The notes beneath the pieces were generated by a model that was given only the letters and a program-made list of their open reading frames with translations, was not told the origin of the DNA and did not search any database. From an uncultured Fibrobacteraceae bacterium (GTDB lineage: Bacteria; Krumholzibacteriota; Krumholzibacteriia; LZORAL124-64-63): 64,000 nucleotides of DNA. The translations under genes and the position numbers were made by a program. Below, piece by piece: positions 1 to 64,000 of this stretch (within the stretch, counting starts at the first letter, position 1; every line of letters starts with the position of its first letter). The stretch is taken from the NCBI GenBank assembly GCA_964476155.1, contig CAYYYS010000009.1, positions 18,147 through 82,146 on the forward strand, in the 5' to 3' direction.

Positions 1-6
1 TTAGAG

Positions 7-1839
7 GTGACTTCCGCCCTCCATGACGTTACCTTATCTGCATCTTCCATCAGGAAACAGGAGATGGCCCGGAACGACATGACTCCCGTCCACACATTCC
101 ACATCCCCGTCATGGGGACCGGTTTCACCATCGACACGCCGTTGAAGGTGGCGCGGTACGGCATTTCGTCGGTCATCTCGTTGGTCGATGACAAGCTCAT
201 ATCGCAAATGCACAAGCAGCTCGGTGGCACCGACGAATCGATTACGGATCGCACCGAGGATTCCCGTGCCCGTCGGATCACCGCCTACCTGAATCTGCTC
301 GACGACGGGGTCCGCACGCAGGTCGAGCGCCTGCGCTCGTCTCTCTTCGAGGCCGGCAGCGAGATCACCCGCTATTACGAGATGCTGCCCGACTCGCCGC
401 TTAAGGCCCTGTACCAGCGCATGCTCGACGCGCGCGATGCGGTCGAGAAGGCCGACCTCCAGGCCGAGCTGCGCCGGCTTGTCGTGCCTGGCGCCATCGA
501 CGTCAACATCATGACCAAGCTGGACCGCGATCGCTTCCGCGACGGCCAGAAGCTGCCACCCCAGTTCTCCGACGCCATGAGCGCCCTGCGCGGCTATGCC
601 CAGAGCAAGGTGCGCTCCTCGCTGATCCTGTCGGCGGGCATGAACCAGAAGCTCTTCGCCTACCTGGCCGAGTTTCCCGATTTCTTCCCCGACGACATGG
701 GCGACGTCAAAAAGAAGATCGTCCTGAAGGTGAGCGACTTCCGCTCGGCGCTCGTGCAAGGCAAGCTGCTGGCCCGACGGGGGCTGTGGGTGTCCGAATA
801 CCGCGTCGAGTCGGGCCTGAACTGTGGGGGCCACGCTTTCGGCGGCAAGGGCCAGCTGCTCGGTCCGGTCCTCGAGGAATTCCGCGACAAGCGCGACGAC
901 CTGGTGGCCCAGTTGCACGAGGCCTGCCACGGCACCCTGGAAAAGATCGGTCGGCCGGCGCCCGACGAGCCGCTGCCCGTGCGCGTGACGGTGCAAGGCG
1001 GGATCGGCACCGCCGAGGAAAACGACATGCTGCGCGACCACTATCACGTGGACGGCACCGGCTGGGGCAGCCCGTTCCTGTTCGTGCCCGACGTGGTGAG
1101 CATCGACCAGCCGCATCTCGACAAGCTGTGCGAAGCCCACGAGGACGATGTCTATCTGAGTGACAGTTCGCCCCTGGGTGTGCCTTTTTGGAGTCTGCGC
1201 ACGTCGGAGAGCGAGATCACGCGGCGTCAGCGTATCGATGACGGGTGTCCGGGCAGCCAATGTCCCAAGGGCTATCTCGTCACCAACACCGAGTTCACCA
1301 AGAAGCCCATCTGTACCGCCAGCCGCGCCTATCAGCGGCTCAAGCTGAAGACGCTCGAGATCCTCGACCGCACGCCCGACCAGCAGACGGTCGACCAGGA
1401 AGACATCGTGGCCAAGGCCTGCATCTGTCACGATCTGGCCGGCGGCGCGACGGTCACCCAGGGTCTCGACGACGAAGCCACTACGTCGGTGTGCTGCGGG
1501 CCCAACGGCGTGTACTTCTCGCGCATGGCCCAGCTCCGCGAAATGATCGACCACATCTACGGCCGCGCCCGTCTGCCCCTGGACGGCAGTCGCCCGCACA
1601 TGTTCATCAAGGAACTGTCGTTGCACGTGGATCGTCTGCGCGAAGAGGCCGATCGCTGCCGGCGCGACATGGTGGAAGCCGCCAAGTCCTCGTTCGAGAG
1701 CAAGGCGAACCTGCTGGCGGGTATCAACAGCTACCGTGAGAAAGCGGCGCAAGTGGCCGCTGACCGTCGCGACGAGTTCCTCGAAAAACTCGACGCCATG
1801 CGCGCCGATATCGAGCGGATCCTGCCGGGAAAAGACTAG
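7..1839 (+). CDS. Conserved hypothetical protein (~590-610 aa), C-terminal Cys-rich region. Possible diverged FMN TIM-barrel-like N-terminal part (GGH and QGGIGT motifs). The gene may extend upstream of the window.
   Basis: Long ORF with no in-frame stop back to position 1. Candidate ATG at 64 sits directly after an AGGAG. Contains ESGLNCGGHAF and VQGGIGTAEE, then a Cys cluster (CPGSQCP, CICHD, VCCGPNG). No family recognised with certainty. Confidence 0.5.
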   Translation: MTSALHDVTLSASSIRKQEMARNDMTPVHTFHIPVMGTGFTIDTPLKVARYGISSVISLVDDKLISQMHKQLGGTDESITDRTEDSRARRITAYLNLLDDGVRTQVERLRSSLFEAGSEITRYYEMLPDSPLKALYQRMLDARDAVEKADLQAELRRLVVPGAIDVNIMTKLDRDRFRDGQKLPPQFSDAMSALRGYAQSKVRSSLILSAGMNQKLFAYLAEFPDFFPDDMGDVKKKIVLKVSDFRSALVQGKLLARRGLWVSEYRVESGLNCGGHAFGGKGQLLGPVLEEFRDKRDDLVAQLHEACHGTLEKIGRPAPDEPLPVRVTVQGGIGTAEENDMLRDHYHVDGTGWGSPFLFVPDVVSIDQPHLDKLCEAHEDDVYLSDSSPLGVPFWSLRTSESEITRRQRIDDGCPGSQCPKGYLVTNTEFTKKPICTASRAYQRLKLKTLEILDRTPDQQTVDQEDIVAKACICHDLAGGATVTQGLDDEATTSVCCGPNGVYFSRMAQLREMIDHIYGRARLPLDGSRPHMFIKELSLHVDRLREEADRCRRDMVEAAKSSFESKANLLAGINSYREKAAQVAADRRDEFLEKLDAMRADIERILPGKD

Positions 1840-1866
1840 TCCACCCACCCCCCATGCAACCTGTCG

Positions 1867-2490
1867 GTGACGTGTGGCATGCGAATGATCAACATGATTC
1901 TGACGACGGCGTTCCTGCTGACCGTCGGCCAGGGAGGCTCAATGGCGGATACGAACAATTACGAAACGGCCACGTTCGCCGGCGGCTGCTTCTGGTGCCT
2001 GGAAGCTTTGTTCGAGGAGCTGGATGGTGTGGCGAAGGTGGAATCGGGCTTCGCCGGCGGCGGCGAGGGAGAGGTGTCCTACCAGGAAGTCTGCGCCGGT
2101 GATACCGGACACGCCGAAGTGATCCAGATACGCTTCGACCCGGCCAGGCTTTCCTACTCGGAATTGCTGATGGTTTTTTTCTCGGCCCACGATCCGACCA
2201 CCCTGAATCGCCAGGGCGCCGACGCGGGCACCCAATACCGCTCGGCGATTTTCTGGCACGACGAAGTCCAACACGCGGCCGCCGAAGTTTTGATCGCCGA
2301 CCTGGTCGCGGAGAAGGTCTTCGCCGACCCGATCGTCACTCAGGTGGCTGCCTTCGACGCCTTCATCCGCGCCGACGACGGCCACCAGAACTACTACCGG
2401 CGCAACAAGGCCCAGTCCTATTGCCAGATCGTGATCGCGCCGAAACTGGAGAAATTCCGGAAGAAGTTCCGGGAGCGTTTACGACATTGA
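1867..2490 (+). CDS. msrA: Peptide methionine sulfoxide reductase MsrA. Possible N-terminal signal peptide; alternative start at ATG 1942 after GGAGG.
   Basis: Canonical GCFWC active-site motif, AEVIQI..FDP, YHQNY-like C-terminus. Length ~180-207 aa. Confidence 0.9.
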   Translation: MTCGMRMINMILTTAFLLTVGQGGSMADTNNYETATFAGGCFWCLEALFEELDGVAKVESGFAGGGEGEVSYQEVCAGDTGHAEVIQIRFDPARLSYSELLMVFFSAHDPTTLNRQGADAGTQYRSAIFWHDEVQHAAAEVLIADLVAEKVFADPIVTQVAAFDAFIRADDGHQNYYRRNKAQSYCQIVIAPKLEKFRKKFRERLRH

Positions 2491-2500
2491 AGAGGGACAA

Positions 2501-2776
2501 ATGCGTCGCTCACAAGGCTTCCTGATCATCGTGGCGGCGACGGTTTTGACCGTCGCCGCTGTTGCGTCGGCCGATATAGCCGACGCCGACGGCGTACCCC
2601 ATGTCCGTAACGGCGCTGAACCGCGCGACGGGGTCGAGGCCGTGCGTCTGGAGGAACTCTGGCGCGCCGGTGACAACGAGGACGACGGCCTGCTGGACGA
2701 CGCCGGCTGGGCCGGCCAGGCGCAGGCCCGTCACTTCGCCGAGCACAATCCCGTCAACCCCCAATTTCCTGTTTGA
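2501..2776 (+). CDS. Small secreted hypothetical protein (91 aa). Its last six codons and stop codon (NPQFPV*) lie inside the 33-bp repeat, so it may be a truncated gene.
   Basis: Signal-peptide-like N-terminus MRRSQGFLIIVAATVLTVAAVASA. Acidic low-complexity body. The stop TGA at 2774-2776 is inside the repeat copy at 2755-2787. Confidence 0.35.
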   Translation: MRRSQGFLIIVAATVLTVAAVASADIADADGVPHVRNGAEPRDGVEAVRLEELWRAGDNEDDGLLDDAGWAGQAQARHFAEHNPVNPQFPV

Positions 2777-2787
2777 CAGAACACTAG
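2755..2787 (+). repeat. Copy 1 of an exact 33-bp direct repeat, CAACCCCCAATTTCCTGTTTGACAGAACACTAG. The second copy is at 47985-48017.
   Basis: Identical 33-mer found by eye at two loci 45.2 kb apart in the same orientation. It contains TGA, TAG and CTA stops used by abutting ORFs. Confidence 0.8.
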
Positions 2788-3617
2788 AAGGAGAAGGAGA
2801 ACGAAATCACGGGGGCGGCCTTCGCGGGTCCGCCCCCGCGTCGACTCCGCTGATCGAGGGAATAGAAGATTTCGGCGGCGACCCAGCCGGCCACCGCGCC
2901 GACGGTCACGTCACTCAGGTAATGCTGGTAGCCGTGGATGCGGCTATAGGCGACCCAGGCGGCCCAGCCGTAGAGCACGGTGGGCGAGGCCCAGGACCAG
3001 CGGTCGTACTCGGTACCGTCGAGTTGGCGTCGCATGACCGCGCGCACGCGCTTGTTGAGGAAGGTCGAGCCGTAGAAGGCGGACGACGAGTGGCCGGACC
3101 AGAACGAGCGCTGGTCGTGGGCGAGGTCGATGTGTTCGCGCCGGGCGGCCACGTCGGGTGCGAGCCGCGCCAGGGGACGCTGACGGGCCACGGTGCCCTT
3201 GACCGAATCCTGGATGCCCTTGAGCGAGAGGATGCCCGCGTAGTAGAGGAATTGTCCCTGCAGGATGTCCTTGCCACGATCACCTGCTGGATACTCCGCG
3301 TCGAGGGCAGCCACGGCGGCGCCGGCGAGGAAGGTGTTTAGCCCGGCGGCGCGGTTGTGGTCCATGAAGTTGCGCGGGGTCGGCCGGGGAGCGGGCGCCA
3401 GGTGCTCTGTGACCCAGAGGTCGACCTTCGGCGGCTCGGTCCAGCGCGGCGGCTTGCTCGCGCCCAGGTCGCCCAGGTAGCGGCCCATCAGCACCAGGCC
3501 GATGGTGCCGGTGCCGATGGCGGCGATCTCGGCCGTATCGAGGTAGTCGTTTCCCCGAGCGGGAAGCGTTGTCGCACAGAGCGCGGCGATCAGAATGAGT
3601 GTCGGTACGATTTTCAT
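2784..3617 (-). CDS. PAP2-superfamily phosphatase with N-terminal signal peptide.
   Basis: PAP2 motifs KxxxxxxRP (KGTVARQRP), SGHS (SGHSS) and SRxxxxxHxxxD (SRIHGYQHYLSD). Signal-peptide N-terminus MKIVPTLILIAALCATT. Confidence 0.8.
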   Translation of the reverse strand: MKIVPTLILIAALCATTLPARGNDYLDTAEIAAIGTGTIGLVLMGRYLGDLGASKPPRWTEPPKVDLWVTEHLAPAPRPTPRNFMDHNRAAGLNTFLAGAAVAALDAEYPAGDRGKDILQGQFLYYAGILSLKGIQDSVKGTVARQRPLARLAPDVAARREHIDLAHDQRSFWSGHSSSAFYGSTFLNKRVRAVMRRQLDGTEYDRWSWASPTVLYGWAAWVAYSRIHGYQHYLSDVTVGAVAGWVAAEIFYSLDQRSRRGGGPAKAAPVISFSFSF

Positions 3618-3746
3618 GGCCGGTTCAGGATAGGGCGAGTGACGCCGCCCCGCAAGGACGTCGCGTAAGTGATGATCGAAACGGGGGAGTCGTGTTATGC
3701 TCCCGCACCGAACAGCCGGCCTCCCAGCCCAATCAGGAGTGAATCC

Positions 3747-6700
3747 ATGCCCAGACGTCTTATCCTCGTCGCGACCCTGATATTGATGGTCGCCGCCACG
3801 TCAGTATTTGCTACAGAGGCCCTGTTCTGCCGCTATCCGGCCATAAGTCCCAACGGGTCCACGGTGGTCTTCTCGTATCAGGGCGACCTGTGGAGCGTGT
3901 CGGCCGACGGCGGCCGCGCCCTGCGCCTGACCGCGCACCAGGCCTACGACGGCTGGCCCGTCTTCGCGCCCGACGGGGAGAGCGTGGCCTTCGCGTCCGA
4001 CCGTTACGGAGACTTCGATGTCTACGTGATGCCGGCCGAGGGTGGCCCGCCCACACGTCTCACACACGCCGAGACCACCGACCGGCCCCAGGCGTTCGGC
4101 CCCGACGGCGACGTGGTGTATTTCTCAGCCCGCCGTCTCTTCGACTTTCCCATGGCGAACCAGATCCTGTCGGTACCCGTCACCGGCGGCACGCCCCGGC
4201 GCCTGGCCGACTTCTTCGGCGACGAGGTGGCCACCGTCGACGGTCGCACCTTCGTGGTCGCCGAGGGCCGCGTGGCCAACGGTCGCGTGCACTATCGCGG
4301 TAGCTATCAGCGCGAGCTCTTCCGCTGGACCCGCGGCGGCGATCCGGTCGCTCTGACCGAGAACCGCGGCTACGACACCCACCCCATGGTCGCGCTCGAC
4401 GGGCGGATCTACTGGCTCGGCGACATGGACGAGAGCAAGACGGCCAACGTATGGGTCATGGACGGCGACGGTGGCGGCAAGCGGCCGCTTACCGATTACG
4501 AGGGTGAGCCCGTGCGGACGGCCTCCCTGAGCACCGACGGGTCGCGTATCGTCTTCGAGCAGGGGCTGCACCTGTACGTGATGGATACTGCGGGCGGCGA
4601 GCCGCGACGGTTGAGCGTGGACGTGGCGGCCGACGCGATCGAGAATCCCGTCGTCATCGAGACCAAGACCGGCGACGCCGATTACATCGCGGTCTCGGAC
4701 GACGGCGAGGAATACGCCCTGGTCGTCGACGGCGAGATCGTCCTGATCAACAAGGAACAGGGCGGTCGCGCGACGGTAGCCGTGCCCGGTCCCTGGCTCG
4801 AAGCCGACATTTCGTTCCGACCAGGCAGCGCCGACACCCTGTTGCTGGTCAGCGACCGCGACGGGGAGAACACCGTCTGCCTGCTGGTGAGCGACGACGA
4901 CGAACCACTGCTGCGCAAGTCCCGCAAACATCGGCTGATCGAGCTGACCGACAGTAAGGATCCGTGTCACGTACCCCAGTGGTCGCCCGACGGAAAGCGC
5001 ATCGCCTACCAGCACGGCAACGGCGACCTGTATGTCATGGACGCCGACGGTCAGAACGACAAGACCATCGCCAAGTACTGGAACCTGGGCGATTTCTCAT
5101 GGTCCCCCGACGGCCGCTGGCTGGCCTTCTCGCGCCTGGACCCCGACTACAACAGCGAGATCTGGATCGTCCCGAGCGAGGGCGGCGAACCCGTCAACGT
5201 GACGCGGCACCCCGAGTACGACGAAGGCCCCGTATGGTCGGCCGACGGCACCGTGCTCGCCTGGCACACTACGCGCCATAGCCATTCGCCCGCCAGTCGT
5301 GAATACGACGTCTATGCCATGTACCTGCGCGAAGCGGATCATGACCGCACCCAAGAGGCATGGGAAATCCTTGAGAAGACCCGCGACGACAAACCCAAGG
5401 ACGAGAAGAAGGACGATGACGAAGGGGACGATGAAGAAGAGGCCGAGGAGGAACTCGTGGTCGAGATCGACTTCGATGAGATCCACCTGCGCGCCCGTCG
5501 CGTGACGTCGCTGCCCGGCAGCGAATACGCCAGCGCCATAGACCCCAAGGGCGACAAGATCTACTTTACCGCCAGGATCGTGGAGGACCGCGACCTCTAC
5601 TCGGTGAACCGCTTCGCCGAGGACCGCGAGGCCGTCACCGAGGGCGGCGTCAACCCGAGCGGGATCACCCTGGACGAGAAGGGCAAGACCTTCACCTTCC
5701 TGCGCAACGGCGCCCCCGCGACGGTCGGCGCCGACGGCGGCAAGGTCGAGTCCACCGATTTCACGGCCCGCCTGGTGGTCGATCGCCCCGCGGTGCGCCT
5801 GCGCACCCTCGACGAGGCCTGGCGTACCATGCGCGACCGTTTCTACGACCCGGACATGCACGGCGTCGACTGGCCGGCCATGCGCAAAAAGTACGGCGCC
5901 TGGGTCGCCCATGCGTCCTGCGACCACGACTTCGGCGACGTGATGAACTTCATGCTCGGCGAGCTCAACGCCAGTCACATGGGCTACCGTCCGCGCTGGG
6001 AGTCGCCCGGCGACTACGGCGACGACGGTTGGCTCGGCCTCGAATTCGACTTCACCCACAAGGGGAAGGGCCTGAAGGTGGCCCGCGTGCTGACCGACGG
6101 TCCCGGCGACAAGGCGCCCGACCGCATCCTGCCCGGCGATGTGCTGCTCTCGGTGGATGGCCGGCCGGTGGGTCGCGACGTCAACATCAGCGCAGCGCTG
6201 GAAACCCGCTCCGGGCTGCCCACATGGGTAGTCGTCAAACGCGACGGTGACGAGCTCGAGTTCCAGGTCACGCCCCGGGGCTTCCGCACGATCTGGACCC
6301 TGAACCACCGCGACGCCGAGCGCGCCAAGCGCGCGATCACCGAAGAGTCCAGCGATGGCCGCGTGGGCTACGTCCACATACAGGGCATGGGTTTTTCGGA
6401 AGTGGAGCGCTTCCAGCAGAACCTCTTCGCCGCCGCCGACGGCAAGGAGGCCCTGATCATCGACGTGCGCAACAACGGCGGCGGCTGGACCACCGACCTG
6501 ATGTTGACGATTCTCAGCCAGCCCGTCCACGCCTTCACCGTCGGCCGCGACGGCGAAACGGGCTATCCCCAGGTGGAACGCCAGCCCTTCTATCGCTGGT
6601 CGAAACCCGTGGCCGTGATCTGCAACGAGGGCAGCTACTCCAACGCCGAGATCTTCAGTCACGCCATCAAGACCATGGGCCGCGGTCCGGTGATCGGCAT

Positions 6701-6992
6701 GGAGACCGGCGGCAACGTCATCTCCACCGGCGGCTTCGGCAACCGGTACCGCGGCTACGTGCGTCTGCCCGGCCGCGGCTGGTATGTGTGGGGAGACGAC
6801 GTGAACACCGAGCGCAACGGCAAGCCCCAGGAGGCGCGCCACGAGCTGACCGGCTGCATCCCGGACCACGTTGTCGACCTGACGCCGGCCGACCGCATGC
6901 ACGGCCGGGACCCGCAGTTGGACAAGGCCGTCGAGCTGATGATCGACGCGGCCGACGCCGAGTGGCGCAAGCCGAAACGCGAACCGAAGTAG
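3747..6992 (+). CDS. Tricorn protease homolog: N-terminal TolB-like beta-propeller repeats, PDZ domain, C-terminal S41 peptidase domain. Secreted.
   Basis: ~1080 aa. Signal peptide MPRRLILVATLILMVAATSVFA after AGGAG. Repeated PDG/SPDG propeller blades. PDZ-like GLKVARVLTDGPGD..GDVLLSVDG. S41-like IIDVRNNGGGW and ICNEGSYSNAEIF. Acidic linker KDEKKDDDEGDDEEE. Confidence 0.85.
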   Translation: MPRRLILVATLILMVAATSVFATEALFCRYPAISPNGSTVVFSYQGDLWSVSADGGRALRLTAHQAYDGWPVFAPDGESVAFASDRYGDFDVYVMPAEGGPPTRLTHAETTDRPQAFGPDGDVVYFSARRLFDFPMANQILSVPVTGGTPRRLADFFGDEVATVDGRTFVVAEGRVANGRVHYRGSYQRELFRWTRGGDPVALTENRGYDTHPMVALDGRIYWLGDMDESKTANVWVMDGDGGGKRPLTDYEGEPVRTASLSTDGSRIVFEQGLHLYVMDTAGGEPRRLSVDVAADAIENPVVIETKTGDADYIAVSDDGEEYALVVDGEIVLINKEQGGRATVAVPGPWLEADISFRPGSADTLLLVSDRDGENTVCLLVSDDDEPLLRKSRKHRLIELTDSKDPCHVPQWSPDGKRIAYQHGNGDLYVMDADGQNDKTIAKYWNLGDFSWSPDGRWLAFSRLDPDYNSEIWIVPSEGGEPVNVTRHPEYDEGPVWSADGTVLAWHTTRHSHSPASREYDVYAMYLREADHDRTQEAWEILEKTRDDKPKDEKKDDDEGDDEEEAEEELVVEIDFDEIHLRARRVTSLPGSEYASAIDPKGDKIYFTARIVEDRDLYSVNRFAEDREAVTEGGVNPSGITLDEKGKTFTFLRNGAPATVGADGGKVESTDFTARLVVDRPAVRLRTLDEAWRTMRDRFYDPDMHGVDWPAMRKKYGAWVAHASCDHDFGDVMNFMLGELNASHMGYRPRWESPGDYGDDGWLGLEFDFTHKGKGLKVARVLTDGPGDKAPDRILPGDVLLSVDGRPVGRDVNISAALETRSGLPTWVVVKRDGDELEFQVTPRGFRTIWTLNHRDAERAKRAITEESSDGRVGYVHIQGMGFSEVERFQQNLFAAADGKEALIIDVRNNGGGWTTDLMLTILSQPVHAFTVGRDGETGYPQVERQPFYRWSKPVAVICNEGSYSNAEIFSHAIKTMGRGPVIGMETGGNVISTGGFGNRYRGYVRLPGRGWYVWGDDVNTERNGKPQEARHELTGCIPDHVVDLTPADRMHGRDPQLDKAVELMIDAADAEWRKPKREPK

Positions 6993-6998
6993 GGGAGA

Positions 6999-7469
6999 TC
7001 AGCGCCCGGCCGTAAGCCGGGAGGCGAGCGGGTCGGGCAGGCCGGCGGCACGGATCTTGTCGGCGGCGGTGTGGATGTCGTAGGGGACGCGGTGCATTTC
7101 GATGCGCCGCGTCTTCGTGTCGTAGACGACGTAGGCGGCGCGCGGATCGAGATCGCGGGGCTGGCCCACGCTGCCCGCGTTGATCAGGTAGCGCGCGTGT
7201 GATTCCAGATCGAGGGTCTCAAGCATGTGCGTGACGACTTTCTCGCCGTGCAGCTCTTCGTTGTTGGCGGCCATGTCGTCGTGATTGCCCTTCACCACCG
7301 CGTCGCAGGTCTCGCGCACCAGCTCCAGACAAGCGACCGGGTCGGCGCCGTAGCCCACCACGTCGCCCAGGCTGTACCGGGCGTCCACACCCTGTCCGTC
7401 GGCGTGGGCGAGCACGGCGGTCAGCGCTTCCAGGTTGGCGTGTATGTCGCCGAGGATGGCGTATTTCAT
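6999..7469 (-). CDS. Metallophosphoesterase (YfcE/MPP family).
   Basis: MKYAILGDIHANLEAL, GDVVGYG and GNHD motifs. GGAG 6 nt upstream of the ATG at 7469. The longer ORF to 7970 lacks homology in its N-terminal extension. Confidence 0.8.
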   Translation of the reverse strand: MKYAILGDIHANLEALTAVLAHADGQGVDARYSLGDVVGYGADPVACLELVRETCDAVVKGNHDDMAANNEELHGEKVVTHMLETLDLESHARYLINAGSVGQPRDLDPRAAYVVYDTKTRRIEMHRVPYDIHTAADKIRAAGLPDPLASRLTAGR

Positions 7470-7586
7470 GACGACTCCGGAATTCGCCTGGTGCCGGATC
7501 GCGCGGGACGCTACCAGTCTAGCGCAATGAAGTGTGGCGCGCCATGTCATTACATGGCACCGTGAACGGCAGCGAAAGGATTGACC

Positions 7587-7949
7587 ATGGACCGCAGCAA
7601 CCCCGCAATCCGCGTGATGATGATGCCGCGCGACACCAACGTGCATCGCACGATCTTCGGTGGCGTGATCCTCAGCCATCTCGACCAGGCCGGTGTCATC
7701 GGCGCGCGTCGCGCCGGGTGCCGCCACATCGTGACCGTCGCCATGGACAAGGTGGAGTTTCACGAGCCGGTCCACGTGGGTGATCTGGTCAGCTTCTATA
7801 CGGATGTCTTCAAGAAGGGCCGCACGTCGATAACCATACGGGTCTGCGTGGAGGCGAACCGTTTTGAAACGCGTGATGACGTGGCGGTGACCAGCGCCAA
7901 TATCACTTATGTGAACATCGATGCGGAAGGCCGGCCCGAGCCTATCTGA
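7587..7949 (+). CDS. Acyl-CoA thioesterase, hotdog fold (YciA/YbgC-like).
   Basis: Hotdog thioesterase pattern VMMMPRDTNVHRTIFGGVILSHLDQAG...DKVEFHEPVHVGDLV. AAAGGA RBS 6 nt upstream of ATG 7587. Confidence 0.8.
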   Translation: MDRSNPAIRVMMMPRDTNVHRTIFGGVILSHLDQAGVIGARRAGCRHIVTVAMDKVEFHEPVHVGDLVSFYTDVFKKGRTSITIRVCVEANRFETRDDVAVTSANITYVNIDAEGRPEPI

Positions 7950-7966
7950 GCGATTCGCCGGCAAGC

Positions 7967-8383
7967 TCATAGACCGATTGATATCGTATCGCCCTCGCTT
8001 CCTTCGGCTGGATGCTCTCCGTCCTCGGCCAGAACCCGGACTCTCACCGCTCGCTCGGCCCGCGGCCAGCTCCCCTCGATCACTTCACCCGATACGGCCA
8101 CTTTATCGCCCTTCATTTGCGCCACGTAACGCGTGAGCCGGTATTCGCCGTCGCGATAGCCGTAGCCGTCGCCCGCGTCCTCGTAAAGCACACCCTCGGC
8201 TTGGCCGTGCGCGTCCAGACAGACGATCAGTTCCAACGCATCCAGAGGTCGCTCGTTCGACCATTGCATGATTGGTCCCACCGGCAGGACGTGCCCCGCG
8301 CCGAGCATCAGCACGGGCAGATCGAGGTCGGCGCCGTCGCTGTCGACCAGCGAAAAGGCTCGCCACACACCGTCCGGCAGCAC
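7967..8383 (-). pseudogene. GH31 alpha-glucosidase family C-terminal fragment (~150 aa). The catalytic domain is absent.
   Basis: GH31 C-terminal signatures GAGHVLPVGPIMQ and LYEDAGDGYGY. The minus-strand frame hits a stop at about 8441. No upstream frame encodes a GH31 catalytic domain. Confidence 0.5.
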
Positions 8384-8439
8384 CGGTTCCGGCGCGCGCC
8401 CGGGGGAGGTGTTGCAGGAAACGAGCAGCCCGTCGCAGC

Positions 8440-10206
8440 CTCATCGACAAGGCGGAGTCCTGCGAGCCCCAGCTCGTGCTGGTCTTCGACGACTGGGAGG
8501 CGCTCGCCGGCAAGAGCTTCGGCGCGGTCTCGGGGGAGATGGAACCCAACGACAACCCCAACCACTACCACAAGACCATCCGCTGGCTCGCCAACCACCC
8601 CTGGGTGGAGATCGTCACGCTCGCCGACATGACCACTCGCGCCCAGGCCGAGCCGGGGAACTGGGTCATTGATCAAGGCACGCGCACCGACCTGGACGTG
8701 ATGACCTACCACTGGCTCCAGCACGCCTGCGAGGACAGCTATCACAATTGGTACTACAACGGGTCGGGTTTTCCGGGCAACGAGCAGAGCTTCTACGATC
8801 TGGTGCCGGTGATCAGCGGCGAGCAGGGCGACTACCACGCGCGCGGCGTCACGCCCCTGGCCGACGGACCGCCCATCCCCAGCGGCCTGTCCTTTGGCGA
8901 CGTGAACTCGCCGGGCGGCCTCATCCACGAAACCTGGGACGCCATCGCCGCCATGACGCCGGGCCATCTGCGCACGATGGCCGAGGCCTCGTTCACTGCC
9001 ATGATCTACGAGACCGCCTGGCACGAGGAAGACAGTACCGACTACCAGGACAGCGATGGTTTCGGCAACTGGCTCTATCCCGACACGACCTGGGACGGGC
9101 TTAGCGGCTGGGCCCTGCGCCTGCACAATCACATTCGCGACGCGGGGGGGCTGGTCCTGGCGTCGGCCTGGGCCGATTCCGTTCGCGCCGGGCAACTGAC
9201 GACCTACGCGGCGCCCCGCGCCTTCTTCCTGGATGCCGATCTCGACGGTGTCGACGAACTCGTCTACCGCAACGGCAAGGTCTGGACTCTCTGGCAGACC
9301 GTCGGCGGTCGCTGCCTGCTGGCCGCGCGTTGGAACCCCGATCGTGACGACACCGTCCTGCTGCTGGGCAACCCGCTGGCCAATCCCAGCGCGCCGGGCG
9401 AGGAGGAGTACGCCGACGAGCGCGCCACCCGCTGCTCCGGCTTCAAGGTGATGAACAGCGGCTACGCGGACGACGATTTCCTGGTGATCCCGACCGGGAC
9501 CGCCATGCAGGCGGTTTCTAACGACGGACTGATTACCGAGACCCATACCCTGACCGCCGGATCGGACACGCTGACGACCGCGGTGTCCGAGACGGTCGGC
9601 GGCGACCTGTACCTGCGCTCAGGCCTCAACCCCAACCCCTGGTCGTTGCTGCTGTACGGCCCCGACCCGCTCGTGCGCGAGTACGACGGCGCCTCGCCCG
9701 AAAGCTCGACATGGTACCGTCTGAGTAATGGCGAGGCATCGATCACCGTGCTCTTCGATACCGCTACCTTCGTCCCCGCGCCCATGCACACCGGCTGGGA
9801 CCGTCGCGATCTGGCACTGACCGAAGAGATCGAGCTGTACGGTGACGGCACCTTCACCTTCCGAACCGTCTTCGGCGCCGGCGATGATGATACCGCCGCG
9901 CCCGATGGGCCGCCTTCATCCGATCGCGTCGCCGCGCGTATGCTGCCGCCGGCGCCGAACCCCTTCAACCCGGCCACGGAGATCCGCTTCGTGCTGGATC
10001 GCTCGGCTGACGTGGCGCTCGATATCTACGCGGCTGATGGGCGGCATGTCCGCACGCTCCAACGCGGTGTATTGCCGGCGGGGGAGTCGGCGTTTGTCTG
10101 GCATGGTCGCGACGATGTCGGGCGTGCGGTTTCGGCGGGTCTGTATCTGGTGAAGTTGAGAGCCGGGGGGACGGTGAGTTCGGCGAAGCTGATCCTTGTG
10201 AAGTAA
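8440..10206 (+). CDS. T9SS C-terminal sorting-domain protein, apparently lacking its N-terminus and signal peptide. Likely a truncated carbohydrate-active cargo protein. The ORF track extends it to 8272 through Arg-rich antisense of the GH31 fragment.
   Basis: Coherent protein from LIDKAESCEPQLVLVFDDWEAL onward. C-terminal NPFNPATEIRFVLDRSADVALDIYAADGRHVRTL...GLYLVKL sorting domain. There is no Met or signal peptide where the protein starts making sense. Confidence 0.5.
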   Translation, partial: LIDKAESCEPQLVLVFDDWEALAGKSFGAVSGEMEPNDNPNHYHKTIRWLANHPWVEIVTLADMTTRAQAEPGNWVIDQGTRTDLDVMTYHWLQHACEDSYHNWYYNGSGFPGNEQSFYDLVPVISGEQGDYHARGVTPLADGPPIPSGLSFGDVNSPGGLIHETWDAIAAMTPGHLRTMAEASFTAMIYETAWHEEDSTDYQDSDGFGNWLYPDTTWDGLSGWALRLHNHIRDAGGLVLASAWADSVRAGQLTTYAAPRAFFLDADLDGVDELVYRNGKVWTLWQTVGGRCLLAARWNPDRDDTVLLLGNPLANPSAPGEEEYADERATRCSGFKVMNSGYADDDFLVIPTGTAMQAVSNDGLITETHTLTAGSDTLTTAVSETVGGDLYLRSGLNPNPWSLLLYGPDPLVREYDGASPESSTWYRLSNGEASITVLFDTATFVPAPMHTGWDRRDLALTEEIELYGDGTFTFRTVFGAGDDDTAAPDGPPSSDRVAARMLPPAPNPFNPATEIRFVLDRSADVALDIYAADGRHVRTLQRGVLPAGESAFVWHGRDDVGRAVSAGLYLVKLRAGGTVSSAKLILVK

Positions 10207-10280
10207 GGCAAGCCGCGCCACGCAGTTACCCGTGTAAATAACGACCCGGCGGGGGGCGCTGCGGCCCCCACCTTTTTTCG

Positions 10281-11027
10281 TCACACCTCCCCAAGCCCCA
10301 TCGCCACCCCCAACCGCCCCATCATCTCCGTCGCCGCCCCCTGCAGAAAAATATCCGTCGTCCCCGCGGTAAACAGCGAAGGCTCCGGATTCACCTCGAT
10401 AATCGTCGCCCCTCCGTTGCGCGCCACACCCGGCAGCATCGAAGCCGGCGCCACCTCGCCCGTCGATCCGATCACCAGCATGACGTCACACGCACTCGCG
10501 GCCGCGAACGACTTGCTCCGCGCCGGCTCCGGAATCCCCTCGCCGAAGAAGATGAAGTTGGGTTTGAGCAACCCGCTGCATTCGCACAGGGGAGGCAGCG
10601 TGTCGAGCGACACTTCGCCCACCGGGTATGTGGCCCGGCAAGCCAGACACACCAAGGTGCGAGAGTTGCCGTGAAACTCCCACACCGTCCGGCTGCCGGC
10701 GTCGCGGTGCAGGTTGTCGATGTTCTGGGTGATGACCTCGCGCAGTATGCCCGACGCTTCCATCTCCGCCAGTATGCGGTGCGCCGCATTGGGCGCCGCC
10801 TGACCGAAGAAGTCGTAGAAGATCTCCTTGATCACCGTCCATGAATCGCCCGGGTGTCGGAGAAAAAAGCCCAGCTCTATCGATTCGGGATCGTAGCGGC
10901 TCCAGATCCCGTCGGGGCCGCGGAACGTGGGGATGCCGCTTTCGACCGATACGCCCGCACCCGTAAAGGCCACCGCGTGATGCGCGTTCAGAAGCGTTTG
11001 TGCGGCCTGTTCAATTCGATCCTGCAT
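10281..11027 (-). CDS. cobB: NAD-dependent protein deacylase, Sir2 family (CobB-type sirtuin).
   Basis: GAGVSVESGIPTFRG, QNIDNLH, zinc-ribbon cysteines CLAC...CECS, GSTGEV. GAGGGGA RBS before ATG at 11027. Confidence 0.85.
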   Translation of the reverse strand: MQDRIEQAAQTLLNAHHAVAFTGAGVSVESGIPTFRGPDGIWSRYDPESIELGFFLRHPGDSWTVIKEIFYDFFGQAAPNAAHRILAEMEASGILREVITQNIDNLHRDAGSRTVWEFHGNSRTLVCLACRATYPVGEVSLDTLPPLCECSGLLKPNFIFFGEGIPEPARSKSFAAASACDVMLVIGSTGEVAPASMLPGVARNGGATIIEVNPEPSLFTAGTTDIFLQGAATEMMGRLGVAMGLGEV

Positions 11028-11185
11028 GATCGTCCCCTCGGCTCCTGCGCCGGCCATTCCGGCGCTGCGCCCAGACTAACATGCGGACGATCACGTCACC
11101 ACGAATGGCGGATCAAGAACCATGGCCTGCAGCCGATCATATCGAGAAAACTGGCCATGGTCCTGACCCGTCGCTAGTCCAGACT

Positions 11186-11296
11186 GCGGACGAGGACATT
11201 TTGCCGCGACCGCAGGGACGCAAAACGGCCGCCTCCAGGGCGGCCGCTTTGCTTGATCGCTACACCCTGCGGCCGCGGCAACATGCCCTCGTCCGC
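11186..11296 (+). repeat. Nested-hairpin repeat element, copy D (sense orientation). ~32-bp outer stem, ACGC, GC-rich inner hairpin (CGGCCGCC-TCCAG-GGCGGCCG), core GCTTGATCGCTACA, stem partner.
   Basis: Outer arms GCGGACGAGGACATTTTGCCGCGACCGCAGGG and CCCTGCGGCCGCGGCAACATGCCCTCGTCCGC are near-perfect reverse complements. Core matches copies A and B at 13/14 nt (a single T/C difference). Confidence 0.75.
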
Positions 11297-11309
11297 ATCC
11301 GGGTAGGTA

Positions 11310-13241
11310 TCACTTCACCATGACCATCTTATGGGTGGAACTCTCGTTCCCGGCCTCGACACGGTAGAAGTAAGTGCCGGACGACAACAGGCGCCCGTTC
11401 GCGTCACGGCCGTCCCAGACGGCGGTCTGTTGACCGGCGGTCTGCGTGCCATCGACCAGGACCCGCACCAGGCTGCCGTCCACATCGAAGATCGACAGGC
11501 GAACCTGCTCGTCGCGCGCCAGCTCATACCTGATGACGGTCTCGGGATTGAACGGGTTGGGGTGGTTGCCCCGCACCATCAGCAGTTCCGGCGCCGGGTG
11601 GTCGACCGAAATGGTCGTGCCGTCCAGGTCGGTCAGGAAGCCCGTGGCCGCGTTCTGCACCTTCCAGGTTTCGTCGTTCTGCACGTAGACCGTCGCGCGC
11701 AGCTTCGAGTAGACCCAGGATTCGGCGCTGACCGGACAGTGGGCGTTGAAGCGGTGGATGCCGGGTGTGTTGGGCACCAGGAAACCATCGGTGTCCGGAT
11801 ACATGTAGCGGAACGCCTGGTCATGATAGCGCTCGCCGTTGGTGCCCACTTCGTAGACATCGTCCTCGGTGATCGCCACACGCAGCTTGAGGATCCAGTC
11901 GGCGGGAATAGGCTCCACGATTTCCACTTCGGTGATCAGGGTCTCGGTGACCGGATCCCAGGAGTGCCAGATGTTCAATGGGCTGTGATGGGTCTTGCGC
12001 GTATTGAACAGCGACGCGTATCCGGCTCCGTTGGAACCGGCGTCCACGACCTGGTCGATACGTAGGTGGGGCGCATAGTCGGCGCCGCTACCGTTGGCCA
12101 GGAAATTGTTCTGCAGCGTGTTCGCATCGTAGATGCCGTCCGAGCCGGGCCACCAGACATGCACGCGCACCAGGGCCACTTCGTTGTTCTGGCCGGGGAA
12201 GTAGGCGTCCAGGGCCTGGTTGGCTTGCGGGCAGCCGGAGCAATCCGATTGGGTCAGCAGGATGCCCAGGGGCACGTGCGGTAGGGTATAGGAATCGTCG
12301 AAAGCCGTCGCCTCGTTGTTCGACGTATCCATGTCCGTACCCAGCAACGCCACCGCATGCAGATCGTAGTACTGACCCGCGTTCGTGGTCAGGTTCGGGA
12401 AGCCGACGACCGTTTGGGTCTCGGGAGCCAGGGCGGCCACATTGACTGTTTCGTTGTACACCTGCACGCCTGTTTCCCAGATCGTGACTTCCACATCGAA
12501 GTCTTCGATGCTGCGACCGATGTTCTTCACGGTGACCTGGGGCGCTATGACTTCGCCACTGGCGAACTGTTGCTGGTCTGGCGTTATGGAAAGCGCGCGG
12601 ACATCGTGGAGCCAGGGCTCGTAGACGCGTACGTCGTCCACCCACCAGTGGTCGGCGTAGGAGCCCGTGTAACGCAGGGCGACGTAGACCGTCGGCTCGC
12701 CCGCGTAGGCGGAGAGGTCGATGATCACCGGATCACCGTCGAAGCCGTTGACCGTGTGGGTTGCCGGCGTCATGTCCGAGACGATGGCGAACGTGCCCGT
12801 GTCGGTTTGGCTGGTGGTGCTGACCATCACGTAGTGATGACTGCCCCAGTCCGCCCAATACGACTCCGTCTCGAAGAACTCGAGCCGGATGTCGGTGAGG
12901 CCCGTGAAGTCCAGGGCCGGCATGACCAGCCACTCGTTCTGTGTCGTTCCCTGTGCACCGTATTGGACGAAGGCGCTGAAATTTCCGGTGCGCGCCTCGT
13001 AGTTGCTCTGGACCCACTGGTAGGTGTTGCCCAGGTGGATGCGGTGCCAGCCCGTGGGCGGGAAGGTGCCCTCGAAGCCCTCGGTCAGGAGGTCTATGCG
13101 ACTGGGAGAGAAGGCCGGTCCGTCGGCTCGTCGGTCGGGATTGTAGACCAGGTCGTCGTGAGCGATCGCCACGGTCGTACCCAGCAGCAGAACCGACGTC
13201 AGGATTAAAACCGTACGAACGAGGAGGCTATGGTTGGACAT
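11310..13241 (-). CDS. Secreted T9SS cargo protein: N-terminal choice-of-anchor/MAM-like domain, C-terminal T9SS sorting domain.
   Basis: Signal peptide MSNHSLLVRTVLILTSVLLLGTTVAIA after AAGGAG. GFEGTFPPTGWHR. C-terminal NPFNPETVIRYELARDEQVRLSIFDVDGSLVRVL..GTYFYRV. Confidence 0.75.
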   Translation of the reverse strand: MSNHSLLVRTVLILTSVLLLGTTVAIAHDDLVYNPDRRADGPAFSPSRIDLLTEGFEGTFPPTGWHRIHLGNTYQWVQSNYEARTGNFSAFVQYGAQGTTQNEWLVMPALDFTGLTDIRLEFFETESYWADWGSHHYVMVSTTSQTDTGTFAIVSDMTPATHTVNGFDGDPVIIDLSAYAGEPTVYVALRYTGSYADHWWVDDVRVYEPWLHDVRALSITPDQQQFASGEVIAPQVTVKNIGRSIEDFDVEVTIWETGVQVYNETVNVAALAPETQTVVGFPNLTTNAGQYYDLHAVALLGTDMDTSNNEATAFDDSYTLPHVPLGILLTQSDCSGCPQANQALDAYFPGQNNEVALVRVHVWWPGSDGIYDANTLQNNFLANGSGADYAPHLRIDQVVDAGSNGAGYASLFNTRKTHHSPLNIWHSWDPVTETLITEVEIVEPIPADWILKLRVAITEDDVYEVGTNGERYHDQAFRYMYPDTDGFLVPNTPGIHRFNAHCPVSAESWVYSKLRATVYVQNDETWKVQNAATGFLTDLDGTTISVDHPAPELLMVRGNHPNPFNPETVIRYELARDEQVRLSIFDVDGSLVRVLVDGTQTAGQQTAVWDGRDANGRLLSSGTYFYRVEAGNESSTHKMVMVK

Positions 13242-13481
13242 GGCCGAATCTCCTTGGCATGTGAACAAGTGTTGGAACTCGCGAGGGTAAGACACTGTGG
13301 CCTTGATCTCTAAAATCCCTACAGACGATAGGTATTTTACAGGATTCGCCTGATATTTACAAGCCCCCTTAGATATTTAAACACTTTTTTGTCGGCTAGC
13401 GAGGTCGATGGAGTGCATGAAATCCACAAAATCCACTAAGACCGCAAAAAGGGTGTCTAACAAATCTATTCGACTACCACT

Positions 13482-13591
13482 GAGGACATAGACAATTCGC
13501 CACGACCACGGGGTGTAGCAATCAAGCGAATCGGCCGCCCTAAAGCGGCCGATTCGCGTCCCCGTGGTCGTGGCGAATTGTCTATGTCCTC
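13482..13591 (-). repeat. Nested-hairpin repeat element, copy A, inverted relative to D. Its terminal arm overlaps the stop codon of the upstream minus-strand gene.
   Basis: Perfect 32-bp outer inverted repeat GAGGACATAGACAATTCGCCACGACCACGGGG / CCCCGTGGTCGTGGCGAATTGTCTATGTCCTC. Core GTGTAGCAATCAAGC. Inner hairpin GCGAATCGGCCGC-CCTAAA-GCGGCCGATTCGC. Confidence 0.8.
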
Positions 13592-14204
13592 AATGGTTGT
13601 CGAACCCCGCTTTGACCATGCCCCAACTCCATTGCTCCGCGGCGATAGGGTTGCAGGGCAGTGCCGGGAAGACACCATTCACGCGCCCGAAGGCCTGATC
13701 CTGACCGAATTTCTCGCTGAGCAGATCGTTGGGTTCGTCGATGGGCCAGGGTGCCAGGTCGGACCAGAACGTGAATACGGCCACACCGCTGCGGCCGGGC
13801 CTCACCTGGCTGTCGTCGGTGGGGACGTACTTGATGATCGGCACGTAGATCTGCAGGTCCGGGTCACCGCTCATGTTCAGTTCGGCGTCGAAGTAGATCA
13901 ATCCGTTCACGCCGAAACAGCGAGCCGTACCCGAGGGATTGTCCCAGCGCACGTACTCGAGGATATCGTCGCGCGAGCAGTTGCCCCCTTCGTCCAGCTT
14001 CAGGTTCAAATGGCTCAGCGAGAATTCGGAGTAGTTGTTCCAGGTTACGCGCATCTCGTAGCGCCAAATGCCGCGCGCGCCGGGTTCAGCCTCTGAAGCC
14101 ATGATCGTGCCGTAAAGCTGTGCGTTTTCGGCGACTGCGGCTGTAGTGATCAGCATGGCCGCGATGAGGGCGATCTTTCCGATGTGCCTTTTGCAAGCTA
14201 TCAT
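13590..14204 (-). CDS. Secreted hypothetical protein with signal peptide.
   Basis: N-terminal MIACKRHIGKIALIAAMLITTAAVA. No recognisable domain. 204-aa ORF with normal composition. Confidence 0.55.
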   Translation of the reverse strand: MIACKRHIGKIALIAAMLITTAAVAENAQLYGTIMASEAEPGARGIWRYEMRVTWNNYSEFSLSHLNLKLDEGGNCSRDDILEYVRWDNPSGTARCFGVNGLIYFDAELNMSGDPDLQIYVPIIKYVPTDDSQVRPGRSGVAVFTFWSDLAPWPIDEPNDLLSEKFGQDQAFGRVNGVFPALPCNPIAAEQWSWGMVKAGFDNH

Positions 14205-14358
14205 GTCAGCCTTCCCGTATTATGCGTGATCCGTATCGTTTCTCGTGCGAATCGTATGTGACTCTTCGTTTCTTCTGATTTATCGGGATGTCTCGTACGG
14301 CACCCTCTAAGTAGTCGGGTAGCAAGAAGCGAGCCTTAGCAAAGGATTTGAACGCGCT

Positions 14359-15111
14359 GTGCTTTTTTACTCATGGAACGTCAATGGAATCCGCGCGGCC
14401 CTGGGCAAGGGATTCAGGGGATTCTTCGATGCAGAATCACCGGATGTCATTTGTTTACAGGAAACTAGAGCGTTGCCTGAGCAGGTGGATTTTGCGCGCG
14501 AGGGATATCACGCCTTCTGGAATCCAGCCGAGAAAAAGGGCTATTCGGGGGTCGCCACATTCACGCGACACGAGCCGTTGCGCGTGCAAAATGGAATGGG
14601 TATCGAAGAGCACGATCACGAGGGTCGGGTGCTGACTCTGGAATTCGGGGACTTTTTCCTGGTCAACGTCTACACGCCCAATTCCCAGCGGGATCTGGCC
14701 CGTCTCGATTATCGCCGACGCTGGGATGCCGACTTCCTGGCCTTCCTCAAGGCTCTGAAAAAAGAGAAACCCGTGGTCTTTTGTGGCGATCTCAACGTCT
14801 CCCACAAACCCATCGACCTGACCAACCCCAAGCCCAACCAACGCAACGCCGGCTTCACGATCGAGGAACGCTCCGGTTTCGACAATCTGGTCGGCGCGGG
14901 TTTCATCGATACCTTCCGCGAATTCGAGAGCGGTGGCGGTCACTATAGCTGGTGGACCTACCGCAACGATGCCCGTCGACGGAATATCGGCTGGCGCCTG
15001 GACTATTTCCTGATCTCCTCCGCCTTGCGCCCGCGACTCGCACGCGCCTGGATCCTGGCCGAGGTCATGGGCTCGGACCACTGTCCGGTGGCCATCGATC
15101 TGTCCCTTTAG
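14359..15111 (+). CDS. xthA: Exodeoxyribonuclease III (Xth/APE1 family AP endonuclease).
   Basis: MLFYSWNVNGIRAA, CLQE, NVYTPN, GDLNVSH, WTYR, SDHCPV motifs. GTG start. Confidence 0.9.
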   Translation: MLFYSWNVNGIRAALGKGFRGFFDAESPDVICLQETRALPEQVDFAREGYHAFWNPAEKKGYSGVATFTRHEPLRVQNGMGIEEHDHEGRVLTLEFGDFFLVNVYTPNSQRDLARLDYRRRWDADFLAFLKALKKEKPVVFCGDLNVSHKPIDLTNPKPNQRNAGFTIEERSGFDNLVGAGFIDTFREFESGGGHYSWWTYRNDARRRNIGWRLDYFLISSALRPRLARAWILAEVMGSDHCPVAIDLSL

Positions 15112-15437
15112 CCCGGATTATTCATGAATGAGGTGGGCTGCGGATTCGTGGTTAAGTCTGTATGATTTCAACTGATTGAGAGCTCACGTACTTCGAAGGC
15201 TCCGTGAAACCGGAGCCGGCGGCTTGATATGCTGTTTGGTCGAAGGTGAGTCGATGGGCCTGAGCACAATGGTAGTGGGGAGAAATCAGTCGCTTAGTCG
15301 AGCGACCGTCCACGCCTGACCGCTGATGTCTTGCCATTTGTCTGTAACAAATATATACTGAATTACTCTGATATCTAGATAGTCGACGATACCGGTTTCC
15401 CGGTGTCGTTTTGAATCTCCCCGGAAGGAACAAGATC

Positions 15438-15950
15438 ATGAAGAAGCTGACCATCCTGGTGACGTTGGCTGCCGTCGTCGCCTTCGCCGCCGTCGCCGTC
15501 GCCGGCGGTCCCGGCTGTTCGGCCAAGTCCCTGAAGGGCGACACCGCCAAGTCCTGCGCCGCGTCGGCCGCCGCCGCCGGTATGGACAAGTGCTGTGTCG
15601 AGGCCGCCGCCGCCGGCAAGGGTTGCTGTGACCAGAGCGCCGAAGCCGTCAAGGCCGCCTACACCAACGTTTGCGCCACCGAGGTCGCCCTGGCCGACAT
15701 GCACAAGTGTTGTGCCGAGGCGGTCCAGGTCGGCAAGGGCTGTTGCGGCAACAGCGCCGATGAGACGAAGGCCGCCTTTGCCGCCAAGGTAGCCAAGGCC
15801 AAGGCCATGTTCGCGGCCAGGGGTGACATGCACAAGTGCTGCGCCGCGGCCGTCGACACGGGCAAGGGTTGCTGTAGTGGGACTGCAGAGGAATTGAAGG
15901 CCGCGTTGGACCAGAAAGCTGCCGCGGCTCTCGAGGCTGCCGGCTCCTGA
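15438..15950 (+). CDS. Secreted Ala/Lys-rich protein with 3-4 repeats of the vicinal-cysteine motif DMHKCC....GKGCC. Possible metal-binding protein.
   Basis: Signal peptide MKKLTILVTLAAVVAFAAVAVAG after AAGGAA. Repeats MDKCCVEAAAAGKGCC, MHKCCAEAVQVGKGCC, MHKCCAAAVDTGKGCC. Followed by a hairpin plus T-run terminator. Confidence 0.6.
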   Translation: MKKLTILVTLAAVVAFAAVAVAGGPGCSAKSLKGDTAKSCAASAAAAGMDKCCVEAAAAGKGCCDQSAEAVKAAYTNVCATEVALADMHKCCAEAVQVGKGCCGNSADETKAAFAAKVAKAKAMFAARGDMHKCCAAAVDTGKGCCSGTAEELKAALDQKAAAALEAAGS

Positions 15951-15970
15951 GTCGACCCACGATTGATCGT

Positions 15971-16012
15971 CTCGTCGCCCCGCCTGGCGCACATGCCGGG
16001 CGGAGCTTTTTC
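15971..16012 (+). terminator. Putative Rho-independent terminator after the Cys-repeat gene.
   Basis: CGCCCCGCCTGGCGCACATGCCGGGCGGAG forms a GC stem (CCGCCTGGC / GCCGGGCGG, one mismatch) followed by CTTTTTCG. Confidence 0.5.
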
Positions 16013-16181
16013 GTGGGTGTTGCGCTGCTGTTTTACACGGGATGGCAAATTGAAGTCCGTGGTCCCAAGGGAGCACGGGCGTCCGTCAAGGGCGCCGCTT
16101 CCGCTAAGCGCCTCCGCCTGTTATCCTGTACGTCGTAATGATGACGTCACGCCGATCCCATCCGAACCCGAACGAGGCACC

Positions 16182-17855
<1,674 letters not shown>

Positions 17856-17876
17856 ACCCACACTCCGGGAGAAACG

Positions 17877-19940
17877 ATGAAGACGATCGCCCCCTGTCTG
17901 TTTATTTGCACCTTGGCCCTGTTCGCCTGCGCGCCGGCCACCGCCGCCGACCGCGAGGACTTCACCGTGGAGGCGTTTCTCCAGGTACCCATCGTCACAT
18001 CGCCGGTCGTTTCACCCGACGGCGCACGCGTGGCCTATCTCCAGCGCGGACGCGACCTGGAGGAGGATGTCTACGAGTACTTCCTGTGGGTTGCGGACCT
18101 GGAGAGCGGCAAGACCCGCCAGATCAGTTTCGACGGCACACGGATCTCCGGCCTGGGTTGGCGTCCCGACGGCGCCCTGAGTTTTCGCGCCAAACGCGAC
18201 GAGGCCTCCCAGGTATGGATCAACCCACTCGATGGTTCGGAGCCGCGACCGGTGACCGATCTGGCCGACGGTGTGCACGCCTATTGGTGGGCGCCCGACG
18301 GGCAGTCGCTCGCAGTGCTGGCGTCGCCGGCCGAGGATGAAGCCGAGGAAGAGGATGAGGACGCCGTCGACGAAGACCGTGCCGACTGGACCGTCTTCGA
18401 TCGGCTCGAGCAACCCGACGAGTTCGACCAGGTGTGGATCGTGGACGTTCTGCCCGACGGCCCCGCCGACACCGAGCCCCGTCAGCTTACCGAAGCGCCT
18501 CTGAATCCCCAGCACGTGGCCTGGTCGCCCGACGGCAAGCAGCTGGCCGTCACCTACAACGCGCGCTTTTCCGGCCTGGTGGACGAAGAACAGCGCGTCG
18601 GCCTGCTCGATATCGACAGCGGCGAGCTGACCCTGATCAGCGACCCCGACCGTCACGCCTCCCTGGCGGCGTTCAGCCCCGACGGCCGCAGCCTGGCCTA
18701 CTACATGGACCGTGCCGACGATCTGCGCGCCTATCTGAATCTCAAGGACCTCTTCATCTGCGACCTGCGCGATGGTGAGACCCGGGACCTCACGCCCGAC
18801 ACGCAGCTCTGTCTCTCGGGATACGGGTCTACGCCCGCCGATCCGCCCTTCTGGTCGGCCGACGGCCGGCGTATCTATCTGCGCGTGTCCGATCGGCGCG
18901 ACATGAACGTCTTCAGCATCGACGCGCGCAACGGCGAGATGACCCAGACGACCCGGCACGCGGGCAACGTGAGCGGTCTACACATGGCCGGCGACGTGCT
19001 GGCCTACGTGGAGAGCGAACTGCATCGTCCCGGCGCCATCTGGGCCGGCAAGCCCGGGCAGACCCGCCAATTGGTCGACACAGACATAGAGGTAGCGGCC
19101 TACGACCTGATCCCGCCCACCCGCCTCGACCTGCCCGGCCACGATGGCCTCACGGTCGAGGGCTTTCTCTTCCTGCCGCCCGGCAAGGACGCGCAGGACG
19201 GTCCGTTCCCCTTCATCATGGAGATGCACGGCGGGCCTTTCTCGCGTTACGGCAATTCCTGGACGACCCGTTATCCCTGGCAGGTCCTGTCGCACAAGGG
19301 CTACGCGGTCTTCATCGCGAATCCGCGCGGCGGCACCGCCTACGGCCAGGACTTCCTGCGCGGCGTCTATCGCAACTACGGCACCGACGACTACCTGGAC
19401 CTGATGGCCGCCTGCGACGCCTTGGTCGAGCGCGGCATCGCCGATCCGGAGCGCATGGGTTTCACGGGCTACAGCTATGGCGGTCTGTCGACGAACAACG
19501 TCATCTCGCGCACCGATCGCTTCGCCGCCGCCGTGTCGATCGCCGGCATCTTCAATTACGTGTCGGCCATGGGGCAGAGCAATCCGCAGCTCTTCATCGA
19601 CAGCTATCGTCAGCCCTGGGCCGGCGACCTGCAACGCATGTGGGAACACAGCCCGGTCTCGCGGGCCGGCAACCTGGTGACACCGACCCTGGTCATGCAC
19701 GGCACCGAAGACCTGCCCGTCGACCCGCGCCAGTCCATCGAACTGTTCAGCTATCTCCAGCTCAACGGCGCGCCTAGTCGGCTGGTCCTGTATCCGGGGG
19801 AGGGCCACGGCATCAACCGGCCGAGTCACATGCTCGACTACGAGACCCGCGAGCTCGCGTGGTTCGATCACTATCTGCTCGGTGACGAGGACGCCGAGGG
19901 CGCCGCGATGCCGGAGCCCGTGGAGGAGACGGTTCGCTGA
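17877..19940 (+). CDS. S9 family serine peptidase (prolyl oligopeptidase / acylaminoacyl-peptidase-like) with N-terminal beta-propeller. Secreted.
   Basis: Signal peptide MKTIAPCLFICTLALFACAPATAA. Propeller repeats SPDG. Nucleophile elbow GYSYGG. C-terminal alpha/beta-hydrolase residues D and H. Confidence 0.85.
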   Translation: MKTIAPCLFICTLALFACAPATAADREDFTVEAFLQVPIVTSPVVSPDGARVAYLQRGRDLEEDVYEYFLWVADLESGKTRQISFDGTRISGLGWRPDGALSFRAKRDEASQVWINPLDGSEPRPVTDLADGVHAYWWAPDGQSLAVLASPAEDEAEEEDEDAVDEDRADWTVFDRLEQPDEFDQVWIVDVLPDGPADTEPRQLTEAPLNPQHVAWSPDGKQLAVTYNARFSGLVDEEQRVGLLDIDSGELTLISDPDRHASLAAFSPDGRSLAYYMDRADDLRAYLNLKDLFICDLRDGETRDLTPDTQLCLSGYGSTPADPPFWSADGRRIYLRVSDRRDMNVFSIDARNGEMTQTTRHAGNVSGLHMAGDVLAYVESELHRPGAIWAGKPGQTRQLVDTDIEVAAYDLIPPTRLDLPGHDGLTVEGFLFLPPGKDAQDGPFPFIMEMHGGPFSRYGNSWTTRYPWQVLSHKGYAVFIANPRGGTAYGQDFLRGVYRNYGTDDYLDLMAACDALVERGIADPERMGFTGYSYGGLSTNNVISRTDRFAAAVSIAGIFNYVSAMGQSNPQLFIDSYRQPWAGDLQRMWEHSPVSRAGNLVTPTLVMHGTEDLPVDPRQSIELFSYLQLNGAPSRLVLYPGEGHGINRPSHMLDYETRELAWFDHYLLGDEDAEGAAMPEPVEETVR

Positions 19941-20012
19941 GTGGCGAGCGGAAACAAAGACTAGTACCGTCTTGTAATGACGAGACACCTGAACTCAAGG
20001 GGGAACACGACA

Positions 20013-20378
20013 ATGAGGATTCTACTCACGACGACCGCGCTGCTGGTCCTGACCATCGCCATAGCCGCTGCCGCGCCCACCGGCGCCTAGCTGGATCTCG
20101 AAAACTGCGCCATGTGCAAAAACCTGACCGACGATCAGGAGCTCTTTGAAGGCATGGTGTGGGACAACCAGCTCTTCGCCAACGGAATGGTGGAGATCAC
20201 CACCGTTTCCACTCATTTCGAAAAGCGTTTCGAGAAACTCATGGGCAAGATGCAGGCGACCGGCAACAGGATGATGGCCGGCGAGCGGCTGCCCATGTGC
20301 GGCATGTGCCAGTCCTACGGCGGACCATCCTTGTGGGTGGTCCGCCTCTTTGCCGGCTCTACCGATAGTAAGCTTTGA
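20013..20378 (+). pseudogene. Small secreted CxxC...CxxC protein interrupted by an in-frame amber codon at the signal-peptide junction (TAG 20088-20090). The downstream part could alternatively be a stand-alone 88-aa CDS from ATG 20112.
   Basis: AAGGGGGAA RBS, then MRILLTTTALLVLTIAIAAAAPTGA*, continuing in frame LDLENCAMCKNLT...LPMCGMCQSYGG. TAG, TGA and TAA are all used as stops elsewhere in the window, so the standard code applies. Confidence 0.4.
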
Positions 20379-20853
20379 TCAGGCCCCAGTTCGCAGGTAC
20401 ATCGGGCTGATCAGCCACGCCCGTGGTGCCATCGAGACAGCCCGAATCGTTTGCGGCGCTGAAGATGGCCGGGCCGCTCTGGCCCACCTCTCCGACTGTG
20501 AAGACCGTGTCCACCTCGAGCCAACCCATCGCTTCGTAGTCAAACCAGCGGAAACGCAAGGTCCATGTCCCGGCCGGCACGTTTTCGACCGTGTTTTCGA
20601 GATCGAAACAGCAGATGCAGTAGCACTGCGGATTCACTTCGGTTTCGGTGATCACCAGGCGGTCGTTCTGCCAGTCCAGGGCATAGTCGAAGGGGTCGTG
20701 GCAGCAATTGTAGAGAGCCGCGTCGTGAAAGACGGTCACATCGGCGCCATCCACTTCCACGTGGATCACGTCGCCGTTCTCGCACGAGTTGTCCTGGGCC
20801 GACGCGGCGGACAGGGTTGCCAGCAGGGTGATCAGGATCAGCATCGTCTTCAT
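20359..20853 (-). CDS. Secreted Cys-motif protein, paralog 1 of an uncharacterised family (NCC ... CxCxCCFDL).
   Basis: Signal peptide MKTMLILITLLATLSAASA. Shares motifs with the adjacent gene: FHDAALYNCCHDP, NPQCYCICCFDLENT, SGCLDGTTG, IKAYY. Confidence 0.6.
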   Translation of the reverse strand: MKTMLILITLLATLSAASAQDNSCENGDVIHVEVDGADVTVFHDAALYNCCHDPFDYALDWQNDRLVITETEVNPQCYCICCFDLENTVENVPAGTWTLRFRWFDYEAMGWLEVDTVFTVGEVGQSGPAIFSAANDSGCLDGTTGVADQPDVPANWGLIKAYYR

Positions 20854-20872
20854 GTCGTCCCCCCGGATCGGT

Positions 20873-21382
20873 TCAGTGGTAGATGGCCTTGATGTCGCTC
20901 CATGTCGTGCTCCGGGGCTCGGGTTCGGTCGGCACGCCCGTCGTATCGAGACAGCCCGAGTTGGCCGATACGGGAGCGCCGTGTACGAAGCCCTGTCCCA
21001 CGTCGGGTACGGTGATCTGGCCGTGCCAGTCGATCCAGACGTGGGTTTCCTCGTCCAGCCAGGAGAAGGTGACCTGCCAGGGGCCCGGTTGGGCGTCGGG
21101 GATCGTCACGCCGAGGTCGAAGCAGCAGTTGCAGTCGCAGGGCGGATCGGCCGCCACGTGCTCGACGATGAACAGGGTCGCGTCGCCGAAGTGGACCTCG
21201 TAGGTGATCGGCTCGGGGCAGCAGTTGTACTGGGCCCCGTCGTGGAAGAGGTGCAGGTCGCTGGTGGCGGGATCGATCTCTACGCGGACCTCGTCGGTGC
21301 CGTTGCACCAGAGGTAGTCGTCGGCGGTGGCTGGCGCGACGAACAGAGTGAGCGTGAACAGCACTGACAGAATTGAACGCAT
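20873..21382 (-). CDS. Secreted Cys-motif protein, paralog 2 of the same uncharacterised family.
   Basis: Signal peptide MRSILSVLFTLTLFVAPATA after GGGAGGGA. Motifs FHDGAQYNCCPEP, DPPCDCNCCFDLGVT, SGCLDTTG, IKAIYH. Collinear with paralog 1. Confidence 0.6.
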   Translation of the reverse strand: MRSILSVLFTLTLFVAPATADDYLWCNGTDEVRVEIDPATSDLHLFHDGAQYNCCPEPITYEVHFGDATLFIVEHVAADPPCDCNCCFDLGVTIPDAQPGPWQVTFSWLDEETHVWIDWHGQITVPDVGQGFVHGAPVSANSGCLDTTGVPTEPEPRSTTWSDIKAIYH

Positions 21383-21774
21383 GGATCCCTCCCAGGCCAT
21401 GGGTTCCGGCGGGGGCGGCATTATGAACAGATGATATCGATATTCACGGAAATCGTCAAGAGGTTGTCTGTAACCCTCACGATGACTTGGGCTTACCTCC
21501 GCCGGAGGTGAGCAGCCACCCCATCAAAACGCCGAAAAGCACGGCGGTGACGGGATTGCCGGTGACGCCTCAGGTGGAGCCGGCGCAGCGCTGCCAGTAG
21601 TGGAAGGCGTAGCCGGCGGCGGCGCCGGCGGTGGGGCCGATCAGTTTCTTGAGGATTTTGTTCGCGTTCATCCCAACAAGATCGGCCAATACTCCGGAAA
21701 AGCAAAGAGCGACGGTTTCAACCGTCCCTCATATGCGCCGGGCTCGGGCTACCAGTACTCCGCCGACGGTCGAC

Positions 21775-23136
21775 TCAACGCAGCGGTGTTTCCGACTCTG
21801 CCAGCGCCCACAGCAATGCCGCCACCACCGCCACGTTTTGCTGCAGGTCGGCGGGGTTCACCTTGTCGATCGTGTCGGACGGACTGTGGTGATAGGTGAA
21901 GTAATCGGGGTTGTCGGTGCGATGGCCGATCAGCGGCACACCGGCGTCGGCCATGAACGAGATGTCCACGCCGCCCCAGCCCGCGGTGACCGACGCGGCG
22001 CCGAAGGATTCCAACGGCTTCGTCAGCTCGGCCAGCTTCGCGATGGACAACGAATCCCCGTTCACGGTGAAGCCGCGCGGCGGGAAGCCGCCCGAGTCGG
22101 ACTCGATGGCAGCCACGTGATTCGCCAGCTCGTCGGCATGGTCGGCGGCGTAGGCCTTGCCGCCGGTCTGGGTCATCTCCTCGTCGGCGAAGAGGACCAC
22201 GCGGATGGTGCGGCGCGGTTGCAGGCCCATCCGTTGTAGCAGCGCGGCGGCTTCCATGGCGATCACACAGCCGGCGCCGTCGTCGTGGGCGCCGCAGCCC
22301 GCGTCCCACGAGTCGAGGTGACCGGAGACCACGACGATCTCCTCGGGATGCTCGCGCCCGGTCAGCTCTCCGATCACGTTGGCCGACAGGACGTCTTCGT
22401 GCCATTTTGCGGCCATTTCCAGCCTCACACGGACAGGCAAGCCGCGATCGAACTGGCGATGTAGCCGGGCCGCGTCCTCCACCGCCAGGGCGGCGGCGGG
22501 GATGCGCTGGATGGTGTCGCCCTCGTCGTAGCTCATGACTCCCGTATGGGGCGTGCAGTCGCGGGCGTGGGTGACCGAACGGATCAGGCAGCCCACCGCG
22601 CCGTGCTTGGCGGCGGCGATGGCGCCGCGTACCCGATATTGCACCGTGCGGCCGTAGCCGTCCCAGGGTGCGTCGAACAGGACGATGCGACCGGCGGCCT
22701 CGTCGGCGCGCGTCTCGAGTTCGTCGAAATCGCTCACGGCCAGCACGTCGGCCTCGACCCCGCCCGGCGGCGTCCCCACGCTGCCGCCCAGTCCGATCAT
22801 CGTGAGTCGTGATTGATGGGGCTCCAGCAGCCAGGCCGACTCGTCGCCCCGCACCCAGTGGGGCACCAGGACCGGTTCGCGGCGCACGTTGACCAGTCCC
22901 GCGTCGGTCATCCGGTCGATCGCCCACTCGACCGCCAACTCGTAGTTGGCCGAGCCGCTCAGGCGCGCGCCGGCCACATCGCACAGCTCCTCCAGCAACG
23001 CGTAGGCGGAACTGTCGGTCATGGCCGTTTCGAGGACGTGTTGCATGACCAGGGGGACGGGGTCGTGATCGGGCTCGATCGAAGAGGCGAACAGGGGCGT
23101 GGCGATCACGAGTGTCAGCACGAGGATACGGATCAT
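21775..23136 (-). CDS. M28 family metallopeptidase (aminopeptidase). Secreted.
   Basis: Signal peptide MIRILVLTLVIATPLFASS. PA-domain-like insert. M28 zinc-ligand region HLDSWDAGCGAHDDGAG. EE pair in ADEEM. Confidence 0.85.
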   Translation of the reverse strand: MIRILVLTLVIATPLFASSIEPDHDPVPLVMQHVLETAMTDSSAYALLEELCDVAGARLSGSANYELAVEWAIDRMTDAGLVNVRREPVLVPHWVRGDESAWLLEPHQSRLTMIGLGGSVGTPPGGVEADVLAVSDFDELETRADEAAGRIVLFDAPWDGYGRTVQYRVRGAIAAAKHGAVGCLIRSVTHARDCTPHTGVMSYDEGDTIQRIPAAALAVEDAARLHRQFDRGLPVRVRLEMAAKWHEDVLSANVIGELTGREHPEEIVVVSGHLDSWDAGCGAHDDGAGCVIAMEAAALLQRMGLQPRRTIRVVLFADEEMTQTGGKAYAADHADELANHVAAIESDSGGFPPRGFTVNGDSLSIAKLAELTKPLESFGAASVTAGWGGVDISFMADAGVPLIGHRTDNPDYFTYHHSPSDTIDKVNPADLQQNVAVVAALLWALAESETPLR

Positions 23137-23149
23137 GGCGACCTCCGGG

Positions 23150-24037
23150 TCAGCTCAAGGTGACCAGCAATATACCGCAGATCGCCAGGAACGCGGCGGC
23201 GAATTTGCGTCGCGTGAACGCTTCATGCAGGAAGATCGAGGCGAAGATCAGCACGAAGATGGTGCTGGTCTGGTTGAGGATCGCGGCGATGCTCGCGTCG
23301 GTGTACTTCATGCCGCCCAACCAGAGCATGAGTGAAAAATAGGAGCCGAGGATGGTGGCGGGCAGCGCGAAGCGCCATTCGCGGCGGGGGCGGAACGTGT
23401 CCAGGTAGGCCCGTCGTCGCGGCGAGATCAGCGCCGCTACGATCATGAACGCCATGGCCCCGACCTGTCGTACCGTCGTGGCCCAGAGGACCGGTACGTC
23501 ATCGAGGACCGTCTTGGCGATCACCACGCCGAACGACAGGGCGAACATCGACCCGACCGCCCACAGGACGCCCTTGACCTGGGTGTTCCGGTCGTGCCCC
23601 CCGGGGGGCTTGATCCGCGAGGCCAGCAGCACGCCGCCGAGGATCAGGGCCATCCCCAACCCGTGCAGCGCCGACAGTCGCTCGCCGAGCAGGATGAACG
23701 CGAAGGCCACCACCAGCGGCGAGTACAGGCAGTCGATGATGGCGGTGATGCCCGCGCCGATGATGTTCAGGCCCTTGTGGAACATGGTGTCGGCCACGCC
23801 GACGGCGATCACGCCGCTGGCGATCAGCGTCAGGTAGACGTGCAGGGGCACGTCGGCCCGATAGAGGCCCTGTCCGGCCAGAAGCGTGGTGACGATCAAC
23901 AGCACGGAACTCACACCCACCCGGAACAGGTTCAGCGCAAAGGGAGAGTAGGTCTCACCCGCCCTTTTGATGAAGATGACCGCCGTCGCCCACACGATCG
24001 CGCAGCCCAGTGCGAAGAGTTCACCCATTCCGTGCAT
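23150..24037 (-). CDS. DMT superfamily (EamA-like) transporter.
   Basis: Ten predicted TM helices in two EamA-like halves. Start chosen at MHGMGELFALG; the ORF extends to 24088. Confidence 0.7.
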   Translation of the reverse strand: MHGMGELFALGCAIVWATAVIFIKRAGETYSPFALNLFRVGVSSVLLIVTTLLAGQGLYRADVPLHVYLTLIASGVIAVGVADTMFHKGLNIIGAGITAIIDCLYSPLVVAFAFILLGERLSALHGLGMALILGGVLLASRIKPPGGHDRNTQVKGVLWAVGSMFALSFGVVIAKTVLDDVPVLWATTVRQVGAMAFMIVAALISPRRRAYLDTFRPRREWRFALPATILGSYFSLMLWLGGMKYTDASIAAILNQTSTIFVLIFASIFLHEAFTRRKFAAAFLAICGILLVTLS

Positions 24038-24128
24038 CCTACCGGAAAGCCATTGCGTACTTGTATTTGCTGCCTGGTACCGGGACAATGGTACCGTTCC
24101 CGCAGGACATCAACCCCGGAGGTCGAAT

Positions 24129-24911
24129 ATGCCCATCCAGTATGTGGACCCGTTACGACGCGCCTGGGAACGCATGAGGTCCATGCTCTTCCGCCCGTTC
24201 AACCTGGAAGTCTGGATGGTGATGGGCTTCACCGCCTGGCTCGCTCGTCTCTGGGACAACGCGGGGATGGGGGGCGGCAACAAGTGGCGTAACGGCATCA
24301 ATGTCGATCAGGACGACACGGACTTCATCCTCCGGCGAGGCGCCGACCGGTGGGAAGTCGGCGATTTCGACCGGTGGGGCCTGGGCGGCATCGTGACCAT
24401 CGCCTTTATCCTGCCCGCCCTGTTTCTGGTCATTCCCATTGCCGAGGGAGGACTCTGGCGTGGCATCGGCGTCTTCGGTGCGGTCATGCTCGGTTTGCTC
24501 GGCGTGGGCCTGGGCATCGCGGCGACGCTCGTGAACTTCTGGACCGACCAGTTCGTCGTCCCGATCATGTACAAGCGCGGACTGACCATCCTGGACGGCT
24601 GGCGCACCTTCCTGCCGCTGTTGCAGAAGGAGATCGCGGCGCTGTTCCTCTACGCCCTGTTCTATCTGGCGCTGGCCGTCGGAGTGGGGCTGGCCGTGCT
24701 GACGGCCGGACTGGTCACCTGCTGTGTGGGCTGGCTGGTGCTGGCGATACCATACATCGGCACGGTCATCATGCTGCCGGTCTATGTGACGGGACGTGTG
24801 TTGGGACCGGAGTATTTAGGGCAATTCGGGGGAGAATACGGGTTGTGGGACGATGACGCGGTGATCGATGAATCCGCCGAGCCGGCGCCCCCTGTCGACG
24901 AGATCGAGTAG
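24129..24911 (+). CDS. Polytopic membrane protein, function unknown.
   Basis: GGAGG RBS before ATG 24129. MPIQYVDPLRRAWERMRSMLFRPFNLEVWMVMGFTAWLA, then ~5 TM helices and an acidic C-terminal tail. Confidence 0.55.
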   Translation: MPIQYVDPLRRAWERMRSMLFRPFNLEVWMVMGFTAWLARLWDNAGMGGGNKWRNGINVDQDDTDFILRRGADRWEVGDFDRWGLGGIVTIAFILPALFLVIPIAEGGLWRGIGVFGAVMLGLLGVGLGIAATLVNFWTDQFVVPIMYKRGLTILDGWRTFLPLLQKEIAALFLYALFYLALAVGVGLAVLTAGLVTCCVGWLVLAIPYIGTVIMLPVYVTGRVLGPEYLGQFGGEYGLWDDDAVIDESAEPAPPVDEIE

Positions 24912-24964
24912 GAGCTATACGTGTAGGAAAACGGCGAACGACCGCCGCTGTCGATCCGATCCGC

Positions 24965-25213
24965 TCAATCCAGGATCTCATCCTTCGCCAACCAGGGATT
25001 CCCCACCCCCGTCTCGCAATACTGCTTCAAGCTCTCCATATATCGGCCCCACTGATAATTACAGCTCGCGAAGAAATCGTTCGATTCCCGCCAGTCCCGA
25101 TGTCCGAACCGCAGCCGCGTCACGTCGCCGTCGGCCTCCAGGTCGAAAGTGATCACCGTGCCGACCCACTCGGGATGGGCCTCGTCCACGGACCAGCCGA
25201 CGCGCCGTTCCAA
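24965..25213 (-). pseudogene. SRPBCC/AHSA1-domain protein, C-terminal 82-aa fragment only.
   Basis: VITFDLEADGDVTRLRFGHRDWRES...NYQWGRYMESLKQYCE matches the C-terminal half of AHSA1-like SRPBCC proteins. In-frame stop immediately upstream. No N-terminal half in any frame of 25214-25640. Confidence 0.45.
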
Positions 25214-25679
25214 TAAATATCATGTTCGCCGTCAGGGCGCATCTCCCGAAGCAGGGTCGTACGGTTCGTCGTTGCGGGTCGACAAGAGCATCGTAGCCTA
25301 CGCGGCGCGGGGAGGTGGTCTGGACACCACGCAGGAGGACACTCTGCGGGTTGGTTGATCCGACCTCTTTGGCAACATCGGCGGCGACGGTCTCGCAGAG
25401 GTCAGCCACAACTGGGACATATCTTCGAGGCCAACCCCCTGTTCCGGGACAGGGCGGGAGTCGACTACGGGCTGGACGATGATTCCCCCTGTGGGCCGGG
25501 GAACGGGACGGGGTGCGGCGTGATCGGAGCCTACTCGACAACCAGCGTTCCCGGCCCGACCGGTCAGTGATTGCAGGCATTGTCACCTACCGGTTCGGCC
25601 TCTCTGGGGTTGCCGGTTGAGCGGTAGCCCCCGAATCGAGTGAATGCTAGACTCCTTTCCACCCAGAAAAGGAGCCTCC

Positions 25680-27101
25680 ATGCGCCGCACCAGAATCGTC
25701 TGCACCGTCGGCCCCGCCACCCGCTCGCGCGAGATGCTCGAGCGTCTCATGCGCGCCGGTCTGGACGTCGTCCGCCTGAACTTCTCCCACGGCTCGCGCG
25801 AGGCCAAGCTCGACACCATCCGCGACATACGCGAAGTGGCGGCCAAGCTGGATCGCCCGGTCGCCATCCTGCAGGATCTGGCGGGTCCCAAGATCCGCAT
25901 CGGCACCTTCGCAAACGGGCCGGTGAGGATCGAAGCCGGTGGCCGGTTCACCCTCACCTCGCGCGACGTGCCCGGCGATGCCGACGAAGTCTCCCTCGTC
26001 TACAAGGATCTCCCCGACGACGTGTCGGTCGGCGATACCCTCCTGCTGGCCGACGGCGCCCTCAACCTGAGCGTCGAGTCGGTCGGCGGACCGGACATCC
26101 ACTGCCGCGTCATCGTCGGCGGCGAGCTGAATTCCAACAAGGGCATCAATCTGCCCAGCGGCACCATCAGTGCGCCCATCCTCGACGAAAAGGACCTGGC
26201 CGACCTGCGCTTCGGGCTGGAGAACGGTGTCGATTACGTGGCCCTGTCCTTCGTGCGCAACGCCGCGGATGTGCGTCTGTGCCTGGCGGCCATGGACGAG
26301 GCCGGCTGCCACGCGCCGGTGATCGCCAAGATCGAGCAGCGCGAGGGAATCGATCATTTCACCGAGATCATACCCCTGGTGGACGGCGTCATGGTCGCTC
26401 GCGGCGACCTGGGCGTGGAGATCCCCATGGAGCAGGTGCCGTCCGTACAGAAGTCGCTCATCTACGAGACCAACGTCATGGCGAAACCCGTGATCACCGC
26501 CACGCAGATGCTGCGCTCGATGGTCGAGAGCCCACAGCCGACCCGCGCCGAGGTGTCGGACGTGGCCAATGCCGTGCTTGACGGCAGCGACGCGATCATG
26601 CTGTCGGAGGAGACCGCTGTCGGCGCGTATCCGATCGAAGCGGTGGAAGCCATGGCGCGTATCGCCGAGGCCGCCGAGGCTGCCTTCCCCTACAAATCCT
26701 GGCGAAGCCGCTGGATCGAACAGAAGTCGGTCACCACCGCCGAAGCTGTCGCCCGCTCCGCGGTGCGCATGGCCCTCGCGGTGGACGCCGCCGCCATCCT
26801 CTGTCTTACCCGCTCGGGCAGCACCGCGCGGCTCGTGGCCAAGCATCGACCGCCACAGCCCATCCTGGCCATGACCGACAATGAGACTACCTGGCGTCGC
26901 CTGGCCCTGGTCTGGGGAGCGGTGCCGATCATAGCGGAGCCGCGGGATGATCTGGACGAGCTCGAGGGGGATGCCTTGCAGAAGGCGGTAGAGTATGGCT
27001 ACTGCAAGCCCGGGCAGACAGTCGTTGTCACGGCCGGGCTGCCGCTGCAGCAGACCGGCACGACCAACCTGATCAAGATCGTGGTTATTCCTGAGGGTTA
27101 A
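25680..27101 (+). CDS. pyk: Pyruvate kinase.
   Basis: MRRTRIVCTVGPAT, NFSHG, MVARGDLGVEIP, SEETAVGAYP motifs. 473 aa. GGAG RBS. Confidence 0.92.
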   Translation: MRRTRIVCTVGPATRSREMLERLMRAGLDVVRLNFSHGSREAKLDTIRDIREVAAKLDRPVAILQDLAGPKIRIGTFANGPVRIEAGGRFTLTSRDVPGDADEVSLVYKDLPDDVSVGDTLLLADGALNLSVESVGGPDIHCRVIVGGELNSNKGINLPSGTISAPILDEKDLADLRFGLENGVDYVALSFVRNAADVRLCLAAMDEAGCHAPVIAKIEQREGIDHFTEIIPLVDGVMVARGDLGVEIPMEQVPSVQKSLIYETNVMAKPVITATQMLRSMVESPQPTRAEVSDVANAVLDGSDAIMLSEETAVGAYPIEAVEAMARIAEAAEAAFPYKSWRSRWIEQKSVTTAEAVARSAVRMALAVDAAAILCLTRSGSTARLVAKHRPPQPILAMTDNETTWRRLALVWGAVPIIAEPRDDLDELEGDALQKAVEYGYCKPGQTVVVTAGLPLQQTGTTNLIKIVVIPEG

Positions 27102-27323
27102 ATCCTATATCCGGCTCTGTGTATTGCTACTGCGACAAAGCCGGGGATGTGTGTGACCATTTACGGGGAACGCTCTCCGGTCACATCCTGTGACCGGGTC
27201 GCTTGGCCTGCGGGCTGCTCCGCCATCCATGGCTCCGCAGCCCTTCGGACATCCCCGTAAATGGTCACACACATCCCCGGCTTTGTCGGTAGTAATACAC
27301 AGAGTCGGGTACAGGATTTAGAC
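27097..27323. repeat. Giant ~225-bp palindromic element: ~75-bp inverted arms (~93% complementary) around a centre with nested hairpins. Sits between the convergent pyk and SRAP genes.
   Basis: Left arm GTTAAATCCTATATCCGGCTCTGTGTATTGCTACTGCGACAAAGCCGGGGATGTGTGTGACCATTTACGGGGA. Right arm is its reverse complement with a few mismatches. Centre has CCGGTCACA-TCC-TGTGACCGG and GGGCTGC...GCAGCCC hairpins. The GGGA-ACGC junction resembles the A/B/D family. Confidence 0.75.
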
Positions 27324-27328
27324 CACAG

Positions 27329-28051
27329 TTATAACAGCTCCAGTTGATCGCCGGGGGCTTCGCCCGGCTCATTCATTGGCATCACACACTCTGGCCCATC
27401 ATTTCGCGGACTGTTCACCAGGGTGTCTACCGGCCAGGCTTCCATGGCTTCGGCGGGGAAGGGTTGTAGCAGGTCTCGCAGCCCGGCGGTCGCGTCTGGC
27501 TGCGCGGTGAGCCAGCGTTCGTAGTCGTTTCGGTGGAGGATGACGGGCATGCGGTCGTGGATGGGGCGTAGCAGGTCATTGGCTGTGGTGGTCAGGATGG
27601 CGCAGGTGTGTCGCGGGTCGCCGGCGGCGGGGCGCCAGGTCTCCCAGAGCCCGGCCATGCAGAATCCGGGCTCGTCTAGAACCCGGAACAGCCAGGGATG
27701 TTTCTGGTCACCGCGTCGTTGCCATTCGAAGAACGCTTCGGCGGGGATGAGGCAGCGCCGCCGTTGGTAGGCTTCGCGAAACGAGGGCTTCTCGGGCGCC
27801 GTCTCCGACCGCGCGTTGATCATGCGGTTGCCGACGGCCGGGTCCTTGGCCCAACCCGGCACGAGCCCCCACTTGAAGGTGCGGGCTTCGCGGTCGGTGT
27901 CGGGCGTGTCCTGAATCGCCGCGACGATCTCCTGGCCCGGCGCGATGTTGTATCGCGGGCGCAGGCCCAGTTCCAGATCGAGAGCCGCGTCCAGGGCCAT
28001 GAGCTGGGCCAGTTCCTCGGGCGACAGCGCCAATGTGAATCGTCCGCACAT
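27329..28051 (-). CDS. yedK: SOS response-associated peptidase (SRAP / YedK family, abasic-site DNA-protein crosslink protein).
   Basis: Invariant N-terminal MCGRF. AAAGGAAAC RBS. ~240 aa. Confidence 0.85.
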   Translation of the reverse strand: MCGRFTLALSPEELAQLMALDAALDLELGLRPRYNIAPGQEIVAAIQDTPDTDREARTFKWGLVPGWAKDPAVGNRMINARSETAPEKPSFREAYQRRRCLIPAEAFFEWQRRGDQKHPWLFRVLDEPGFCMAGLWETWRPAAGDPRHTCAILTTTANDLLRPIHDRMPVILHRNDYERWLTAQPDATAGLRDLLQPFPAEAMEAWPVDTLVNSPRNDGPECVMPMNEPGEAPGDQLELL

Positions 28052-28298
28052 GTTGTTTCCTTTCACGAACGATCAAGATAACACACCCACGGTCGATAAT
28101 AATGACCTGTCCGCGCCATGGGGCGAGGCAACCCGCGCTCTGTTCTGACGTATACGTGATTTGGTGCGTAACCCGGCCCGGAGGGGAGCCGCCATAAGGT
28201 CAAACAACCCCACCAAACTCTAACTCGTTGATTGACGGGCCCCTTGCAGGATCCTTGCACATGCCTCCTGGCGCCAGAAACAAGGCAACCTAGTTTAA

Positions 28299-29300
28299 GT
28301 GACCATGATATCCAGTTTACGAAAAGCCGATCTGCACGTGCACTCATCCTGTTCGTTCGACGTGCCCCCGCTGCAAGCGCTGCACCCGCGCGCTCTCTTC
28401 GAGGCCGCCCTGGACCATCCGGACGAGCGCAAGCGCATGGACTATTTCGCCCTGACCGACCACGACACCATGGACGGTTACGAGACGCTGATGCGCGGGC
28501 TGCCCGAGGGCGACCGCGCCCTGGTGATCCCCGGCGTGGAGCACACCCTTTACGATCCCACCATCGGTTTCACCATTCACGTCAACATCTACGGGTTGGA
28601 CCCGGACCTGTATGCGCTCCTGGGCGCACGCGTCCGGACCCTCGACGACCTGCTCGGCTTCGTGCATCATCACGGGCTGCATTGCCAGTACAACCACCCC
28701 ACCTGGTGGGAGCGCGACGAGCTGCGCCGCGGCGAGGTGGACTTCGCCCGCATCCCCGCGATCGCCGCCCGCTTCGACATGCTCGAACTCAACGCCGCGC
28801 GTACGCCCCTGCAGAACCTGATCACCGCCGGTCTCGCCGACGAGTTGCGGCTGCCGTTGACCGCGTCGAGCGACTCGCACACCGGCACCGTCGGACGCGC
28901 CTACACCGAAGCCCCGGCCGACACCGCCGACGCATTCCTGACCGCCGTGTGGAACGCCGAAGGCCGCACCCATCTCACGACGCTTTCCCAGGAATCACTG
29001 ATCGTCGAGGCCCACTGCCTGATCGACGAGTTCCTCGACGGCGCCCATGAAGCCCTGATCGTCCGCGAGATCCGCAGCCAGGCCCAGGCCCGGCTCGAGG
29101 CTGCCGCCACGCGCGTGGTCCGCTCACGTTGGATACGCGGCAACTCGACGGCGCGCGAATCCCTGCGCCTGCTGCTCAAGCAGGCCTCGCGCCCGATCAT
29201 GCGTTGGGTGATGCTGTACGAAGAGCGGCTGGATCGCCGCCTGGCTGGTTCCGCGCTGCGCGGCTATCTGTCGCGCACGACAAATTCACGCGCAGCGTAA
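28299..29300 (+). CDS. PHP-domain metal-dependent phosphoesterase.
   Basis: DLHVHSSCSFD (PHP motif I), further His/Asp motifs TDHDTMDG, GVEHT, SSDSHTGT. Confidence 0.75.
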   Translation: MTMISSLRKADLHVHSSCSFDVPPLQALHPRALFEAALDHPDERKRMDYFALTDHDTMDGYETLMRGLPEGDRALVIPGVEHTLYDPTIGFTIHVNIYGLDPDLYALLGARVRTLDDLLGFVHHHGLHCQYNHPTWWERDELRRGEVDFARIPAIAARFDMLELNAARTPLQNLITAGLADELRLPLTASSDSHTGTVGRAYTEAPADTADAFLTAVWNAEGRTHLTTLSQESLIVEAHCLIDEFLDGAHEALIVREIRSQAQARLEAAATRVVRSRWIRGNSTARESLRLLLKQASRPIMRWVMLYEERLDRRLAGSALRGYLSRTTNSRAA

Positions 29301-29350
29301 CTACGCTTCTGTAACCGACCTCTCCGCGGGTCCGGCTCCCACGTTCCGGT

Positions 29351-29830
29351 CTACATCTTCGCATCGAACGAGCGCGGAATCTTCAGCTCGAAGTTGTCCC
29401 ATTTCGAGGGCGTGTGCGCCGCTCCCAGGACTTCCGCCGCTTTCTCGAAATCGTCCTCGTGAACGTGCAGGAGGTAGCGGTAGCCGCCCTTGCCGTCCGC
29501 GAGTCCGCTCGAGGTCTCCACGTTGATGTCGGCGTCGCTGAGCCGCTGGTGGATGTCCACCAGGGCTCCGAGTTCATCGTCCCCCTGGACGATGAACGCG
29601 TGGTGGGGTCCGCTCAACATCAATCCCGTGTGACGCGCCACGTCCGCGAGCCACGTCGTATTGAAAGGGTAGATGATGAGCTGGGTTTCGTCCGGCCCGA
29701 AGGGGAGAGCGTTGAATGCGAGGAGATTGACTTCCTCGCGAGCGAGCTTGGTCAGCAACCGGCAAGCTTCGCCAGGAATGTCGCGCACCGATGTGTAGTA
29801 GTAGGGCGCGCTGAAGATCTGGACCGCCAT
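29351..29830 (-). CDS. Hypothetical protein (~159 aa), possibly ACT-like.
   Basis: GGGAGGG RBS before ATG at 29830 (MAVQIFSAPYYY...). The longer ORF to 29953 adds a low-complexity N-terminus. No confident family. Confidence 0.5.
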   Translation of the reverse strand: MAVQIFSAPYYYTSVRDIPGEACRLLTKLAREEVNLLAFNALPFGPDETQLIIYPFNTTWLADVARHTGLMLSGPHHAFIVQGDDELGALVDIHQRLSDADINVETSSGLADGKGGYRYLLHVHEDDFEKAAEVLGAAHTPSKWDNFELKIPRSFDAKM

Positions 29831-29954
29831 GTCAACCCTCCCTGACTTGTGCCTGCGAGGGAGCTGCCGTGCGTAGGTGTGTGGGGTTGGCCCCTCGGGG
29901 GCACATGCAGATCTTACCACAAGTGCCCCCGAAGCGCCAGAGGGAGCCGCCAAT

Positions 29955-32438
29955 CTATCTGACCAGCAACGCCTTATGGACCTGGGTCTCGCCGCCGGCG
30001 ATCAACCGGAAGACGTAGCTGCCGCTCGGCATCTCGGATCCGGCGGTATCGGTGCCGTCCCAGGTCGCTTCGTAGCGGCCCGCGTCCAGATGCTCGTCCC
30101 GCAACGTCCGTACGTGACGGCCGCGCAGGTCGAAGACCGCGAGCGTCGCCCGGGCCGACGCCTTCAACTCGAAGGCGACGACGGTCAGGGGGTTGAACGG
30201 GTTGGGCACGTTGGGCGTCAGCGTCGCCACGCGACGGTTCGGCCCGGACGTGTCGCTGAACTGTCCCTGCTGCAGGGCCCAGATCTCCACGTCGTCGATG
30301 TTCCAGCCCGCGTATAGCCAACTCCCGTCCGTGGTGCCCTGGGTCCAGCGCAGATAGACGGTCGCCACGCCGTCGGCGATGGTCGAGATGTCGAAGGACT
30401 GCTCGCTCCAGGTGTTGTCCTCGACGACCGCGCCGTTCTCCCACAGGGTCGTGTAGTTGATCCCGTCGGTGCTGATCCGCAGGTAGGCGTGGTCGTAGGA
30501 GGGCTGCTCCACGTTCAGCCAGCGCTGGAACTTGAGGGTGACGGCCTCGAGGTCGCTGCAGTCGATGGCCGTGGTGGTCAGATGACGCTCCGGCATGTTG
30601 TTGGTGTAGTCGCCGGCCAGGTTGTAGCCCATGACGTTCGCGCCGGTGAACCCCGTGGTCGGGTCATTGTTGCCGTACTGGCCGCCGCCGCCCTGGGGCT
30701 GGCCCCAGGCCCAGTCGCCCTCGGTAGTCCAGCCGGGGTCGCTGTCCATGTTGAAGCTGTAGACCACTTGCGGAACACCCACCTGCAGGTTCACCGCGCG
30801 GGTGGCGTCACCGTCGTGACTGGTCGTGTTCACGAAACTCAGCGTGCCGTGATAGCTGCCGATCGCGAGCGCGTCGGCCGCGGCGTTGGGCGAGATCGTC
30901 ACGGTGGCTTCGCCGCCGGGGGCGATGGTGCCGGTGGCGTTGGCGATGTCGGCCCAGGCCTCATCGAAGCTCACCTGATAGTCCAGGGAACTGTCGCCGT
31001 TGTTGCTCAGCACGTAGTCGTAGGTGGCGGGAGTGAAAGGGCCGCCCACGTCGCCGGAGAGGTCGTAGCTGCCGCTGCTCACCCGCATACCGGTCAGGTA
31101 GGGTGCGAACAGGTCCTGGGTCGTGGCGCCGGTACCCAGGGGATCCAGGTAGGTGCTCAGGCCGGACCAGCTGACCGACAGCTTGCCGTACCAGTCGGGG
31201 TCGTTGTTGCCGCAGGCCGCATAGCCGCCGTGGAGCTGCCCCACGACGTGGTGGTTCTGGTTGAACAGGGGCGAACCCGAGGACCCGCCCTCGGTCGTGC
31301 CCAGGTCCCAGTCGGCCACGCGGAAGTGGGTGCTGTTGCCGGGTGATGTGTCACCCAGGTAGGACGTGGTCGTGACGGGGTCGTTCTCGAAGCTGATGCT
31401 CTTCTCGTCGGTGCTGGGGTGGTGGATCGCCACCGCGCTGGTGGGATCGACGCCGCTGTTGTCCCAGCCGGCGTAGGCCACGTTCCACGACGGATCCGGC
31501 TGTGCGTCGAGCAGCACCAGGGAGTAGTCGGACGTGCTGTTCTCGACCTGCAGGACCGATCCGGTGAGGAACTGGCTCAGGCTACCGCCGCTTTGCTGGC
31601 CACAAACGGGACTATTGAAATTCCAGTAGGTCACGAGTGACGGAGCCTGGCTGCTGTGGATGCCGCAGTGGTAGGCGGTCATGAAGAAGGGCGTCTCGTC
31701 GTTGGCGGTGTTGTTGATCATGAAGCCGGTGCAGAACGTGCTGCCGCCGGTGGAGATCACCGCCACGGTCTGGATATCCTCGCGCCAACCATCACCCTCG
31801 GGGCAGACCACGTCGATGTTGCAGGTACCCGACTTCTCGGGAATCAGGTCACCGAACTTGCGATAGCCGGTGTTGACCGACGTGAGCAGCAGGTCGAGAC
31901 GGTCGACGGCCTTGAAGGGCACCGCCACCTCGACGACCAGCGTCTCGGTCTCGACCACGGGCGTCCACAACTCGCCGTGGACCTTGTTGTCGGCGCTGGT
32001 GAAGGCGATGGCTTCCGCACTCCCGTCCGCGGGATAGATCAGCAGACGGCCGCCCGCGGGCATCGCGTAGCGGGTGAAGCCCAGGTTGAGCGACAGGGCG
32101 CCGGAGGATTCGATGCGCAGACGCCAGAGCATGGTGTCCTCGCTGATGCGTTCCCAGGTGCCGTGGGTCTCCGGGGCGATGAAGGTTTCCTGGGGGATGG
32201 CGAAGCGGGGCGGTTGGCCCAGCCCCTCGGCCTGTTGGTCCTCGAGCTTGGCCATCGTGTGATCCACGTAATCGGCGCGGAACTGCGGCACGTCGGCCAG
32301 CGGTAATACGTCGTATCGGGAGGCGGCCGGTTCGGCGGCGCGGTCGACGGCCGTGGCCGGAACCGATGCCAGCATGACGAAAACGAGGGCCATCATGATG
32401 AAACGGAGGCGCGTGTGTGCAATGGCGATGCTGGACAT
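29955..32438 (-). CDS. Secreted S1-family serine endopeptidase (lysyl-endopeptidase-like) with C-terminal T9SS sorting domain.
   Basis: Signal peptide. TAYHCG (catalytic His) and GGSSGSPLF (catalytic Ser). C-terminal NPFNPLTVVAFELKASARATLAVFDLRGRHVRTL...GSYVFRL. Confidence 0.8.
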   Translation of the reverse strand: MSSIAIAHTRLRFIMMALVFVMLASVPATAVDRAAEPAASRYDVLPLADVPQFRADYVDHTMAKLEDQQAEGLGQPPRFAIPQETFIAPETHGTWERISEDTMLWRLRIESSGALSLNLGFTRYAMPAGGRLLIYPADGSAEAIAFTSADNKVHGELWTPVVETETLVVEVAVPFKAVDRLDLLLTSVNTGYRKFGDLIPEKSGTCNIDVVCPEGDGWREDIQTVAVISTGGSTFCTGFMINNTANDETPFFMTAYHCGIHSSQAPSLVTYWNFNSPVCGQQSGGSLSQFLTGSVLQVENSTSDYSLVLLDAQPDPSWNVAYAGWDNSGVDPTSAVAIHHPSTDEKSISFENDPVTTTSYLGDTSPGNSTHFRVADWDLGTTEGGSSGSPLFNQNHHVVGQLHGGYAACGNNDPDWYGKLSVSWSGLSTYLDPLGTGATTQDLFAPYLTGMRVSSGSYDLSGDVGGPFTPATYDYVLSNNGDSSLDYQVSFDEAWADIANATGTIAPGGEATVTISPNAAADALAIGSYHGTLSFVNTTSHDGDATRAVNLQVGVPQVVYSFNMDSDPGWTTEGDWAWGQPQGGGGQYGNNDPTTGFTGANVMGYNLAGDYTNNMPERHLTTTAIDCSDLEAVTLKFQRWLNVEQPSYDHAYLRISTDGINYTTLWENGAVVEDNTWSEQSFDISTIADGVATVYLRWTQGTTDGSWLYAGWNIDDVEIWALQQGQFSDTSGPNRRVATLTPNVPNPFNPLTVVAFELKASARATLAVFDLRGRHVRTLRDEHLDAGRYEATWDGTDTAGSEMPSGSYVFRLIAGGETQVHKALLVR

Positions 32439-32657
32439 ATGTCAATTCCTCTGGCTGGGGTTAACGTTGGCGAGGGCGGCGGGCCGTCACGAAAGTATAC
32501 GGGCCGCACCTTGTGGCGGGAGCAGGCTTTTACCCGTGACGGATAGTATACCACAATTGTTGGCATTAGAACAGGGGGACTCGGTTCCCGCGATTGGTTT
32601 GACGGAAAAAAGAAAAGCCGCTGCATATGCAACGGCCTATCGAATGAAAATAGTGTG

Positions 32658-33419
32658 CTAGCGTGCGCCTTCTCCGGTCAATACCACGCGAATGGTTGAT
32701 GCCAGAATCCGCAGATCCAGCTTCCAGCCGTTCTTGGTGATGTAGAAGCGGTCGAACATCAGCTTGCGGCGCACCGAAGCCAGGTCCTCATCATAACCGT
32801 TGTTGACCTGGGCCAGGCCGGTAATGCCGGGCAGGATAGCCAGACGTTCACAATAGCCCGGGATATCCATCTCGTACTTGCGGACGAAGCTGAGACGCTC
32901 CGGACGAGGGCCGATCAGGGTCATCTGGCCGAAGAGCACGTTGATGAACTGGGGCACCTCGTCGAGCCGGGACATCCTCAGCAAGTGTCCGATACGGGTA
33001 ACGCGGCTGTCTCCCTCGGTGGCGAGCTGGGGGCCGTTCTTCTCGGCATCCGTCCGCATTGTTCTCAGCTTTAAGATGCGGAACGGGCGGCCGGGGTAGA
33101 TGACCTTGCGGCGCTCGGGACCAGCCGTGAAGTGTTCGCGGCGCCGGCGGTCCTGTCCGATACGACTCTGGGTGTAGAAGACCGGTCCGCGCGAGTCGAT
33201 CTTGATGGCCAGGGCGATCAGGGGCAAGACCAGGCCGAAGATCGCTAGGGCCAGCGAAGACACGACAAGATCGAAAGCACGGCGGACAAACTCATATACG
33301 CGGTGGGTAGGTGTGATCCGAGGGGACGCCTTCACATCCGAGTACAGTCTCGGCAACTCGTGATCGGGAACACTGCGAATGTGTTCCTTGAGCTGGTTGG
33401 TTTCGTATATTGGTGTCAT
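32658..33419 (-). CDS. Undecaprenyl-phosphate sugar phosphotransferase (bacterial sugar transferase family).
   Basis: One N-terminal TM helix. KLRTM, PRP and GLAQVNG motifs of the WbaP/PglC C-terminal domain. Confidence 0.85.
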   Translation of the reverse strand: MTPIYETNQLKEHIRSVPDHELPRLYSDVKASPRITPTHRVYEFVRRAFDLVVSSLALAIFGLVLPLIALAIKIDSRGPVFYTQSRIGQDRRRREHFTAGPERRKVIYPGRPFRILKLRTMRTDAEKNGPQLATEGDSRVTRIGHLLRMSRLDEVPQFINVLFGQMTLIGPRPERLSFVRKYEMDIPGYCERLAILPGITGLAQVNNGYDEDLASVRRKLMFDRFYITKNGWKLDLRILASTIRVVLTGEGAR

Positions 33420-33579
33420 GCTCAGTCATTCCTTACGGGTTTGTTCAGTGGTCGACGGTCCGGGCGACGACCGATGCGATTGTAGATACGTAGTTTGATT
33501 TCCCGTAATGGTCTTACAGTATAAACCATTATTTTTTTTGCGCAGACACTGATTATGAATACGAGATCAAAAATATAAC

Positions 33580-34092
33580 CTAATTGCACATAAGATAAGG
33601 ATACCCCCAGATCTCGCTCAATACCGTGCGCAACTTGGCCTTATTCTGTTCGATTGTCAACTCGTAATGCATACTTATCCATTTATTTGTTGCATAATTA
33701 GTTATCAAGCTCCCCCCGAAGACCCGTTTCAACAGAGCGCTGGTTCGAGCGACGTGATCGCAGCGAATCCGTCCCTCTTCCGAGGCGAGCGTTTGGAAAA
33801 GTCCGTCCAGTGTCCTGTCGGTTATGTATTCCGTGAGATTCAGCGAGGGTTTGTCCGTGAAGGGGAGCAGGTCATAGAGATCGAGCAGGGATTCGTAGTC
33901 GTAGTAAAGGCCGATTTCGCCCATGGTGTCGGCGACGATGGGCTGAAAGCGAGCGCGTAGGCTGTTCTCGGTCGCGTTCCGGAAGTAGATGGTCGCCACG
34001 GCGCGACCGGTACCGACCGCGAGGGCTTCGCGCAGACCAGCCGCCACGGTCTCTTCGTCCAGCGGCGCCTGCAGGAGGTCACCCCAACCCAC
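33580..34092 (-). CDS. Hypothetical protein; the 3' third is unusually AT-rich.
   Basis: 170-aa ORF. No recognised domain. The C-terminal ~50 codons fall in an AT-rich stretch (33580-33720) unlike the rest of the window. Confidence 0.45.
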   Translation of the reverse strand: MGWGDLLQAPLDEETVAAGLREALAVGTGRAVATIYFRNATENSLRARFQPIVADTMGEIGLYYDYESLLDLYDLLPFTDKPSLNLTEYITDRTLDGLFQTLASEEGRIRCDHVARTSALLKRVFGGSLITNYATNKWISMHYELTIEQNKAKLRTVLSEIWGYPYLMCN

Positions 34093-34161
34093 AAAAAGCG
34101 AGGCAAGGCCGATGCGCCCCTACCTCTTCACACTCCCTGATGACGCGAATAGTCGATTACC

Positions 34162-34278
34162 TGGGAGGTCGTGGGTGTGATGTCGCGACCGTAGGGTGTA
34201 GCAATCAAGCAAGCCGGCCGCCCTGAAGGCGGCCGGCTTGCGTCCCTACGGTCGCGGCATCACACCCACGACCTGTCC
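34162..34278 (-). repeat. Nested-hairpin repeat element, copy B, same orientation as A. Immediately 3' of the C25 peptidase gene.
   Basis: Outer arms GGTCGTGGGTGTGATGTCGCGACCGTAGGG / CCCTACGGTCGCGGCATCACACCCACGACC (one mismatch). Core GTGTAGCAATCAAGC. Inner hairpin AAGCCGGCCGCC-CTGAAG-GCGGCCGGCTT. Confidence 0.8.
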
Positions 34279-34288
34279 GATGTATCAA

Positions 34289-37200
34289 CTATTTCGTCAA
34301 CAACATCTTGAGAGTGAGCTCATCCCCATCATGCCGTAAACGCGCGAAGTACACGCCCGAAGCAACGACACGACCGTTTTCGTCGGTGCCGTTCCAGGAC
34401 ATCGTATGCCGGCCGGAGTCCATGACGCCCCGGTGGAGCGTGCGCACCTGGTGGCCGCGCACATCGATGACATCCAGGGTCACGTCGCCAGCGCGGGGCA
34501 TGGCGAAGACGATCTCGGTCGCCGGGTTGAACGGGTTCGGGTAGTTGCCATTGAGGGTCAACACCCGCGGCGTGTCCGCGTCGGTGCCCGTCTCCACGAT
34601 CATCGTCACGGTGACGACCTCGGGGGCGCCGCCGCAGTTGTGATCGATCAGGACATAGGCCGTGTAGGTGCCGTCGGCTATGCCGGTGGCGTCGTAGTTG
34701 ATGTCCACGTTCTGGTAGCCGTTCTGGGGCAGGGTGCCCTCCGTCGGGTTCACGGTTAACCAGGTGACCATCTCGAACAGGGCGAACTCGGCGTCGCTGG
34801 TGTCGGTGATGGCGTCATCGAGGCTCGAGACGCGGATCAGGGCCGTCGTGGTGTTCGGGCCGGCCAGGGTGACCGTTTCGGTGCCGTCGTTGGGTGTCGA
34901 GGCCACGAGGGTCTCCCAGGTGCCGCCGCCGTTGCGGCTCAGCTCGATCTTGACCGTCGACAGGTCGCCCGCGTGGTCCCAGGTCACCGCATAGTCGTTG
35001 CCCCACGCCAGGCTCTCGCCGCCGTTGGGGTAGGTCACCGTGACCGACGGACCGGAGGCGGTCATGCTGAAGGTGCCGCTCAGGTCGTGGGGTGTCGATC
35101 CGTAGATGTCGCCCTGGACGAACCAGCCGAAGGTCTGTTCGCCGGTCAGGGAGCCGTCGAAGGTCACGTTGAGTGTACCGGTGGCCGTCTCGCCGCCTCG
35201 CAGGGCGCCCCAGCTACCCCCGTCGGTGCCGTGCCAGTTGGTGGTTACACCGTCGCCGGTGGTACCGGTCCAGAGCAGGGGATCGGTGCCGCCGCTCAGG
35301 GTGGTGGCCGAGTTGACCGTGACGCCCGCGGGGACGGTGATTTCCGCGTCGGTCAGCCACTCGACGTCAGTGCTGGCGTTGTAGACCGAAATGTCCAGGT
35401 CGACGGTCGAGCCGGCCAGGAACTCGTTCTGGCCGCAGGTCACCGAGGAGCCGGCCACGCTCTTGTCGGCCTTCTCGTAGGGATTCTCGGCCTGATAGGT
35501 GATGCTGAAATTGAGCTGGGAGTCGGGCTCGCCCAGGTTGGAAATGCGCAACGCGTCGGTGTCGGTCGCGCCCGACTCCAGGGTGGTGGAACAGGCCGTG
35601 AAGCTCAGGTCGATGGCCGGCGAGGCCATCAGCACGTCTTCTATGTGCGGTTCCATGTTTTGGGCCGTGACGACCATGTGCAGGGGCAGGCCGCCGTCGG
35701 GGGTGACCAGGAAGTCGACGACCACTGTACCCGTTACGCCGACGGTACCGCCGCCGACCAGGGTCGTACCCTGGCTCAGACCGACGTAGCTTCCGGGTGA
35801 CGCGCTGACCGTCAGCGAAGTCGAGCCCATGGCGTCGACGGTCACGGGGTTGACGCTCGGCACACCCATGTAGGTGCTCAGGCTGGGGTCGCCCATCAGG
35901 TTGTAGATGTTCCAGTAGTACTGGGTGCTGCCCGAGCCCGCCTCCTGGACGGCCAGGTTGCCGGAGAAGATCAGGGCGTCGTTGGTCACGTACCACAGGT
36001 CCATGCCTTCGCCGTGGTCGTGGAAGATGCCGTCGTAGGCGCCCACACCCGTGTCGGCGAACGGGATGTTACCGTCGATGATCCCGGAGGGGCAGGAGCC
36101 GGCGCCCCACCAGAAGTCCTCGTCCCACTGCGTATTGTTGCTGGCGCCGATGTAGCCGATGCCACCCTTGTCGACGGCCCGCAGCCAGGTCTCGCCGAAG
36201 CACTCGCCGTAGTCATAGGTCCCTGTCAAACAGCAGTTGCCGATGGCCAGACAGTACTTTTCGGAATTACCCAGGTTGTTGATGTCCGATTGGGTAAAGC
36301 TGGGGTCGGACCAGTTGGTCTGGCCGCCGTGGGCGGTGTAGTTGATGAAGGCCACGCCGTCGCTCACGGTCTGGACAATGGCGGCGTCCACGCTGCCGCT
36401 CGAGGCGGGATAGAGCCAGGTGTTGCTGGTGATGCCGTGGGCCGCGTTGAAGTAGTTGTCGGTGCCGTAGTTGATCTGACCGTTACCGTGCGTCGACGCA
36501 TAACCATAATCCACGCCGGCGATCAGGGTCACTTCGCCCAGGTAGCTGGGATCGGACATGGTGAACTGGTCGTACATCAGGGTCTTGTCGATCATCGCCT
36601 GCAGTTGCGAGGCGTTGGTGGCGGAGAAGCGGCCGTAGTAGATGTCCGGCACGTAGTCGCCGTCCATGGTGCAGTAGGGGCGGTCGGTGGCGTCGCCGCC
36701 CACGGAGTAGGTGGGCATCTGGGCCACATCGCCCACGAAGAGCACGAAGCTGGGCGCCGGTTGTGAGGCCGTGGCGTTATCGTACAGGTCCTGGATGTAG
36801 CTCTGGATCGACGTGGTGGTCGAGCCGACCTCGGGAGTGCCCGTCACCGCGAGGATCGTGTTGAAGCCGCGCTGGGTCTTCCAGTTGACGAAGTCGGCGA
36901 GCTGGTACTCGAACTCCGGCGGCGTGACGATGACCATGGTCACCAGATCGCCGACGTGGTCGGGGTAGCTGTCGTGCAGGCCCCGCGAGCCGTCGAGCTG
37001 GGAGTAGAGATGATCGAAGAAGGGACTCGCGGTCCGGGCGTACAGGTCGCCGCCGGCGCTATTGTCGCCGCCTTCGTAGATGATCTCGAGCTCGGCGCTT
37101 TCGACGATCTCCAGTTCACCGGTGCCCGGTCGGTAGGTTACCGGTGCGAACTCGAGGCGTCCGAAGTCCATGGCGCGCAGGCGGCCCTGGGGAACGACGG

Positions 37201-37675
37201 TGGCCAGCGCGCGGGTGGTCTTGTCGACCTGGTAGGCGGCCTGGTCGTAGACAAAGGGCCAGGTCTCGCGGTCCGCGTTCTTGGGCATGGACGGCTGGGC
37301 CGGCATGATCAGGGTGTCGATACCCAGATCGGACAGCTTGACCGTGCGGGTGCGCACATCGCGCACTTCGACCCGGGCCGTGGCGCCCAGGGGCAGCGCG
37401 ACCAGTGTATTCATCATGGGGAGCTCGGGGGCACCTTCGGTCCGCGTGGCGTGGAAGCCGGGCAGAACGAGGCGGGTGAAGCCGCCGGCCTTGGTATCGA
37501 CCGCCATGGTCTGGATGTCACCAACCCGGAGATGGTACGTCAGGCCGCCGGTCTTCTGGTCGACCATGGTCATGGTGGAGGTCTCGCCGTCGATGGGTAT
37601 GACGCCCGCCTGGGCGAATCCCGCGGTCATGATGACGATCGTGGCCAGTAGGCCGATGAGCATGTGCTTGGGCAT
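34289..37675 (-). CDS. Secreted C25-family (gingipain-like) cysteine peptidase with C-terminal T9SS sorting domain.
   Basis: Signal peptide MPKHMLIGLLATIVIMTAGFAQA. Peptidase C25 catalytic His region YTAHGGQTNW and catalytic Cys region LAIGNCCLTG. Ig-like repeats. C-terminal NPFNPATEIVFAMPRAGDVTLDVIDVRGHQVRTL..GVYFARL. Confidence 0.8.
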   Translation of the reverse strand: MPKHMLIGLLATIVIMTAGFAQAGVIPIDGETSTMTMVDQKTGGLTYHLRVGDIQTMAVDTKAGGFTRLVLPGFHATRTEGAPELPMMNTLVALPLGATARVEVRDVRTRTVKLSDLGIDTLIMPAQPSMPKNADRETWPFVYDQAAYQVDKTTRALATVVPQGRLRAMDFGRLEFAPVTYRPGTGELEIVESAELEIIYEGGDNSAGGDLYARTASPFFDHLYSQLDGSRGLHDSYPDHVGDLVTMVIVTPPEFEYQLADFVNWKTQRGFNTILAVTGTPEVGSTTTSIQSYIQDLYDNATASQPAPSFVLFVGDVAQMPTYSVGGDATDRPYCTMDGDYVPDIYYGRFSATNASQLQAMIDKTLMYDQFTMSDPSYLGEVTLIAGVDYGYASTHGNGQINYGTDNYFNAAHGITSNTWLYPASSGSVDAAIVQTVSDGVAFINYTAHGGQTNWSDPSFTQSDINNLGNSEKYCLAIGNCCLTGTYDYGECFGETWLRAVDKGGIGYIGASNNTQWDEDFWWGAGSCPSGIIDGNIPFADTGVGAYDGIFHDHGEGMDLWYVTNDALIFSGNLAVQEAGSGSTQYYWNIYNLMGDPSLSTYMGVPSVNPVTVDAMGSTSLTVSASPGSYVGLSQGTTLVGGGTVGVTGTVVVDFLVTPDGGLPLHMVVTAQNMEPHIEDVLMASPAIDLSFTACSTTLESGATDTDALRISNLGEPDSQLNFSITYQAENPYEKADKSVAGSSVTCGQNEFLAGSTVDLDISVYNASTDVEWLTDAEITVPAGVTVNSATTLSGGTDPLLWTGTTGDGVTTNWHGTDGGSWGALRGGETATGTLNVTFDGSLTGEQTFGWFVQGDIYGSTPHDLSGTFSMTASGPSVTVTYPNGGESLAWGNDYAVTWDHAGDLSTVKIELSRNGGGTWETLVASTPNDGTETVTLAGPNTTTALIRVSSLDDAITDTSDAEFALFEMVTWLTVNPTEGTLPQNGYQNVDINYDATGIADGTYTAYVLIDHNCGGAPEVVTVTMIVETGTDADTPRVLTLNGNYPNPFNPATEIVFAMPRAGDVTLDVIDVRGHQVRTLHRGVMDSGRHTMSWNGTDENGRVVASGVYFARLRHDGDELTLKMLLTK

Positions 37676-37889
37676 TGGCTAGCTCCCTTGATTTGTCAGA
37701 TCTGTTTTTTGAATTCAGGCTCCGCTATTATATCGCCAATAAGTCACAAAACGATCACGGCTAGTTGATTGCGAAGTTAGCCATATTAAATGGATCAGGG
37801 ACGGCCTTACCTGTCTTTGACTCCAGTTAACCATGTGTTAATCTCGAGTTACGGGCATTATCCCAACCAGAGATGAGAGGAACCTGCAC

Positions 37890-38672
37890 ATGGGCGTGCA
37901 TACGTATCACAAACCGAAATCACTGACCGAGGCCGCGGATCTGCTGGCGGCCGACAAGACGTCGGCGATTATCGGTGGCGGCGCATACCTGAGACTGGGC
38001 GCCAGAAAGTTCGAGACGGCGATCGATCTCTTCGACGCCGGGCTGGATTATATCCGCGAAACCGACGCCGGGCTGGAAGTGGGGGCCATGGTCACCTACC
38101 GCAGGCTCGAGACCGATCCGCTGGTGCGGGCCTACGCCGACGGCGTGCTCGCCAAGGCGGTCGAACGGATCGTCGGCGTACAGATGCGCAACATCGTCAC
38201 CGTCGGCGGCACCGTTTTCGGGCGCTACGCCTTTTCGAATCTGACCACCGCCCTGCTCGCCCTCGATGCTGACGTGGTTCTCCATGGCGCGGGGCGTCTG
38301 CCCTTGTCCGAGTTCGTGTCGCGCAAGCCGGATCGCGGCGATATTCTCGGCGCGATCGTTCTGCCGCGAGAAGGGGGTCGCGCCGCCTGGCAGGACCTGT
38401 CGCGCACTCGCAACGACTATGCCGTGCTGAACGTGTGCGTGGCCGGGAGTGATGAACCGCGTGTGGTCGTGGGCGCCCGTCCCGGCGTAGCACGTCTTTG
38501 CCCCGATGCTTCGGCCGCCATGGCCGCTGGTGGCGACGACGCTCCCGCGCGAGCCGGCGAAGCCGCTGCCGCCGAACTGGACTTCGGTGACGACCTGCGC
38601 GCGTCGGCCGACTATCGCCGTCAGCTGTGTCGAGTGCTGGTGGAACGCGCCGTGAAGGAGGTGCTGTCATGA
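37890..38672 (+). CDS. Molybdopterin dehydrogenase FAD-binding subunit (CoxM/XdhB-like).
   Basis: FAD-binding domain pattern AIIGGGAYL, TVGGT, CODH_C-like C-terminus. First gene of the operon; stop overlaps the next start. Confidence 0.85.
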   Translation: MGVHTYHKPKSLTEAADLLAADKTSAIIGGGAYLRLGARKFETAIDLFDAGLDYIRETDAGLEVGAMVTYRRLETDPLVRAYADGVLAKAVERIVGVQMRNIVTVGGTVFGRYAFSNLTTALLALDADVVLHGAGRLPLSEFVSRKPDRGDILGAIVLPREGGRAAWQDLSRTRNDYAVLNVCVAGSDEPRVVVGARPGVARLCPDASAAMAAGGDDAPARAGEAAAAELDFGDDLRASADYRRQLCRVLVERAVKEVLS

Positions 38673-39121
38673 TCATCCGCTTCGAATTGAACGGACGCAG
38701 CGCGGCCTGGGAGGTGGCGCCGGGCGAGACCCTGCTCGAAGCCTTGCGGCGCCACGAGATCACCAGCGTCAAGCATGGCTGCGATACCGCGTCCTGCGGC
38801 ACCTGCACCGTGTTGTTGGACGGCAAGCCGGTACCCTCTTGCGCCGTGCCCGCCGGTCGCGTCGACGGCCACGCGCTGTTGACGGTGGAGGGCGTGCCCG
38901 ACACGGCGCGCCGACTGGGTGAACACATGGCCGCCGAGGGCGCCGACCAGTGCGGCTTCTGCAGCCCCGGTCTAGTCATGTCCATGATCGCCATGGTCGA
39001 GGAATTGAACGATCCCACCGACGATGAAATCAACGCCTATCTGGCCGGCAACCTGTGCCGTTGCTCGGGCTACGTGAGCCAGACGCGGGCGATTCGCCGG
39101 TACCTGGAGGTGACGTCGTGA
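38669..39121 (+). CDS. (2Fe-2S)-binding subunit of Mo-hydroxylase (CoxS/XdhC-small-like).
   Basis: CGTCTV, CGFCSPG, CRCSGY cysteine motifs. ATGA overlap with the upstream stop. Confidence 0.88.
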   Translation: MIIRFELNGRSAAWEVAPGETLLEALRRHEITSVKHGCDTASCGTCTVLLDGKPVPSCAVPAGRVDGHALLTVEGVPDTARRLGEHMAAEGADQCGFCSPGLVMSMIAMVEELNDPTDDEINAYLAGNLCRCSGYVSQTRAIRRYLEVTS

Positions 39122-41421
39122 GTGAAGTTGGACGCAGCCTCCCCAAGATCGACGGCGTGGGCCTGGTCATGGGACGCCCCGCCTACGCGGACGACCTGGC
39201 GCCCCGCGACGCCCTGGTCGTAAAAGCCCTGCGCAGTCCCCATGCTTTTGCGCGTATCGTGTCCATCGACACGACGGCCGCCGCGGCCATGCCCGGCGTC
39301 CACTGCGTGCTGACCTGGCGCGACGTGCCGCGCGTGGCCATCACGCGGGCCGGACAGGGACATCCCGAACCCTCGCCGCGAGACCGGTTCATCCTGGACG
39401 AGTTCGTGCGCCACGTGGGGGACGAGGCCGCCGCCGTGGCCGCCGCCACCGAGGCCGAGGCCGACGCCGCGCTGGCGGCTATCGCGATCGAGTATGAGGT
39501 ACTTGATCCTGTCCTCGATTTCGAGTCGTCCGAGGGGCACGCCTCGATTCTGCATCCGGAGTCGGAGGCCCACGAGAACTTCCCCATCGGTTTCGATCCG
39601 GCCAACAACGTGGCCAGCGCCTACGCCATGAACGTGGCGGATGTGGACGCCGTGGTCGACGGGGCCGAGGTTGTTCTGCGTCGAACCTATTACACCCAGG
39701 CCCAGCAGCACGTGGCCCTGGAGCCCATGGCCTGCTCGACCTGGCTCGACCTGCACGGTCGGCTGAACGTGATCTCGTCGACCCAGACGCCCTGGCACGT
39801 GCGTCGTATCATGGCGCGCGCCCTGGAAATTCCGGTCAAGGACATCCGCGTCAACAAGCCGCGCATCGGCGGCGGTTTCGGCGGCAAGCAGATGATCCAC
39901 GGCGAGCTGCTCTGTGGCCTGTCGACCCTGCGCACGGGACGACCGACCAAGATGGTCTACTCGCGCCGCGAGGTCTTCGACGCCACCAACACGCGCCATC
40001 CCATGCGCCTCGACATGACCGTGGCCGCCGATCGCGACGGTCGACTGCGGGCCATCGACATGCAGATCCTGTCGGACACGGGGGCCTACGGTGAGCATGC
40101 GTTGACGGTCTTCATGATCGCCGGTGCCAAGACACTCCCCCTGTACAACAAAGTCGACGCGGTGCGCTTCGGTGGAAAAACGGTGTACAGCAACCACGTC
40201 CCCGGCGGCGCCTTCCGCGGCTACGGCGCGATCCAGGGCAACTACGCCCTGGAGTCGGTGCTGGCCGAACTGGCCCACGAGCTGGGTCTGGATCCCATCG
40301 CCCTGCGCGAGATGAACATGATCGGCGAGGGGGAGACGTCGCCTATCTTCGCCATCATGGGCGAAGGCACCGAGGGTCGCGCGCAGACCGTCGACAGCTG
40401 CAAGCTGCCCGAGTGCGTCCGGCGCGGTCGCGAGATGATCGGCTGGGACGACAAGTATCCCCGCCGGGACGCCGGACCGGACAAGGTGCGCGGCGTGGGC
40501 ATGGCGCTGGCCATGCAGGGCTCGGGTATCCCGGGCATCGACATGGCGTCGGCCACGCTCAAGCTCAACGACTTCGGCTCGTTCAACCTGCTGATCGGCG
40601 CGACCGACCTGGGCACCGGCAGCGACACTATCCTGGCGCAGATCGCCGCCGATGATCTGGGCGTGACCACCGACAAGATCATCGTCTACTCGAGCGACAC
40701 CGACCGGACGCCCTTCGACACGGGTGCCTACGCGTCGAGCACCACCTACGTTTCGGGCCACGCCGTGCGCGAGGCGGCGGCGATGATGAAAGCGGCCCTG
40801 GTCGAGGAAGGCGCCCGCTCCCTGGGCTGCAACCCGTCCGATGCCGCCTTCGACGGCGAAACGGTACGCGGCCCCGATGGCGAGATCAGCCTGGAGGACC
40901 TGTCCACGCACCTGCTTTACAGCGAGCACCAGAAACAGCTCTGCGTGACGGGCAGTCACTTGTGCGAGAAATCGCCGCCGCCCTACATGGCGGGCTTCGC
41001 CGAAGTGGAAGTGGACACCGCCACCGGCCAGGTGACGTTGCTCGACTACGTGGCGATCGTCGACTGCGGCAACGCCATCAACCCCAACCTGGCAAAGGTG
41101 CAGGTGGAGGGTGGTCTGGCCCAGGGTGTCGGCATGGCGTTGACCGAGGAGGTGCGCTACGGCAAGCGCGGCCACCTGCGGACCAACGACATGATGACCT
41201 ACAAGATCCCGTCCCGCGAGGATGTGCCGAGTCTGCGCGTGGAACTGGTTGACAGCCACGAACCCAGCGGTCCCCACGGTGCCAAGTCCGTGGGCGAGAT
41301 CGGTATCGACACACCGCCGGCGGTCATCGCCAACGCCGTCTTCAATGCGGTGGGCGTGCGGATACGCGATCTGCCCATCACTCCCGAGAAGGTGCTGAAG
41401 GCACTCGGCAAAAAGGAGTGA
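39118..41421 (+). CDS. Xanthine dehydrogenase family molybdopterin-binding large subunit.
   Basis: IGGGFGGK motif, aldehyde oxidase/xanthine dehydrogenase a/b hammerhead and MoCo-binding regions. GTG start overlapping the preceding TGA (GTGA). Confidence 0.88.
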   Translation: MSEVGRSLPKIDGVGLVMGRPAYADDLAPRDALVVKALRSPHAFARIVSIDTTAAAAMPGVHCVLTWRDVPRVAITRAGQGHPEPSPRDRFILDEFVRHVGDEAAAVAAATEAEADAALAAIAIEYEVLDPVLDFESSEGHASILHPESEAHENFPIGFDPANNVASAYAMNVADVDAVVDGAEVVLRRTYYTQAQQHVALEPMACSTWLDLHGRLNVISSTQTPWHVRRIMARALEIPVKDIRVNKPRIGGGFGGKQMIHGELLCGLSTLRTGRPTKMVYSRREVFDATNTRHPMRLDMTVAADRDGRLRAIDMQILSDTGAYGEHALTVFMIAGAKTLPLYNKVDAVRFGGKTVYSNHVPGGAFRGYGAIQGNYALESVLAELAHELGLDPIALREMNMIGEGETSPIFAIMGEGTEGRAQTVDSCKLPECVRRGREMIGWDDKYPRRDAGPDKVRGVGMALAMQGSGIPGIDMASATLKLNDFGSFNLLIGATDLGTGSDTILAQIAADDLGVTTDKIIVYSSDTDRTPFDTGAYASSTTYVSGHAVREAAAMMKAALVEEGARSLGCNPSDAAFDGETVRGPDGEISLEDLSTHLLYSEHQKQLCVTGSHLCEKSPPPYMAGFAEVEVDTATGQVTLLDYVAIVDCGNAINPNLAKVQVEGGLAQGVGMALTEEVRYGKRGHLRTNDMMTYKIPSREDVPSLRVELVDSHEPSGPHGAKSVGEIGIDTPPAVIANAVFNAVGVRIRDLPITPEKVLKALGKKE

Positions 41422-41425
41422 GGTC

Positions 41426-43615
41426 GTGACTGAACACCGCCACGTCGGTCGCGGACTCGACAGGTGCGACGCCTGGGACAAGGTGACCGGCCGAACCCGT
41501 TTTCTGGCGGACATCCCCCGGCCCGACGCCTGGTTCGGCGCCGCGTTGCCGTCGCCGGTCGCCCGCGGCCGGTTGCTTGGGATCGACCGTGATCCCGGCT
41601 TCGACTGGTCGCGCGTGACGGTCATAACCGCCGCCGACCTGCCCGGACCCAACTGCGTGGCCATGATCCACGAGGACCTGCCGCTGCTGGCCGACCCCGA
41701 CATCAATTTCGTGACCCAGGCGTTGGCCCTGGTGGCCGCTCCCGATCGCGGGACGCTCGCCGCGGCCCTGTCCGCCCTCACGCCCGACATAGAGGCGCGC
41801 CCGCCGCTGCTCACAGTGGAACAGGCTCTCGCCGGTGACGACGTGATCTGGGGCGAGGACAACATCATCTCCGACTACCTGATCGAATCGGGCGACGTGG
41901 ACGCGGCCCTCGCCGCGGCCGACTGGGTCGTCGAAGGGGTCTACCGCACCGGCTACCAGGAACACATCTACCTGGAACCCCAAGGTGTGATCGCCACGCC
42001 TCGCGACGACGGCGGCGTGGAAATCCTCGGTTCGATGCAGTGTCCGTTCTACGTGCACAACGCCCTGGCTCGCGGCCTGGGTGTGGACCGCGACCGCATC
42101 GTGGTGCGTCAGTCGCCCACCGGCGGGGCGTTTGGCGGCAAGGAAGACTACCCGTCCATCATGGCGCTGCAGACGGCGGTCCTGGCGCTTGAATGCGGCC
42201 GGCCGGTGTCGATGATCTACGACCGTCACGAAGACATCGTGCTCACGACCAAGCGACATCCCGCGGTGGTGCGTCATCGTACGGGCGTCGATCCCAAGAG
42301 CGGCCGACTCGTAGCCGCGGACATCGACGTGATTATCGACGCGGGTGCTTTCACCACCATGAGTCCCGTTGTTTTGTCGAGGGCGATCCTGCACGCCGTC
42401 GGCACCTACTTCGTACCCGTCGCGCGAATCCGAGGGCGGGCCGTGGCCACCAACACGCCGCCCAACGGCGCTTTCCGCGGTTTCGGTGTGCCCCAGTCCA
42501 TCTTTGCCGCCGAACGACACATGGACCGCATCGCCCGGGAGCTGGGCCTTGATCCCCGGGACCTGCGCCGCACGAACATCCTGCAGCCCGGCGACACCTT
42601 CCCCTTCGGCCAGACGTTGCGGGAGGATGACGTGGCCGCCGAACTCGTCTACGAACGGGCCCTCGCGATCTCCCGCTTCGACGAGCGACGGGAGGCGGCC
42701 CGAGTCACCAATGAGACCATCCGCTCCGACGGCGCGGTTGTGCGTCGAGGCGTGGGCTCGGCCTTGGTCTTCCACGGCGGCGGTTTTACCGGCGACGGGG
42801 AGACGCGCATTGCCGCCGAGGTCAAGGTGCGGCGCGAGACCGACGGCACGGTCACCCTGCTGCTCGGCAGCGTGGAAATGGGCCAGGGCGCCGAAACCGT
42901 CCTGCCCATGATCGCGGCCGAAGCCCTGGACATGCCCCTCGAAAAGATCACCTATCATCAGCCCGACACCGGCGTGGTGGCCGACAGCGGTCCCACCGTG
43001 GCGTCGCGGACCACCATGGTCGTGGGCCGCATTCTGGTGCAGGCCTGCCGCAACCTGGTCGAGCGCGAGGCCGCAGGCGCCGCGGCGCCCTGCGAGGCGA
43101 CCGCCCGCTACGAGCCCGATCCCGAAATGGCCTGGGACCAGGACCGCTACCAGGGCTACGCCTACCAGGGGTACGCCTGGGGCGCGGCCGTGGTGGAGGT
43201 GGAGGTGGACACGGATACGCTCGAGGTGCGGCCGCTCCACTGCACGGTGGTCGTCGAGATCGGCCGGGCCATCAACCCCGTGCTCTGCGTGGGGCAGGTG
43301 GAGGGCGGCGTGTTGCAGGGACTGGCCTGGGGCTCGCTGGAAGAAGTGAAGACCGAAGGCGGCCGCTACCTGAACGACCGCATGGCCACGTACATCATTC
43401 CCACCTGCCTGGACGCGCCCGACTTCCAGGTGGAGATGGCCGAGGTGCCGTCGCCGCGCGGGGCGTACGGCGCCAAGGGACTGGGCGAGATGCCCATGAA
43501 CGTGGGCGCGCCGGCCCTGGCGTCGGCCGTCGAGGACGCGCTCGGTTTCGCCGGTGACGAGATTCCGCTCACCCCTGAACGTCTCATGGAAAACGGGCCG
43601 GAGGTGTCATCGTGA
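41426..43615 (+). CDS. Second xanthine dehydrogenase family molybdopterin-binding large subunit (paralogous to the preceding gene).
   Basis: TGGAFGGKEDYPS motif and MoCo-binding domain. AAAGGAG RBS and GTG start. Confidence 0.88.
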   Translation: MTEHRHVGRGLDRCDAWDKVTGRTRFLADIPRPDAWFGAALPSPVARGRLLGIDRDPGFDWSRVTVITAADLPGPNCVAMIHEDLPLLADPDINFVTQALALVAAPDRGTLAAALSALTPDIEARPPLLTVEQALAGDDVIWGEDNIISDYLIESGDVDAALAAADWVVEGVYRTGYQEHIYLEPQGVIATPRDDGGVEILGSMQCPFYVHNALARGLGVDRDRIVVRQSPTGGAFGGKEDYPSIMALQTAVLALECGRPVSMIYDRHEDIVLTTKRHPAVVRHRTGVDPKSGRLVAADIDVIIDAGAFTTMSPVVLSRAILHAVGTYFVPVARIRGRAVATNTPPNGAFRGFGVPQSIFAAERHMDRIARELGLDPRDLRRTNILQPGDTFPFGQTLREDDVAAELVYERALAISRFDERREAARVTNETIRSDGAVVRRGVGSALVFHGGGFTGDGETRIAAEVKVRRETDGTVTLLLGSVEMGQGAETVLPMIAAEALDMPLEKITYHQPDTGVVADSGPTVASRTTMVVGRILVQACRNLVEREAAGAAAPCEATARYEPDPEMAWDQDRYQGYAYQGYAWGAAVVEVEVDTDTLEVRPLHCTVVVEIGRAINPVLCVGQVEGGVLQGLAWGSLEEVKTEGGRYLNDRMATYIIPTCLDAPDFQVEMAEVPSPRGAYGAKGLGEMPMNVGAPALASAVEDALGFAGDEIPLTPERLMENGPEVSS

Positions 43616-44994
43616 AGATCACCCTGACGGTCAACGAACAACGCTACGACCTGGACGTGCAGCCCTTGCGCCGACTGCTCGACGTACTGCGCGAGGACAT
43701 CGGCCTGACCGGCGCCAAAGAAGGCTGCGGCGAGGGGGAGTGCGGCGCCTGCGCCGTGATCCTGGATGGCAAACTCGTCAACGCCTGCCAGGTACCCGTC
43801 TACCATGCCCATGGTCGGTGTCTGCGGACGATCGAAGGCCTGGGTACACCGGAGGATCCCGATCCCGTGCAGGCGGGATTCGTGCAGACCGGTGGCGTGC
43901 AGTGCGGTTTTTGCACCCCGGGGCTGATCATGGCGTCGCGCGCGTTGCTGAACGAAAATCCCGCACCGAGCACCATGGAGATCCGCACTGCCTTGTCCGG
44001 CAATCTCTGTCGCTGCACGGGCTATGGGCGCGTTGTCGAGGCGGTCCATTGGGCCACGTTGCACGAAGGCGGGGATGTATCGGAGCCGGCTGCACCGACA
44101 CCGGTCACGGCGCCCGTGGCTTCGCCCGACGACCAGGCGGTTGTCCATTTGCCCGAATCGCTTGATGCGGCCCTGGATATTCTGGCCGGAGCCAACGGCG
44201 AGACGACGGTCGTCGCGGGCGCCACGGACCTGTCCGTGTTGATGCACCTGGGGCTGGTCCGTCCCACGGTCGTGCTTGATTTGTCGGGCGTGTCCGAACT
44301 GCAGCGCATCGAGGAAGAGGACAGTCATGTGGTTGTCGGAGCCGCGGTCACTTTTACCGACCTGATCCATTCCCCACTAGTCAATCGGGATCTGCCGTCC
44401 CTGGCCGAAGCGGCCCGTCTGGTCGGCGCGCCGGCGGTACAGAACGTGGGCACCATCGGCGGCAACCTGGTCAACGCGTCACCCGGCGCCGACGCCGTGC
44501 CGCCCTTGTTGGCGTTGGACGCCGTGGTTCGCATCGCTTCGAGCCGAGGCACGCGTGAAGTGCCCGTCGACGCTTTCTACCTGGACTACCGATCCTGCGA
44601 TTTGCAGCCGGACGAACTGGTCACGTCGGTGGCCGTCCCCATGCTCCACGACCGCATGAAGCAGGCCTTCTACAAGGCCGGCACAAGACGGGCCCAGTCC
44701 ATCGCGCGGGTGAACCTGGCGTGCCGCGGACGCCTCGACAAGCTCAACTGTTTGCGTGATGTGCGCCTGGCCGCGGGCAGCGTGGCGCCGACCACCCTGC
44801 TGCTGCGCGAGACCATGGATTGGCTCGAGGGCCGCCAGCTCACACCGCAGGATCTCGGCGAGACCACCCGCGAGGCCGCCGCCGTGGCCGCGCGCGAAGT
44901 GACACCTATCGATGATGTGCGCGCCACGGCCGAGTACCGCCGCACGGTGACCGGGAATCTGGTCGCGCGGTTTTTGCGGTCACTGGTTCTTTAG
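43612..44994 (+). CDS. Fused (2Fe-2S)-binding / FAD-binding Mo-hydroxylase subunit (XdhA-like small-medium fusion).
   Basis: N-terminal CGEGECGAC, CGFCTPG, CRCTGY. C-terminal FAD-binding GATDL, GTIGGNL. GTGA start/stop overlap with the upstream gene. Confidence 0.85.
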   Translation: MKITLTVNEQRYDLDVQPLRRLLDVLREDIGLTGAKEGCGEGECGACAVILDGKLVNACQVPVYHAHGRCLRTIEGLGTPEDPDPVQAGFVQTGGVQCGFCTPGLIMASRALLNENPAPSTMEIRTALSGNLCRCTGYGRVVEAVHWATLHEGGDVSEPAAPTPVTAPVASPDDQAVVHLPESLDAALDILAGANGETTVVAGATDLSVLMHLGLVRPTVVLDLSGVSELQRIEEEDSHVVVGAAVTFTDLIHSPLVNRDLPSLAEAARLVGAPAVQNVGTIGGNLVNASPGADAVPPLLALDAVVRIASSRGTREVPVDAFYLDYRSCDLQPDELVTSVAVPMLHDRMKQAFYKAGTRRAQSIARVNLACRGRLDKLNCLRDVRLAAGSVAPTTLLLRETMDWLEGRQLTPQDLGETTREAAAVAAREVTPIDDVRATAEYRRTVTGNLVARFLRSLVL

Positions 44995-45832
44995 CGGGCC
45001 GATGGATCAGCTGATGGCAGCTCGAGCATAACACCTGAAGATTGTCCGCTTCATTACCGCCGCCCAGCGATCGTGGGCGACGGTGGTGAACCTCCAGAAA
45101 GCGCGTTCGCCCGCAGCCTGGTGTTTCGCAGCGGTGGCTGGCGTGGATCATGGCAGCTTGGCGGGTTTTCGGTGGAATAGTCGAACGGTTAGGCTTGCCG
45201 GGCTCCTGGATGACGGCATCACATTGCACGACCTCGGTTGATATGGGCTTGGGACCACGGTCGGTTTGCACCTCGGACTTTCCACACTTTTTACACGTGT
45301 AAACGACGACTTGATAAGGCGGGCTGGAGACGGCCTTTGTTTCGGACCTTTGCGCAAGTTTCTCCGCAAAGTCGTTCAGCGCGGCGAGCAACAATTCGGC
45401 GCGGTCCATTCCTTTTACAGTCGAGCCTTTTCGGTTGCCTAGTTTGCGGATCGTTTCGAACAAGGCTTCATGACGGGCGTATTGTTCGGTTGTGAGTTTT
45501 GTATTCACCGAGACCGGAGCGTCCGTGGGTAGCGTCGGTGATGGTTCGTCCAAATCCAGCGCAGGCAGCTCCGCAACTTGTGGCGCCTGGCGAGCCCGCT
45601 TGCGAGTTGCTCTTACTGTCTGCTCCAACTTGCGACTGCTCGATCGCTCCGCTTCGGCGATCCAACGTTCTTCACTTTCGGGCGTCGCCACCTTGGCCAC
45701 CTCCCGCGCCTTGGTCCAACCCAAATCACCGGCCGCCACCGATCGACGCAGTTGTGGCCACATGGCCGGGGCATCATCTTGGGCGAGAACCAGAACAGAC
45801 GGATCATTAGGATATCCTCTCCTGAGTGTCAC
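44906..45832 (-). CDS. HNH endonuclease, DUF222-type (13E12-repeat-family-like). Likely a selfish/mobile gene.
   Basis: C-terminal HRCETPGCGRTRFLEVHHRRPRSLGGGNEADNLQVLCSSCHQLIH HNH signature. Helical N-terminus as in DUF222. The 3' end overlaps the convergent xdh gene by ~89 bp. AT-rich patch upstream. Confidence 0.7.
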   Translation of the reverse strand: MTLRRGYPNDPSVLVLAQDDAPAMWPQLRRSVAAGDLGWTKAREVAKVATPESEERWIAEAERSSSRKLEQTVRATRKRARQAPQVAELPALDLDEPSPTLPTDAPVSVNTKLTTEQYARHEALFETIRKLGNRKGSTVKGMDRAELLLAALNDFAEKLAQRSETKAVSSPPYQVVVYTCKKCGKSEVQTDRGPKPISTEVVQCDAVIQEPGKPNRSTIPPKTRQAAMIHASHRCETPGCGRTRFLEVHHRRPRSLGGGNEADNLQVLCSSCHQLIHRPAKEPVTAKTARPDSRSPCGGTRPWRAHHR

Positions 45833-46090
45833 ACACGATCGACGCTCCTACATCGGGTCGTCCGCGCTTGAGACAAGACCTCTCGCGAGGAAGTCACATG
45901 GAAAATGAATGAAAGCTCATTTATTATTCCCGGATAATGGAATATCATGTAACACATAGATTAGACTGTATTTAGCAAGTCGACTGGGGGTGTCCGTGGG
46001 ACCATGGGCATGGCTAAAGCCGTCGAGAGGGAAGATGACATGACTATTGTCGTGGTGGCGGGAAGCAGGTTTGTGACGCGGGGACGGATT

Positions 46091-47494
46091 TCAATCGCGT
46101 GAATGACGTCGGAGGGCCCGTTCCAGGGCCACGGCCGGTCCCCAATGCCCCCGGTGCCGCAGCCAGCCCACGAATCGTCGCGGCTGAAATCCTCGCGCGA
46201 GGGAGAAGACCACGAAGCCCACCGTCACCGCTCGGACGGCCATCCAGAAGATGTCGCCCCAGGGTGCGCCGGCGGCCAGCACGATGGCGGCGATAAGCAG
46301 CAGCGGTAGCCAGAAGACGGGGCGAGTGAGGTCTATCAGACCCAGCAGGAACGAACGCCGTCGCGAGACGGGGCGGTCTTGCCCGAGTCCTTCCATGCGG
46401 CTCGCCATCAATTCGCGGAAGCGGTCCGGCAGGGATCGGCGGCGATAGACGAACAGGCCCACCGACATGGCGCCCAGTCCCCAGACGACGATCCATATCC
46501 CGATGGCGGTCCACAGACCCGGAGTCGACAGATCCCAGCGCTCGGTCAGCCAGCCGGTCACCGACGCGTAGGCGCGCATGAGTTGGTCGCCCACCAGCAG
46601 GTATTGGAGGATTGCGCCCTGGGCGCCGGCCCAGGCTCCCACCAGCCAGCCGCCCAGCCCGATGCCGAGGGGGTTCCAGCCGAACACGGTTGTCGCGCTG
46701 CCGAAGAGTAGGCCCTGCAGGGTAATGGCCAGCATGGGACGCAGGCGACTTCCCGCCGGCGACACGGCCTTCAGCCCGGCCGCGATGAACGGGATCCAGA
46801 TCACGCGCCGGCGGCATCCGAGCCCGGCGCCGGCAATGACCATGACGGCCGTCTGCAGACTGGAGAGGATCAAGCCCCGGCCGGGCACGCGAACGCCGTG
46901 CAGGGCCGAGCCGAGGCCCACTTCCACACCGCCGGCGCCGGCGCCGTAGCCGCCCACGCGCATCCAGTCGCGGTGCTCCAGGCAGGCGGTGCGTAGAGTC
47001 TCCCAGGCGTCCGGGTGTTCGGCGTCCACCTCGACATCGAAGTCGCGTGCCAGTCGGGAGGCGATCTCGTCGACATGGCCGGCGCGAACGCTGATCGCGA
47101 CCACGTCGGGCGCGGCGGCCCGCAGGTCGGACCACAGCCCCATGTGTCCCCGGCCGGCTGCTTCGAGCTGACCGAACTCATCGAGAACGACGAGGTGCGG
47201 CGGGGTGTCTTCGGTGAGGGCTCGGGCCCAGTCGCGGGCCTCGGCCAGCGCGGTTTCGTCGAAGGTGTAGGCGGGGATTCCCTTGGGTGTGCGGCGAGCG
47301 AAAGGGGTGACGTGGCCGTCGGCGACCCACTCCATGTCGTAGCGGGCGGCGCCCATGTGCGGGTTGCGGCGATCGTGGGCGCGGGCCAGGAAGCCGTCGG
47401 CCGACCGCCCCTGGGCTTTTGACCATGCGGCCAAGGTAGCCAGCAATGTTGTTTTTCCTGCGCCAGGGGGACCGGTGACGGCGATGAGCAGCAT
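46091..47494 (-). CDS. P-loop NTPase (THEP1/DUF2478-like) fused to a C-terminal polytopic membrane domain.
   Basis: Walker A LLIAVTGPPGAGKTTLL and Walker B VVLDEFGQLE in the first ~180 aa. ~8 predicted TM helices in the last ~280 aa. 8-nt gap to the upstream lipoprotein gene, so likely an operon. Confidence 0.65.
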   Translation of the reverse strand: MLLIAVTGPPGAGKTTLLATLAAWSKAQGRSADGFLARAHDRRNPHMGAARYDMEWVADGHVTPFARRTPKGIPAYTFDETALAEARDWARALTEDTPPHLVVLDEFGQLEAAGRGHMGLWSDLRAAAPDVVAISVRAGHVDEIASRLARDFDVEVDAEHPDAWETLRTACLEHRDWMRVGGYGAGAGGVEVGLGSALHGVRVPGRGLILSSLQTAVMVIAGAGLGCRRRVIWIPFIAAGLKAVSPAGSRLRPMLAITLQGLLFGSATTVFGWNPLGIGLGGWLVGAWAGAQGAILQYLLVGDQLMRAYASVTGWLTERWDLSTPGLWTAIGIWIVVWGLGAMSVGLFVYRRRSLPDRFRELMASRMEGLGQDRPVSRRRSFLLGLIDLTRPVFWLPLLLIAAIVLAAGAPWGDIFWMAVRAVTVGFVVFSLARGFQPRRFVGWLRHRGHWGPAVALERALRRHSRD

Positions 47495-47501
47495 TGTCGG
47501 A

Positions 47502-47795
47502 TTAACCGCCGATCTTTTCGGTCACGTCCTCGACGATCTCTCCGGTTGCGTCGATGGCGTCTTCGACGGCATCACCTGTGGCTTCAGCGGCGTCACCCAA
47601 GGCCTCGCCGGCCGCGTCGACGGCATCGCCCGCGGCATCGCCAGCGTCGCCCAGGGCCTCGCCGGCCGCTTCGCCGATCGCCTCCCCGGCGGTTTCGGCG
47701 GCTTCCTCGGTATTGTCGCAGCCGGCCAGAGCAAAAGCGAATGTGGCGATCACCGCGAGCAGCAGGATCAGGGGCCGATTCTTCAGGTCTTTCAT
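47502..47795 (-). CDS. Small acidic lipoprotein with tandem GEAxGDAxDAAG repeats.
   Basis: Signal peptide plus lipobox MKDLKNRPLILLLAVIATFAFALAGC. Repetitive acidic body AGEALGDAGDAAGDAVDAAGEALGDAAEATGDAVEDAIDATGE. Confidence 0.6.
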   Translation of the reverse strand: MKDLKNRPLILLLAVIATFAFALAGCDNTEEAAETAGEAIGEAAGEALGDAGDAAGDAVDAAGEALGDAAEATGDAVEDAIDATGEIVEDVTEKIGG

Positions 47796-47880
47796 GTCGT
47801 CTCCTCGGAGCGGGTTTGTCGCGGTCTACGCGCGGTCTCACGGATCGATAGACACGGTCAAAGAAGTGAAGTCACGGATG

Positions 47881-47984
47881 TCATTCGTATTCCTTGGGCA
47901 CCACGCAGATGAAGACGAAGGGTTCGTCACCCGCGTTGCGGAACTTGTGCAGCTCGTCCGGTGCGACGAAGGCAAAATCGCCGC
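47881..47984 (-). pseudogene. Cupin-domain protein, C-terminal fragment only, truncated at the 33-bp repeat.
   Basis: Minus-strand frame reads ...VGGDFAFVAPDELHKFRNAGDEPFVFICVVPKEYE* (cupin motif-2-like PDELHKFRN). The frame runs into the repeat and reaches a stop at about 48031 with no Met and no cupin motif 1. Confidence 0.5.
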
Positions 47985-48017
47985 CAACCCCCAATTTCCT
48001 GTTTGACAGAACACTAG
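47985..48017 (+). repeat. Copy 2 of the exact 33-bp direct repeat CAACCCCCAATTTCCTGTTTGACAGAACACTAG.
   Basis: Identical to 2755-2787. Abuts the truncated cupin fragment and lies upstream of the RND operon leader. Confidence 0.8.
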
Positions 48018-48315
48018 GGACTTTCGAAGACTAGCACGGCGCGGCGTCGGCGTCACTGTAAGGGCCGTGTGGCGAAATGAGCAGGAGCCGCCTCAAAACG
48101 CCGCGGGAACGACGTTGCGACCGCGTGAAGTTGCCGGTCCGACGATCCCGTGGCGGGAAAGGGCGGCGGCTCCTGCAAGATTCGACGGTCGGAAGAGGTG
48201 GGAATCTCCCGGTAGATCAGACAGAATACGGAATCCCGTGATGGCGGGCAATACGACACCCGGAAATGGTTATGCAACCTTTGGGACCAGGCGTGCGTCT
48301 TTGATCTTCGTGACC

Positions 48316-48436
48316 TTTACCCGGAGTATTCATGAGTCACCTACTGCGGAGGAGCAGTTTGAGATCTGACAGCACCCTCCTCGTCACGGCAACTCATGAA
48401 TATTCCGGGTAGATCGATCCGCATTTACCCGGAGAG
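48316..48436 (+). promoter_or_regulatory. Putative operator/leader region of the RND efflux operon. Has an 18-bp inverted repeat pair and a third direct copy of TTTACCCGGAG next to the RBS.
   Basis: TTTACCCGGAGTATTCATGAGT ... ACTCATGAATATTCCGGGTA (one mismatch), spaced ~55 bp apart with an internal GAGGAG/CTCCTC complement. GCATTTACCCGGAGAGG lies directly before ATG 48445. Confidence 0.4.
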
Positions 48437-48444
48437 GCAAGCCC

Positions 48445-49656
48445 ATGACCCGCAAATCCATCCTGATATCCTTGTTCGTGGTGATCGTCCTGACCGTTGG
48501 CGGTTTTGCGCTGTGGAAGGCCGGCCTGCTGCCCGTGGGTTCGGATGCGCAGGAGGCTGAAGCGGCGGCGGGCGACTCCCTCTCCGTGGACGAAACGGTC
48601 GCCGAAGTCGACGATGATGGTGACGAGGAAGAGATCGTGGCCGTGCCGGTCGAACTGTCCGAGGTGACACGTCGCGCCATCGCCGCCTACTACAAGGCGG
48701 CTTCGGTCGTGGAAGCGGACCGTCTGGTGGATCTGGTTGCCAAGACGCAGGGCCGCATCCAGGCCCTGAACGTGGAGGAAGGCGACTGGGTAACCCGGGG
48801 ACAGGTTCTCGCCGAGATCGAGAACGATCGCGAGAAGGTCCAGCTGCGTCAGGCCAACCTGAAGCTCGCGGACCAGAACCGGCAGCTCGAGCGCAATCGC
48901 GCCATGGTCGATGAGGGTCTGATCAGCGATTCGGAATTCGACGTCGTGCGCTCGGCCTACGAACTGGCGGAAGCCGACCGGGATCTGGCCGAGATCGCAT
49001 TGGAAGAAACCCTCGTGCGCGCCCCCTTCGCGGGACAGGTCACCGAGCGCAAGATCGTGTTGGGGCAGCAGGTCAACGTCACCGCGCCCCTGTTCGCGCT
49101 CGGCGATTTCTCGCCCATGCGGGTGCGTGTGTATCTGCCCGAGGAGATCGCCATGCGCGTGTCGCCGGGGCAGCGCGTGCTGATCACGCCCGAGGCTCTC
49201 GGTCGTGACCTGGAAGCCCGGGTCGAGCGGATCGCGCCCGTGGTCGATCCCGCCACCAGTACGGTGCGTCTCACTCTGCTGATCGAGGACGGCGCCGACC
49301 TGGTTCGCGCCGGCGGTTTCGTGAAAGCGCGGATCACCACCGACACCCACAACGACGCCCTGTCGGTCCCCAAGCTGGCCCTGGTCGAAGAAGGCGGCCT
49401 GCGCAGCGTCTTCGTGGCCGAGGCCGATACCGTGCGGAAGGTCGAGGTCAATGCCGGCCTGTATGACGAGGTGTTCGTGGAGATTCTCGACGGTGTCGAG
49501 GACGGACAGTATGTGGTGACCGCCGGACAAGGGGGTCTGCGCACAGGCTCTCACATCGAGGCACTCAACGCCGCGGAGATCGGCTGGGATCCGACGCCGG
49601 ACGCCATGGCCGTCGCCGGCGAGGATACGCAGCTTGCCACCGTCGAATCCAAGTAA
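48445..49656 (+). CDS. Efflux RND transporter periplasmic adaptor subunit (HlyD/MFP family).
   Basis: N-terminal TM anchor, coiled-coil, lipoyl/beta-barrel MFP domains, RVYLPEE-type barrel motif. Confidence 0.88.
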   Translation: MTRKSILISLFVVIVLTVGGFALWKAGLLPVGSDAQEAEAAAGDSLSVDETVAEVDDDGDEEEIVAVPVELSEVTRRAIAAYYKAASVVEADRLVDLVAKTQGRIQALNVEEGDWVTRGQVLAEIENDREKVQLRQANLKLADQNRQLERNRAMVDEGLISDSEFDVVRSAYELAEADRDLAEIALEETLVRAPFAGQVTERKIVLGQQVNVTAPLFALGDFSPMRVRVYLPEEIAMRVSPGQRVLITPEALGRDLEARVERIAPVVDPATSTVRLTLLIEDGADLVRAGGFVKARITTDTHNDALSVPKLALVEEGGLRSVFVAEADTVRKVEVNAGLYDEVFVEILDGVEDGQYVVTAGQGGLRTGSHIEALNAAEIGWDPTPDAMAVAGEDTQLATVESK

Positions 49657-49696
49657 CGCCCATATCCGATAACGCCCGTCAGCGGGGAGACCTCAC

Positions 49697-52600
49697 GTGA
49701 AAGCCATCCGTTTCGCCGTCACCCATCCCGTCACCATCTGGATGGCCACCCTGGCCGCCGTGGTTTTCGGCATGGTCGCTCTGGGCCGCCTGGACATGCG
49801 CCTGCTGCCGGAGATCCGCTACCCCAGTCTCACGCTGCAGACGGAGATTCCCAACACCACGCCCGTCGACGTCGAGAACCTGGTGACGCGACCCCTCGAA
49901 GAGGCGGTCGGCGTGGTGCCGGGCCTGCGACGCGTCCACTCGATCAGCCAGGCGGGCCTGTCCCAGATCACGATGGAATTCGGCTGGGGCACGGACATGG
50001 ATTACGCGGCCCTCGACGTGCGTGAGAAGATCGACATGATCCAGCCGCCCGAGGACGCCCTGCCCTCGGTGCTTCTCAAATACGATCCGTCCCTGGACCC
50101 AGTGCTGCGTATCGGTCTTTGGGGGGACATGACCCAGGTGCAGCTGCGCAACATTGCCGAGGACGTGCTCAAGCGCGAGATCGAGTCGTTGCAGGGCGTG
50201 GCCGCGGCCAAGGTGGCCGGCGGTCTGGAGGAGGAAATCCAGGTCAAGGTGGACGAGGCGCGGTTATCGGCGCTGGGCGTTCCCATCACCACGGTCAACC
50301 GGGCCCTGGCCCAGGAAAACGTGAACGCGTCGGGCGGGCGTCTGCGCGATCGCAACGCCGAATACATCGTGCGCACCCTGAGCCGCTTCGAGAACCTCGA
50401 CGATATCGGTGAAGTCACCGTAACGGTGCGCGACGGTCAGCCCGTGAAGCTGCGCGACGTGGCGGCCATCACGCGCACTCACCGCGAACGGACCACCATC
50501 ACGCACGTGGACGGCCGCGAGAGCGTGGAGATCGCCGTCTACAAGGAGGGCGACCAGAACATCGTGGAAATGGCCGCGCGGGTGCGCAGTCATCTGGAAC
50601 ACACGCGCGAGCAACTGCCCGGGGGCGTGAACGTCGAGGTGCTCTTCGACCAGTCGGTGTTCATTGCCAAGGCCATCTCCGAGGTGCGCAACAACGCCCT
50701 GCTCGGTGGTCTGCTGGCGGTGCTGGTGCTCTTCGTCTTCCTGCGCGATTTCCGCAGCACGCTGATCATCGGCGTGTCGATTCCCATCTCGATCGTCGCC
50801 ACCTTCATTCTCATGCACACCCGCGGCGTCTCGCTGAACGTGATGTCCCTGGGCGGGCTGGCCCTGGGCGTGGGCATGCTGGTGGACAACTCCATCGTGG
50901 TGCTCGAAGCCATACATCGGCGGCGAGAAGAAGCGAAGGGTGATGTCGACCGGCGGAAGCTCACCGTCAAGGGCGCCTCGGAGGTGGGCTCCGCGGTGAT
51001 CGCCTCGACCCTCACGACGGTCGCCGTCTTCGTGCCCATCGTTTTCGTGGTAGTTGGCGTGGCCGGACAGATTTTTCGCGACCAGGCCCTGACGGTCACC
51101 TTCTCCCTGTTCGTCTCGCTGATCGTGGCGCTCACCTTCACGCCCATGGCCATGGCCTGGGGCGCGCGCGACGGTGGTGCGGATCAGGGCGGCGAGCGGC
51201 TCGCTTTCCGCCGCCGCCTTTTCGCCTGGACGCGCTTCGCCGGCGAGACACGCAATTTCTGGTGGTATCCGCGCGCAATCATGCTGGGATTCGTACTCTT
51301 CCTGCCCGTGTTGCTGGTGACCCTTGTGCGGCAGCTGGGATGGTTGATCGGGCGTCTCGGCGGGTGGGCCATGGTGCCGCTGACGACCGGTTTCGGTATC
51401 GTCTGGCCGCGGCTGGTGCGCAGCTATTCGCACCTGTTGGCGGGGGCCCTGGTCCGTCGTGGCCTGGTGATGGTGCTGGTCGTCCTGCTGGCTGCGGGCG
51501 CAGTCCTGCTTTTCCCGACCCTCGGTAACGAATTGATCCCGCCGCTGGCCCAGGGTGAGTTCACGCTGGGTCTGGAGCTGCCCGAAGGCACGCCCTTGAG
51601 TCGCACGAACACGCGGGTCGCCGCCATCGAGACCGAGCTGGCCAGTGTGGACGGTATCGTGCTGACCGCCTCGGACGTGGGCGTCAGCCGTGAGGGCAAC
51701 ACCAGCGCGCAGCGTCGCAAGGAGAATCGGGCGGAAATCCACGTCAAGCTCGACAGCGCCACCAAGGAGCGCGAGGAGCAGGTGCTGGAGGATGTGCGCG
51801 CCATCTTGGCGGGGTATCCCGAAGTGACCCAGAAGCTGCGTCGCCAGTCCCTGTTCAGCTTCAACGCACCCGTGGAAGTGGACGTGTACGGCTACAACCT
51901 GGACGACCTCCAGGCCACCGTCTCGCTCGTGGCCAAGGAGATGGCCGATATCGACGGATTGCGCGACGTGAAACAGGGCATGGTGCCCGGCTCGCCCGAG
52001 GTGCGCGTCTCCTTCGATCGCGACAAGCTCAATCGGTACAACCTGACCTTGTCGGACGTGTCGGAGACGGTGCGCGGCAAGGTTCGCGGCACCGTGGCCA
52101 GCCGCATCCGCGAGCGGGAGCGCCACATCGATATCCGCGTGCTCAACGAGGACGAGCAGCGCAACACGCTGCAGGCGGTGCGGAACCTGATCATCGCCGA
52201 GCGCGGGGGCATCTCCATTCCCCTGTCCGCGGTGGCGTCGATGAGCGTCGAGCGCGGGCCTTCGGAAATCCATCGATTGGGGCGCAAGCGCGTGGCCATC
52301 GTGACGGCCAACCTGGTCGGACGCGATCTGGGCTCTGTCTCGCAGGAGATCGAGGCCCGGCTGCGCACCCTCACGTTGCCGGCGAACATCAGCGTGGCCC
52401 TCGGCGGCCAGAACGACGAGATGCAAAAGTCCTACCGCTCGCTGCAGATGGCGATCCTGCTGGCCGTCTTCCTGGTCTATCTGGTGATGGCCGCGCAGTT
52501 CGAGAGCTTCCTGCATCCGTTCATCATCATGTTCACCGTTCCGTTGGCGCTGATCGGCGCGGTCTACGGACTCAAGCTGACCGGTACCTCGGTGAGCGTG

Positions 52601-52996
52601 ATCGCCGTGATCGGCGCGATCATGCTGGCGGGTATCGTGGTGAACAACGGCATCGTGCTGGTGGACCGGATCAACAAGCTGCGCCGTCGGCTCGGCTTGT
52701 ACGAGGCCGTGTTGCAGGCGGGGCAGGAACGCTTCCGGCCCATCGTAATGACCACCGCGACCACCGTCCTGGGTCTGCTGCCCATGGCACTGGGCCTGGG
52801 CGAAGGCGCCGAACTGCGCGCGCCCCTGGCGATCACGGTCATCGCGGGCCTGTTGCTGGCGACCCTGCTGACACTGGTGGTTGTTCCGGTCGTCTACACG
52901 CTGATCACGCCCAACGCCGAGGTTCCGGTCGGCGCGCGGGGTCGCGTGCGGAAGCCACTGGTCAGGTCGGCCGGGTTGGCGCGAGGGGAGTCCTGA
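49697..52996 (+). CDS. Efflux RND transporter permease subunit (AcrB/CzcA family), first of two tandem permeases.
   Basis: 12-TM plus two large periplasmic loops. Conserved GLALGVGMLVDNSIVVLE and TTVLGLLPMA segments. 1099 aa. Confidence 0.9.
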   Translation: MKAIRFAVTHPVTIWMATLAAVVFGMVALGRLDMRLLPEIRYPSLTLQTEIPNTTPVDVENLVTRPLEEAVGVVPGLRRVHSISQAGLSQITMEFGWGTDMDYAALDVREKIDMIQPPEDALPSVLLKYDPSLDPVLRIGLWGDMTQVQLRNIAEDVLKREIESLQGVAAAKVAGGLEEEIQVKVDEARLSALGVPITTVNRALAQENVNASGGRLRDRNAEYIVRTLSRFENLDDIGEVTVTVRDGQPVKLRDVAAITRTHRERTTITHVDGRESVEIAVYKEGDQNIVEMAARVRSHLEHTREQLPGGVNVEVLFDQSVFIAKAISEVRNNALLGGLLAVLVLFVFLRDFRSTLIIGVSIPISIVATFILMHTRGVSLNVMSLGGLALGVGMLVDNSIVVLEAIHRRREEAKGDVDRRKLTVKGASEVGSAVIASTLTTVAVFVPIVFVVVGVAGQIFRDQALTVTFSLFVSLIVALTFTPMAMAWGARDGGADQGGERLAFRRRLFAWTRFAGETRNFWWYPRAIMLGFVLFLPVLLVTLVRQLGWLIGRLGGWAMVPLTTGFGIVWPRLVRSYSHLLAGALVRRGLVMVLVVLLAAGAVLLFPTLGNELIPPLAQGEFTLGLELPEGTPLSRTNTRVAAIETELASVDGIVLTASDVGVSREGNTSAQRRKENRAEIHVKLDSATKEREEQVLEDVRAILAGYPEVTQKLRRQSLFSFNAPVEVDVYGYNLDDLQATVSLVAKEMADIDGLRDVKQGMVPGSPEVRVSFDRDKLNRYNLTLSDVSETVRGKVRGTVASRIRERERHIDIRVLNEDEQRNTLQAVRNLIIAERGGISIPLSAVASMSVERGPSEIHRLGRKRVAIVTANLVGRDLGSVSQEIEARLRTLTLPANISVALGGQNDEMQKSYRSLQMAILLAVFLVYLVMAAQFESFLHPFIIMFTVPLALIGAVYGLKLTGTSVSVIAVIGAIMLAGIVVNNGIVLVDRINKLRRRLGLYEAVLQAGQERFRPIVMTTATTVLGLLPMALGLGEGAELRAPLAITVIAGLLLATLLTLVVVPVVYTLITPNAEVPVGARGRVRKPLVRSAGLARGES

Positions 52997-52997
52997 C

Positions 52998-55900
52998 ATG
53001 TGGCTCACGCGTGTTTCCCTGCGACGTCCGGTATCCCTGGCCATGGCCCTGATCACGATCATCGTGCTCGGCGCGGTGTCGATGTGGAAGATCCCGCTCG
53101 ACTTCCTGCCCCGCATGGAATTTCCCTTCATCGGCGTGATCGTACCCTATCCCAACGGGATTCCCAGCGAGGTGGAGAAGGAGATCGTCCTGCCCATCGA
53201 GGAGGTGCTGGCGACTCTCGGCGGCGTGCGTGAACTGAGCAGCTATTCGGACGCTGACCAGGCCTTCGTGGGTGTCCAGTTCGACTGGGGCCGCGACGTC
53301 AACCTGCTGCGCATGGAGGTGAAGGAGCGGATCGACCAGATCCGGGGCGACCTGCCCGCGGACATACGCAACATCCTGCTGTTGACCTTCGACACCAACG
53401 ACATCCCCATCCTCCAGGGTCGTATCGCCGCCAAGGGGCGCGACCTGTCCGAGAGCTGGGATCTGCTGGATCAGAAGATCATCGCCCCGTTGCAGCGCAT
53501 TCCGGGTGTGGGGCAGGTCAACATCGACGGCGTGCTGCCGACGCAGGCCTCGATCTACCTGGACTTCGACAAGATTCTCGAACACGACGTGGACGTGAGC
53601 AACCTGTTCCGAATCCTGAGTGCGGCCAACGTCGAGCTGACCGTCGGCCGGGTCACGGACGAAGGCCTGCGTTACGACGTGCGCACGGTCAGCGGCCTGA
53701 GCGGTGTCGATGATCTTCGTCTGTTGCCCATCAACGAACGTGGCCTGCGGTTGCAGGACATCGCCAATGTCGTCTACGGCGCACCCGGTCTGAGTTATGG
53801 GCGACGTCTCAACGGCGAACCGGCCATCGCCTTCTGGATTCAGAAGGCGTCGGGTTTCAACACGGTCGAGGTGTGCCGCGCCGTCGAGGCCGAACTGACG
53901 CGCATCAACCTCGATCCCTCACTGCAGGGCATCAGCAGTTTCGCCTTTTTCAACCAGGCCGACCAGATCACCAATTCGTTGAAGGGTCTCTTTCAGGGCG
54001 GATCGATCGGCTCGCTGCTGGCCGTGCTTGTGCTCTACCTGTTCCTGCGGCGCCTGAGCATGACCCTGGTGGTGTCGGTGGCGATCCCGTTGTCGATCAT
54101 GGGCACCGCGGTTTTCCTCTACCTGTCGGGGCGCTCGCTCAACATCCTGACCATGATGGGATTGATGCTGGGCGTGGGCATGCTCGTGGACAATGCCGTG
54201 GTGGTCCTGGAGTCGATCCATCGGCGACAGCGCGCGGGCGCCAGCCCCTTGGCCGCGGCCGTGCGCGGTACCCGCGAGGTGGGACGCGCGGTGGTGGCGT
54301 CGACCCTGACGACGATCATCGTCTTCGCGCCGATCATCGTCAGCAAGACCGACGAGATGTCGGTGTGGCTGGGCGAGGTGGGTGTGACCATCAGCATCAT
54401 GCTGGTCTTTTCGCTCCTGGTCAGCCTGACCGTGATTCCGCCGCTCTCGGTACGTCTGACCCGCGACAGCGGCGCCGTCAAGGAGAACGGCTGGCTGGCC
54501 GGCGTGCGCAAGCGCTATCTGCGCGTGCTCGGCTGGACGGCGTTGCGTCATCCGTTGCTGACGGCCCTGGTCATCATACCCGTAGTGTTGATCGTCACGG
54601 GCGGGATGATGAAGGTGACCAACTTCAAGCCGGAGGCGTTCGGCGACGAGGGGATTCGTCGCGAGAGTCTCTACATCAACTGCAACTTCACCGATCCCAT
54701 GGACAAGTACCGTACGAGCGACTGCGTTCAGAAGGCCGAGGACTATATCGAGACGCGCCGGGAGGAATTGAGTATCCGCGATATCTACATCTACTATACA
54801 GCCGATCGCGGCGGCATCTCCCTGTTCTTCGAGTCGGGCGTGGTGTCGGACGCGTTCTACAAGGATGTCCGTGACGATCTGCGCGAAAACCTGCCCAAGC
54901 AGGCGGGGCTGAAATACGAGTTCGGGGACGAAGAGGGTCAGGGATCCGGCGTGAAAACCTTCGCGATAACCATCCACGGCGAGGAGACCGAGCTGTTGAT
55001 GGAGATCGGCCAGGACGTCAAGCACCTGTTGGCGTCGGTCGAGGGCGTGAGCGATCTGCGCGCAGAGGGCGAGGACGGCAACAAGGAGATCCAGATCCAC
55101 GTGGATCGCGAGGCGGCCGCGCGCGTGGGCGTGACGCCCGACACCATTTCCCAGATCATGGGTCTGACCTATCGCGGCGTGCAGCTCCCGCGTCTGAACA
55201 CCGGCCAGAAGGAAGTCGATATGGTCGTGGTGCTCGATCCGAGTGATCGCGAGAGCATCGAGAATCTGTCGATCCTGACCGTGGGCGCGGTCGAGGGACA
55301 AGCCGTCCAGCTCGGCCAGGTGGCTGATTTCACCATCGAAGAGAGCCCCCGGCGCATTTTCCGCGAAAACCAGAAGTCCGGCATCACCATCCGCGGCACC
55401 TACGACGGCGAGAAGCTGGACGACGCCCTGGACAAGTTCCGGATCCTGCTCGACGGCGTGGAGTTTCCCATCGGCTACGGCTGGGATTTCGGTTCCCAGA
55501 TCCGCCGCGGTCAGCAGCAGCAGAGCGAGATGGGTTTGAACATGCTGCTGGCGCTGGTCTGCGTCTTCTTCGTGATGGCCAGCCTCTTCGAGTCGCTGCT
55601 GCATCCGCTGGTCGTGATGAGTTGCGTGCCCTTCGCATCGGTGGGGGTGTTCTGGATCATGATGGCCACCGGCACGCCGTTCAACATGATGGCCATGATC
55701 GGCATCGTGATATTGATCGGGATCGTGGTGAACAACGGCATTGTGCTGATCGACCACATCAACAACCATCGGCGTGAGGGGTTGACCCTCGAAGAGGCGC
55801 TGATTGCCGGCTGCCGCGACCGGCTGCGTCCGATCCTGATGACCGCCGGTACGACCATCCTCGGCCTGTTGCCGCTGGCGATTTTCAAAGGCGCGCATGT

Positions 55901-56093
55901 GGGGGACGCCGAGTATTATCCCATGGCCCGGGCGATCATCGGCGGGTTGGCTTCGAGTACGCTGCTCACGTTGATCGTGCTGCCCACGTATTATCTCATT
56001 GCCAATCGGTATGCCGTGGCGTTCACGACGGGGTTGCGGGCGATGTTGAAGGGGCGGGGTGAGGCGGGGACGGGCGTAGCGCCTTCGGCCTGA
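52998..56093 (+). CDS. Efflux RND transporter permease subunit, second tandem permease (MdtB/MdtC-like pairing).
   Basis: Same architecture (LMLGVGMLVDNAVVVLE, GTTILGLLPLA). Starts 2 nt after the preceding stop. 1031 aa. Confidence 0.9.
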   Translation: MWLTRVSLRRPVSLAMALITIIVLGAVSMWKIPLDFLPRMEFPFIGVIVPYPNGIPSEVEKEIVLPIEEVLATLGGVRELSSYSDADQAFVGVQFDWGRDVNLLRMEVKERIDQIRGDLPADIRNILLLTFDTNDIPILQGRIAAKGRDLSESWDLLDQKIIAPLQRIPGVGQVNIDGVLPTQASIYLDFDKILEHDVDVSNLFRILSAANVELTVGRVTDEGLRYDVRTVSGLSGVDDLRLLPINERGLRLQDIANVVYGAPGLSYGRRLNGEPAIAFWIQKASGFNTVEVCRAVEAELTRINLDPSLQGISSFAFFNQADQITNSLKGLFQGGSIGSLLAVLVLYLFLRRLSMTLVVSVAIPLSIMGTAVFLYLSGRSLNILTMMGLMLGVGMLVDNAVVVLESIHRRQRAGASPLAAAVRGTREVGRAVVASTLTTIIVFAPIIVSKTDEMSVWLGEVGVTISIMLVFSLLVSLTVIPPLSVRLTRDSGAVKENGWLAGVRKRYLRVLGWTALRHPLLTALVIIPVVLIVTGGMMKVTNFKPEAFGDEGIRRESLYINCNFTDPMDKYRTSDCVQKAEDYIETRREELSIRDIYIYYTADRGGISLFFESGVVSDAFYKDVRDDLRENLPKQAGLKYEFGDEEGQGSGVKTFAITIHGEETELLMEIGQDVKHLLASVEGVSDLRAEGEDGNKEIQIHVDREAAARVGVTPDTISQIMGLTYRGVQLPRLNTGQKEVDMVVVLDPSDRESIENLSILTVGAVEGQAVQLGQVADFTIEESPRRIFRENQKSGITIRGTYDGEKLDDALDKFRILLDGVEFPIGYGWDFGSQIRRGQQQQSEMGLNMLLALVCVFFVMASLFESLLHPLVVMSCVPFASVGVFWIMMATGTPFNMMAMIGIVILIGIVVNNGIVLIDHINNHRREGLTLEEALIAGCRDRLRPILMTAGTTILGLLPLAIFKGAHVGDAEYYPMARAIIGGLASSTLLTLIVLPTYYLIANRYAVAFTTGLRAMLKGRGEAGTGVAPSA

Positions 56094-56370
56094 TCATCGA
56101 CCCACTTCATTCCATCTTCGACTGGGACGTGCCGCTCTTTTACAACAACACGTCCGGGACGACCAAGCAGTACTACCTGTTTGTTGACGGATACAGTCAG
56201 GGCTTCGCGGGCGGTTTCGTCATGTCCGGGTACAACGGCGGCTCTGGTGTCGAGATCACGATCAGGATTCCCCTCGACGGCAGATGACTTCCCGACACTT
56301 CGCACGTCGGACGGACTGGTGTATAATCCGGGCGAACCGGAACCATATAACCAGCCGTGGAGACACCTGT

Positions 56371-57306
56371 ATGAGACTGAGATGGCTGCTGTCTTGCCTG
56401 ATTACAGTTTCGGCCGCCTGTGCTCTGGCCGCCGAAATGGTCCCGACACCGATCATGTCCTTCAATATCCGCTACGCGACCGCCGCAGACGGCCCCGACA
56501 GTTGGGAGAACCGGCGTTACCTGGTTCGCGTCGCGATTCGCGAACACGACCCACATATCCTGGGCGTGCAGGAATGTCTCTGGGAACAGGGCGTCGAGCT
56601 GGACCGGGCCTTCGGCGCTTATCGCCTGACGGGCGTCGGGCGCGACGACGGCGTTCGCAAGGGCGAGATGTGCCTCATCTTCACCCGCCGCGATCGCTAT
56701 CATGTGTTGGACCAGGGCAACTTCTGGCTGAGCGAGACGCCCGAGACACCGGGCAGCAAGGGCTGGGACGCGGTCTGCCCGCGTATCGTCACCTGGGTCA
56801 AGCTGCGCGACCGCTGGTGCAATCCGGACACGCTCTATGTCTTCAACACCCATTTCGACCATGTCGGCGAGGAGGCGCGGTCTCGCGGCGCCGAGTTCTT
56901 GCAGCAGCGCATCGCCGAGATCTCACAAGGGTATCCGGTGATCCTGATGGGGGACTTCAATGCGCCGGCCGCAGGTGACAGCCCCCCGTACCGTCTACTG
57001 GCCGAGGAGGGCTGGCGCGTCGACGTGCCGTTGCGAGATACCTTTGGCGCCGCGTCCTCGGAAATGCGTCGCCGCGGCGCCGGCACCTTCCATGGCTTCG
57101 GCGGCGAACCCACGCGCGGGCGCATCGATTGGATCCTGGCTTCACAGGCTTTTGCGGTGACTGATGCGGGGCTCTCGCGATACCAGATGGACGGGCAGTA
57201 TCCGTCGGATCATTTCCCGGTTTGGGCGGTCTTCCAGCTGGAGAGGCATCCACCGCTGCCGGGGGATGAGATCGATCTGATTACCGGGGCTACGCCGCAC
57301 TATTGA
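56371..57306 (+). CDS. Endonuclease/exonuclease/phosphatase (EEP) family protein. Secreted.
   Basis: GGAGAC RBS. Signal peptide MRLRWLLSCLITVSAACALA. EEP motifs SFNIRY, GVQE, NTHFDH, GDFN, SDHFPV. Confidence 0.75.
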   Translation: MRLRWLLSCLITVSAACALAAEMVPTPIMSFNIRYATAADGPDSWENRRYLVRVAIREHDPHILGVQECLWEQGVELDRAFGAYRLTGVGRDDGVRKGEMCLIFTRRDRYHVLDQGNFWLSETPETPGSKGWDAVCPRIVTWVKLRDRWCNPDTLYVFNTHFDHVGEEARSRGAEFLQQRIAEISQGYPVILMGDFNAPAAGDSPPYRLLAEEGWRVDVPLRDTFGAASSEMRRRGAGTFHGFGGEPTRGRIDWILASQAFAVTDAGLSRYQMDGQYPSDHFPVWAVFQLERHPPLPGDEIDLITGATPHY

Positions 57307-57346
57307 TAAGCGTTTTCAAAGTGTACGCGTGTAGACTTTTGAGAGA

Positions 57347-60070
57347 TCAGGCGAAGGCGATCTCCAGGGTTGAGATCTCATGCGCTTTCAGCGCGACCGA
57401 CAGGCTTCGTGTCTCGTGTGTGAGTGAGTTCCCGCGTGATTCCAGAAGATCGGAGTGCCAAACTCCAGCCACATCGCGCCCGAAGGACAGCGGTGCCGTA
57501 CACGACTCGTCCGCCAGATTGCACACCCGCACGATCAGGGTATCCCGCTCCTCGCATTGCTTCACAGCCGTAACCTGCACCCGCGTTTCGTCACACCGCA
57601 GCAGCCATCCGCCCGCGGCGGCCTGCTCCGCCACGCCCTGCACCGACAGGGGCGGGCAACGCCAGTGGGTCGAGGCGCCGGGGACGTCGGCGTCGAGCCA
57701 GCCACCCGCGTAGGGCCTGACCGCGAACGCGAACTCGTGTGGGCCTGGACACTGAGCCTCCGGGGTGTACAGGGTCGGGCCGGCGCTGCCGCGGCGAGTG
57801 GGTTCGATGTCGTCGCGCGAGAGCCAGCCGACCGAGCGTAGCAGGGTAAGAGCCAGTCCGGCGCCATGGTCGCTGCGGAAGCCTTCCACTTCGGGCAGGC
57901 CACGGTTGAAAACAGCCAGACCGCGCGTCCCGTCCTCCAGGCAGGAAAATCCCTGCTGCGGCCAGGTGGATGGTGTGGGTTGGATCCAGTCGGGTGTGGC
58001 GTTGCGAACAAGGGGGCGCGACTGGACGAGGTAACGATCCTCGGAAATCAGCGTGTCGGTGTGCAGCGACGTCGGGAAACGCAGGCGCAGGCGGTGATCC
58101 TCGGCGCGGTTGTCGAACCGGAGGCGCGCGTCGACCACGGGCGAGTCGTGGCGCAGGGTCAGGCGCAGGGTCGTGGGGCAATCGACGGTTTCAGTGACGT
58201 AACCCGTGCGGTCAGGGGTCAGACGGGCGGGTAGGCGTACCGTGAAATCACAGTCCAGTGCGCCTTCGAGCGTCGTGGCGGAAGCGTGGACCGATCCCGG
58301 CACGATCACCGGCGCGCCGGTCTCGCCGACGGGATGAAAATCGTACTCGTCGCCCGCGTCGCTTTGGTCCTCGATTACAGCCAGCCCGGGATATTCGGCT
58401 CCCGTGGTCTTGTCGATCAGATCGAATGTGCCTTCGGGATGGAGGCGCACCGCTACCAGGTCGTTCTCCAGCGAGTTCGCGCCGGCGATGATCGACCCAT
58501 CCGGCGTCCCGCATGGTGCCGCCTCTTCCAGGCGGAAGGGCGCATGACCGCAAGGCGGCAACTCCGCCGTGAAACGAATGGTCAGGCGGGTGTCGCTGTC
58601 GGCCTCGTCCCGGGACATGCGGTACGGGAAGTGTTCGCGGTAGGGCGCGAAATCCGTGTCCTGGGCCGCGCCGGTGAGCGGCAGCCGGTGGTCGACACCC
58701 CAGAACCGCTCCACGCGCCGGGTCTCGGCGACCTCGTAAGGCACTTCGTCACCGGCCTCGTCCACCAGCCGCAAGGCGTCGTAGTCGAAAGGTTGCAGAA
58801 CGATGGTCCGTGTGATCACCTCACGCCGCACCTGCGGCAGGGGATTGGCCATGCACAGTATGGTGTAGCGGTCGCCGTCCGGAGAGACGCCGAAGGTGGG
58901 CGCGAGATCCGCCAGCGCCCGCTGCAACGACCGTTCGGCGGTCAGCCGGGCCAACGCGAAGCGTGGCATCATATCGCGATGCACTTGGTCGATGCTGCAC
59001 CCGCAGATGGAATCGTGGGGATGGTTGAGCAACAGCTCGCGCCATGCGTCGCGCAGCAGGCCGGCGGGATAGTCCTGCCCGTGGACGAAGGTCGCGTAGG
59101 CCAGCAATGGCTCGGCCGCGCCGGCCAGCAGCGCTTCACACCGCTCGTTCTCCTGCTTGAGATACATCCGCGCCGACCACACGCCCGACAGGATGTTGCG
59201 ATCGTAGCCGTCGAGCATTTCGCCTTCGCGGACGCGAGTATCCGGGCCGGCCTCACCGGCGGCGGCCACGAAATCCTGCAGCCCCGCGTGGATGAATTCG
59301 GTGTCGGGATAGGCGTCGCGCAGAGCGTCCATCACACGCGGAAAGCCGCGCTGCGGCGGGAAGTGGTCGCACCCGTTGCTGATCAGGAAGGGGTCGGCGC
59401 CGGGACGCTCGGCCCCGGCCGTGAAGAGCTCGCGGATTTTCTGCACGGCCAGTGCCGGATCTATCTCGCGGCGCGTATGCGCGTGCCACAACTCGGCGTG
59501 GCCAAGACTGCCGGCGGCGCAGTAACCCTGCACATGGTTGAGCGCCAGGACCTCGCTGCCGTCGGGCCCACGCCAGGTGAAGCGCCAACCGAGCGACTCG
59601 GCCTCGTCGCCCAGTCCCCGTTCGAAGACGAAGGACTCCAGGCCGGCGCCGCGCAGCAGTTGCGGCATCTGCGCCACGTGTCCGAACGAGTCGGGCATGT
59701 AGCCCACCTGCAGACGCCCACCGAGTGCCTGCGCGACCTGATCGCCCATCAGCAGGTTGCGCGCCAGCGACTCGCCCGAGACCAGGAACTCGTCCGGCAG
59801 AACGAACCAGGGGCCCAGTGAGAGCCGTCCCGACTCGGCCAGGGCTTGCACGCGCGGCGCGTCTTCGGGGCACACGTTCAGGTGGTCCTCCAGCACGGCA
59901 ACCTGGCCGTCCAGCAGGAAATGGCGCTCCGGGTCGGACTCGAGGGTGTCCAGTACCTGTCCGACCACCCGCACCAGATCCACGCGGAACTCGGCGCAGG
60001 TCAGGTACCACTCGCGATCCCAGTGGGTGTGCGAAACCACGAAGGCGGTTCGGGGCTCAATCCGCGTCAT
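57347..60070 (-). CDS. GH38 alpha-mannosidase.
   Basis: N-terminal SHTHWDREW, GH38 catalytic-core regions, ~907 aa typical of bacterial GH38. Confidence 0.88.
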   Translation of the reverse strand: MTRIEPRTAFVVSHTHWDREWYLTCAEFRVDLVRVVGQVLDTLESDPERHFLLDGQVAVLEDHLNVCPEDAPRVQALAESGRLSLGPWFVLPDEFLVSGESLARNLLMGDQVAQALGGRLQVGYMPDSFGHVAQMPQLLRGAGLESFVFERGLGDEAESLGWRFTWRGPDGSEVLALNHVQGYCAAGSLGHAELWHAHTRREIDPALAVQKIRELFTAGAERPGADPFLISNGCDHFPPQRGFPRVMDALRDAYPDTEFIHAGLQDFVAAAGEAGPDTRVREGEMLDGYDRNILSGVWSARMYLKQENERCEALLAGAAEPLLAYATFVHGQDYPAGLLRDAWRELLLNHPHDSICGCSIDQVHRDMMPRFALARLTAERSLQRALADLAPTFGVSPDGDRYTILCMANPLPQVRREVITRTIVLQPFDYDALRLVDEAGDEVPYEVAETRRVERFWGVDHRLPLTGAAQDTDFAPYREHFPYRMSRDEADSDTRLTIRFTAELPPCGHAPFRLEEAAPCGTPDGSIIAGANSLENDLVAVRLHPEGTFDLIDKTTGAEYPGLAVIEDQSDAGDEYDFHPVGETGAPVIVPGSVHASATTLEGALDCDFTVRLPARLTPDRTGYVTETVDCPTTLRLTLRHDSPVVDARLRFDNRAEDHRLRLRFPTSLHTDTLISEDRYLVQSRPLVRNATPDWIQPTPSTWPQQGFSCLEDGTRGLAVFNRGLPEVEGFRSDHGAGLALTLLRSVGWLSRDDIEPTRRGSAGPTLYTPEAQCPGPHEFAFAVRPYAGGWLDADVPGASTHWRCPPLSVQGVAEQAAAGGWLLRCDETRVQVTAVKQCEERDTLIVRVCNLADESCTAPLSFGRDVAGVWHSDLLESRGNSLTHETRSLSVALKAHEISTLEIAFA

Positions 60071-61025
60071 GACACGCTCCCAGCAGGTCCCGGACGGTGC
60101 TTGTAGCCAGGCCGACCACCGTGTCGGCGGCGCCGTAGTAGATCTTCAAGTCGGTATCGAGGTCGACGAAACCCTCTTCGTCCACGGCGTCGGCAACCCA
60201 GCCGGAAGGGAAGACCACGTTGGGGACCTGGCCGCTCAACTCGTATGGTTCGCGCGGTTCGAGGATGTTGCGACGGGTGCGCGCGATGACGTTCACGGGA
60301 TCGCCCAGGTCCAGAAGCGCGGCGCCGGCCTGATAGATGTTCACGCCCTGGAAGTGGGTGGCGACGCCGTGGTACAGGAACAACCAGCCCTCGCGGGTCT
60401 TGAGCGGCGGCGTGCCGGGACCGATGAGTTCGTCCCAGGCGCGGGGACGCCCGGCCATGACCTCGCCGCGCGGCGTCCAGGTGATCAGGTCGTCGGACTC
60501 GGCGAGAACGATGGTGTCCCCGGTAACCGGGCCGCCCACACGCTTGGCCGTGTTGGGGCGCTCGAGCCGCAGCCACAGGCCGCCCACGCGCTCGGGAAAT
60601 ATCACGCCGTTGCGCGAGTCCGGCGGCGAGACGCCCGCCATTTGCAGGACGCCGTCTTCGCCGAGTCGCCCCGTGCCCAACCGGCACCCCTCGTCCGTGT
60701 CGATGGCCACGCAGCAGATCAACTCGCAGCCGACGGTCGTCAGCCGCGGGTCGTAGACGTGATGGGCCGTGAAGTCCGCGTCTTCGAGACCGCGCACTTC
60801 GACGAGGTTTTCATCCACGCGGAAGCGCAAGCCGTCGTGGCTCCAGGCGCGGATCAGGCCGGTCTCGCGACCACGCGACTGGACCCGCAACAGCAGCATC
60901 ACCTGGTCGTCCACCCGTACGGCGCCGGGATTGAAGACGGAGCTCACGTCCACGAAGGCCGGTGGGATCGCGGGGATGTCGGCGCGGTCGAGGATGGGGT
61001 TGCCGGTGATGCGTTCGAGTGTCAT
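60057..61025 (-). CDS. GH130 family glycoside phosphorylase/hydrolase (beta-mannoside-acting).
   Basis: GH130 (DUF377) signatures NPGAV, GWLFLYHGV, IYYGAAD. Start chosen at MTLERITGNPIL; the ORF extends to 61067. Confidence 0.8.
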   Translation of the reverse strand: MTLERITGNPILDRADIPAIPPAFVDVSSVFNPGAVRVDDQVMLLLRVQSRGRETGLIRAWSHDGLRFRVDENLVEVRGLEDADFTAHHVYDPRLTTVGCELICCVAIDTDEGCRLGTGRLGEDGVLQMAGVSPPDSRNGVIFPERVGGLWLRLERPNTAKRVGGPVTGDTIVLAESDDLITWTPRGEVMAGRPRAWDELIGPGTPPLKTREGWLFLYHGVATHFQGVNIYQAGAALLDLGDPVNVIARTRRNILEPREPYELSGQVPNVVFPSGWVADAVDEEGFVDLDTDLKIYYGAADTVVGLATSTVRDLLGACHDAD

Positions 61026-61030
61026 GTCGA

Positions 61031-62020
61031 TCACCGCCAGCCGCTCAGATGCGCCGAGACCCGCCAATAGCCGTGGTACCCCTCGTCGTTCGCGGGACGG
61101 ATATCCTCCACGCGGTAGCTCACTTCATGCTCTCCCGGCGTGAGCCATTCGCTCAGGTCTACCACCACCGGCCGCACCACGTCGCCCGGGCACCAGCCGC
61201 TGCGGCTGTAGTCGCTGCTCCACGACCCGTCCGACCAGCGCGCGCAGTACGGGTTGACCGCGCGCAGTTTGCCGCAGTCGTCGCGCCAGGGGCGGAAGCG
61301 GTGGACCTCGATCCCGTCCACGAGGATCACGTTGTCCTTGGAGATGAATTCGTCGGCGTCGCGGCCGTCGGTGCAATGGCCGGAGACCATCACGTAGAGC
61401 AGGGCGCGGCGGTTGGCTTCGGGGATGGTCACGGTACCGGTTACCTCGGGCGTCTCGGTCTTCAGTCCGCCGTCCACGAAGAAGAGGCCGTGCGTCCAGG
61501 CGGGCACGGCGGTGCCGGCGCCGGGCATGAAGACCAGTTCCACGTCCACACGCCAGGCCGGCGTGACCCAGGTGTCGATGAAGACCTCGAATTCGCAATG
61601 CCCCGTGAGCAGAGGCGCCAGGTGGGTGACGTCGACCTCGTGTTCGATGGCGCCGCCGTACGCGGTCATGAACTTGATCATCTCGATGGGCGCCATGCCC
61701 GGCTTGATCAGTGTCACATGCCCGGCCCGGTCCCAGCGATCGATGACGTTGCGCATGTCCTTCACGATGGGTCGGACGCGCAGGACCGCGGTTATCCGGG
61801 GTCGGCCGACCGTCGGAGGAAACTCGCGATAGGTTCGCATGACGCGACCGTTGTCGTGCGCCGTGGCGAAGGGGGAGTCGTGGCGGTCCGGTTCCTCGGG
61901 GGTGAAGTGGACGGTCACGTCTTCATAGAGGGTGATGACGGTGGGAGCAGGGGGATCCACGCGGGAGCCGCAGCCGGTCAAGAGCAGAAGCAGAGCGACG
62001 AGGATGAGGGCCAGGCGCAT
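61031..62020 (-). CDS. PNGase F-like (peptide-N-glycosidase F family) lipoprotein.
   Basis: Lipoprotein signal MRLALILVALLLLLTGC. IDRWDRAGH (compare PNGase F CDEWDRYAN) and SGWCPGDVV (compare PNGase F AGWCPGMAV) motifs. Two beta-sandwich-sized halves. Confidence 0.65.
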   Translation of the reverse strand: MRLALILVALLLLLTGCGSRVDPPAPTVITLYEDVTVHFTPEEPDRHDSPFATAHDNGRVMRTYREFPPTVGRPRITAVLRVRPIVKDMRNVIDRWDRAGHVTLIKPGMAPIEMIKFMTAYGGAIEHEVDVTHLAPLLTGHCEFEVFIDTWVTPAWRVDVELVFMPGAGTAVPAWTHGLFFVDGGLKTETPEVTGTVTIPEANRRALLYVMVSGHCTDGRDADEFISKDNVILVDGIEVHRFRPWRDDCGKLRAVNPYCARWSDGSWSSDYSRSGWCPGDVVRPVVVDLSEWLTPGEHEVSYRVEDIRPANDEGYHGYWRVSAHLSGWR

Positions 62021-62347
62021 GTCGGTCTCCGTTCGAAGGGGCGCCAGCCGACTTTACACGGGAAAAGCGCTTCTGTCACGGAGCGGTCAGGACCGGGCCG
62101 TTGCGTCGAGGTCAGACATCCTGCGACTATGAATGAGTCCAACCAATGAATAGTCAGAATGACCGCAGGCCCCAAACCTGCAGGCCACCTCCCGGCACCG
62201 CAGCCTCCCTGTAAATCGTTCCTGAAAACACCTTCAAATAGATCAATTCGACAACCGTCGGCGACATATCGAGTAGCTCGACCACTACGTTCCACTGCCC
62301 TAGCGCTCATATGCCCGTATTCGCTTTGAAACTTCCTGCATGCGGAT

Positions 62348-62376
62348 ACACTATATGGTGTTGCACTATATAGTGT
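62348..62376. promoter_or_regulatory. Perfect 9+9 palindrome ACACTATAT-N11-ATATAGTGT. Candidate transcription-factor operator in an AT-rich intergenic region.
   Basis: ACACTATATGGTGTTGCACTATATAGTGT read directly in an AT-rich 460-bp intergenic region between the PNGase-like gene and the yaiI-like gene. Confidence 0.35.
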
Positions 62377-62485
62377 AATGAGGGGTCTGTTCAATTCATG
62401 AAGCGGATTCTTACCAGGGAAGATACGGAATATCGCTTCGCCAACCAGTTCTTCGGCACTTGGCTGCGTGGTGCTGGGCTCTGAT

Positions 62486-62935
62486 TCACCCCCGCCGAAT
62501 CGCGTTAACCATCTGATCCAACTGCTGCAAAAAAAGCGACCGATCCTTCTTCGCGAACGGTGGTGGTCCGCCGCCAAGCTCCCCCTGCTCCCGTAGCTGC
62601 TTCAACAACTGCCGCGTCGCCAGCGCATCGCCCACGTTCTCCGCCGTGAACGGCCGGCCCTTGTGGCCGAGCACCCGCGCGCCTTCGTCGATACACCGCG
62701 CGGCCAGCGGGATGTCGCCCGTGATGACGATGTCGTCGGCCTCGACCAGCTCGACGATCAGGTCGTCCGCCTCGTTCAGGCCCTTCTCCACGACCACGAG
62801 CTTGACCCCGTCGCCGCTGGGATAGCGCATGTAGCTGTTGGCCACGAGCGTGACCTGCAGGCCATAGCGTTGGGCGACCTTGTAGACCTCGTCTTTGACG
62901 GGGCAGGCGTCGGCGTCTATGTAGATGTGGAGCAT
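62486..62935 (-). CDS. YaiI/YqgE family protein (UPF0178/DUF188).
   Basis: MLHIYIDADACPVKDE N-terminus and ITGDIPLAA motif characteristic of the family. 149 aa. Confidence 0.8.
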   Translation of the reverse strand: MLHIYIDADACPVKDEVYKVAQRYGLQVTLVANSYMRYPSGDGVKLVVVEKGLNEADDLIVELVEADDIVITGDIPLAARCIDEGARVLGHKGRPFTAENVGDALATRQLLKQLREQGELGGGPPPFAKKDRSLFLQQLDQMVNAIRRG

Positions 62936-62962
62936 GGTTGCCTCGTGTGTTCGGGACCGGAT

Positions 62963-64000
62963 CTACCTGACGAACCCGTCGTCGCCTTCATCTCGTTTCA
63001 TCGTTCGCAATCGTCCCAGCATGTCCCGCACGTCCTTGAATCCGCCGGCGCCCAGCCAAATTGTAACCACGACCGCCATCACCGCATGCACGCCCACGAA
63101 CACCTTCCAGAACTCCTGCCACCACAAGTCACCCACGGGACTGACCAGGTTGCGGATAGTCCCGAACACGAACACGGCGAACCATCCCAGCGTCCAGGCA
63201 TAAGTCGCCAGGTAGATGACCCGATCCCCGCGGGAGAACTCCTTGCCCATGCCCAGTACGCGCCAACCGCGGGCCGGCAGCGCCACATCCCGTTCGTGAT
63301 CATCCTCGACCCGCCACTTCCCGCGATGCAGCAACCGGTCCAGATCAGGCGGCGTCTGCCCACTCAGCAACGCCCCCAACACATACGCCAATACCGCGCC
63401 CCCCATGCTGATCGCCGTCATCACCTGCCCGTTCAACGGGAAGTCTTCGACAACCTGCCGCAGCACGATTCCCGTCACCGCGATACCCGAACCTACGCAT
63501 AATGCCGCCCAGGCGCCGGCCGTCGTGCCGCGCCGCCAGTACAGCCCGCCCACTATCACCGCACCCGCGCCGCCCGTGAAGATGGCCCCGGTGATGGCGA
63601 AGAACATGAAGATGTAGTCGGTCTGCGTGAACAGCAGCGAGAACAGGAAGATGAACACCGCAACGCCCAGGATCGAGAGTCGCAGCACCAGCAAGTGCTT
63701 CTCCGGCGACAACGGCGTCTTGCGGAAAGGCATCACCACGTCCTGGATGAAGATGCTGCCCCATGAGTGCAGGTACGTGTCGTGGGTCGACACGAAGGCC
63801 GCCATCATCACCGCGGCGAAGGCGCCCATCAGGCCGGCCGGCAGGATCTGCATCAGCACCAGGGGGATGCGCAGCTGGCTGGCGATCGCGTCGGTTTCGG
63901 CGCCGGCCAACCCGGCCTCGACCGTCGTGCGCACGCTCGCGAAGTCCGCGTGATGCATCACCGTGTACGCGACCACCGGCACGAAGAACAGCGCCAGGAA
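62963..64000 (-). CDS. Sodium:solute symporter family (SSF) transporter. 5' end is beyond the window.
   Basis: Multiple TM helices with SSF-like segments (GGLYWRRGT, TGAIFTGGAGAVIV). The ORF is open to the window edge. Confidence 0.7.
   Translation of the reverse strand, partial: FLALFFVPVVAYTVMHHADFASVRTTVEAGLAGAETDAIASQLRIPLVLMQILPAGLMGAFAAVMMAAFVSTHDTYLHSWGSIFIQDVVMPFRKTPLSPEKHLLVLRLSILGVAVFIFLFSLLFTQTDYIFMFFAITGAIFTGGAGAVIVGGLYWRRGTTAGAWAALCVGSGIAVTGIVLRQVVEDFPLNGQVMTAISMGGAVLAYVLGALLSGQTPPDLDRLLHRGKWRVEDDHERDVALPARGWRVLGMGKEFSRGDRVIYLATYAWTLGWFAVFVFGTIRNLVSPVGDLWWQEFWKVFVGVHAVMAVVVTIWLGAGGFKDVRDMLGRLRTMKRDEGDDGFVR

Follow-up and report, generated by a model that had tools for sequence, protein, structure and literature searches.

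The window, i.e. the whole 64,000-nt stretch of DNA analyzed here, contains two copies of a short repeat, each of which adjoins a gene stump. Copy 1 lies between the remnant of a DUF5916-family gene and an intact PAP2 phosphatase gene, and copy 2 lies between the remnant of a cupin gene and the gene of a membrane-fusion protein (MFP). The features at the two sites, with the evidence for each, are:

2501-2776, + strand: N-terminal remnant of a DUF5916-family gene (ORF91; signal peptide and about 84 codons), from BLASTP to the protein of a relative, L062
2751-2787, - strand: copy 1, probably a lone terminal inverted repeat (TIR), from the exact 33-mer and end-to-end alignment with the arms of the L001 element and three other copies
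2784-2787: putative CTAG target of copy 1 (TA at 2785-2786); CTA at 2784-2786 is the PAP2 TAG stop codon
2784-3617, - strand: PAP2 phosphatase gene, intact, on the outer side of copy 1, from Pfam PAP2 and full-length alignment with seven homologues
47881-47983, - strand: C-terminal remnant of a cupin gene (about codons 83-115) abutting the inner edge of copy 2, from a weak Pfam Cupin_2 match on a 37-aa call
47981-48020, - strand: copy 2, probably a lone TIR, reading CCCTAG-TGTTCTGTCAAACAGGAAATTGGGGGTTGGCGG, with its inner edge at about 47983
48014-48017: CTAG at the outer end of copy 2, from reading the sequence
48021-48079: 59 bp that separate copy 2 from conserved intergenic DNA of the cupin-MFP interval, from collinear blastn blocks of the relative L059 on either side

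The 33-mer CAACCCCCAATTTCCTGTTTGACAGAACACTAG has two exact occurrences on the + strand of the window, at 2755-2787 and 47985-48017. No third match was found elsewhere in the window with up to three mismatches allowed, and 100 dinucleotide-preserving shuffles yielded no chance match. When the flanks are included, 2751-2787 and 47981-48017 are identical at 36 of 37 positions. Both the exact pair and the longer match had been described in a sequence-only reading of this DNA, and both were reproduced by motif search and by reading the flanks. The same reading held that the repeat is not palindromic, with which we agree from inspection of the sequence, although a short hairpin with imperfect pairing, TTC(C)TGT-TTG-ACAGAA, is present beside CTAG. 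The consensus drawn from four contexts, (C)GCCAACCCCCAATTTCCTGTTTGACAGAACACTAG(GG), is about 37 bp long and thus slightly longer than the 33-mer; we call this unit R. Copy 1 departs from the consensus at both edges. Read from its outer to its inner end on the minus strand, it is CTAG-TGTTCTGTCAAACAGGAAATTGGGGGTTGaCG, with C2784 as the outer terminal base and the inner edge at about 2753-2755. No inverted partner of R was found in the window or the fetched contigs at up to 15 mismatches in 39, and no family of Rfam 15 overlapped R at the gathering threshold.

An exact scan with the 23-mer core of R gave no match in the GTDB species-representative genomes or in IMG/VR. A metagenome scan found three contigs, all from one WGS metagenome, and one of them was the copy-1 locus with two SNPs in the flanks. 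The sequence-only reading had called for a count of further copies. R does occur at two further loci, L018 and L019, where both flanks are unrelated to those in the window, and is therefore a dispersed unit. Their GC contents are 0.60-0.62, compared with 0.64 for the window, and to judge by the shared metagenome and the similar GC alone, they may come from the same organism. In L018 the run of C is shorter by one C, and CTAG is again the stop codon of a complete gene on the opposite strand, here a Zn-ribbon gene on the right.

Two identical repeats in one metagenomic contig raise the question of a chimeric join at a common k-mer. A length of 33 bp is a common k value of SPAdes, and short Logan contigs break at R. 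However, these Logan contigs were built with k = 31, and a genuine genomic repeat of 33 bp would be expected to end them within R. Exact-protein look-ups retrieved 23 contigs with PAP2 and 20 with the MFP beside copy 2, in JGI, ENA and Logan assemblies that stem from different samples. The copy-1 junction was identical in 10 contigs and the copy-2 junction in seven, and every junction-spanning contig was base-identical to the window for 60 bp on each side; in all, >15 independent assemblies agree. Base-identical junctions also occur in L020, which is from a separate WGS metagenome. Swapped junctions (A-R-D or C-R-B) did not occur among these assemblies. Moreover, exchanging the flanks would repair neither truncated gene, and the flanks of each copy are syntenic in relatives. 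The chance that the repeat is an assembly artefact is therefore negligible, which disposes of the mis-join that the earlier reading had listed among its options.

At copy 1, the + strand ORF at 2501-2776 ends in a TGA (2774-2776) inside R, as ...NPQFPV*. This had been noted before, together with the suggestion that the ORF is truncated, and the suggestion proved right: the ORF corresponds to the first ~84 codons of a DUF5916 gene of 673-752 aa. Residues 56-84 of ORF91 are 76% identical to residues 44-72 of the 752-aa DUF5916 protein of L062 (BLASTP, E = 2e-11), and the homology stops at ...AEHNP (~2752), where R starts. A homologue search with ORF91 returned nothing beyond ORF91 itself. We had at one time taken ORF91 for the N-terminus of a beta-propeller protein, and this was replaced by DUF5916 after pairwise comparison with the syntenic protein. 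The position and orientation of ORF91 are those of DUF5916 in relatives, where the gene is convergent with PAP2. Inward of copy 1, DUF5916 has thus lost 1.8 kb or more.

The PAP2 gene on the other side is a different case. Seven PAP2 homologues (66-83% identity) all end in ...SFSFSF or a close variant, which indicates that the gene is complete and that its stop codon is at the native position. In the relative L061, an unoccupied TTC-TAG is present at the homologous stop. The earlier statement that the repeat supplies the PAP2 stop is thus literally true (CTA at 2784-2786), but PAP2 was not truncated and the stop is its own. In the relative with 83% identity, PAP2 and the convergent 673-aa DUF5916 gene overlap by 4 nt, which is consistent with a shared CTAG or CTAA. 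DUF5916 lies farther downstream of PAP2 in L062, in which four small genes occupy the space between them (6970-9047), including an HTH/DUF6922 and AbiEii-like pair that resembles a toxin-antitoxin system. The spot between PAP2 and DUF5916 is therefore a recurrent site of change.

At copy 2, the stump comprises the last 33 codons of a cupin gene. The cupin region of L059 is 88.6% identical to the window over 114 nt by blastn, and this homology begins at 47983, the inner edge of R. Three relatives, whose NTPases are 84, 78 and 74% identical, share the order RND, MFP, an intergenic region of 321-376 bp, cupin, an ORF of about 97 aa and NTPase; the cupins in all three are complete (115-129 aa). 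The MFP-proximal part of the intergenic DNA is collinear with L059 up to ~48080. Thus, R and the 59 bp next to it stand in place of ~337 bp of ancestral sequence. We considered whether the 59 bp are a remnant of the cupin 5' coding region, and only matches of 18-26 nt were obtained, which were not significant (E = 0.035). A second CTAG is present at 48031-48034, 13 bp past copy 2 (CTAGGGACTTTCGAAGACTAG). Beside it, the minus-strand CTAGTCTTC resembles the TIR tip CTAGTGTTC and might be the vestige of a further end.

A pair of identical direct repeats (33-37 bp) that lie 45 kb from each other, with an HNH-type ORF in between, could also be attL/attR-type or other site-specific recombination sites that bound an integrated, invertible or excisable segment. 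The sequence-only reading had offered both an att core and a recombination site. Several observations speak against them. R is found at two further loci with unrelated flanks, and the TIRs of short MITEs are its homologues (see below). Relatives that lack R keep NTPase, the ~97-aa ORF and cupin beside MFP and RND, and keep PAP2 beside DUF5916. This synteny comparison, which had been proposed for the PAP2 and RND loci, revealed that the genes flanking each R site are neighbors in relatives, and therefore neither site is the border of an island. The GC content varies between 0.58 and 0.68 across the interval with no step at either copy, and no alternative junctions were seen in the >15 assemblies. 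In sum, the repeat is not confined to borders, synteny is unbroken, and the GC content gives no sign of an island. We regard recombination sites as a highly improbable explanation, and the direct arrangement of two copies 45 kb apart is without functional meaning.

A relaxed scan gave a further match. In L001, which is the same contig 5.8 kb to the left of the window, a segment matched R at 27 of 39 positions. Two such segments in inverted orientation form a 166-bp foldback element (19301-19466) with CTAG at both ends. Its arms are 57 nt long and 86% complementary, and its predicted folding energy is -58 kcal/mol (z = -11). An outer block, CTAGTG.T.TGTCAA, and an inner block, GGG.TTGGCG, are common to the L001 arms and the four R copies. 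Identity between R and the arms is only 27/39, yet both boundaries coincide in the block alignment, which implies that R is equivalent to one whole arm. The L001 element lies between a PBP_like_2 gene and an AAA_14/DUF4143 gene and is a complete MITE of a sister subfamily; its right CTAG is the TAG stop codon of the AAA_14 gene.

The two-block pattern has 36 copies in the genome collection, compared with ~0.3 expected by chance. Nearly all are in Planctomycetota, including Botrimarina colliarenosi and Thermoguttaceae, and more than 20 copies are in one Pirellulaceae MAG. The matches outside Planctomycetota were in one Saprospiraceae MAG and one cyanobacterial MAG, and the pattern had no match in IMG/VR. 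For about 20 of them, a partner end in inverted orientation lies at a distance of 90-220 bp, which makes them complete MITEs; the unpaired copies are truncated or lone, as R is. Complete members are 105-235 bp long and non-coding and have variable interiors (e.g. the 129-bp element at 2693-2821 of L045). The family as a whole, as in the L001 element, is bounded by TIRs and is small and devoid of coding capacity, while R itself represents one TIR. A complete R-type element, with two inverted R copies, was not found in any DNA searched. One candidate autonomous element in L045 was rejected, since the 3.26-kb spacing of its ends reflects two separate MITEs with ordinary genes between them. As far as we could find, this family, with its two-block TIR of ~35 bp and its tie to CTAG, has apparently not been described. 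Besides Planctomycetota, in which it is abundant, it occurs in three or more further phyla, counting the Eisenbacteria-like genome of the window.

In the Pirellulaceae MAG MFD09964.bin.2.82 (L022, L024, L030, L041, L042, L050 and L052), many of the MITEs share an internal hairpin, GGTCAGGTACCAAAAGCCGGAACGGCCCTTCGGGTGCTTCGCACTTTTGGTACCTGACC, and the interior of others is a different one, which can face either way. Small palindromic elements that are nested or modular are thereby suggested.

Short units of this kind might alternatively be REP-like, spread by a RAYT/IS200-type Y1 transposase, in which case inverted pairs such as that in L001 would be REPIN-like doublets. R is indeed short, lies at gene 3' ends and between convergent genes, occurs singly and in inverted doublets, and has a small imperfect hairpin next to CTAG. 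However, this AT-rich hairpin is a weak one, and R as such is no palindrome. The complete members have the classic arrangement of TIR, spacer and TIR with variable interiors. An IS630-type transposase lies directly beside one TIR of the family. None of the Y1 type was seen in the fetched loci. Gene truncations alongside the copies are also not the behavior of REP units. A REP origin is very unlikely. Some other identities were dropped on the basis of the sequence, i.e. a tRNA/tmRNA 3' end, a CRISPR repeat, a dif/Xer site, an integron attC site and a Tn3-type 38-bp inverted repeat, because no array, palindromic core or GGGG...TAAG ends were present and because homology with MITEs explains R. 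We also looked for a hybrid promoter. A perfect outward TTGACA lies 9 bp from the tip of R, and copy 2 is 427 bp upstream of the RND operon, yet a sigma-70-type scan gave no promoter-like site at either copy.

The flanks of the family indicate where its members insert. We counted the bases next to the 20 partner ends, which had been defined independently of their flanks. C was found at 20 of 20, T at 17, A at 18 and G at 19, and positions 5-6 were random; the exact CTAG was present at 14 of the 20 partner ends of complete MITEs. A CTAG bias followed by random bases ties CTAG to the insertion sites. Six right ends of complete MITEs (in L024, L037, L039, L044, L047 and L054) had decayed flanks, for which the readings were CGAG, CTTG, CTGG, CAAG, CCAG and CTAT. 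In this small sample, five of the six changes were at the central T or A, and the first C was always kept.

CTAG is scarce in the window, which has 23 sites compared with ~210 expected from base composition, an approximately 9-fold depletion. Given this scarcity, a TAG stop codon that follows a C may be one of the few targets left. CTAG coincides with a TAG stop in three cases: PAP2, the Zn-ribbon gene of L018 and the AAA_14 gene by the L001 element. They would illustrate how TAG stop codons become the landing place of a CTAG-specific element when the genome is GC-rich and poor in CTAG.

Taking the above together, it is quite likely that the R copies are lone TIRs of a small CTAG-targeting transposon, probably of the IS630/Tc1-mariner type, and that they lie beside one-sided deletions. 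One option of the earlier reading, the terminal remnant of a mobile element that had hit two genes, is supported by the TIR homology and the two gene stumps.

The transposon family has to be considered separately. CTAG is a classical target of IS630 elements, and with moderate confidence, we would file the family under IS630/Tc1-mariner. This is because one degraded transposase adjoins one TIR of the family, in L034, and this remnant is the sole feature that separates IS630 from IS5. Inward of the family TIR at 895-929, L034 has a transposase gene that is frameshifted and lacks its 5' part. The remnant matches NCBIfam NF033545 (IS630 family; E = 5e-16, 58.9 bits), which is below the 100-bit cutoff for whole proteins because just profile positions 241-298, the last 58, are left. 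It is 55% identical over 185 aa to a plasmid transposase of Acaryochloris marina, for which two ORFs jointly cover the IS630 profile. The Acaryochloris element is complete, ~1.38 kb long and bounded by CTAG, and the sequence of its TIR differs from that of the R family. The second TIR of the L034 element was not recognizable. No transposase gene was found in the window or in the other 35 fetched family loci, and none that lies between R-type TIRs turned up in the DNA searched.

One point of comparison is ISY100, an IS630-family element. Its transposase footprint spans the whole inverted repeat, single-end insertions are the commonest product in vitro, and the target TA is duplicated (PMC2170065). 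Like IS630/ISY100 and the MITEs derived from them, the R family has TIRs that measure a few tens of bp, in which two conserved blocks enclose a variable middle. It would likewise insert at a TA inside CTAG, has non-coding derivatives of 105-235 bp and has one IS630-family transposase remnant alongside. In contrast, the TIR is ~35 bp here and 24 bp in ISY100, the R TIR sequence matches nothing retrievable, and the copies in the window are single TIRs and not complete elements.

The same lone TIRs could instead derive from an IS5-family element or MITE that duplicates the 4-bp CTAG, as in MITEPsy1/ISPsy2 of Pseudomonas syringae, and the model of adjacent deletion would be unchanged. MITEPsy1 is likewise a small TIR element at CTAG. 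This IS5 derivative has 18-nt IS5-type TIRs, GGAAGGTCTGAAAAAGCC, and duplicates 4 nt at its target, which is CTAG or YTAA (PMC3189936). Complete members of our family have CTAG at either end, and such flanks are equally compatible with duplication of TA in a CTAG target and with duplication of all four bases, so the two are inseparable from these flanks. However, the sole transposase found with a family TIR is of the IS630 type, and none of the IS5 type was seen near a copy. In Acaryochloris, the complete IS630-family relative has CTAG ends as well. The R TIR is unrelated to GGAAGGTCTGAAAAAGCC and unlike the IS5-type ends given in PMC3189936. In addition, the C beside the TIR core was invariant (20/20) despite mutations in TA, which fits a C that is part of the element. 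We consider IS5 an unlikely, minor rival.

The course of events at the two sites can be modeled from the IS630-type reading. Each R copy would be one complete ~35-bp TIR of a small cut-and-paste transposon, which was either an insertion sequence or a MITE derived from one. At copy 1, the element would have entered the CTAG formed by the last PAP2 codon and the stop (TTC-TAG), and the convergent DUF5916 gene of one relative may end at that same position. At copy 2, it would have entered the cupin gene or a site just upstream. In both cases, the outer junction, which was presumably made by transposase, is precise and intact. What has been lost lies inward of the TIR and comprises the interior of the element, the second TIR and adjacent host DNA, the last of these being at least 1.8 kb of DUF5916 at one site and ~250 bp of cupin together with the region upstream of it at the other. 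The stump ORF closes within the TIR because the TIR contains TGA and TAG.

What is observed comprises TIR homology, association with CTAG, the lone state of the copies, genuine junctions, synteny conserved across both sites and gene truncation inward of the TIR. The lone TIRs themselves would have arisen by one of two routes. A single end may have been integrated and then subjected to degradative repair, during which bound transposase would shield the TIR. Alternatively, a complete foldback element may have been inserted first and later suffered a one-sided deletion from the base of the loop, stimulated by the hairpin. All four R-type copies are lone and identical and break within ~2 nt of the inner edge of the TIR, and three lone family copies in the Pirellulaceae MAG share one break position. 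Random deletion would not predict identical lone copies with a fixed inner break. Protection by the bound transposase would explain the fixed break. That lone TIRs are a regular product of single-end IS630-type integration and repair, with the binding site shielded by transposase, is nevertheless a speculative idea that we hold to be improbable. If it were true, host DNA to one side would be removed with each failed transposition, and an exact 35-bp scar would stay behind. The elements would then be a directed source of gene-truncating deletions, and the scars could still serve as transposase-binding sites or recombination hot spots.

Isolated ends go by the name of solo TIRs in work on Hsmar1/SETMAR (PMC2847698, PMC6375154). 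Like the solo TIRs of eukaryotic Tc1/mariner elements, the copies described here are isolated single TIRs left after loss of the remainder of the element. Unlike them, they are bacterial, mutually identical and broken at a fixed inner position, and they abut deletions in host genes. The fixed inner breakpoint is a small mechanistic puzzle. For annotation, the analysis explains the DUF5916 and cupin remnants as pseudogene stumps, establishes PAP2 as an intact gene and removes a suspected mis-assembly or island border from the contig.

Some other features of the window were recorded. The HNH endonuclease-domain ORF (308 aa) is at 44906-45832 on the minus strand; it was called only in some assemblies (L012 and L013), although the DNA is identical. 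The sole Rfam match in the window is a TwoAYGGAY RNA (RF01731) at 27130-27291 on the minus strand, with 46.4 bits against a gathering threshold of 43 (E = 2e-4). It is embedded in long near-perfect inverted repeats (27084-27335), including 37-nt arms that are 100% complementary. Finally, a nested-hairpin element of ~110-136 nt has three copies, one of them inverted, at 11185-11297, 13469-13604 and 34166-34274. The copies share ...CGCGACCGYAGGG, GTAGCAATCAAGC, GGCCGCC..GGCGGCC and GCGTCCC..CGGTCGCG. Its sequence is unrelated to R and had no Rfam match at the gathering threshold; the element may represent a structured RNA or else a second family of MITEs.

Follow-up and report, generated by a model that had tools for sequence, protein, structure and literature searches.

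The window, that is the whole stretch of 64 kb of DNA analysed here, comes from an uncultured bacterium of the FCB group and holds three copies of a nested palindromic element. The genes flanking all three copies are on the minus strand. In a first stretch, the order is a 204-aa ORF, copy 2, a T9SS cargo gene of 661 aa, copy 1 and a Sir2 gene. In a second stretch, a C25-peptidase T9SS cargo gene of 1128 aa is followed by copy 3 and by a DUF4197 gene. A plus-strand ORF to the left of copy 1 (10854-11177) is probably spurious, because it overlaps the minus-strand Sir2 gene and has no Pfam match. An earlier reading, made from the sequence only, had described the copies as directly 3′ of genes and in mixed orientation; the closeness to stop codons is retained, but with this ORF set aside the true flanking genes all lie on one strand. 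The features are listed below, with their coordinates in the window.

10281-11057, minus strand: Sir2 gene, downstream of copy 1
11185-11297 (11186-11296 by arm ends), plus strand (sense of the core): copy 1, whole element
11186-11217, plus strand: copy 1, 5′ arm of the outer stem P1, with GGG at its end
11218-11219, plus strand: copy 1, AC bulge of 2 nt before the inner hairpin P2
11220-11252, plus strand: copy 1, P2, GCAAAACGGCCGCC-TCCA-GGGCGGCCGCTTTGC
11253-11264, plus strand: copy 1, conserved unpaired tail, TTGATCGCTACA
11265-11296, plus strand: copy 1, 3′ arm of P1, with CCC at its start
11310-13295, minus strand: T9SS cargo gene, 661 aa; its stop is 12 nt before copy 1, and copy 2 is upstream of the gene
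13469-13604, minus strand: copy 2, whole element, with 45-nt arms
13469-13513 and 13560-13604, minus strand: copy 2, arms of P1, the 5′ arm running from 13604 to 13560
13514-13525, minus strand: copy 2, conserved unpaired tail, TTGATTGCTACA
13526-13557, minus strand: copy 2, P2, GCGAATCGGCCGC-TTTAG-GGCGGCCGATTCGC
33580-34092, minus strand: DUF4197 gene, 5′-truncated, downstream of copy 3
34166-34274, minus strand: copy 3, whole element
34197-34208, minus strand: copy 3, conserved unpaired tail, TTGATTGCTACA
34209-34241, minus strand: copy 3, P2, GCAAGCCGGCCGCC-TTCA-GGGCGGCCGGCTTGC
34289-37675, minus strand: C25-peptidase T9SS gene, 1128 aa; its stop is 14 nt before copy 3

The three copies share one architecture. 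An outer stem, P1 (31-45 bp), encloses an AC bulge of 2 nt, a GC-rich inner hairpin, P2 (13-15 bp), and a conserved unpaired tail of 12 nt, TTGATYGCTACA. The 5′ arm of P1 ends with GGG and, after the tail, CCC is followed by the reverse complement of the arm. The elements range from about 110 to 135 bp, and the tail consensus, 12-13 nt long, is T(T/C)GAT(1-2 nt)GCTAC(A/G). P2 is located directly 5′ of the T-rich part of the tail (TTGATT or TTGATC), and no T-run is found after the whole element. Within each arm, a variable middle part separates a conserved outer end resembling GGACGTGG from a conserved inner segment, GCGACCGCAGGG. In some copies, the outer helix is extended by flanking CTAC...GTAG pairs. 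The core is sense to the upstream gene in copies 2 and 3 and inverted in copy 1. In copy 2, the 204-aa ORF ends within the 5′ arm, which takes in its five final codons and its TGA stop (13590-13592).

The sequence-only reading had proposed a nested-hairpin family of three with a conserved core, and the copies are indeed present where it placed them. Several of its details have to be revised. Copy 2 was correctly located but its arms were drawn too short, their real length being 45 nt. The inner hairpin, given as 8 bp long, is the P2 stem of 13-15 bp, of which the lower 5-6 bp covary. The inner 15 nt of the arm, described as conserved, are so in copies 1 and 3, but four positions differ in copy 2. 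Finally, the outer arms were said to differ between copies while remaining paired. These stems do covary, but the whole 31-nt arm is homologous among the copies, and even its outer half retains 50-70% identity.

Several results argue against a chance origin of these structures. The window contains exactly three occurrences of the 14-mer GCTTGATYGCTACA, for a chance expectation of 0.45 matches when up to two mismatches are allowed. The predicted folds of the copies have energies of -80 to -97 kcal/mol, corresponding to z values of -10 to -17 with respect to dinucleotide shuffles. In a repeat scan of the 64 kb, the five longest inverted repeats of short range include all three copies. A covariance model built from the copies (R1), used over the 64 kb with filters off, retrieved only these three copies, with scores of 114-125 bits, the next match being at 16 bits. 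As for known families, Rfam 15 gave no match on the elements when the whole window was searched at gathering thresholds. At E<=10, the best matches on the two loci L001 and L002 described below were generic hairpins of miRNA precursors (43 bits, for 100 needed). The family is therefore absent from Rfam, and no description of the element was found in literature searches. A TwoAYGGAY RNA (RF01731) was matched elsewhere in the window (27130-27291), just 3′ of a SRAP gene and with a perfect outer stem of 37 bp; literature searches returned no assigned function for this class.

Other identities were considered and set aside. The element is not phage-borne, as judged from viral contigs, where a 17-mer of the element gave eight matches, about the chance number, none of them fitting the covariance model. 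The tail motifs CTTGAT and TAGCGA had raised the idea of an RCR origin or an oriT; BLAST against plasmids and phages returned only matches of 25-30 nt to GC-rich hairpins. A DNA-uptake sequence is not supported either, the conserved 12-mer of the arm not being dispersed outside the elements. Compared to attC sites of integrons, the outer ends are variable and have no R″/R′ motifs (RYYYAAC / GTTRRRY), the copies are dispersed in differing orientations, and there is no integrase nearby. A promoter within the tail, with TTGATT as the -35 box, would have no -10 box at the right spacing, and promoter scans were empty. By inspection, the tail has no consistent complementarity to the P2 loop or to the flanks that would allow a pseudoknot.

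A strict gapped pattern was searched in the GTDB representative genomes and in JGI metagenome contigs, and it matched one or two loci in each collection (L001 from GTDB, L002 from the metagenomes). L001 belongs to a MAG labelled Fibrobacteraceae; its DNA is 80% identical to positions 34164-36214 of the window and carries an element at the same place. L002 (JGI 3300013112 Ga0171653_1000074, 104.9 kb) is 98.8% identical to positions 10703-14921 and has the same two copies. Orthologous loci were obtained by exact-protein look-up, then searched with covariance models. The further copies on which the sequence-only reading had made its family depend were found by these searches: seven, in at least four related metagenomic genomes. 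The family now amounts to ten copies, at four gene-end sites and in at least five genomes. A broader model, R2, gave no further members in about 330 kb of sequence, including the window and several overlapping loci. The protein homologues are labelled Latescibacteria, Krumholzibacteria or Eisenbacteria, and the restriction of the family to one uncultured lineage is supported. The situation at the orthologous loci is as follows, with protein identities in parentheses.

L004 (flanking protein, 82%): both copies, one of them after a 643-aa gene and in sense
L014 (flanking protein, 62%): two copies, A (plus) and B (minus), after a 642-aa gene
L017 (flanking protein, 66%): one copy, with a scaffold gap within P2
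L021 (protein of the C25 gene, 70%): a full copy with perfect arms (33/33) and the tail TTGATCGCTACA unchanged
L005 (74%): element absent, short ordinary hairpins in gaps of 46-54 nt
L019 (75%): element absent, plain GC hairpin and T-rich tail
L025 and L026 (74%): element absent, plain GC hairpin and T-rich tail
L022 (69%): element absent, unrelated plain palindrome (35/35)
L023 (57%): element absent
L018 (90%): deletion from inside the 5′ arm into DUF4197

Thus, copies are kept at orthologous sites in relatives whose flanking proteins are 62-82% identical. In the L021 copy, GGG/CCC is replaced by GGA/TCC. In L014, the arms of copy A are perfectly paired (35/35) and homologous to those of copy 1. 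The arms of copy B, also perfect (37/37), are unrelated; this copy is located 1 nt past the stop of a convergent methyltransferase gene, in sense to it. Because the L004 copy that follows the 643-aa gene is in sense, the core of copy 1 in the window is flipped. The gene content beside the sites varies among relatives. Three contigs (L001, L015, and L016) end in the element, and L017 is gapped in it.

Covariation was evaluated on an alignment of the nine complete copies. Standard pairs occupy 96.4% of the cells, as compared to 78.7% +/- 1.2 in shuffles and to 37-47% when the partners are slid by 1-3 columns. Changes on both sides are found in 28 of the 47 pairs, for 13.8 in shuffles, and none of 500 shuffles reaches any of the observed pairing measures. 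The covariation of the stems noticed in the first three copies is therefore confirmed at the level of the family. It is seen in most of P1 and in the lower portion of P2. The seven uppermost pairs of P2 vary little or not at all, with a single pair broken in one copy, and the tail letters GAT..GCTAC never vary.

The arms behave differently from the core, which is 74-94% identical between copies, for 53-88% in the arms. Between the window and L004, the arms are 74-81% identical, while third codon positions of the adjacent gene are 75% identical; as judged from these alignments, the arm sequence drifts roughly at the synonymous rate. Pairing nevertheless remains at 88-100% in orthologous arms and, overall, 351 of 370 arm pairs (95%) are of the Watson-Crick type. 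Among the 19 others, nine are G.U on the sense strand, six would be G.U on the antisense strand and four are of other types; a count of nine versus six is uninformative as to the strand of action. Furthermore, a one-base indel that distinguishes copy 2 from its counterpart L004a is mirrored in both arms. The complementarity of the arms is actively maintained. Selection for a hairpin, in RNA or in DNA, would have this effect, as would quasipalindrome template switching, a known mutational route by which imperfect inverted repeats are made perfect (PMC7202029), and the two are not exclusive. The arms of copy 2 and L004a also reach 13 nt further than the others, into the coding tail of the upstream gene.

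Copies within one genome (paralogs) are 56-87% identical, and none are identical. Variants of the core and tail, among them the tails TTGATYGCTACA and TCGATTYGCTACG, are lineage-specific and common to different sites of one genome. For instance, L014A and L014B have the same tail, TCGATTCGCTACG, despite their unrelated arms. Likewise, the lower P2 stem is identical in L004a and L004b but differs in copy 1, the ortholog of L004b. This sharing of core variants genome by genome suggests either concerted evolution or co-evolution with a reader acting in trans.

The position of the element with respect to genes is very regular. All ten copies start 0-22 nt past a stop codon and none is between divergent genes. 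Nine of the ten are sense to the upstream gene, copy 1 being the exception, a bias that is not statistically strong because only four independent sites are known. In L014, two convergent genes are each followed by a separate copy that is sense to that gene. Together with the nine sense-oriented copies, this arrangement argues that the asymmetric core acts strand-specifically, most simply in the transcript. The element is not linked to T9SS genes as such, two of the four sites following genes of another kind (the 204-aa protein and the methyltransferase).

These observations lead us to reconsider termination. The sequence-only reading had held a terminator role to be unlikely in the absence of a U-run. 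It is correct that no T-run follows the whole element, but P2 and the T-rich tail, taken alone, resemble a terminator. The tail (TTGATYGCT) has four or five T in nine positions, the terminator criterion being at least five T in eight, within 0-2 nt of the hairpin; a terminator scan flagged only P2 and the tail of copy 1. In transcripts cut within the tail, P2 is predicted to stay folded as a 3′-terminal hairpin. Moreover, L019 and L025 carry, in the orthologous position downstream of the C25 peptidase gene, plain GC hairpins followed by T-rich tails (TTCTTCATGC and TGTTTCATGCGT), which align with P2, with the tail and with part of the inner 5′ arm. Termination had thus been dismissed too quickly, as nine of the ten copies face the upstream gene and two relatives have a plain hairpin in place of the element. 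The genome also has canonical terminators made of a hairpin and a T-run, at 10252-10269 and after the gene at 32658.

Considering these properties, we tentatively favour, with slightly less than even confidence, a transcribed 3′-end module, combining a weak terminator, a long duplex dependent on read-through and a loop read by a factor acting in trans. With the same reservation, it may be proposed that the members of this lineage-restricted family, in the uncultured FCB-group bacterium as in its relatives, constitute 3′ untranslated gene ends. The presence of the copies, their pairing and their sense position at gene ends are observed; from these we infer every further step, including transcription, termination, and processing. 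The element would be transcribed together with the upstream gene, and P2 with its U-rich tail (UUGAUYGCU) would act as a moderate intrinsic terminator. Since the 3′ arm is beyond the putative release point, the P1 duplex would close only in read-through transcripts, which also copy this arm. The resulting duplex would be near-continuous over about 46 bp and would carry an asymmetric internal loop of 2 x 12 nt. It may serve as a block to 3′-exonucleases, as a processing site of the RNase III type, or both, thereby defining the mRNA end and insulating the next gene, in the manner of the lambda tI/sib site. A trans factor specific to the lineage, either a protein or an RNase, would recognise the invariant loop letters together with the invariant upper pairs of P2; the tail variants common to different sites of one genome are a hint of such a factor. 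Selection for pairing would keep the arms complementary, probably with the help of template switching at the DNA level.

Some observations do not sit easily with a 3′-end module. The U-tract is poor, and the genome also uses canonical hairpin and T-run terminators. The conserved G, A, G, C, A, and C letters of the tail are not required by a U-tract and call for an additional explanation. Copy 1 has the opposite orientation to its own gene. Finally, the lack of strand bias in the G.U pairs and the symmetric indels fit a maintenance of the palindrome at the DNA level at least as well as selection at the RNA level. Two bolder versions may be envisaged, equally, and both are unlikely. In one, the element would be a reusable chromosomal sensor of read-through, a weak terminator within a long duplex. 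The duplex would form only when termination fails; the read-through transcript would then be cut or capped by a lineage-specific factor, which may be a loop-binding protein or an enzyme of the RNase III type. In the other, the element would be a new type of ssDNA substrate, a hairpin plus a tail with a flippable core, used by an unrecognised HUH enzyme or by another recombinase.

The sequence-only reading had hesitated between a REPIN-like mobile hairpin and a structured RNA family. Of the two, the structured RNA is still viable, whereas the REPIN interpretation is not supported. As mobile DNA of the REP/REPIN or MITE type, the element would be non-autonomous and moved by a HUH enzyme (RAYT-like) or another transposase encoded in trans. 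This transposase would recognise P2 and the adjacent single-stranded, GTAG-containing tail on folded ssDNA, RNA effects being secondary. HUH recognition sites consist of a hairpin and a single-stranded tail, a layout which the element resembles, and the tail read in antisense is TGTAGCRATCAA. The repeat is dispersed over at least four sites with homologous arms and core, core variants are common to sites within one genome, and contigs break at the element, as assemblies do at repeats. Moreover, all ten copies lie near ORF 3′ ends of tandem or convergent genes, and places less than 20 nt from such ends are typical of REPs (PMC3733652). However, REP families have a GTAG (or CGTC) tag 0-2 nt from the stem (PMC3733652), whereas the conserved GTAG of the tail, on the antisense strand, is 7-8 nt from P2. 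The element therefore does not have the form of a REP unit, a palindrome of 20-40 bp with an adjoining GTAG or CGTC. Nor does it have the two inverted REP units with conserved arms of a REPIN, having instead a single asymmetric core. The arms do end with GYAG-GG in seven of the ten copies, but with a mirrored polarity (stem, then GTAG 3′). No near-identical copies were seen, none of the three copies in 64 kb being identical, and the strict pattern gave very few loci in each large collection. Orthologous retention over a deep divergence, together with the low identity of paralogs, indicates old residents rather than recent transpositions. No direct repeat or target-site duplication flanks any copy; variable ends and the unrelated arms of L014B also depart from the conserved terminal inverted repeats of MITEs. 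No Y1_Tnp domain was matched by Pfam in the 30 ORFs scanned from the window, in agreement with the earlier statement that no RAYT gene is present there, nor does any appear among the Pfam annotations of related loci totalling about 200 kb without redundancy. Mobility thus seems unlikely, though it keeps some weight.

Three other explanations share part of the evidence. The element could be a free-standing structured ncRNA (sRNA or protein sponge) of a TwoAYGGAY- or drum-like class, transcribed from a dedicated promoter or released from the 3′ UTR by processing, and acting in trans through the 12-nt loop. The strong covariation and the conserved unpaired loop would be expected of such an RNA, several copies per genome would suit a titrating one, and the TwoAYGGAY match of the window is likewise just 3′ of a gene and closed by a long perfect stem. 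Yet, no promoter-like site was detected by scans at the elements, stop codons are abutted or overlapped by the element, the G.U pairs show no strand bias and no Rfam model matched, so that a free-standing RNA appears quite unlikely. Another explanation is a palindrome acting as DNA only. Forming a cruciform or hairpin, it would serve protein binding, supercoiling or recombination, or would simply be a hotspot of rearrangement, and RNA would play no part. Watson-Crick pairing at 95%, equal on both strands, and symmetric indels in the two arms agree with this. So do the flipping of the core within the palindrome between the window and L004, L014, and L017, the variable gene content nearby, and deletions with an end-point in the element or at its edge, as in L018 and, in the window, at the truncated DUF4197 gene. 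Against a role in DNA alone, which we regard as decidedly improbable, stand the consistent orientation to the upstream gene with tight placement at stop codons, the convergent genes of L014, each with its own sense-oriented copy, and the plain terminators found at orthologous positions in other relatives. Such terminators are the starting point of a neutral explanation. In this case, terminator hairpins would have grown outward by template switching, and gene conversion or duplication would have copied them to a few sites, core conservation reflecting terminator constraints only. The copy-specific 13-nt extension of copy 2 and L004a into a coding tail and the unrelated plain palindrome of L022 at an orthologous site are what outward growth would produce, and template switching is known to perfect quasipalindromes (PMC7202029). 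However, in all copies, from at least five genomes, little or no variation affects the upper 7 bp of P2 and those tail letters that are not U. In addition, the arms are homologous between sites, which indicates copying of the entire unit and not separate growth at every site. A purely neutral origin is very unlikely.

By analogy, the element would work most like the co-transcribed palindromes of the REP, ERIC, and Correia types and like lambda sib, while it falls outside the definitions of REP/REPIN, MITE, and attC and of every Rfam family. Similarly to the element, REPs are small intergenic palindromic repeats located within about 20 nt of ORF 3′ ends, where genes are in tandem or converge; they sometimes supply the stop codon, form long hairpins in which complementary changes keep the pairing, and contain GTAG (PMC3733652). 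They differ by the GTAG, which abuts the REP hairpin and is at a distance in the element, and by the single asymmetric core of the latter. In the element, moreover, conservation is highest at the centre and lowest in the arms, the copies appear to be sparse, and no near-identical ones are seen.

The lambda tI/sib retroregulator was reportedly described by Guarneros, Gottesman, Court, and colleagues in 1982-84. There, a terminator hairpin is nested in a larger hairpin, the 3′ half of which is beyond the termination point, and the long duplex exists only in read-through transcripts. As regards anatomy only, the succession of 5′ arm, P2, tail, and 3′ arm in the element is of the sib type. However, sib occurs once, in a phage, and its cleavage by RNase III is proven, whereas the element is a multi-copy chromosomal family with a much longer outer stem (31-45 bp), in which cleavage and termination are putative.

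ERIC/IRU and Correia (CREE/NEMIS) elements are, like the present one, imperfect palindromes of 100-150 bp. They are co-transcribed with their neighbours, form long RNA hairpins and alter mRNA levels via RNase E or RNase III (for Correia elements, PMC2649163), the effect of ERIC depending on its orientation. Both types are MITE-like, occur in many copies in Proteobacteria, and have conserved terminal inverted repeats and target duplications; the element has no sequence similarity to them and, conversely, its ends vary and its centre is conserved. With TwoAYGGAY (RF01731) and drum RNAs, the element has in common a long outer stem around conserved hairpin(s) and unpaired conserved nucleotides, but its core is made of one hairpin and a 12-nt tail, for two hairpins with AYGGAY loops in TwoAYGGAY, and it does not score against that model. 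Intrinsic (Rho-independent) terminators also have a GC-rich hairpin soon after the stop and a T-rich stretch, oriented with the gene. The element departs from them by its weak U-tract, with conserved non-U letters, and by its embedding between long inverted-repeat arms.

What is solid and previously undescribed is a palindromic repeat of gene 3′ ends, in an uncultured FCB-group lineage, whose asymmetric core is conserved while its arms drift and compensate. It overturns nothing in current knowledge. As the family is conserved, covarying, and not in Rfam, it is a well-supported candidate for covariance-model curation. The arms, drifting nearly neutrally while 95% of their pairs are of the Watson-Crick type, bear on the respective parts of selection and template switching in the maintenance of palindromes. 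On a practical level, assemblies break at the element, and its sites are marked by deletions and by changes in gene content. Gene-end signals are essentially unstudied in uncultured FCB-group lineages, here represented by relatives labelled Krumholzibacteria, Latescibacteria, Eisenbacteria, and Fibrobacteraceae, and the element offers a testable case of a terminator nested within a long duplex. If the read-through sensor proved true, retroregulation of the lambda sib type would be a general gene-end device in an uncultured phylum.

Rearrangement end-points are marked by the element. In the closest relative, contig L018, whose C25 protein is 90% identical, a deletion (located at 11481-11540 of L018) runs from within the 5′ arm of the element into DUF4197. 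The DUF4197 gene of the window (33580-34092), next to copy 3, encodes 170 amino acids and is without the N-terminal ~65 residues, the orthologs having 234-236. Gene content varies in the interval from the C25 gene to DUF4197, as it does between the T9SS cargo gene (661 aa in the window, 643 aa in its L004 counterpart) and the Sir2 gene. When this second interval was compared (window 11058-11310 versus 4459-5739 of the related locus L004 and 11929-17466 of L014), no gene was found in the window, one in L004 (a methyltransferase) and six in L014, corresponding to methyltransferases, LuxC, LuxE and a hexapeptide-repeat protein.

Assemblies are broken by the element. Three independent contigs stop at or inside it (L001, end 2053; L015, end 12029; L016, end 12004), and in a fourth, L017, a run of N (5823-5843) lies within the inner hairpin P2. 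Copy counts derived from metagenome-assembled genomes will therefore be too low.

Two ORFs and three further structures of the window deserve mention:

10854-11177, plus strand: ORF to the left of copy 1, overlapping the Sir2 gene (minus strand)
44906-45832, minus strand: ORF of 308 aa, HNH endonuclease domain at its C-terminus
11108-11171, minus strand: second hairpin (GGACCATGGCC...GGCCATGGTTC), shortly after the inverted copy 1 when read in the same direction as the 661-aa gene
48318-48411: upstream of a gene of the HlyD family, hairpin whose arms (TACCCGGAGTATTCATGAGT) measure 20 nt
27130-27291, minus strand: Rfam match to the TwoAYGGAY RNA motif (RF01731)

Apart from the HNH ORF, no gene resembling a nuclease or a mobile element was noticed within the window. 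The plus-strand ORF beside copy 1 has no Pfam match and is probably not a real gene; were it one, the left flank of copy 1 would adjoin the 3′ end of a gene.

After the second hairpin comes TTGATCC, a sequence similar to the tail of the element. The motif CCCGGA(G/T)TATTCATGA, from the arms of the hairpin ahead of the HlyD-family gene, is found again in a palindrome at 15110-15139 and may therefore be an operator common to two loci. The TwoAYGGAY match (46.4 bits for a gathering score of 43) is found directly at the 3′ side of the SRAP gene (27329-28066, minus strand), and its outer stem of 37 bp (27133-27169/27252-27288) is perfectly paired. This motif was described from gut, gammaproteobacterial and clostridial taxa, from all of which the present lineage is distant. 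Finally, the site orthologous to copy 3 in the related contig L022 (13511-13592) carries a plain palindrome unrelated to the element, with perfect arms (35/35) and a 12-nt loop. Long perfect hairpins at the ends of genes seem to be habitual in this lineage.

Follow-up and report, generated by a model that had tools for sequence, protein, structure and literature searches.

What does a small protein with six pairs of adjacent cysteines do once it leaves the cytoplasm, and how is its gene expressed? The question arises from a 64-kb stretch of bacterial DNA (hereafter, the window), in which an open reading frame at 15438-15950 on the + strand (stop codon included) encodes a 170-aa CC-x9-CC repeat protein. 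A sequence-only reading of the same DNA had taken the product for a secreted protein of a new type, perhaps a periplasmic metal-binding or storage protein, behind a 300-bp structured leader. It is well supported that the gene belongs to an undescribed protein family, confined to the uncultured phylum Krumholzibacteriota. We know of no cultured members of this phylum, and little, to our knowledge, is known of its biology. As to function, the metal-binding or storage proposal remains the best reading, and the protein would probably bind soft metals, e.g., copper.

Repeat architecture and distribution of the protein

The open reading frame is real, as judged from the ORF call, the translation and the homologues. 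Its N-terminus, MKKLTILVTLAAVVAFAAVAVA followed by GG, reads as Sec-like, with a KK n-region, a hydrophobic core and an A-V-A (A-x-A) site; the putative signal peptide spans residues 1-22 (15438-15503, + strand), with the cut predicted before GGPGC. No twin-arginine motif is present at the N-terminus, where MKKLT leads into the hydrophobic core; homologues begin with MKK or MKR and share the same signal-peptide architecture in the alignment. The protein is thus predicted to be secreted, in line with the earlier proposal. A lipoprotein was considered and rejected because the first Cys has no consistent lipobox before it.

The mature part is Ala/Lys-rich, as had been noted (Ala 29%, Lys 11%, Gly 10%, Cys 10%), and the 170-aa protein has few aromatic residues and places Lys next to Cys. 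We count 15 cysteines rather than the 16 claimed before: six CC pairs and the single residues C27, C40 and C79. Likewise, the "three to four" repeats come down to exactly three, each 39-43 aa long and built on the pattern M-[H/D]-K-C-C-x9-C-C. Repeat 1 (residues 49-87; 15582-15698, + strand) reads M-D-K-C52-C53-x9-C63-C64-D and continues into a long helix holding C79; repeat 2 (residues 88-130; 15699-15827, +) reads M-H-K-C91-C92-x9-C102-C103-G before its long helix; and repeat 3 (residues 131-170; 15828-15947, +) reads M-H-K-C134-C135-x9-C145-C146-S before the C-terminal helix. G-K-G-C-C occurs in all three, as described, whereas the MHKCC attributed to every repeat is found in only two, the three M-x-K-C-C motifs being MDKCC, MHKCC and MHKCC. 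A haem c site was excluded by the absence of CxxCH, and an Fe-S or HdrB-like CCG domain by the lack of a Pfam match and by Sec export, which is incompatible with a preassembled cluster.

The AlphaFold2 model is confident and all-helical, which agrees with the helical look of the sequence; mean pLDDT is 79.6, with ~90 for residues 40-170 and <50 for residues 1-33. Each repeat unit is modeled as a short helix, a GKGCCG loop and a long helix, and a heptad-like arrangement of M(-3), C0, C1, A4 and L5 would put the thiols on the packing face.

Profile and structure searches of Pfam, NCBIfam, PDB sequences (with a single sequence and with a profile) and Foldseek-PDB returned nothing significant. Pfam gave no DUF326 (Csp) or metallothionein match with the window protein at E <= 10, and neither DUF326 nor the metallothionein families were matched by 18 family members at E <= 1. 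CopG (DUF411) had no match in Pfam or NCBIfam; the motif here is CC-x9-CC, not CxCC, and the model is all-helical. The ArsD-related vicinal cysteine protein VcpD (NF047871) reached 6.1 bits (E 9.7; cutoff 90). The sole Pfam model to register with the window protein, far below threshold, was that of the Galaxin-like repeats (PF24748; 12.2 bits, E 0.18, gathering cutoff 28); 1 of the 18 members registers, and the score reflects CC periodicity only. Sub-threshold matches to phage T3 gene 1.05 (11 of 18 members, best E 0.0036), Metal_resist (1 member, E 0.02) and Galaxin_repeat were rejected as compositional. A full-text literature search for the motif strings found nothing relevant.

Among 5.8 billion proteins, we found ~80 homologues (82), nearly all of them in Krumholzibacteriota MAGs; this one-phylum distribution, together with the lack of a known family or fold, bears out the "new type" label. 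The CC pairs are invariant both in a first set of 15 homologues and in the later set of 82. All six pairs are invariant or nearly so in the homologue alignments (alignments A1 and A3 show no variation at C91, C92, C102 or C103), and the CC-x9-CC spacing is kept in 130 of 131 spacings measured; the pattern is more than chance. Across 129 aligned repeat units, Met at -3 is conserved in 93% and the Gly residues flanking the second CC in 93-97%. His is conserved in 68%, with Gly, Asp, Ser, Pro or Asn in the remaining 32%. The conservation of the CC pairs, their spacing, Gly and Met points to thiol chemistry. The tails after the signal peptide are variable (GPGC, HCGTCG, CGSCGG, CGKKGCGTH, GHDHGKK), and some members have long ACADKAA-type Cys heptad repeats in their mature N-termini.

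Promoter, leader and terminator

The intergenic region upstream of the gene is indeed low in GC (~51% vs 62-72% in the flanks), but it is not the single 327-bp leader that had been proposed, as a conserved promoter lies inside it. This sigma-70-type promoter (15331-15359, + strand) consists of a -35 element TTGCCA (15331-15336), a 17-nt spacer and a -10 element TATACT (15354-15359), and it agrees with the consensus at 10 of 12 positions; promoter-like sites number 2 in 1.6 kb vs 0.3 expected. When 34 orthologous loci are aligned on the hexamer, TATAsT is invariant and a TTGnCn-like / T-G/T-G-C -35 element stands 16-17 nt upstream of it. The assignment follows from the hexamers, a spacer within 16-18 nt and the conservation, and the start site is a predicted one, at ~15366 for the sigma-70 promoter or ~15378 if the ECF-type promoter is used. 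The promoter lies ~80 nt 5' of the ATG and is inside the 327-bp stretch, so that the transcribed leader is predicted to be only ~60-70 nt long. What had been read as a 300-bp structured leader is mostly unconserved spacer upstream of the promoter. The inverted repeats quoted in that reading are present, as is the hairpin; TTTGTCTGTAACAAA falls within the promoter spacer, and GTCGCTTAGTCGAGCGAC lies 5' of the -35 element, in a stretch unconserved among the nearest relatives.

Lineage-specific boxes surround the -10 element (15344-15371, + strand), with GTAAC in the spacer and CTCTGA at ~+1. They form an imperfect dyad, GTAAC-N13-ATTAC, and their spacing also fits a sigmaE-like promoter, GTAAC-N18-TCTGA; they could serve as an operator or mark a second promoter, of the ECF type. 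This block occurs once in the window. GTAAT...CTCTGA is common to three other loci (L006, L007, L052), and another lineage has GGGAAC-N18-GTAGGA in the box position, at 35 of 109 loci and solely 5' of the Cys-repeat gene. There is also a weak dyad around TATACT, in which pairing is seen at 132 of 204 positions; its outer A-T and C-G pairs do not vary, but most of the inner ones are mismatches. Some loci have CCGAA/TTCGG- or CAAAA/TTTTG-type symmetry there. An RNA stem around TATACT was rejected on account of the weak pair counts and the inner mismatches, and we treat the dyad as a possible operator. The upstream TGGC element has the wrong spacing for sigma-54. No known metalloregulator operator was recognised at the gene.

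Within the short leader, the Shine-Dalgarno sequence reads GGAAGGA (15423-15429, + strand; 8 nt 5' of the ATG), and GAAAGGA or GGAAGGA is kept at this position in orthologous leaders. Directly 5' of it is the strong GC-rich hairpin with a T-run that the sequence-only reading had pointed out, GACGATACCGG / TTTC / CCGGTGTCGTT (15385-15410, + strand; 11 pairs including 2 G-U, then TTG, giving UUUUG after the hairpin in RNA). It appears in both the MFE and the centroid structure, and folding is more stable than in 200 dinucleotide shuffles (z -3.4 for the window UTR without the SD, z -3.9 for the last 45 nt). Conservation of this structure is partial: orthologues have a hairpin at the same position, but with different stems (e.g., CCGGGC/GCCCGG, GGAATTC/GAATTCC). 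Whole-UTR folding across orthologues is only modestly more stable than in shuffles (mean z -0.75), and eight full leaders range from z -1.5 to +0.8.

The idea of an attenuator or riboswitch is largely unsupported. A T-run follows the hairpin in only about half of the orthologues, which makes obligate attenuation unlikely; the terminator scan did not call the 15385-15410 hairpin, and no alternative pairing was identified. A search of 14900-16300 with Rfam 15 cmscan up to E = 10 gave no match inside 15111-15437. A riboswitch or known leader RNA was rejected on this result and because most of the 327 bp is unconserved and 5' of the conserved promoter.

Downstream, the clean terminator reported earlier is found at 15980-16013 (+ strand) and has the features of an intrinsic terminator: the stem-loop CCGCCTGGCG/CGCCGGGCGG (15980-16003; 10-bp stem with 8 G-C, 4-nt loop) is followed by the T-run AGCTTTTTCG. 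Equivalent hairpins with T-runs stand 3' of the orthologues in L001, L004 and L005. With a strong promoter and a terminator of its own, the gene would form a single-gene transcription unit. It looks like a core gene, strongly and perhaps constitutively expressed, unlike a metal-induced accessory gene.

Genomic context and readings of the cysteine pairs

We examined gene neighborhoods at 48 genome loci, 53 metagenome loci and 6 contig look-ups. Across the ~100 loci there is no recurrent functional partner, and the neighboring metal-resistance genes that one might look for appear at a single locus, L049. There, a genuine three-repeat, divergent member lies directly 5' of, and on the same strand as, genes for a TolC-like outer-membrane protein (cusC), a CusB-like adaptor with a heavy-metal-binding domain and a CusA/CzcA-family RND pump, with a ~350-nt gap and a separate AT-rich promoter-like region in between. 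All other loci have housekeeping or unrelated neighbors: in the window's lineage and several more, these are xth and glnS, and elsewhere a beta-CASP nuclease along with sigma factors. A radical SAM neighbor in L026 and L032 belongs to an AmmeMemoRadiSam system and looks coincidental.

Our best explanation, which we put forward tentatively, is that of an exported helical repeat protein that binds thiophilic metals in polynuclear thiolate clusters. The protein would be Sec-exported to the periplasm (or secreted) and all-helical. In each unit, a short helix would start from a vicinal Cys pair, the second pair would come from the G-K-G-C-C-G loop, and the unit would end in a long helix rich in Ala and Lys; with one CC at a helix start and one in a loop, two helix N-termini would gather four thiols and the conserved Met on the short helix's buried face. 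Such clusters would most likely bind Cu(I), with Zn/Cd, Hg(II) and As(III) as alternatives, and the protein could buffer, store or chaperone metal in the periplasm, as a folded and helical equivalent of metallothionein, with the variable Cys/His-rich tail after the signal peptide as a capture arm. It is rare for a vicinal Cys pair to chelate a single ion; as a rule, such pairs link several ions in a cluster, or else they hold Cu(I), Hg(II) or As(III), as in metallothioneins, Cox17 CCxC, ArsD and MerT/MerA. What we infer is where the protein resides, that its thiols are free, that it binds metal and which metal this is; the argument for a metal draws on metallothionein-like chemistry, the Cys/His-rich N-terminal tails and the divergent member beside a cusCBA-type operon. 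A fuller statement of the proposal is possible but more doubtful: that this is an unrecognised class of Sec-exported helical-repeat metal-thiolate protein, with CC-x9-CC and Met forming three polynuclear Cu(I)/soft-metal sites, and the core, highly expressed "periplasmic metallothionein" of Krumholzibacteriota.

Several observations speak for a metal: the metallothionein-like composition (Cys 10%, Lys 11%, K-C adjacency), the confident helical model, which may be likened to copper storage proteins, the extra ligand motifs in mature N-termini and the L049 neighborhood. Krumholzibacteriota are probably largely anaerobic, and many isolate names of the source MAGs hint, as we take them, at sediment, cold-seep, hydrothermal or lake-hypolimnion origin; if we presume these habitats to be right, periplasmic thiols could remain reduced. 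Other observations speak against it. No metal-binding family was matched by sequence or fold, and His, a ligand in the sequence-only reading, is replaced in 32% of units. The neighbors are housekeeping or unrelated genes at all loci but L049, where the gap and the separate promoter-like region precede the efflux operon. The gene has a core-gene character and no recognised metalloregulator operator, and an oxidising periplasm, if the host has one, would turn the cysteines into disulfides.

That last possibility leads to a structural reading, which we consider unlikely: the CC at the helix start and the CC in the loop would form two disulfides locking the helix-loop-helix, and the protein would serve as a stable scaffold, abundant in the periplasm or on the cell surface. 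Parallels are the Cys-rich Sel1-repeat proteins of Helicobacter, the di-Cys repeats of coral galaxin and the Cys-rich envelope proteins of chlamydiae. Sec export combined with strictly fixed Cys positions and spacing is what one typically sees with structural disulfides, and the one Pfam similarity, well below threshold, is to the Galaxin di-Cys repeats. An abundant housekeeping envelope protein would also fit a core gene that lacks functional partners and has a strong conserved promoter along with an SD and a terminator; Met at -3 could be a core residue and His at -2 a helix cap. However, such a scaffold leaves unexplained the extra Cys/His-rich tails and Cys heptad expansions, the Lys flanking every Cys pair and the cus-operon neighbor of L049. 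Moreover, the helices are confidently predicted by the model without disulfide information, and oxidative folding may be limited in the anoxic habitats at which the MAG names hint. Less probable again is a redox-active or sulfur-carrying thiol protein, which would buffer redox state, take up oxidants or shuttle sulfur in the periplasm; its G-C-C-G dithiol would cycle through an eight-membered-ring disulfide or carry persulfide/polysulfide. The C-terminal GCCG/GCUG center of thioredoxin reductases cycles in this way, SoxY carries sulfur on a Gly-flanked Cys, and helix N-termini lower thiol pKa. In favor, an invariant and exposed loop, G-K-G-C-C-G, holds the second pair between Gly residues, both pairs are modeled at helix N-termini, and the source habitats may, from the MAG names, be sulfidic. 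A thioredoxin-like gene and a multihaem cytochrome gene occur in the conserved synteny block, but several kb away, in a housekeeping block and in no operon with the gene; the divergent neighbor in one subclade is a secreted 161-aa rhodanese-like protein, but its match is sub-threshold (21.1 bits vs a cutoff of 22.2) and limited to that subclade. Neither a thioredoxin fold nor a known sulfur-carrier family was matched, and no partner reductase or oxidase is evident.

The sigma-factor neighbors suggest a further role, which we judge very improbable, in which the protein would sense or modulate an envelope-stress sigma pathway, signaling thiol/metal stress to a downstream ECF sigma/anti-sigma pair much as periplasmic CnrX signals to CnrY-CnrH. 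Many class-A loci do encode an ECF sigma together with a single-pass 241-aa protein within ~170-230 nt downstream, as well as a 284-aa sigma-70-family gene as the divergent upstream neighbor, and ECF-like boxes accompany the promoter (GGGAAC-N18-GTAGGA, or GTAAC-N18-TCTGA in the window). However, the ECF pair is missing in the window's lineage and several others, a terminator stands between the gene and the ECF gene, and the latter has a different conserved promoter motif, TGTCACC-N15-CGTAT (26 loci), which holds also where it is 2-5 kb from the Cys gene; the putative anti-sigma outer domain has no Cys and no recognisable sensor domain. Control of the gene by the neighboring ECF sigma was rejected on the same two grounds, the differing motif and the absence of the pair in the window's lineage.

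Known systems and wider meaning

Csp proteins line a helical bundle with Cys and bind 13-20 Cu(I) per monomer, Csp1 being periplasmic (PMC7558416). The repeat protein is like Csp1/Csp3 (DUF326) in being helical with many thiols on the packing face and in its similar size and Cys count (15 here). However, Csp proteins have single Cys in CxxxC/CxxC on a four-helix bundle, whereas vicinal CC in a short-helix/loop/long-helix repeat is found here; there is no sequence or profile match between the two, and the signal is of the Tat type in Csp1 and predicted to be Sec-type in the repeat protein. CopG, also periplasmic, holds a cysteine-bridged tetranuclear Cu cluster via CxCC and two Met, acts or matters anaerobically, and is often encoded beside copA or cusCBA (PMC7558416). 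A (predicted) periplasmic location and a vicinal Cys pair plus Met are shared with CopG, as is the cusCBA-type neighbor in the case of L049, but the fold of CopG is thioredoxin-like and holds one site, and the repeat protein is all-helical with three tandem sites and no homology to it. The gene for the chaperone CusF is part of the E. coli cus operon (PMC7558416), for which the position of L049 directly 5' of a cusC-cusB-cusA-like operon offers a parallel. CusF and SilE/PcoE are likewise small and periplasmic; however, CusF is a beta-barrel using Met2-His-Trp, SilE/PcoE use Met and His and no Cys, and the cus linkage holds in only 1 of ~100 loci of the repeat protein.

In composition, the metallothioneins (SmtA, MymT) come close, with high Cys and Lys, CC and K-C adjacency and few aromatics, and polynuclear thiolate clusters would be expected in the repeat protein too. 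Metallothioneins, however, are cytosolic and fold only around metal, whereas the repeat protein is exported, Ala-rich and predicted to be helical without metal. Adjacent Cys-Cys is a functional unit also in ArsD, the MerT/MerA C-terminus, Cox17 CCxC and thioredoxin-reductase GCCG, where it serves As(III), Hg(II) or Cu(I) binding or redox cycling; the folds and cellular locations of these sites are unrelated to those of the repeat protein. Galaxin shares secretion and tandem repeats punctuated by CC dipeptides, but it is a eukaryotic biomineralisation matrix protein, neither helical nor Ala-rich.

The repeat is short, regular and confidently predicted, which makes it a good target for structure determination, metal-binding work and protein design, and the gene, with its conserved synteny and distinctive promoter, is a lineage marker for Krumholzibacteriota. 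Were the protein a disulfide-stapled scaffold instead, we would be dealing with an ordinary secreted protein specific to one lineage. The periplasmic copper proteins known so far rely mostly on Met and His. If the metal reading is true, a tandem helical repeat that sets vicinal Cys pairs at its helix N-termini would be a novel structural way of dealing with thiophilic metals beyond the cytoplasm, and this folded thiol-rich design would be a sensible one for anaerobes with a non-oxidising periplasm.

The Cys-repeat protein and its family

The Cys-repeat gene (15438-15950, forward strand) encodes a protein of 170 aa, preceded by a Shine-Dalgarno sequence (SD; GGAAGGA, 8 nt 5' of the ATG) and followed, as the sequence-only reading had proposed, by a terminator, here a 10-bp GC-rich hairpin with a T-run at 15980-16013, 3' of the stop codon. 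Judged by sequence, residues 1-22 (MKKLTILVTLAAVVAFAAVAVA) look like a Sec signal peptide, with KK in the n-region, then a hydrophobic core and an A-x-A cleavage motif; the N-terminus contains no twin-arginine motif, and no consistent lipobox was found in the protein. The mature protein is rich in Ala (29%), Lys (11%), Gly (10%), and Cys (10%), and is built from three tandem units, not three to four as had been suggested: residues 49-87, with the motif M-D-K-C-C-x9-C-C, and residues 88-130 and 131-170, both with M-H-K-C-C-x9-C-C. Of the 16 cysteines counted earlier, we find 15, comprising six vicinal pairs plus C27, C40, and C79. The earlier reading of a real and unusual protein was sensible; its numbers of cysteines and of repeats had to be amended, and its account of the leader most of all.

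The suggestion of a new type of protein is well supported by profile and structure searches: Pfam, NCBIfam, and PDB sequences gave nothing above noise with single-sequence and profile queries alike (top Pfam score, Galaxin_repeat, 12.2 bits versus a cutoff of 28), and the family is structurally novel as far as tested. An AlphaFold2 model from a 16-sequence alignment (mean pLDDT 79.6, ~90 over residues 40-170; pTM 0.68) repeats one pattern three times, in which a short helix beginning at the first CC leads through a GKGCCG loop into a long helix. As M(-3), C0, C1, A4, and L5 share one face of the short helix, its thiols, by helical periodicity, probably face the core, beside the loop pair.

Homologues are few. 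Among 5.8 billion proteins, a single-sequence query found 15 and a profile query 82, and HMMER, run exhaustively against 1.84 billion cluster representatives, returned only 55. With each GTDB species represented by a single genome, a scan gave 48 loci, and metagenomes gave 53 more. Almost all phylum-labelled loci among the 48 are Krumholzibacteriota or Krumholzibacteriia; the remaining labels are "uncultured Fibrobacteraceae," "bacterium," and "uncultured bacterium," with one Actinomycetota and one Fibrobacter sp. Many loosely labelled loci have synteny in common, and their labels presumably reflect coarse taxonomic assignment of the MAGs. As far as tested, the family is undescribed and confined to one phylum.

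Members have two or three units with a period of 39-46 residues, mostly 39 or 43, and the CC-x9-CC spacing is kept in 130 of the 131 spacings measured. Across 129 units from 49 proteins, the glycines surrounding the second pair (G-K-G-C-C-G) are conserved at 93-97% and the Met at -3 at 93%; the His at -2 reaches only 68%, with Gly, Asp, Ser, Pro, or Asn taking its place elsewhere. The stretch between signal peptide and first unit is variable and nearly always Cys- or His-rich; in some lineages it is extended by long repeats of the ACADKAA type, in which the Cys are spaced by heptads. Tails include GPGC, HCGTCG, CGSCGG, CGKKGCGTH, and GHDHGKK. In several lineages (homologues at L033, L034, L038, L041, L045, L046, L020, and L027), this part of the N-terminal half has grown into long low-complexity repeats such as GACADKAAACADKAG or GKAACSTSAKA, with single Cys at roughly heptad spacing and 16-23 Cys in total.

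Other secreted proteins are encoded in the window. Two tandem paralogues on the reverse strand (20359-20853 and 20873-21421; 164 and 182 aa, 38% identical, E 4e-32), neither with a Pfam match, share Y-N-C-C and C-x-C-x-C-C-F-D-L, so that vicinal Cys pairs occur here too. Two large proteins (8272-10206, forward; 11310-13295, reverse) end in N-P-F-N-P-x-T...R-Y/F, which matches FlgD_ig / Por_Secre_tail in related loci, a type IX secretion-like C-terminal domain; such endings fit an FCB superphylum origin. A 258-aa ORF (10281-11057, reverse) we take, from the appearance of its sequence, to be a putative NAD-dependent deacetylase of the Sir2 family.

Promoter, flanking boxes, and 5'UTR

Most of the 300 bp previously described as a structured leader is no leader, as a conserved sigma-70-type promoter lies inside it at 15331-15359 (TTGCCA-N17-TATACT, 10/12 matches). 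When the upstream regions of 34 orthologous loci are aligned on the -10 hexamer, TATAsT is invariant, with a TTGnCn-like -35 element 16-17 nt upstream. From this conserved position, transcription should start near 15366, giving a 5'UTR of ~70 nt. The inverted repeat TTTGTCTGTAACAAA falls within the promoter spacer, GTCGCTTAGTCGAGCGAC lies further upstream and is unconserved in the nearest relatives (L006, L007, and L052), and an Rfam scan of the leader gave no match at E <= 10.

What survives of the structured leader is one 11-bp hairpin before the SD (15385-15410, then TTG); a riboswitch was not seen. Against shuffles, the window's UTR without the SD has a z of -3.4 overall and -3.9 for its last 45 nt. 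Mean z over the 34 orthologous UTRs is -0.75 in full and -0.95 for the 45 nt 5' of the SD, a modest, consistent bias whose t-test p of ~1e-4 is overstated as the sequences are related. A GC-rich hairpin ends a few nt before the SD in nearly all orthologues, with at least four stem sequences (CCGGGC/GCCCGG, GGAATTC/GAATTCC, GCCGGG/CCGGC, and the window's own), and a T-run follows in only about half. Our reading is a conserved stem-loop in the 5'UTR that would serve mRNA stability, or perhaps pausing.

On either side of the -10 hexamer lies a short box, and the two co-vary between lineages (15344-15371 in the window; 5882-5911 in L021, for example, a locus of the larger synteny class). The majority type has GGGAAC within the spacer and GTAGGA at ~+1; GTAAY and CTCTGA take their places in the window, L006, L007, and L052. 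In ~1 Mb of loci scanned, GGGAAC-N18-GTAGGA occurs only upstream of the Cys-repeat gene (35 of 109 loci), and the version in the window is present a single time in its 64 kb. The window's boxes make an imperfect dyad, GTAAC-N13-ATTAC, and match the E. coli sigmaE consensus, GGAACTT-N16-TCTGA, in spacing; they may thus represent an operator or else a second promoter, of ECF type, that overlaps the sigma-70 one. Upstream of the ECF sigma gene found downstream in many Krumholzibacteriota genomes, another motif is conserved, TGTCACC-N15-CGTAT (26 loci), so its product is probably not the factor acting at the boxes. This ECF-type promoter-like motif (L001 8611-8637, L005 8688-8714, and 24 further loci) is retained even with the ECF gene 2-5 kb from the Cys-repeat gene.

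Genomic neighbourhoods

The loci fall into two synteny classes, and in both the Cys-repeat gene always lies between a promoter and a terminator of its own. In the window's class, it stands between an exonuclease III-type gene (xth, 14359-15111, Exo_endo_phos) and the glutaminyl-tRNA synthetase gene glnS (16182-17855); no metal-related genes lie within ~10 kb of it in the window. An imperfect palindrome at 15110-15139 (16-nt arms, AGCCCGGATTATTCAT / ATGAATGAGGTGGGCT), with no T-run after it, overlaps the exonuclease stop codon. In the larger class, the 5' side carries an RluA-type pseudouridine synthase/methyltransferase, Trx-like, exonuclease, and Trans_reg_C-PD40 genes, with a 284-aa sigma-70-family gene on the opposite strand just before the Cys-repeat gene, and the 3' side often carries an ECF sigma with a single-pass protein of 241 aa, a beta-CASP nuclease, and, further on, a multihaem cytochrome. 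These surroundings form a conserved chromosomal block made up largely of housekeeping genes. In a few lineages the neighbours differ: L026 and L032 have an AmmeMemoRadiSam radical SAM enzyme there. In one subclade (L001, 7225-7710, reverse; L009, L012, L017, L030, L059, L068, and L086), the divergent upstream neighbour encodes a secreted protein of 161 aa, hydrophobic near its N-terminus, whose rhodanese-like domain scores below threshold (21.1 bits versus a cutoff of 22.2).

The sole informative context for function is that of L049 (6573-6923, and 6923-12616, forward), where a genuine, divergent member with three repeats directly precedes, on the same strand, an RND efflux operon of cusC/cusB(HMBD)/CusA-CzcA type. 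The operon's first gene encodes an outer-membrane factor (OEP); a CusB-like adaptor follows, with HlyD_D23 and the heavy-metal-binding domain PF19335, and then an RND pump of the CusA/CzcA family, whose truncated ORF scores 599 bits. The ~350-nt gap between gene and operon contains GC-rich hairpins as well as an AT-rich stretch in which AATATTCTTCA occurs twice as a direct repeat, which may be a response-regulator site. The boxes are kept in L049 (TGGGAAC-N18-GTAGGGA, ~160 nt 5' of the ATG), with ACACCA replacing TATACT; further genes upstream encode a DUF302 protein and cytochrome bd subunit II.

Thiol arrangement and function

The invariant features of the family are thiols, beyond a fold-defining hydrophobic pattern alone: each unit places two vicinal pairs, together with a Met, at the N-termini of helices and next to Lys, and Cys/His-rich tails add to these. 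In metallothionein clusters, adjacent cysteines of this kind bridge ions; in Cox17 they bind Cu(I), in ArsD As(III), and in MerT/MerA Hg(II). Periplasmic CopG, active under anaerobic conditions, forms a Cu4 cluster from CxCC and two Met, and in Csp proteins a helical bundle lined with Cys holds a store of 13-20 Cu(I) (PMC7558416). The arrangement in the Cys-repeat protein resembles these soft-metal sites, but the protein belongs to none of the families, having failed each test of membership that could be applied.

With this resemblance and the L049 context, a periplasmic metal-thiolate buffer, store, or chaperone is the best-supported mechanism, held tentatively and at somewhat short of an even chance. 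A structural protein stapled by disulfides would fit Sec export, the rigid Cys spacing, and the core-gene character of the locus, and we consider it rather unlikely. The GCCG loop and the sub-threshold rhodanese-like and Trx-like neighbours would suit a redox-active or sulfur-carrying thiol protein, which seems to us decidedly unlikely. That the protein modulates the adjacent ECF pathway is very improbable, given that the Cys and ECF genes have separate promoter motifs and that the ECF pair is absent from the window's lineage. As a metal-thiolate buffer, store, or chaperone, a function that we infer, the Cys-repeat family would be placed with the secreted Cys-rich metal-binding proteins.

Follow-up and report, generated by a model that had tools for sequence, protein, structure and literature searches.

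A tandem pair of secreted cysteine-rich proteins carrying a portable ten-residue C-terminal tail

Two neighbouring genes of an uncultured Fibrobacteraceae bacterium, here called A and B, encode secreted cysteine-rich paralogs that end in a tail with the ten-residue consensus [ST]-W-[GS]-x-[IV]-K-A-x-[YF]-[RH]-COOH, mostly in its W-G form. This tail is portable and strictly C-terminal. The genes lie in a stretch of 64,000 nucleotides of contig CAYYYS010000009.1 (assembly GCA_964476155.1), referred to in the following as the window. On balance, we favour a reading in which A and B are Ig-like modules stapled by cysteines and exported via Sec, and in which the tail, as a short C-terminal sorting or retention signal, determines where they finally reside.

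According to this proposal, B and A would be a unit of two genes going back to an old tandem duplication, and each product would be exported by the Sec pathway and lose its signal peptide at an AXA site. Once mature, the protein would measure about 145 residues and consist of three parts, namely a compact eight-stranded Ig-like beta-sandwich held by a cysteine cluster, a flexible linker of 15-20 residues rich in proline, threonine and glutamate, and the ten-residue tail, a separate and portable element that closes many unrelated exported proteins in the same and in other uncultivated lineages. The tail would need a free C-terminus, would be read by a protein and would decide where the exported protein ends up, at the cell surface or in the envelope, the two paralogs being diversified cargoes. 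By analogy, A and B look most like T9SS or sortase cargo, in which an N-terminal signal peptide is paired with a portable address at the C-terminus.

Several known portable signals at the C-terminus, among them LPXTG, PEP-CTERM and the T9SS sorting domain (CTD), have each opened the way to a sorting machine of their own and to the sequence-based prediction of surface proteomes. A ten-residue tail that lacks a membrane helix, is shared by some 50 unrelated families of a small sample and is exchangeable with the T9SS domain would do likewise for phyla represented by metagenomes only.

Two adjacent genes for secreted paralogs

The earlier note had described a tandem pair of paralogous genes for secreted proteins, and both open reading frames were indeed found on the minus strand, separated by an intergenic gap of 19 bp and each starting with a signal peptide (Table 1). 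A and B share 38% identity over their full length (BLASTP, E 3e-32), which is far beyond chance. The peptide blocks quoted for A, HVEVDGADVTVFHDAALYNCCHDP, NPQCYCICCFDLENTV, SGCLDGTTGV and IKAYYR, could be read back exactly, as could their counterparts in B. AXA-type cleavage sites follow the signal peptides, with ASA↓QD in A and ATA↓DD in B.

Table 1. Features of genes A and B and of one further tailed protein, in positions of the window
Feature	Position	Strand	Basis or remark
Gene B, B-type paralog, 169-aa precursor	20873..21382	-	ORF list and translation
Gene A, A-type paralog, 164-aa precursor	20359..20853	-	ORF list, BLASTP and translation
Gene B signal peptide	21323-21382	-	
Gene B Cys-rich domain	about 20951-21307	-	Linker, then tail after the domain
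Gene A signal peptide	20797-20853	-	
Gene A Cys-rich beta-sandwich domain (predicted)	20437-20784	-	Linker, then tail after the domain
A tail NWGLIKAYYR, stop codon directly after	20362..20391	-	Same tail closes unrelated proteins
B tail TWSDIKAIYH, stop codon directly after	20876..20905	-	
A core cysteine cluster, YNCC (residues 48-51) and CYCICC (77-82)	20608..20712	-	292 domain instances
Promoter-like TTGACG-17-TATCAT 5' of gene B	21431..21459	-	Consensus scan
Strong stem-loop directly 3' of the A stop codon	20319..20346	-	Without a U tract
204-aa signal-peptide protein unrelated to the family, with the same kind of tail (...WSWGMVKAGFDNH then stop; tail 13602-13628)	13590..14204	-	No Pfam or NCBIfam match

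A longer reading of gene B extends to an upstream ATG at 21421. We place the start at 21382 because of a GGGAGGG Shine-Dalgarno sequence, the promoter-like site and the 169-aa gene calls made elsewhere; B is called at this length in independent assemblies of the same organism. The promoter-like site itself is no more than suggestive, with one site found by the consensus scan where 0.4 were expected. At the other end of the pair, the segment 20300-20362 folds with -31.1 kcal/mol (z -4.5), and none of 200 shuffled sequences was equally stable. Since this hairpin directly follows the stop codon of A, B and A look like one short transcription unit, and the stem-loop is probably where their common transcript ends. 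Scanning 19900-22000 against Rfam returned neither a riboswitch nor any other RNA family.

The exact sequence of protein A was found on 22 contigs from several metagenomes, and the named relatives are metagenome-assembled genomes of Candidatus Eisenbacteria. One or two A-type genes follow a B-type gene in each of the four closest species (L001-L004), and the A-type orthologs are 46-59% identical to A, compared with 37-38% for A against B. As the A-type orthologs are thus closer to A than B is, and as the order B-then-A recurs in all four species, the duplication is older than these species. An old duplication with both copies retained fits the diversification that the earlier note had suggested from the sequences.

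Genes for an M28 peptidase and an S9 peptidase and a convergent small gene flank the pair in its own clade. A synteny comparison around the family revealed no conserved operon partner, the other clade having quite different neighbours.

Occurrence of the C-terminal tail

The block IKAxY had been listed in the earlier note among the motifs of the cysteine-rich family. This assignment did not hold, as the block is part of the portable tail, which also closes exported proteins unrelated to the family. Only about 25 residues follow the domain in A and B, and the W-S variant of the tail seen in B is present in the closest B-type orthologs. Across the family alignment, the tail is conserved at W156 (81%) and K160 (82%), with 15% gaps, and it is set apart from the domain by a variable linker modelled with low confidence.

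A six-frame scan of the window and 22 related genome loci, 387 kb in total, with the pattern W-[GSATN]-x-[IVLMA]-[KR]-x-x-[YFW] placed 40 of 52 matches within three residues of a stop codon, compared with one of ten matches for the reversed pattern. This local set contains at least seven tailed proteins unrelated to the family, all of them with signal peptides. Metagenomes were scanned for exact DNA matches to the back-translated tail plus stop. Among the matches listed, a true stop follows the tail in 132 of 134, and the GC content of the contigs ranges from 0.30 to 0.75. When the last 25 residues are cut off, the 97 full-length tailed open reading frames among these matches fall into at least 48 clusters; 79 of the 97 start with a signal-peptide-like N-terminus.

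Several positions outside the search pattern turned out to be conserved among the matches listed as well, with threonine or serine at -10 in 94%, proline at -15 in 54% and threonine or valine at -16 in 65%, together with a frequent cysteine at -18 to -20. Counted with the resulting P-[TV]-P-x-E lead-in, the tail comprises about 17 residues. Its last residue is arginine or histidine, more rarely lysine, glutamate or aspartate. If the match by which a contig was selected is excluded, the sampled contigs, a biased set, carry roughly one tail per 20-40 kb; the taxonomic spread of the tail is read from contig GC and from the names of the 22 genome loci.

A 40-column profile of the tail, searched against an index of 5.8 billion proteins, gave eight candidates and two matches, a word index being ill-suited to a motif of ten residues. 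With a 20-column HMM, true tails reach scores of 29-38 bits. Twelve tailed proteins tested against NCBIfam showed no match at the C-terminus and no sorting-domain model. Our search of the open-access literature returned no description of the tail motif, of its peptide strings, or of sorting or T9SS in Eisenbacteria, and clustering of the open reading frames from 143 loci brought up no untailed family that recurs beside tailed genes.

From these sequence patterns we infer that the tail acts as a sorting signal. More specifically, and tentatively, [ST]-W-G-x-[IV]-K-A-[LM]-[YF]-R-COOH with its P-[TV]-P-x-E lead-in may be an undescribed and widespread sorting signal, carried by about one gene per 20-40 kb in Candidatus Eisenbacteria and in other uncultivated lineages across the GC range given above. 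Such a signal would either stand in for the T9SS CTD in minimal form, mimicking its essential last strand, or operate via a new sorting machine. If this is true, the YNCC/CxCxC module described below is one of the commonest cargoes of the tail.

The cysteine-rich domain as a family

Neither A nor B gave a relevant match in Pfam (Pfam-A 2025) or NCBIfam 20.0 at E<=10, and no curated family spans the domain in 133 relatives, in which partner domains alone were matched. Searches of PDB sequences returned no match, either with a single sequence or with a 65-sequence profile. The earlier note had not recognised the family and had asked whether profile searches would place it in a characterised one; they did not.

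The AlphaFold2 model of A, built with the 65-sequence alignment (pLDDT 86.5, pTM 0.74), shows an eight-stranded beta-sandwich at residues 29-136 and draws the tail as a short helix at residues 156-162 with low confidence (about 60). A Foldseek comparison of the model with the PDB, the structural check proposed beforehand, yielded nothing significant, the best matches being PKD domains and CBM31 with E 0.26-0.5 and TM 0.23-0.34 on the query. Sub-threshold Pfam similarities in relatives are all to Ig-like families (Y_Y_Y, CarboxypepD_reg, DUF3244, Filamin and Gmad2). Judged from the model, the fold class is Ig-like; the family is unnamed.

Like modules of the PKD, CBM31 and CarboxypepD_reg/Y_Y_Y kind, the domain is an all-beta sandwich of about 80-110 residues by prediction, and like them it occurs singly or in tandem in secreted enzymes and surface proteins. 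The strand signature L-x-P-G-x-Y-x-V is common to it and to small Ig-like modules, and the PKD domains among the best, non-significant Foldseek matches are those of Vibrio proteases. It differs from these modules in its YNCC / PCxCxC cluster and in its invariant histidine, asparagine and glutamate.

The family is larger than single-sequence searches indicate. A single-sequence search returned 15 matches and a profile in a word-indexed search 68, and the exhaustive profile search, which the earlier note had proposed as a check of the family's distribution, found 2,239 cluster representatives at E<=1e-3, 788 at E<=1e-10 and 119 at E<=1e-30. The family thus comprises more than 2,000 clusters at 50% identity and forms a widespread modular domain, often repeated in large surface proteins. 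In many matches the core (profile positions about 25-105) is repeated two to five times in tandem, the whole protein measuring 300-3,000 residues, and the named multi-repeat members belong to Phycisphaerales and 'FCB group' genomes. As partner domains, Dockerin_1 (9 members), FlgD_ig/Por_Secre_tail (12/3), beta-helix/NosD, Kazal and DUF7901 were matched, and lipoboxes are present in some multi-repeat relatives. By these architectures, the domain is a building block of extracellular proteins and most likely serves as a stable module for structure or binding, not as an enzyme; it may well bind something.

Eight cysteines had been called invariant in the earlier note. C24, C50, C51, C77, C79, C81, C82 and C139 (A numbering) do align between the paralogs and are conserved in the close single-domain subfamily, where C50, C79, C81 and C139 are invariant in the 65-sequence alignment and C24, C51, C77 and C82 at least 90% conserved. 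Family-wide, only five are universal over 292 domain instances, namely C50, C51, C77, C79 and C81, of which C50, C79 and C81 are retained without exception. The minimal repeat likewise contains five. H43, N49, E70, G95 and Y/W97 are universal besides the cysteines in the same 292 instances, and H43, N49 and E70 are 91-100% conserved even in distant repeats. H43 and E70 each lie just N-terminal of one cysteine block of A (YNCC and CYCICC), and both probably point into the core beside the cysteine cluster, as they are in phase with the hydrophobic residues of their own strands. A large family with no name in Pfam, NCBIfam or the PDB thus combines five universal cysteines with a putatively buried trio of histidine, asparagine and glutamate.

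The pattern of loss is informative about how the cysteines are coupled. C24 disappears along with C82 in dozens of repeats and C51 along with C77 in ten repeats, never singly, which defines two coupled pairs, C24/C82 and C51/C77. In the three repeat proteins inspected (P0072, P0073 and P0081), extra S/T-x-C motifs, which correspond to S137-G-C139 in A, equal the number of repeats, so that C50, C79, C81 and C139 always travel together. These four could form two disulfides or a four-thiol metal site. Parity counts of cysteines, noisy owing to crude trimming of signal peptides, gave 95 even and 36 odd for single-domain members and 29 even and 17 odd for repeats, which lends an all-disulfide arrangement modest support; the modal count in single-domain members is eight.

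As every context of the domain is extracellular, we favour cysteines that are mostly engaged in disulfides. We regard it as doubtful that the domain is instead a metal-binding module in which Zn, Cu or Fe is held by C50, C79, C81 and C139, perhaps with help from H43 or E70, the proteins serving metal handling in the envelope. Such a role would account for the three cysteines that are never lost and for the conservation of H43, N49 and E70, and C-x-C-x-C would place three thiols on one strand face, which would suit a metal better than disulfides. In the closest relatives, moreover, the convergent neighbour encodes a secreted CxxC protein with a His-rich tail ending in HDHGHGHDHHH. This neighbour is, however, a decayed remnant in the genome studied here, in which A and B are intact, and it is missing from the other clade. 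Signal peptides, dockerins and T9SS domains all indicate an extracellular setting, where cysteines are usually oxidised, two cysteine pairs behave as coupled pairs, the modal cysteine count is even, and A and B match no metal-family HMM. Within the favoured disulfide-stapled module, H43, N49 and E70, core-facing beside C50, C79 and C81 by strand periodicity, could still form a metal or cross-link site, in which case 'inert module' would be the wrong description.

The tail beside the T9SS sorting domain and other C-terminal signals

The endings of 196 family members were examined. Among single-domain members of about 160-190 aa, the tail closes 104-111 proteins, 104 of which match the strict pattern, and the rest are mostly near-matches or fragments. 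In 15-17 members of 240-260 aa, including P0051, P0094, P0099 and P0160, a FlgD_ig/Por_Secre_tail domain stands in the place of the tail after an S-x-C-L linker, and none of the 57 multi-repeat members carries the tail. A rough NJ tree requires at least six switches between tail and CTD.

The link to T9SS that the earlier note had proposed to look for proved real, both through these CTD-bearing homologs and through the window itself, which encodes four FlgD_ig/Por_Secre_tail proteins, so that tail and CTD coexist in one genome. One of the four is a C25 peptidase whose PorU-like matches are weak and far below the cutoff. Proteins with T9SS-type sorting domains were found on 14 of 120 tail-bearing metagenome contigs, among the matches listed. 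A CTD count by regular expression was dropped as unreliable, since it recovered one such protein in the window compared with four by Pfam. A and B themselves match no T9SS CTD model at E<=10 and are thus, by the defining domain, not T9SS type A cargo.

Tail and T9SS type A CTD (PF18962 Por_Secre_tail / PF13860 FlgD_ig; TIGR04183) are alike in that both occupy the extreme C-terminus of many unrelated signal-peptide proteins in FCB-type bacteria. Both end in a hydrophobic-hydrophobic-basic triplet, ..LVK in the CTD and ..LYR in the tail, and local CTDs end in ..K-x-L-L-V-K/R compared with ..K-A-L-Y-R, a modest resemblance that we regard as a lead only. Translocation requires the last strand of the CTD, which carries a conserved lysine, and the sorting signal of HBP35 has been mapped to its last 22 residues (PMC11285876). 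The two elements differ in size, the CTD being an Ig-like fold of seven strands and 70-100 residues, and in their tolerance at the C-terminus: a CTD accepts a C-terminal extension (PMC11285876), whereas the tail almost always ends exactly one residue from the stop. We also considered whether the tail might be the first strand of a T9SS CTD, since four homologs read '..SWTIKALPNPAR..' or '..FGAIRVLTNPAR..', which resembles a tail fused to a CTD. We rejected this, as other CTDs, in the window, have no W-G-x-I-K before PNP.

Signals of the exosortase, archaeosortase and rhombosortase type (PEP-CTERM, GlyGly-CTERM and MYXO-CTERM) are likewise short, portable, C-terminal and lineage-restricted and are found across unrelated secreted proteins of many kinds, and the small P-x-E-like motif with a cysteine that often precedes the tail can be likened to exosortase-type signals. 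These, however, consist of a transmembrane helix followed by a basic cluster, whereas the tail has only about nine residues after the tryptophan and no hydrophobic stretch. A PEP-CTERM-type signal was rejected for want of a hydrophobic span and of a match to any NCBIfam sorting model. An outer-membrane beta-signal was rejected as well, since the last residue is R or H and not aromatic and the A model is a small sandwich without a barrel. The same applies to a lipoprotein feature, as the lipobox L-[AS]-[GA]-C is absent from the signal peptides of A and B, which end in ASA↓Q and ATA↓D.

The tail might alternatively serve as an anchor, either as an amphipathic helix in the membrane surface or by covalent attachment, for example via the invariant lysine, to peptidoglycan or another envelope polymer. 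We consider this unlikely, although the tail has features that would suit it: tryptophan, I/V and Y/F would lie on one helix face (i, i+3, i+7) with lysine and arginine flanking, and AlphaFold2 draws residues 156-162 as a helix. MinD and FtsA use C-terminal amphipathic helices of 10-15 residues as membrane anchors, and Lpp of E. coli, which ends in K-Y-R-K, is linked to peptidoglycan through its C-terminal lysine; an anchoring tail would be analogous to either. Nine or ten residues are, however, short for stable membrane binding, and the near-invariant tryptophan, glycine and lysine, together with the fixed distance from the C-terminus, point to recognition by a protein rather than to lipid affinity. 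Its exchange with the T9SS domain is at least as compatible with targeting, which is the role we prefer for the tail.

It is very improbable that the C-terminal block is no more than the final structural element conserved in the cysteine-rich family: most single-domain members do conserve it, but the same tail closes proteins of at least 48 unrelated clusters, is missing from every one of the 57 multi-repeat members, gives way to a T9SS CTD in 15-17 others and is separated from the domain by the variable, low-confidence linker.

Genes flanking the tandem pair

Next to gene A, one of the two Cys-rich Ig-like domain genes of the window, lies a decayed copy of a gene for a secreted protein, intact counterparts of which adjoin the family in three of the four closest species (L002-L004), where they encode 167-194 aa and end in HDHGHGHDHHH. 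The window copy carries a TAG at the position of the relatives' Trp and its 3' half is absent; the same 88-aa call was obtained from independent assemblies.

Upstream of gene B, the other member, we found a small membrane-protein ORF interrupted in frame by TGA (21570-21572). When the TGA is taken as Cys, a Pfam DUF6132 match spans the stop (E 0.0027, below cutoff), and a stable hairpin (-27.5 kcal/mol, z -1.9) begins about 11 nt 3' of it. An Rfam scan of 19900-22000 gave no SECIS element. The TGA is a candidate selenocysteine codon, or the ORF is a pseudogene.

Features of the window outside the tandem pair
Coordinates	Strand	Feature	Details
3669-6992	+	secreted protein, 1,107 aa	TolB-like beta-propellers and S41 C-terminal-processing peptidase region (tricorn-like)
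8272-10206	+	protein with T9SS-type CTD	FlgD_ig/Por_Secre_tail
11310-13295	-	protein with T9SS-type CTD	FlgD_ig/Por_Secre_tail
15411-15950	+	signal-peptide protein, 179 aa	three repeats M(D/H)KCC..A...GKGCC
20013-20378	+	remnant of secreted protein (CxMC motifs and His-rich tail in relatives)	decayed copy
21477-21671	-	small membrane-protein ORF, 64 codons	reads MNANKILKKLIGPTAGAAAGYAFHYWQRCAGST*GVTGNPVTAVLFGVLMGWLLTSGGGKPKSS
29955-32438	-	protein with T9SS-type CTD	FlgD_ig/Por_Secre_tail
34289-37675	-	protein with T9SS-type CTD	FlgD_ig/Por_Secre_tail

Other secreted proteins of the window

T9SS-type C-terminal sorting domains (CTDs) were detected on four large secreted proteins. One of these, a gingipain-like peptidase of family C25, has a propeptide and resembles the T9SS sortase PorU weakly, at scores below threshold. 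Free C-termini are read by enzymes of the S41 C-terminal-processing peptidase type, and for that reason alone the tricorn-like protein may be of interest beside the ten-residue motif that ends the products of genes A and B. The window encodes a further Cys-rich protein with a signal peptide (15411-15950), whose Ala-rich, helix-like repeats contain paired vicinal cysteines and which gave no match in Pfam and NCBIfam searches.

Relatives outside the window

Around the family gene, synteny is near-identical in six genome records (L014-L019), which their submitters labelled Gemmatimonas sp., Candidatus Latescibacterota, Fibrobacter sp. or 'bacterium' alone; the submitter taxonomy of this lineage is inconsistent.

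In dockerin-bearing multi-repeat relatives (P0074, P0111, P0105, P0149, P0131, P0142 and others) a second conserved motif, ..G.YCV.R..YPWG.., follows each repeat and also forms the protein end; it is a recurring element distinct from the ten-residue C-terminal motif. In two five-repeat lipoproteins, P0073 and P0081, five T-T-Q-x-E-C motifs are arrayed near the N-terminus, one for every five-Cys repeat downstream, which suggests that the array is a strap, cysteine-linked to each domain.
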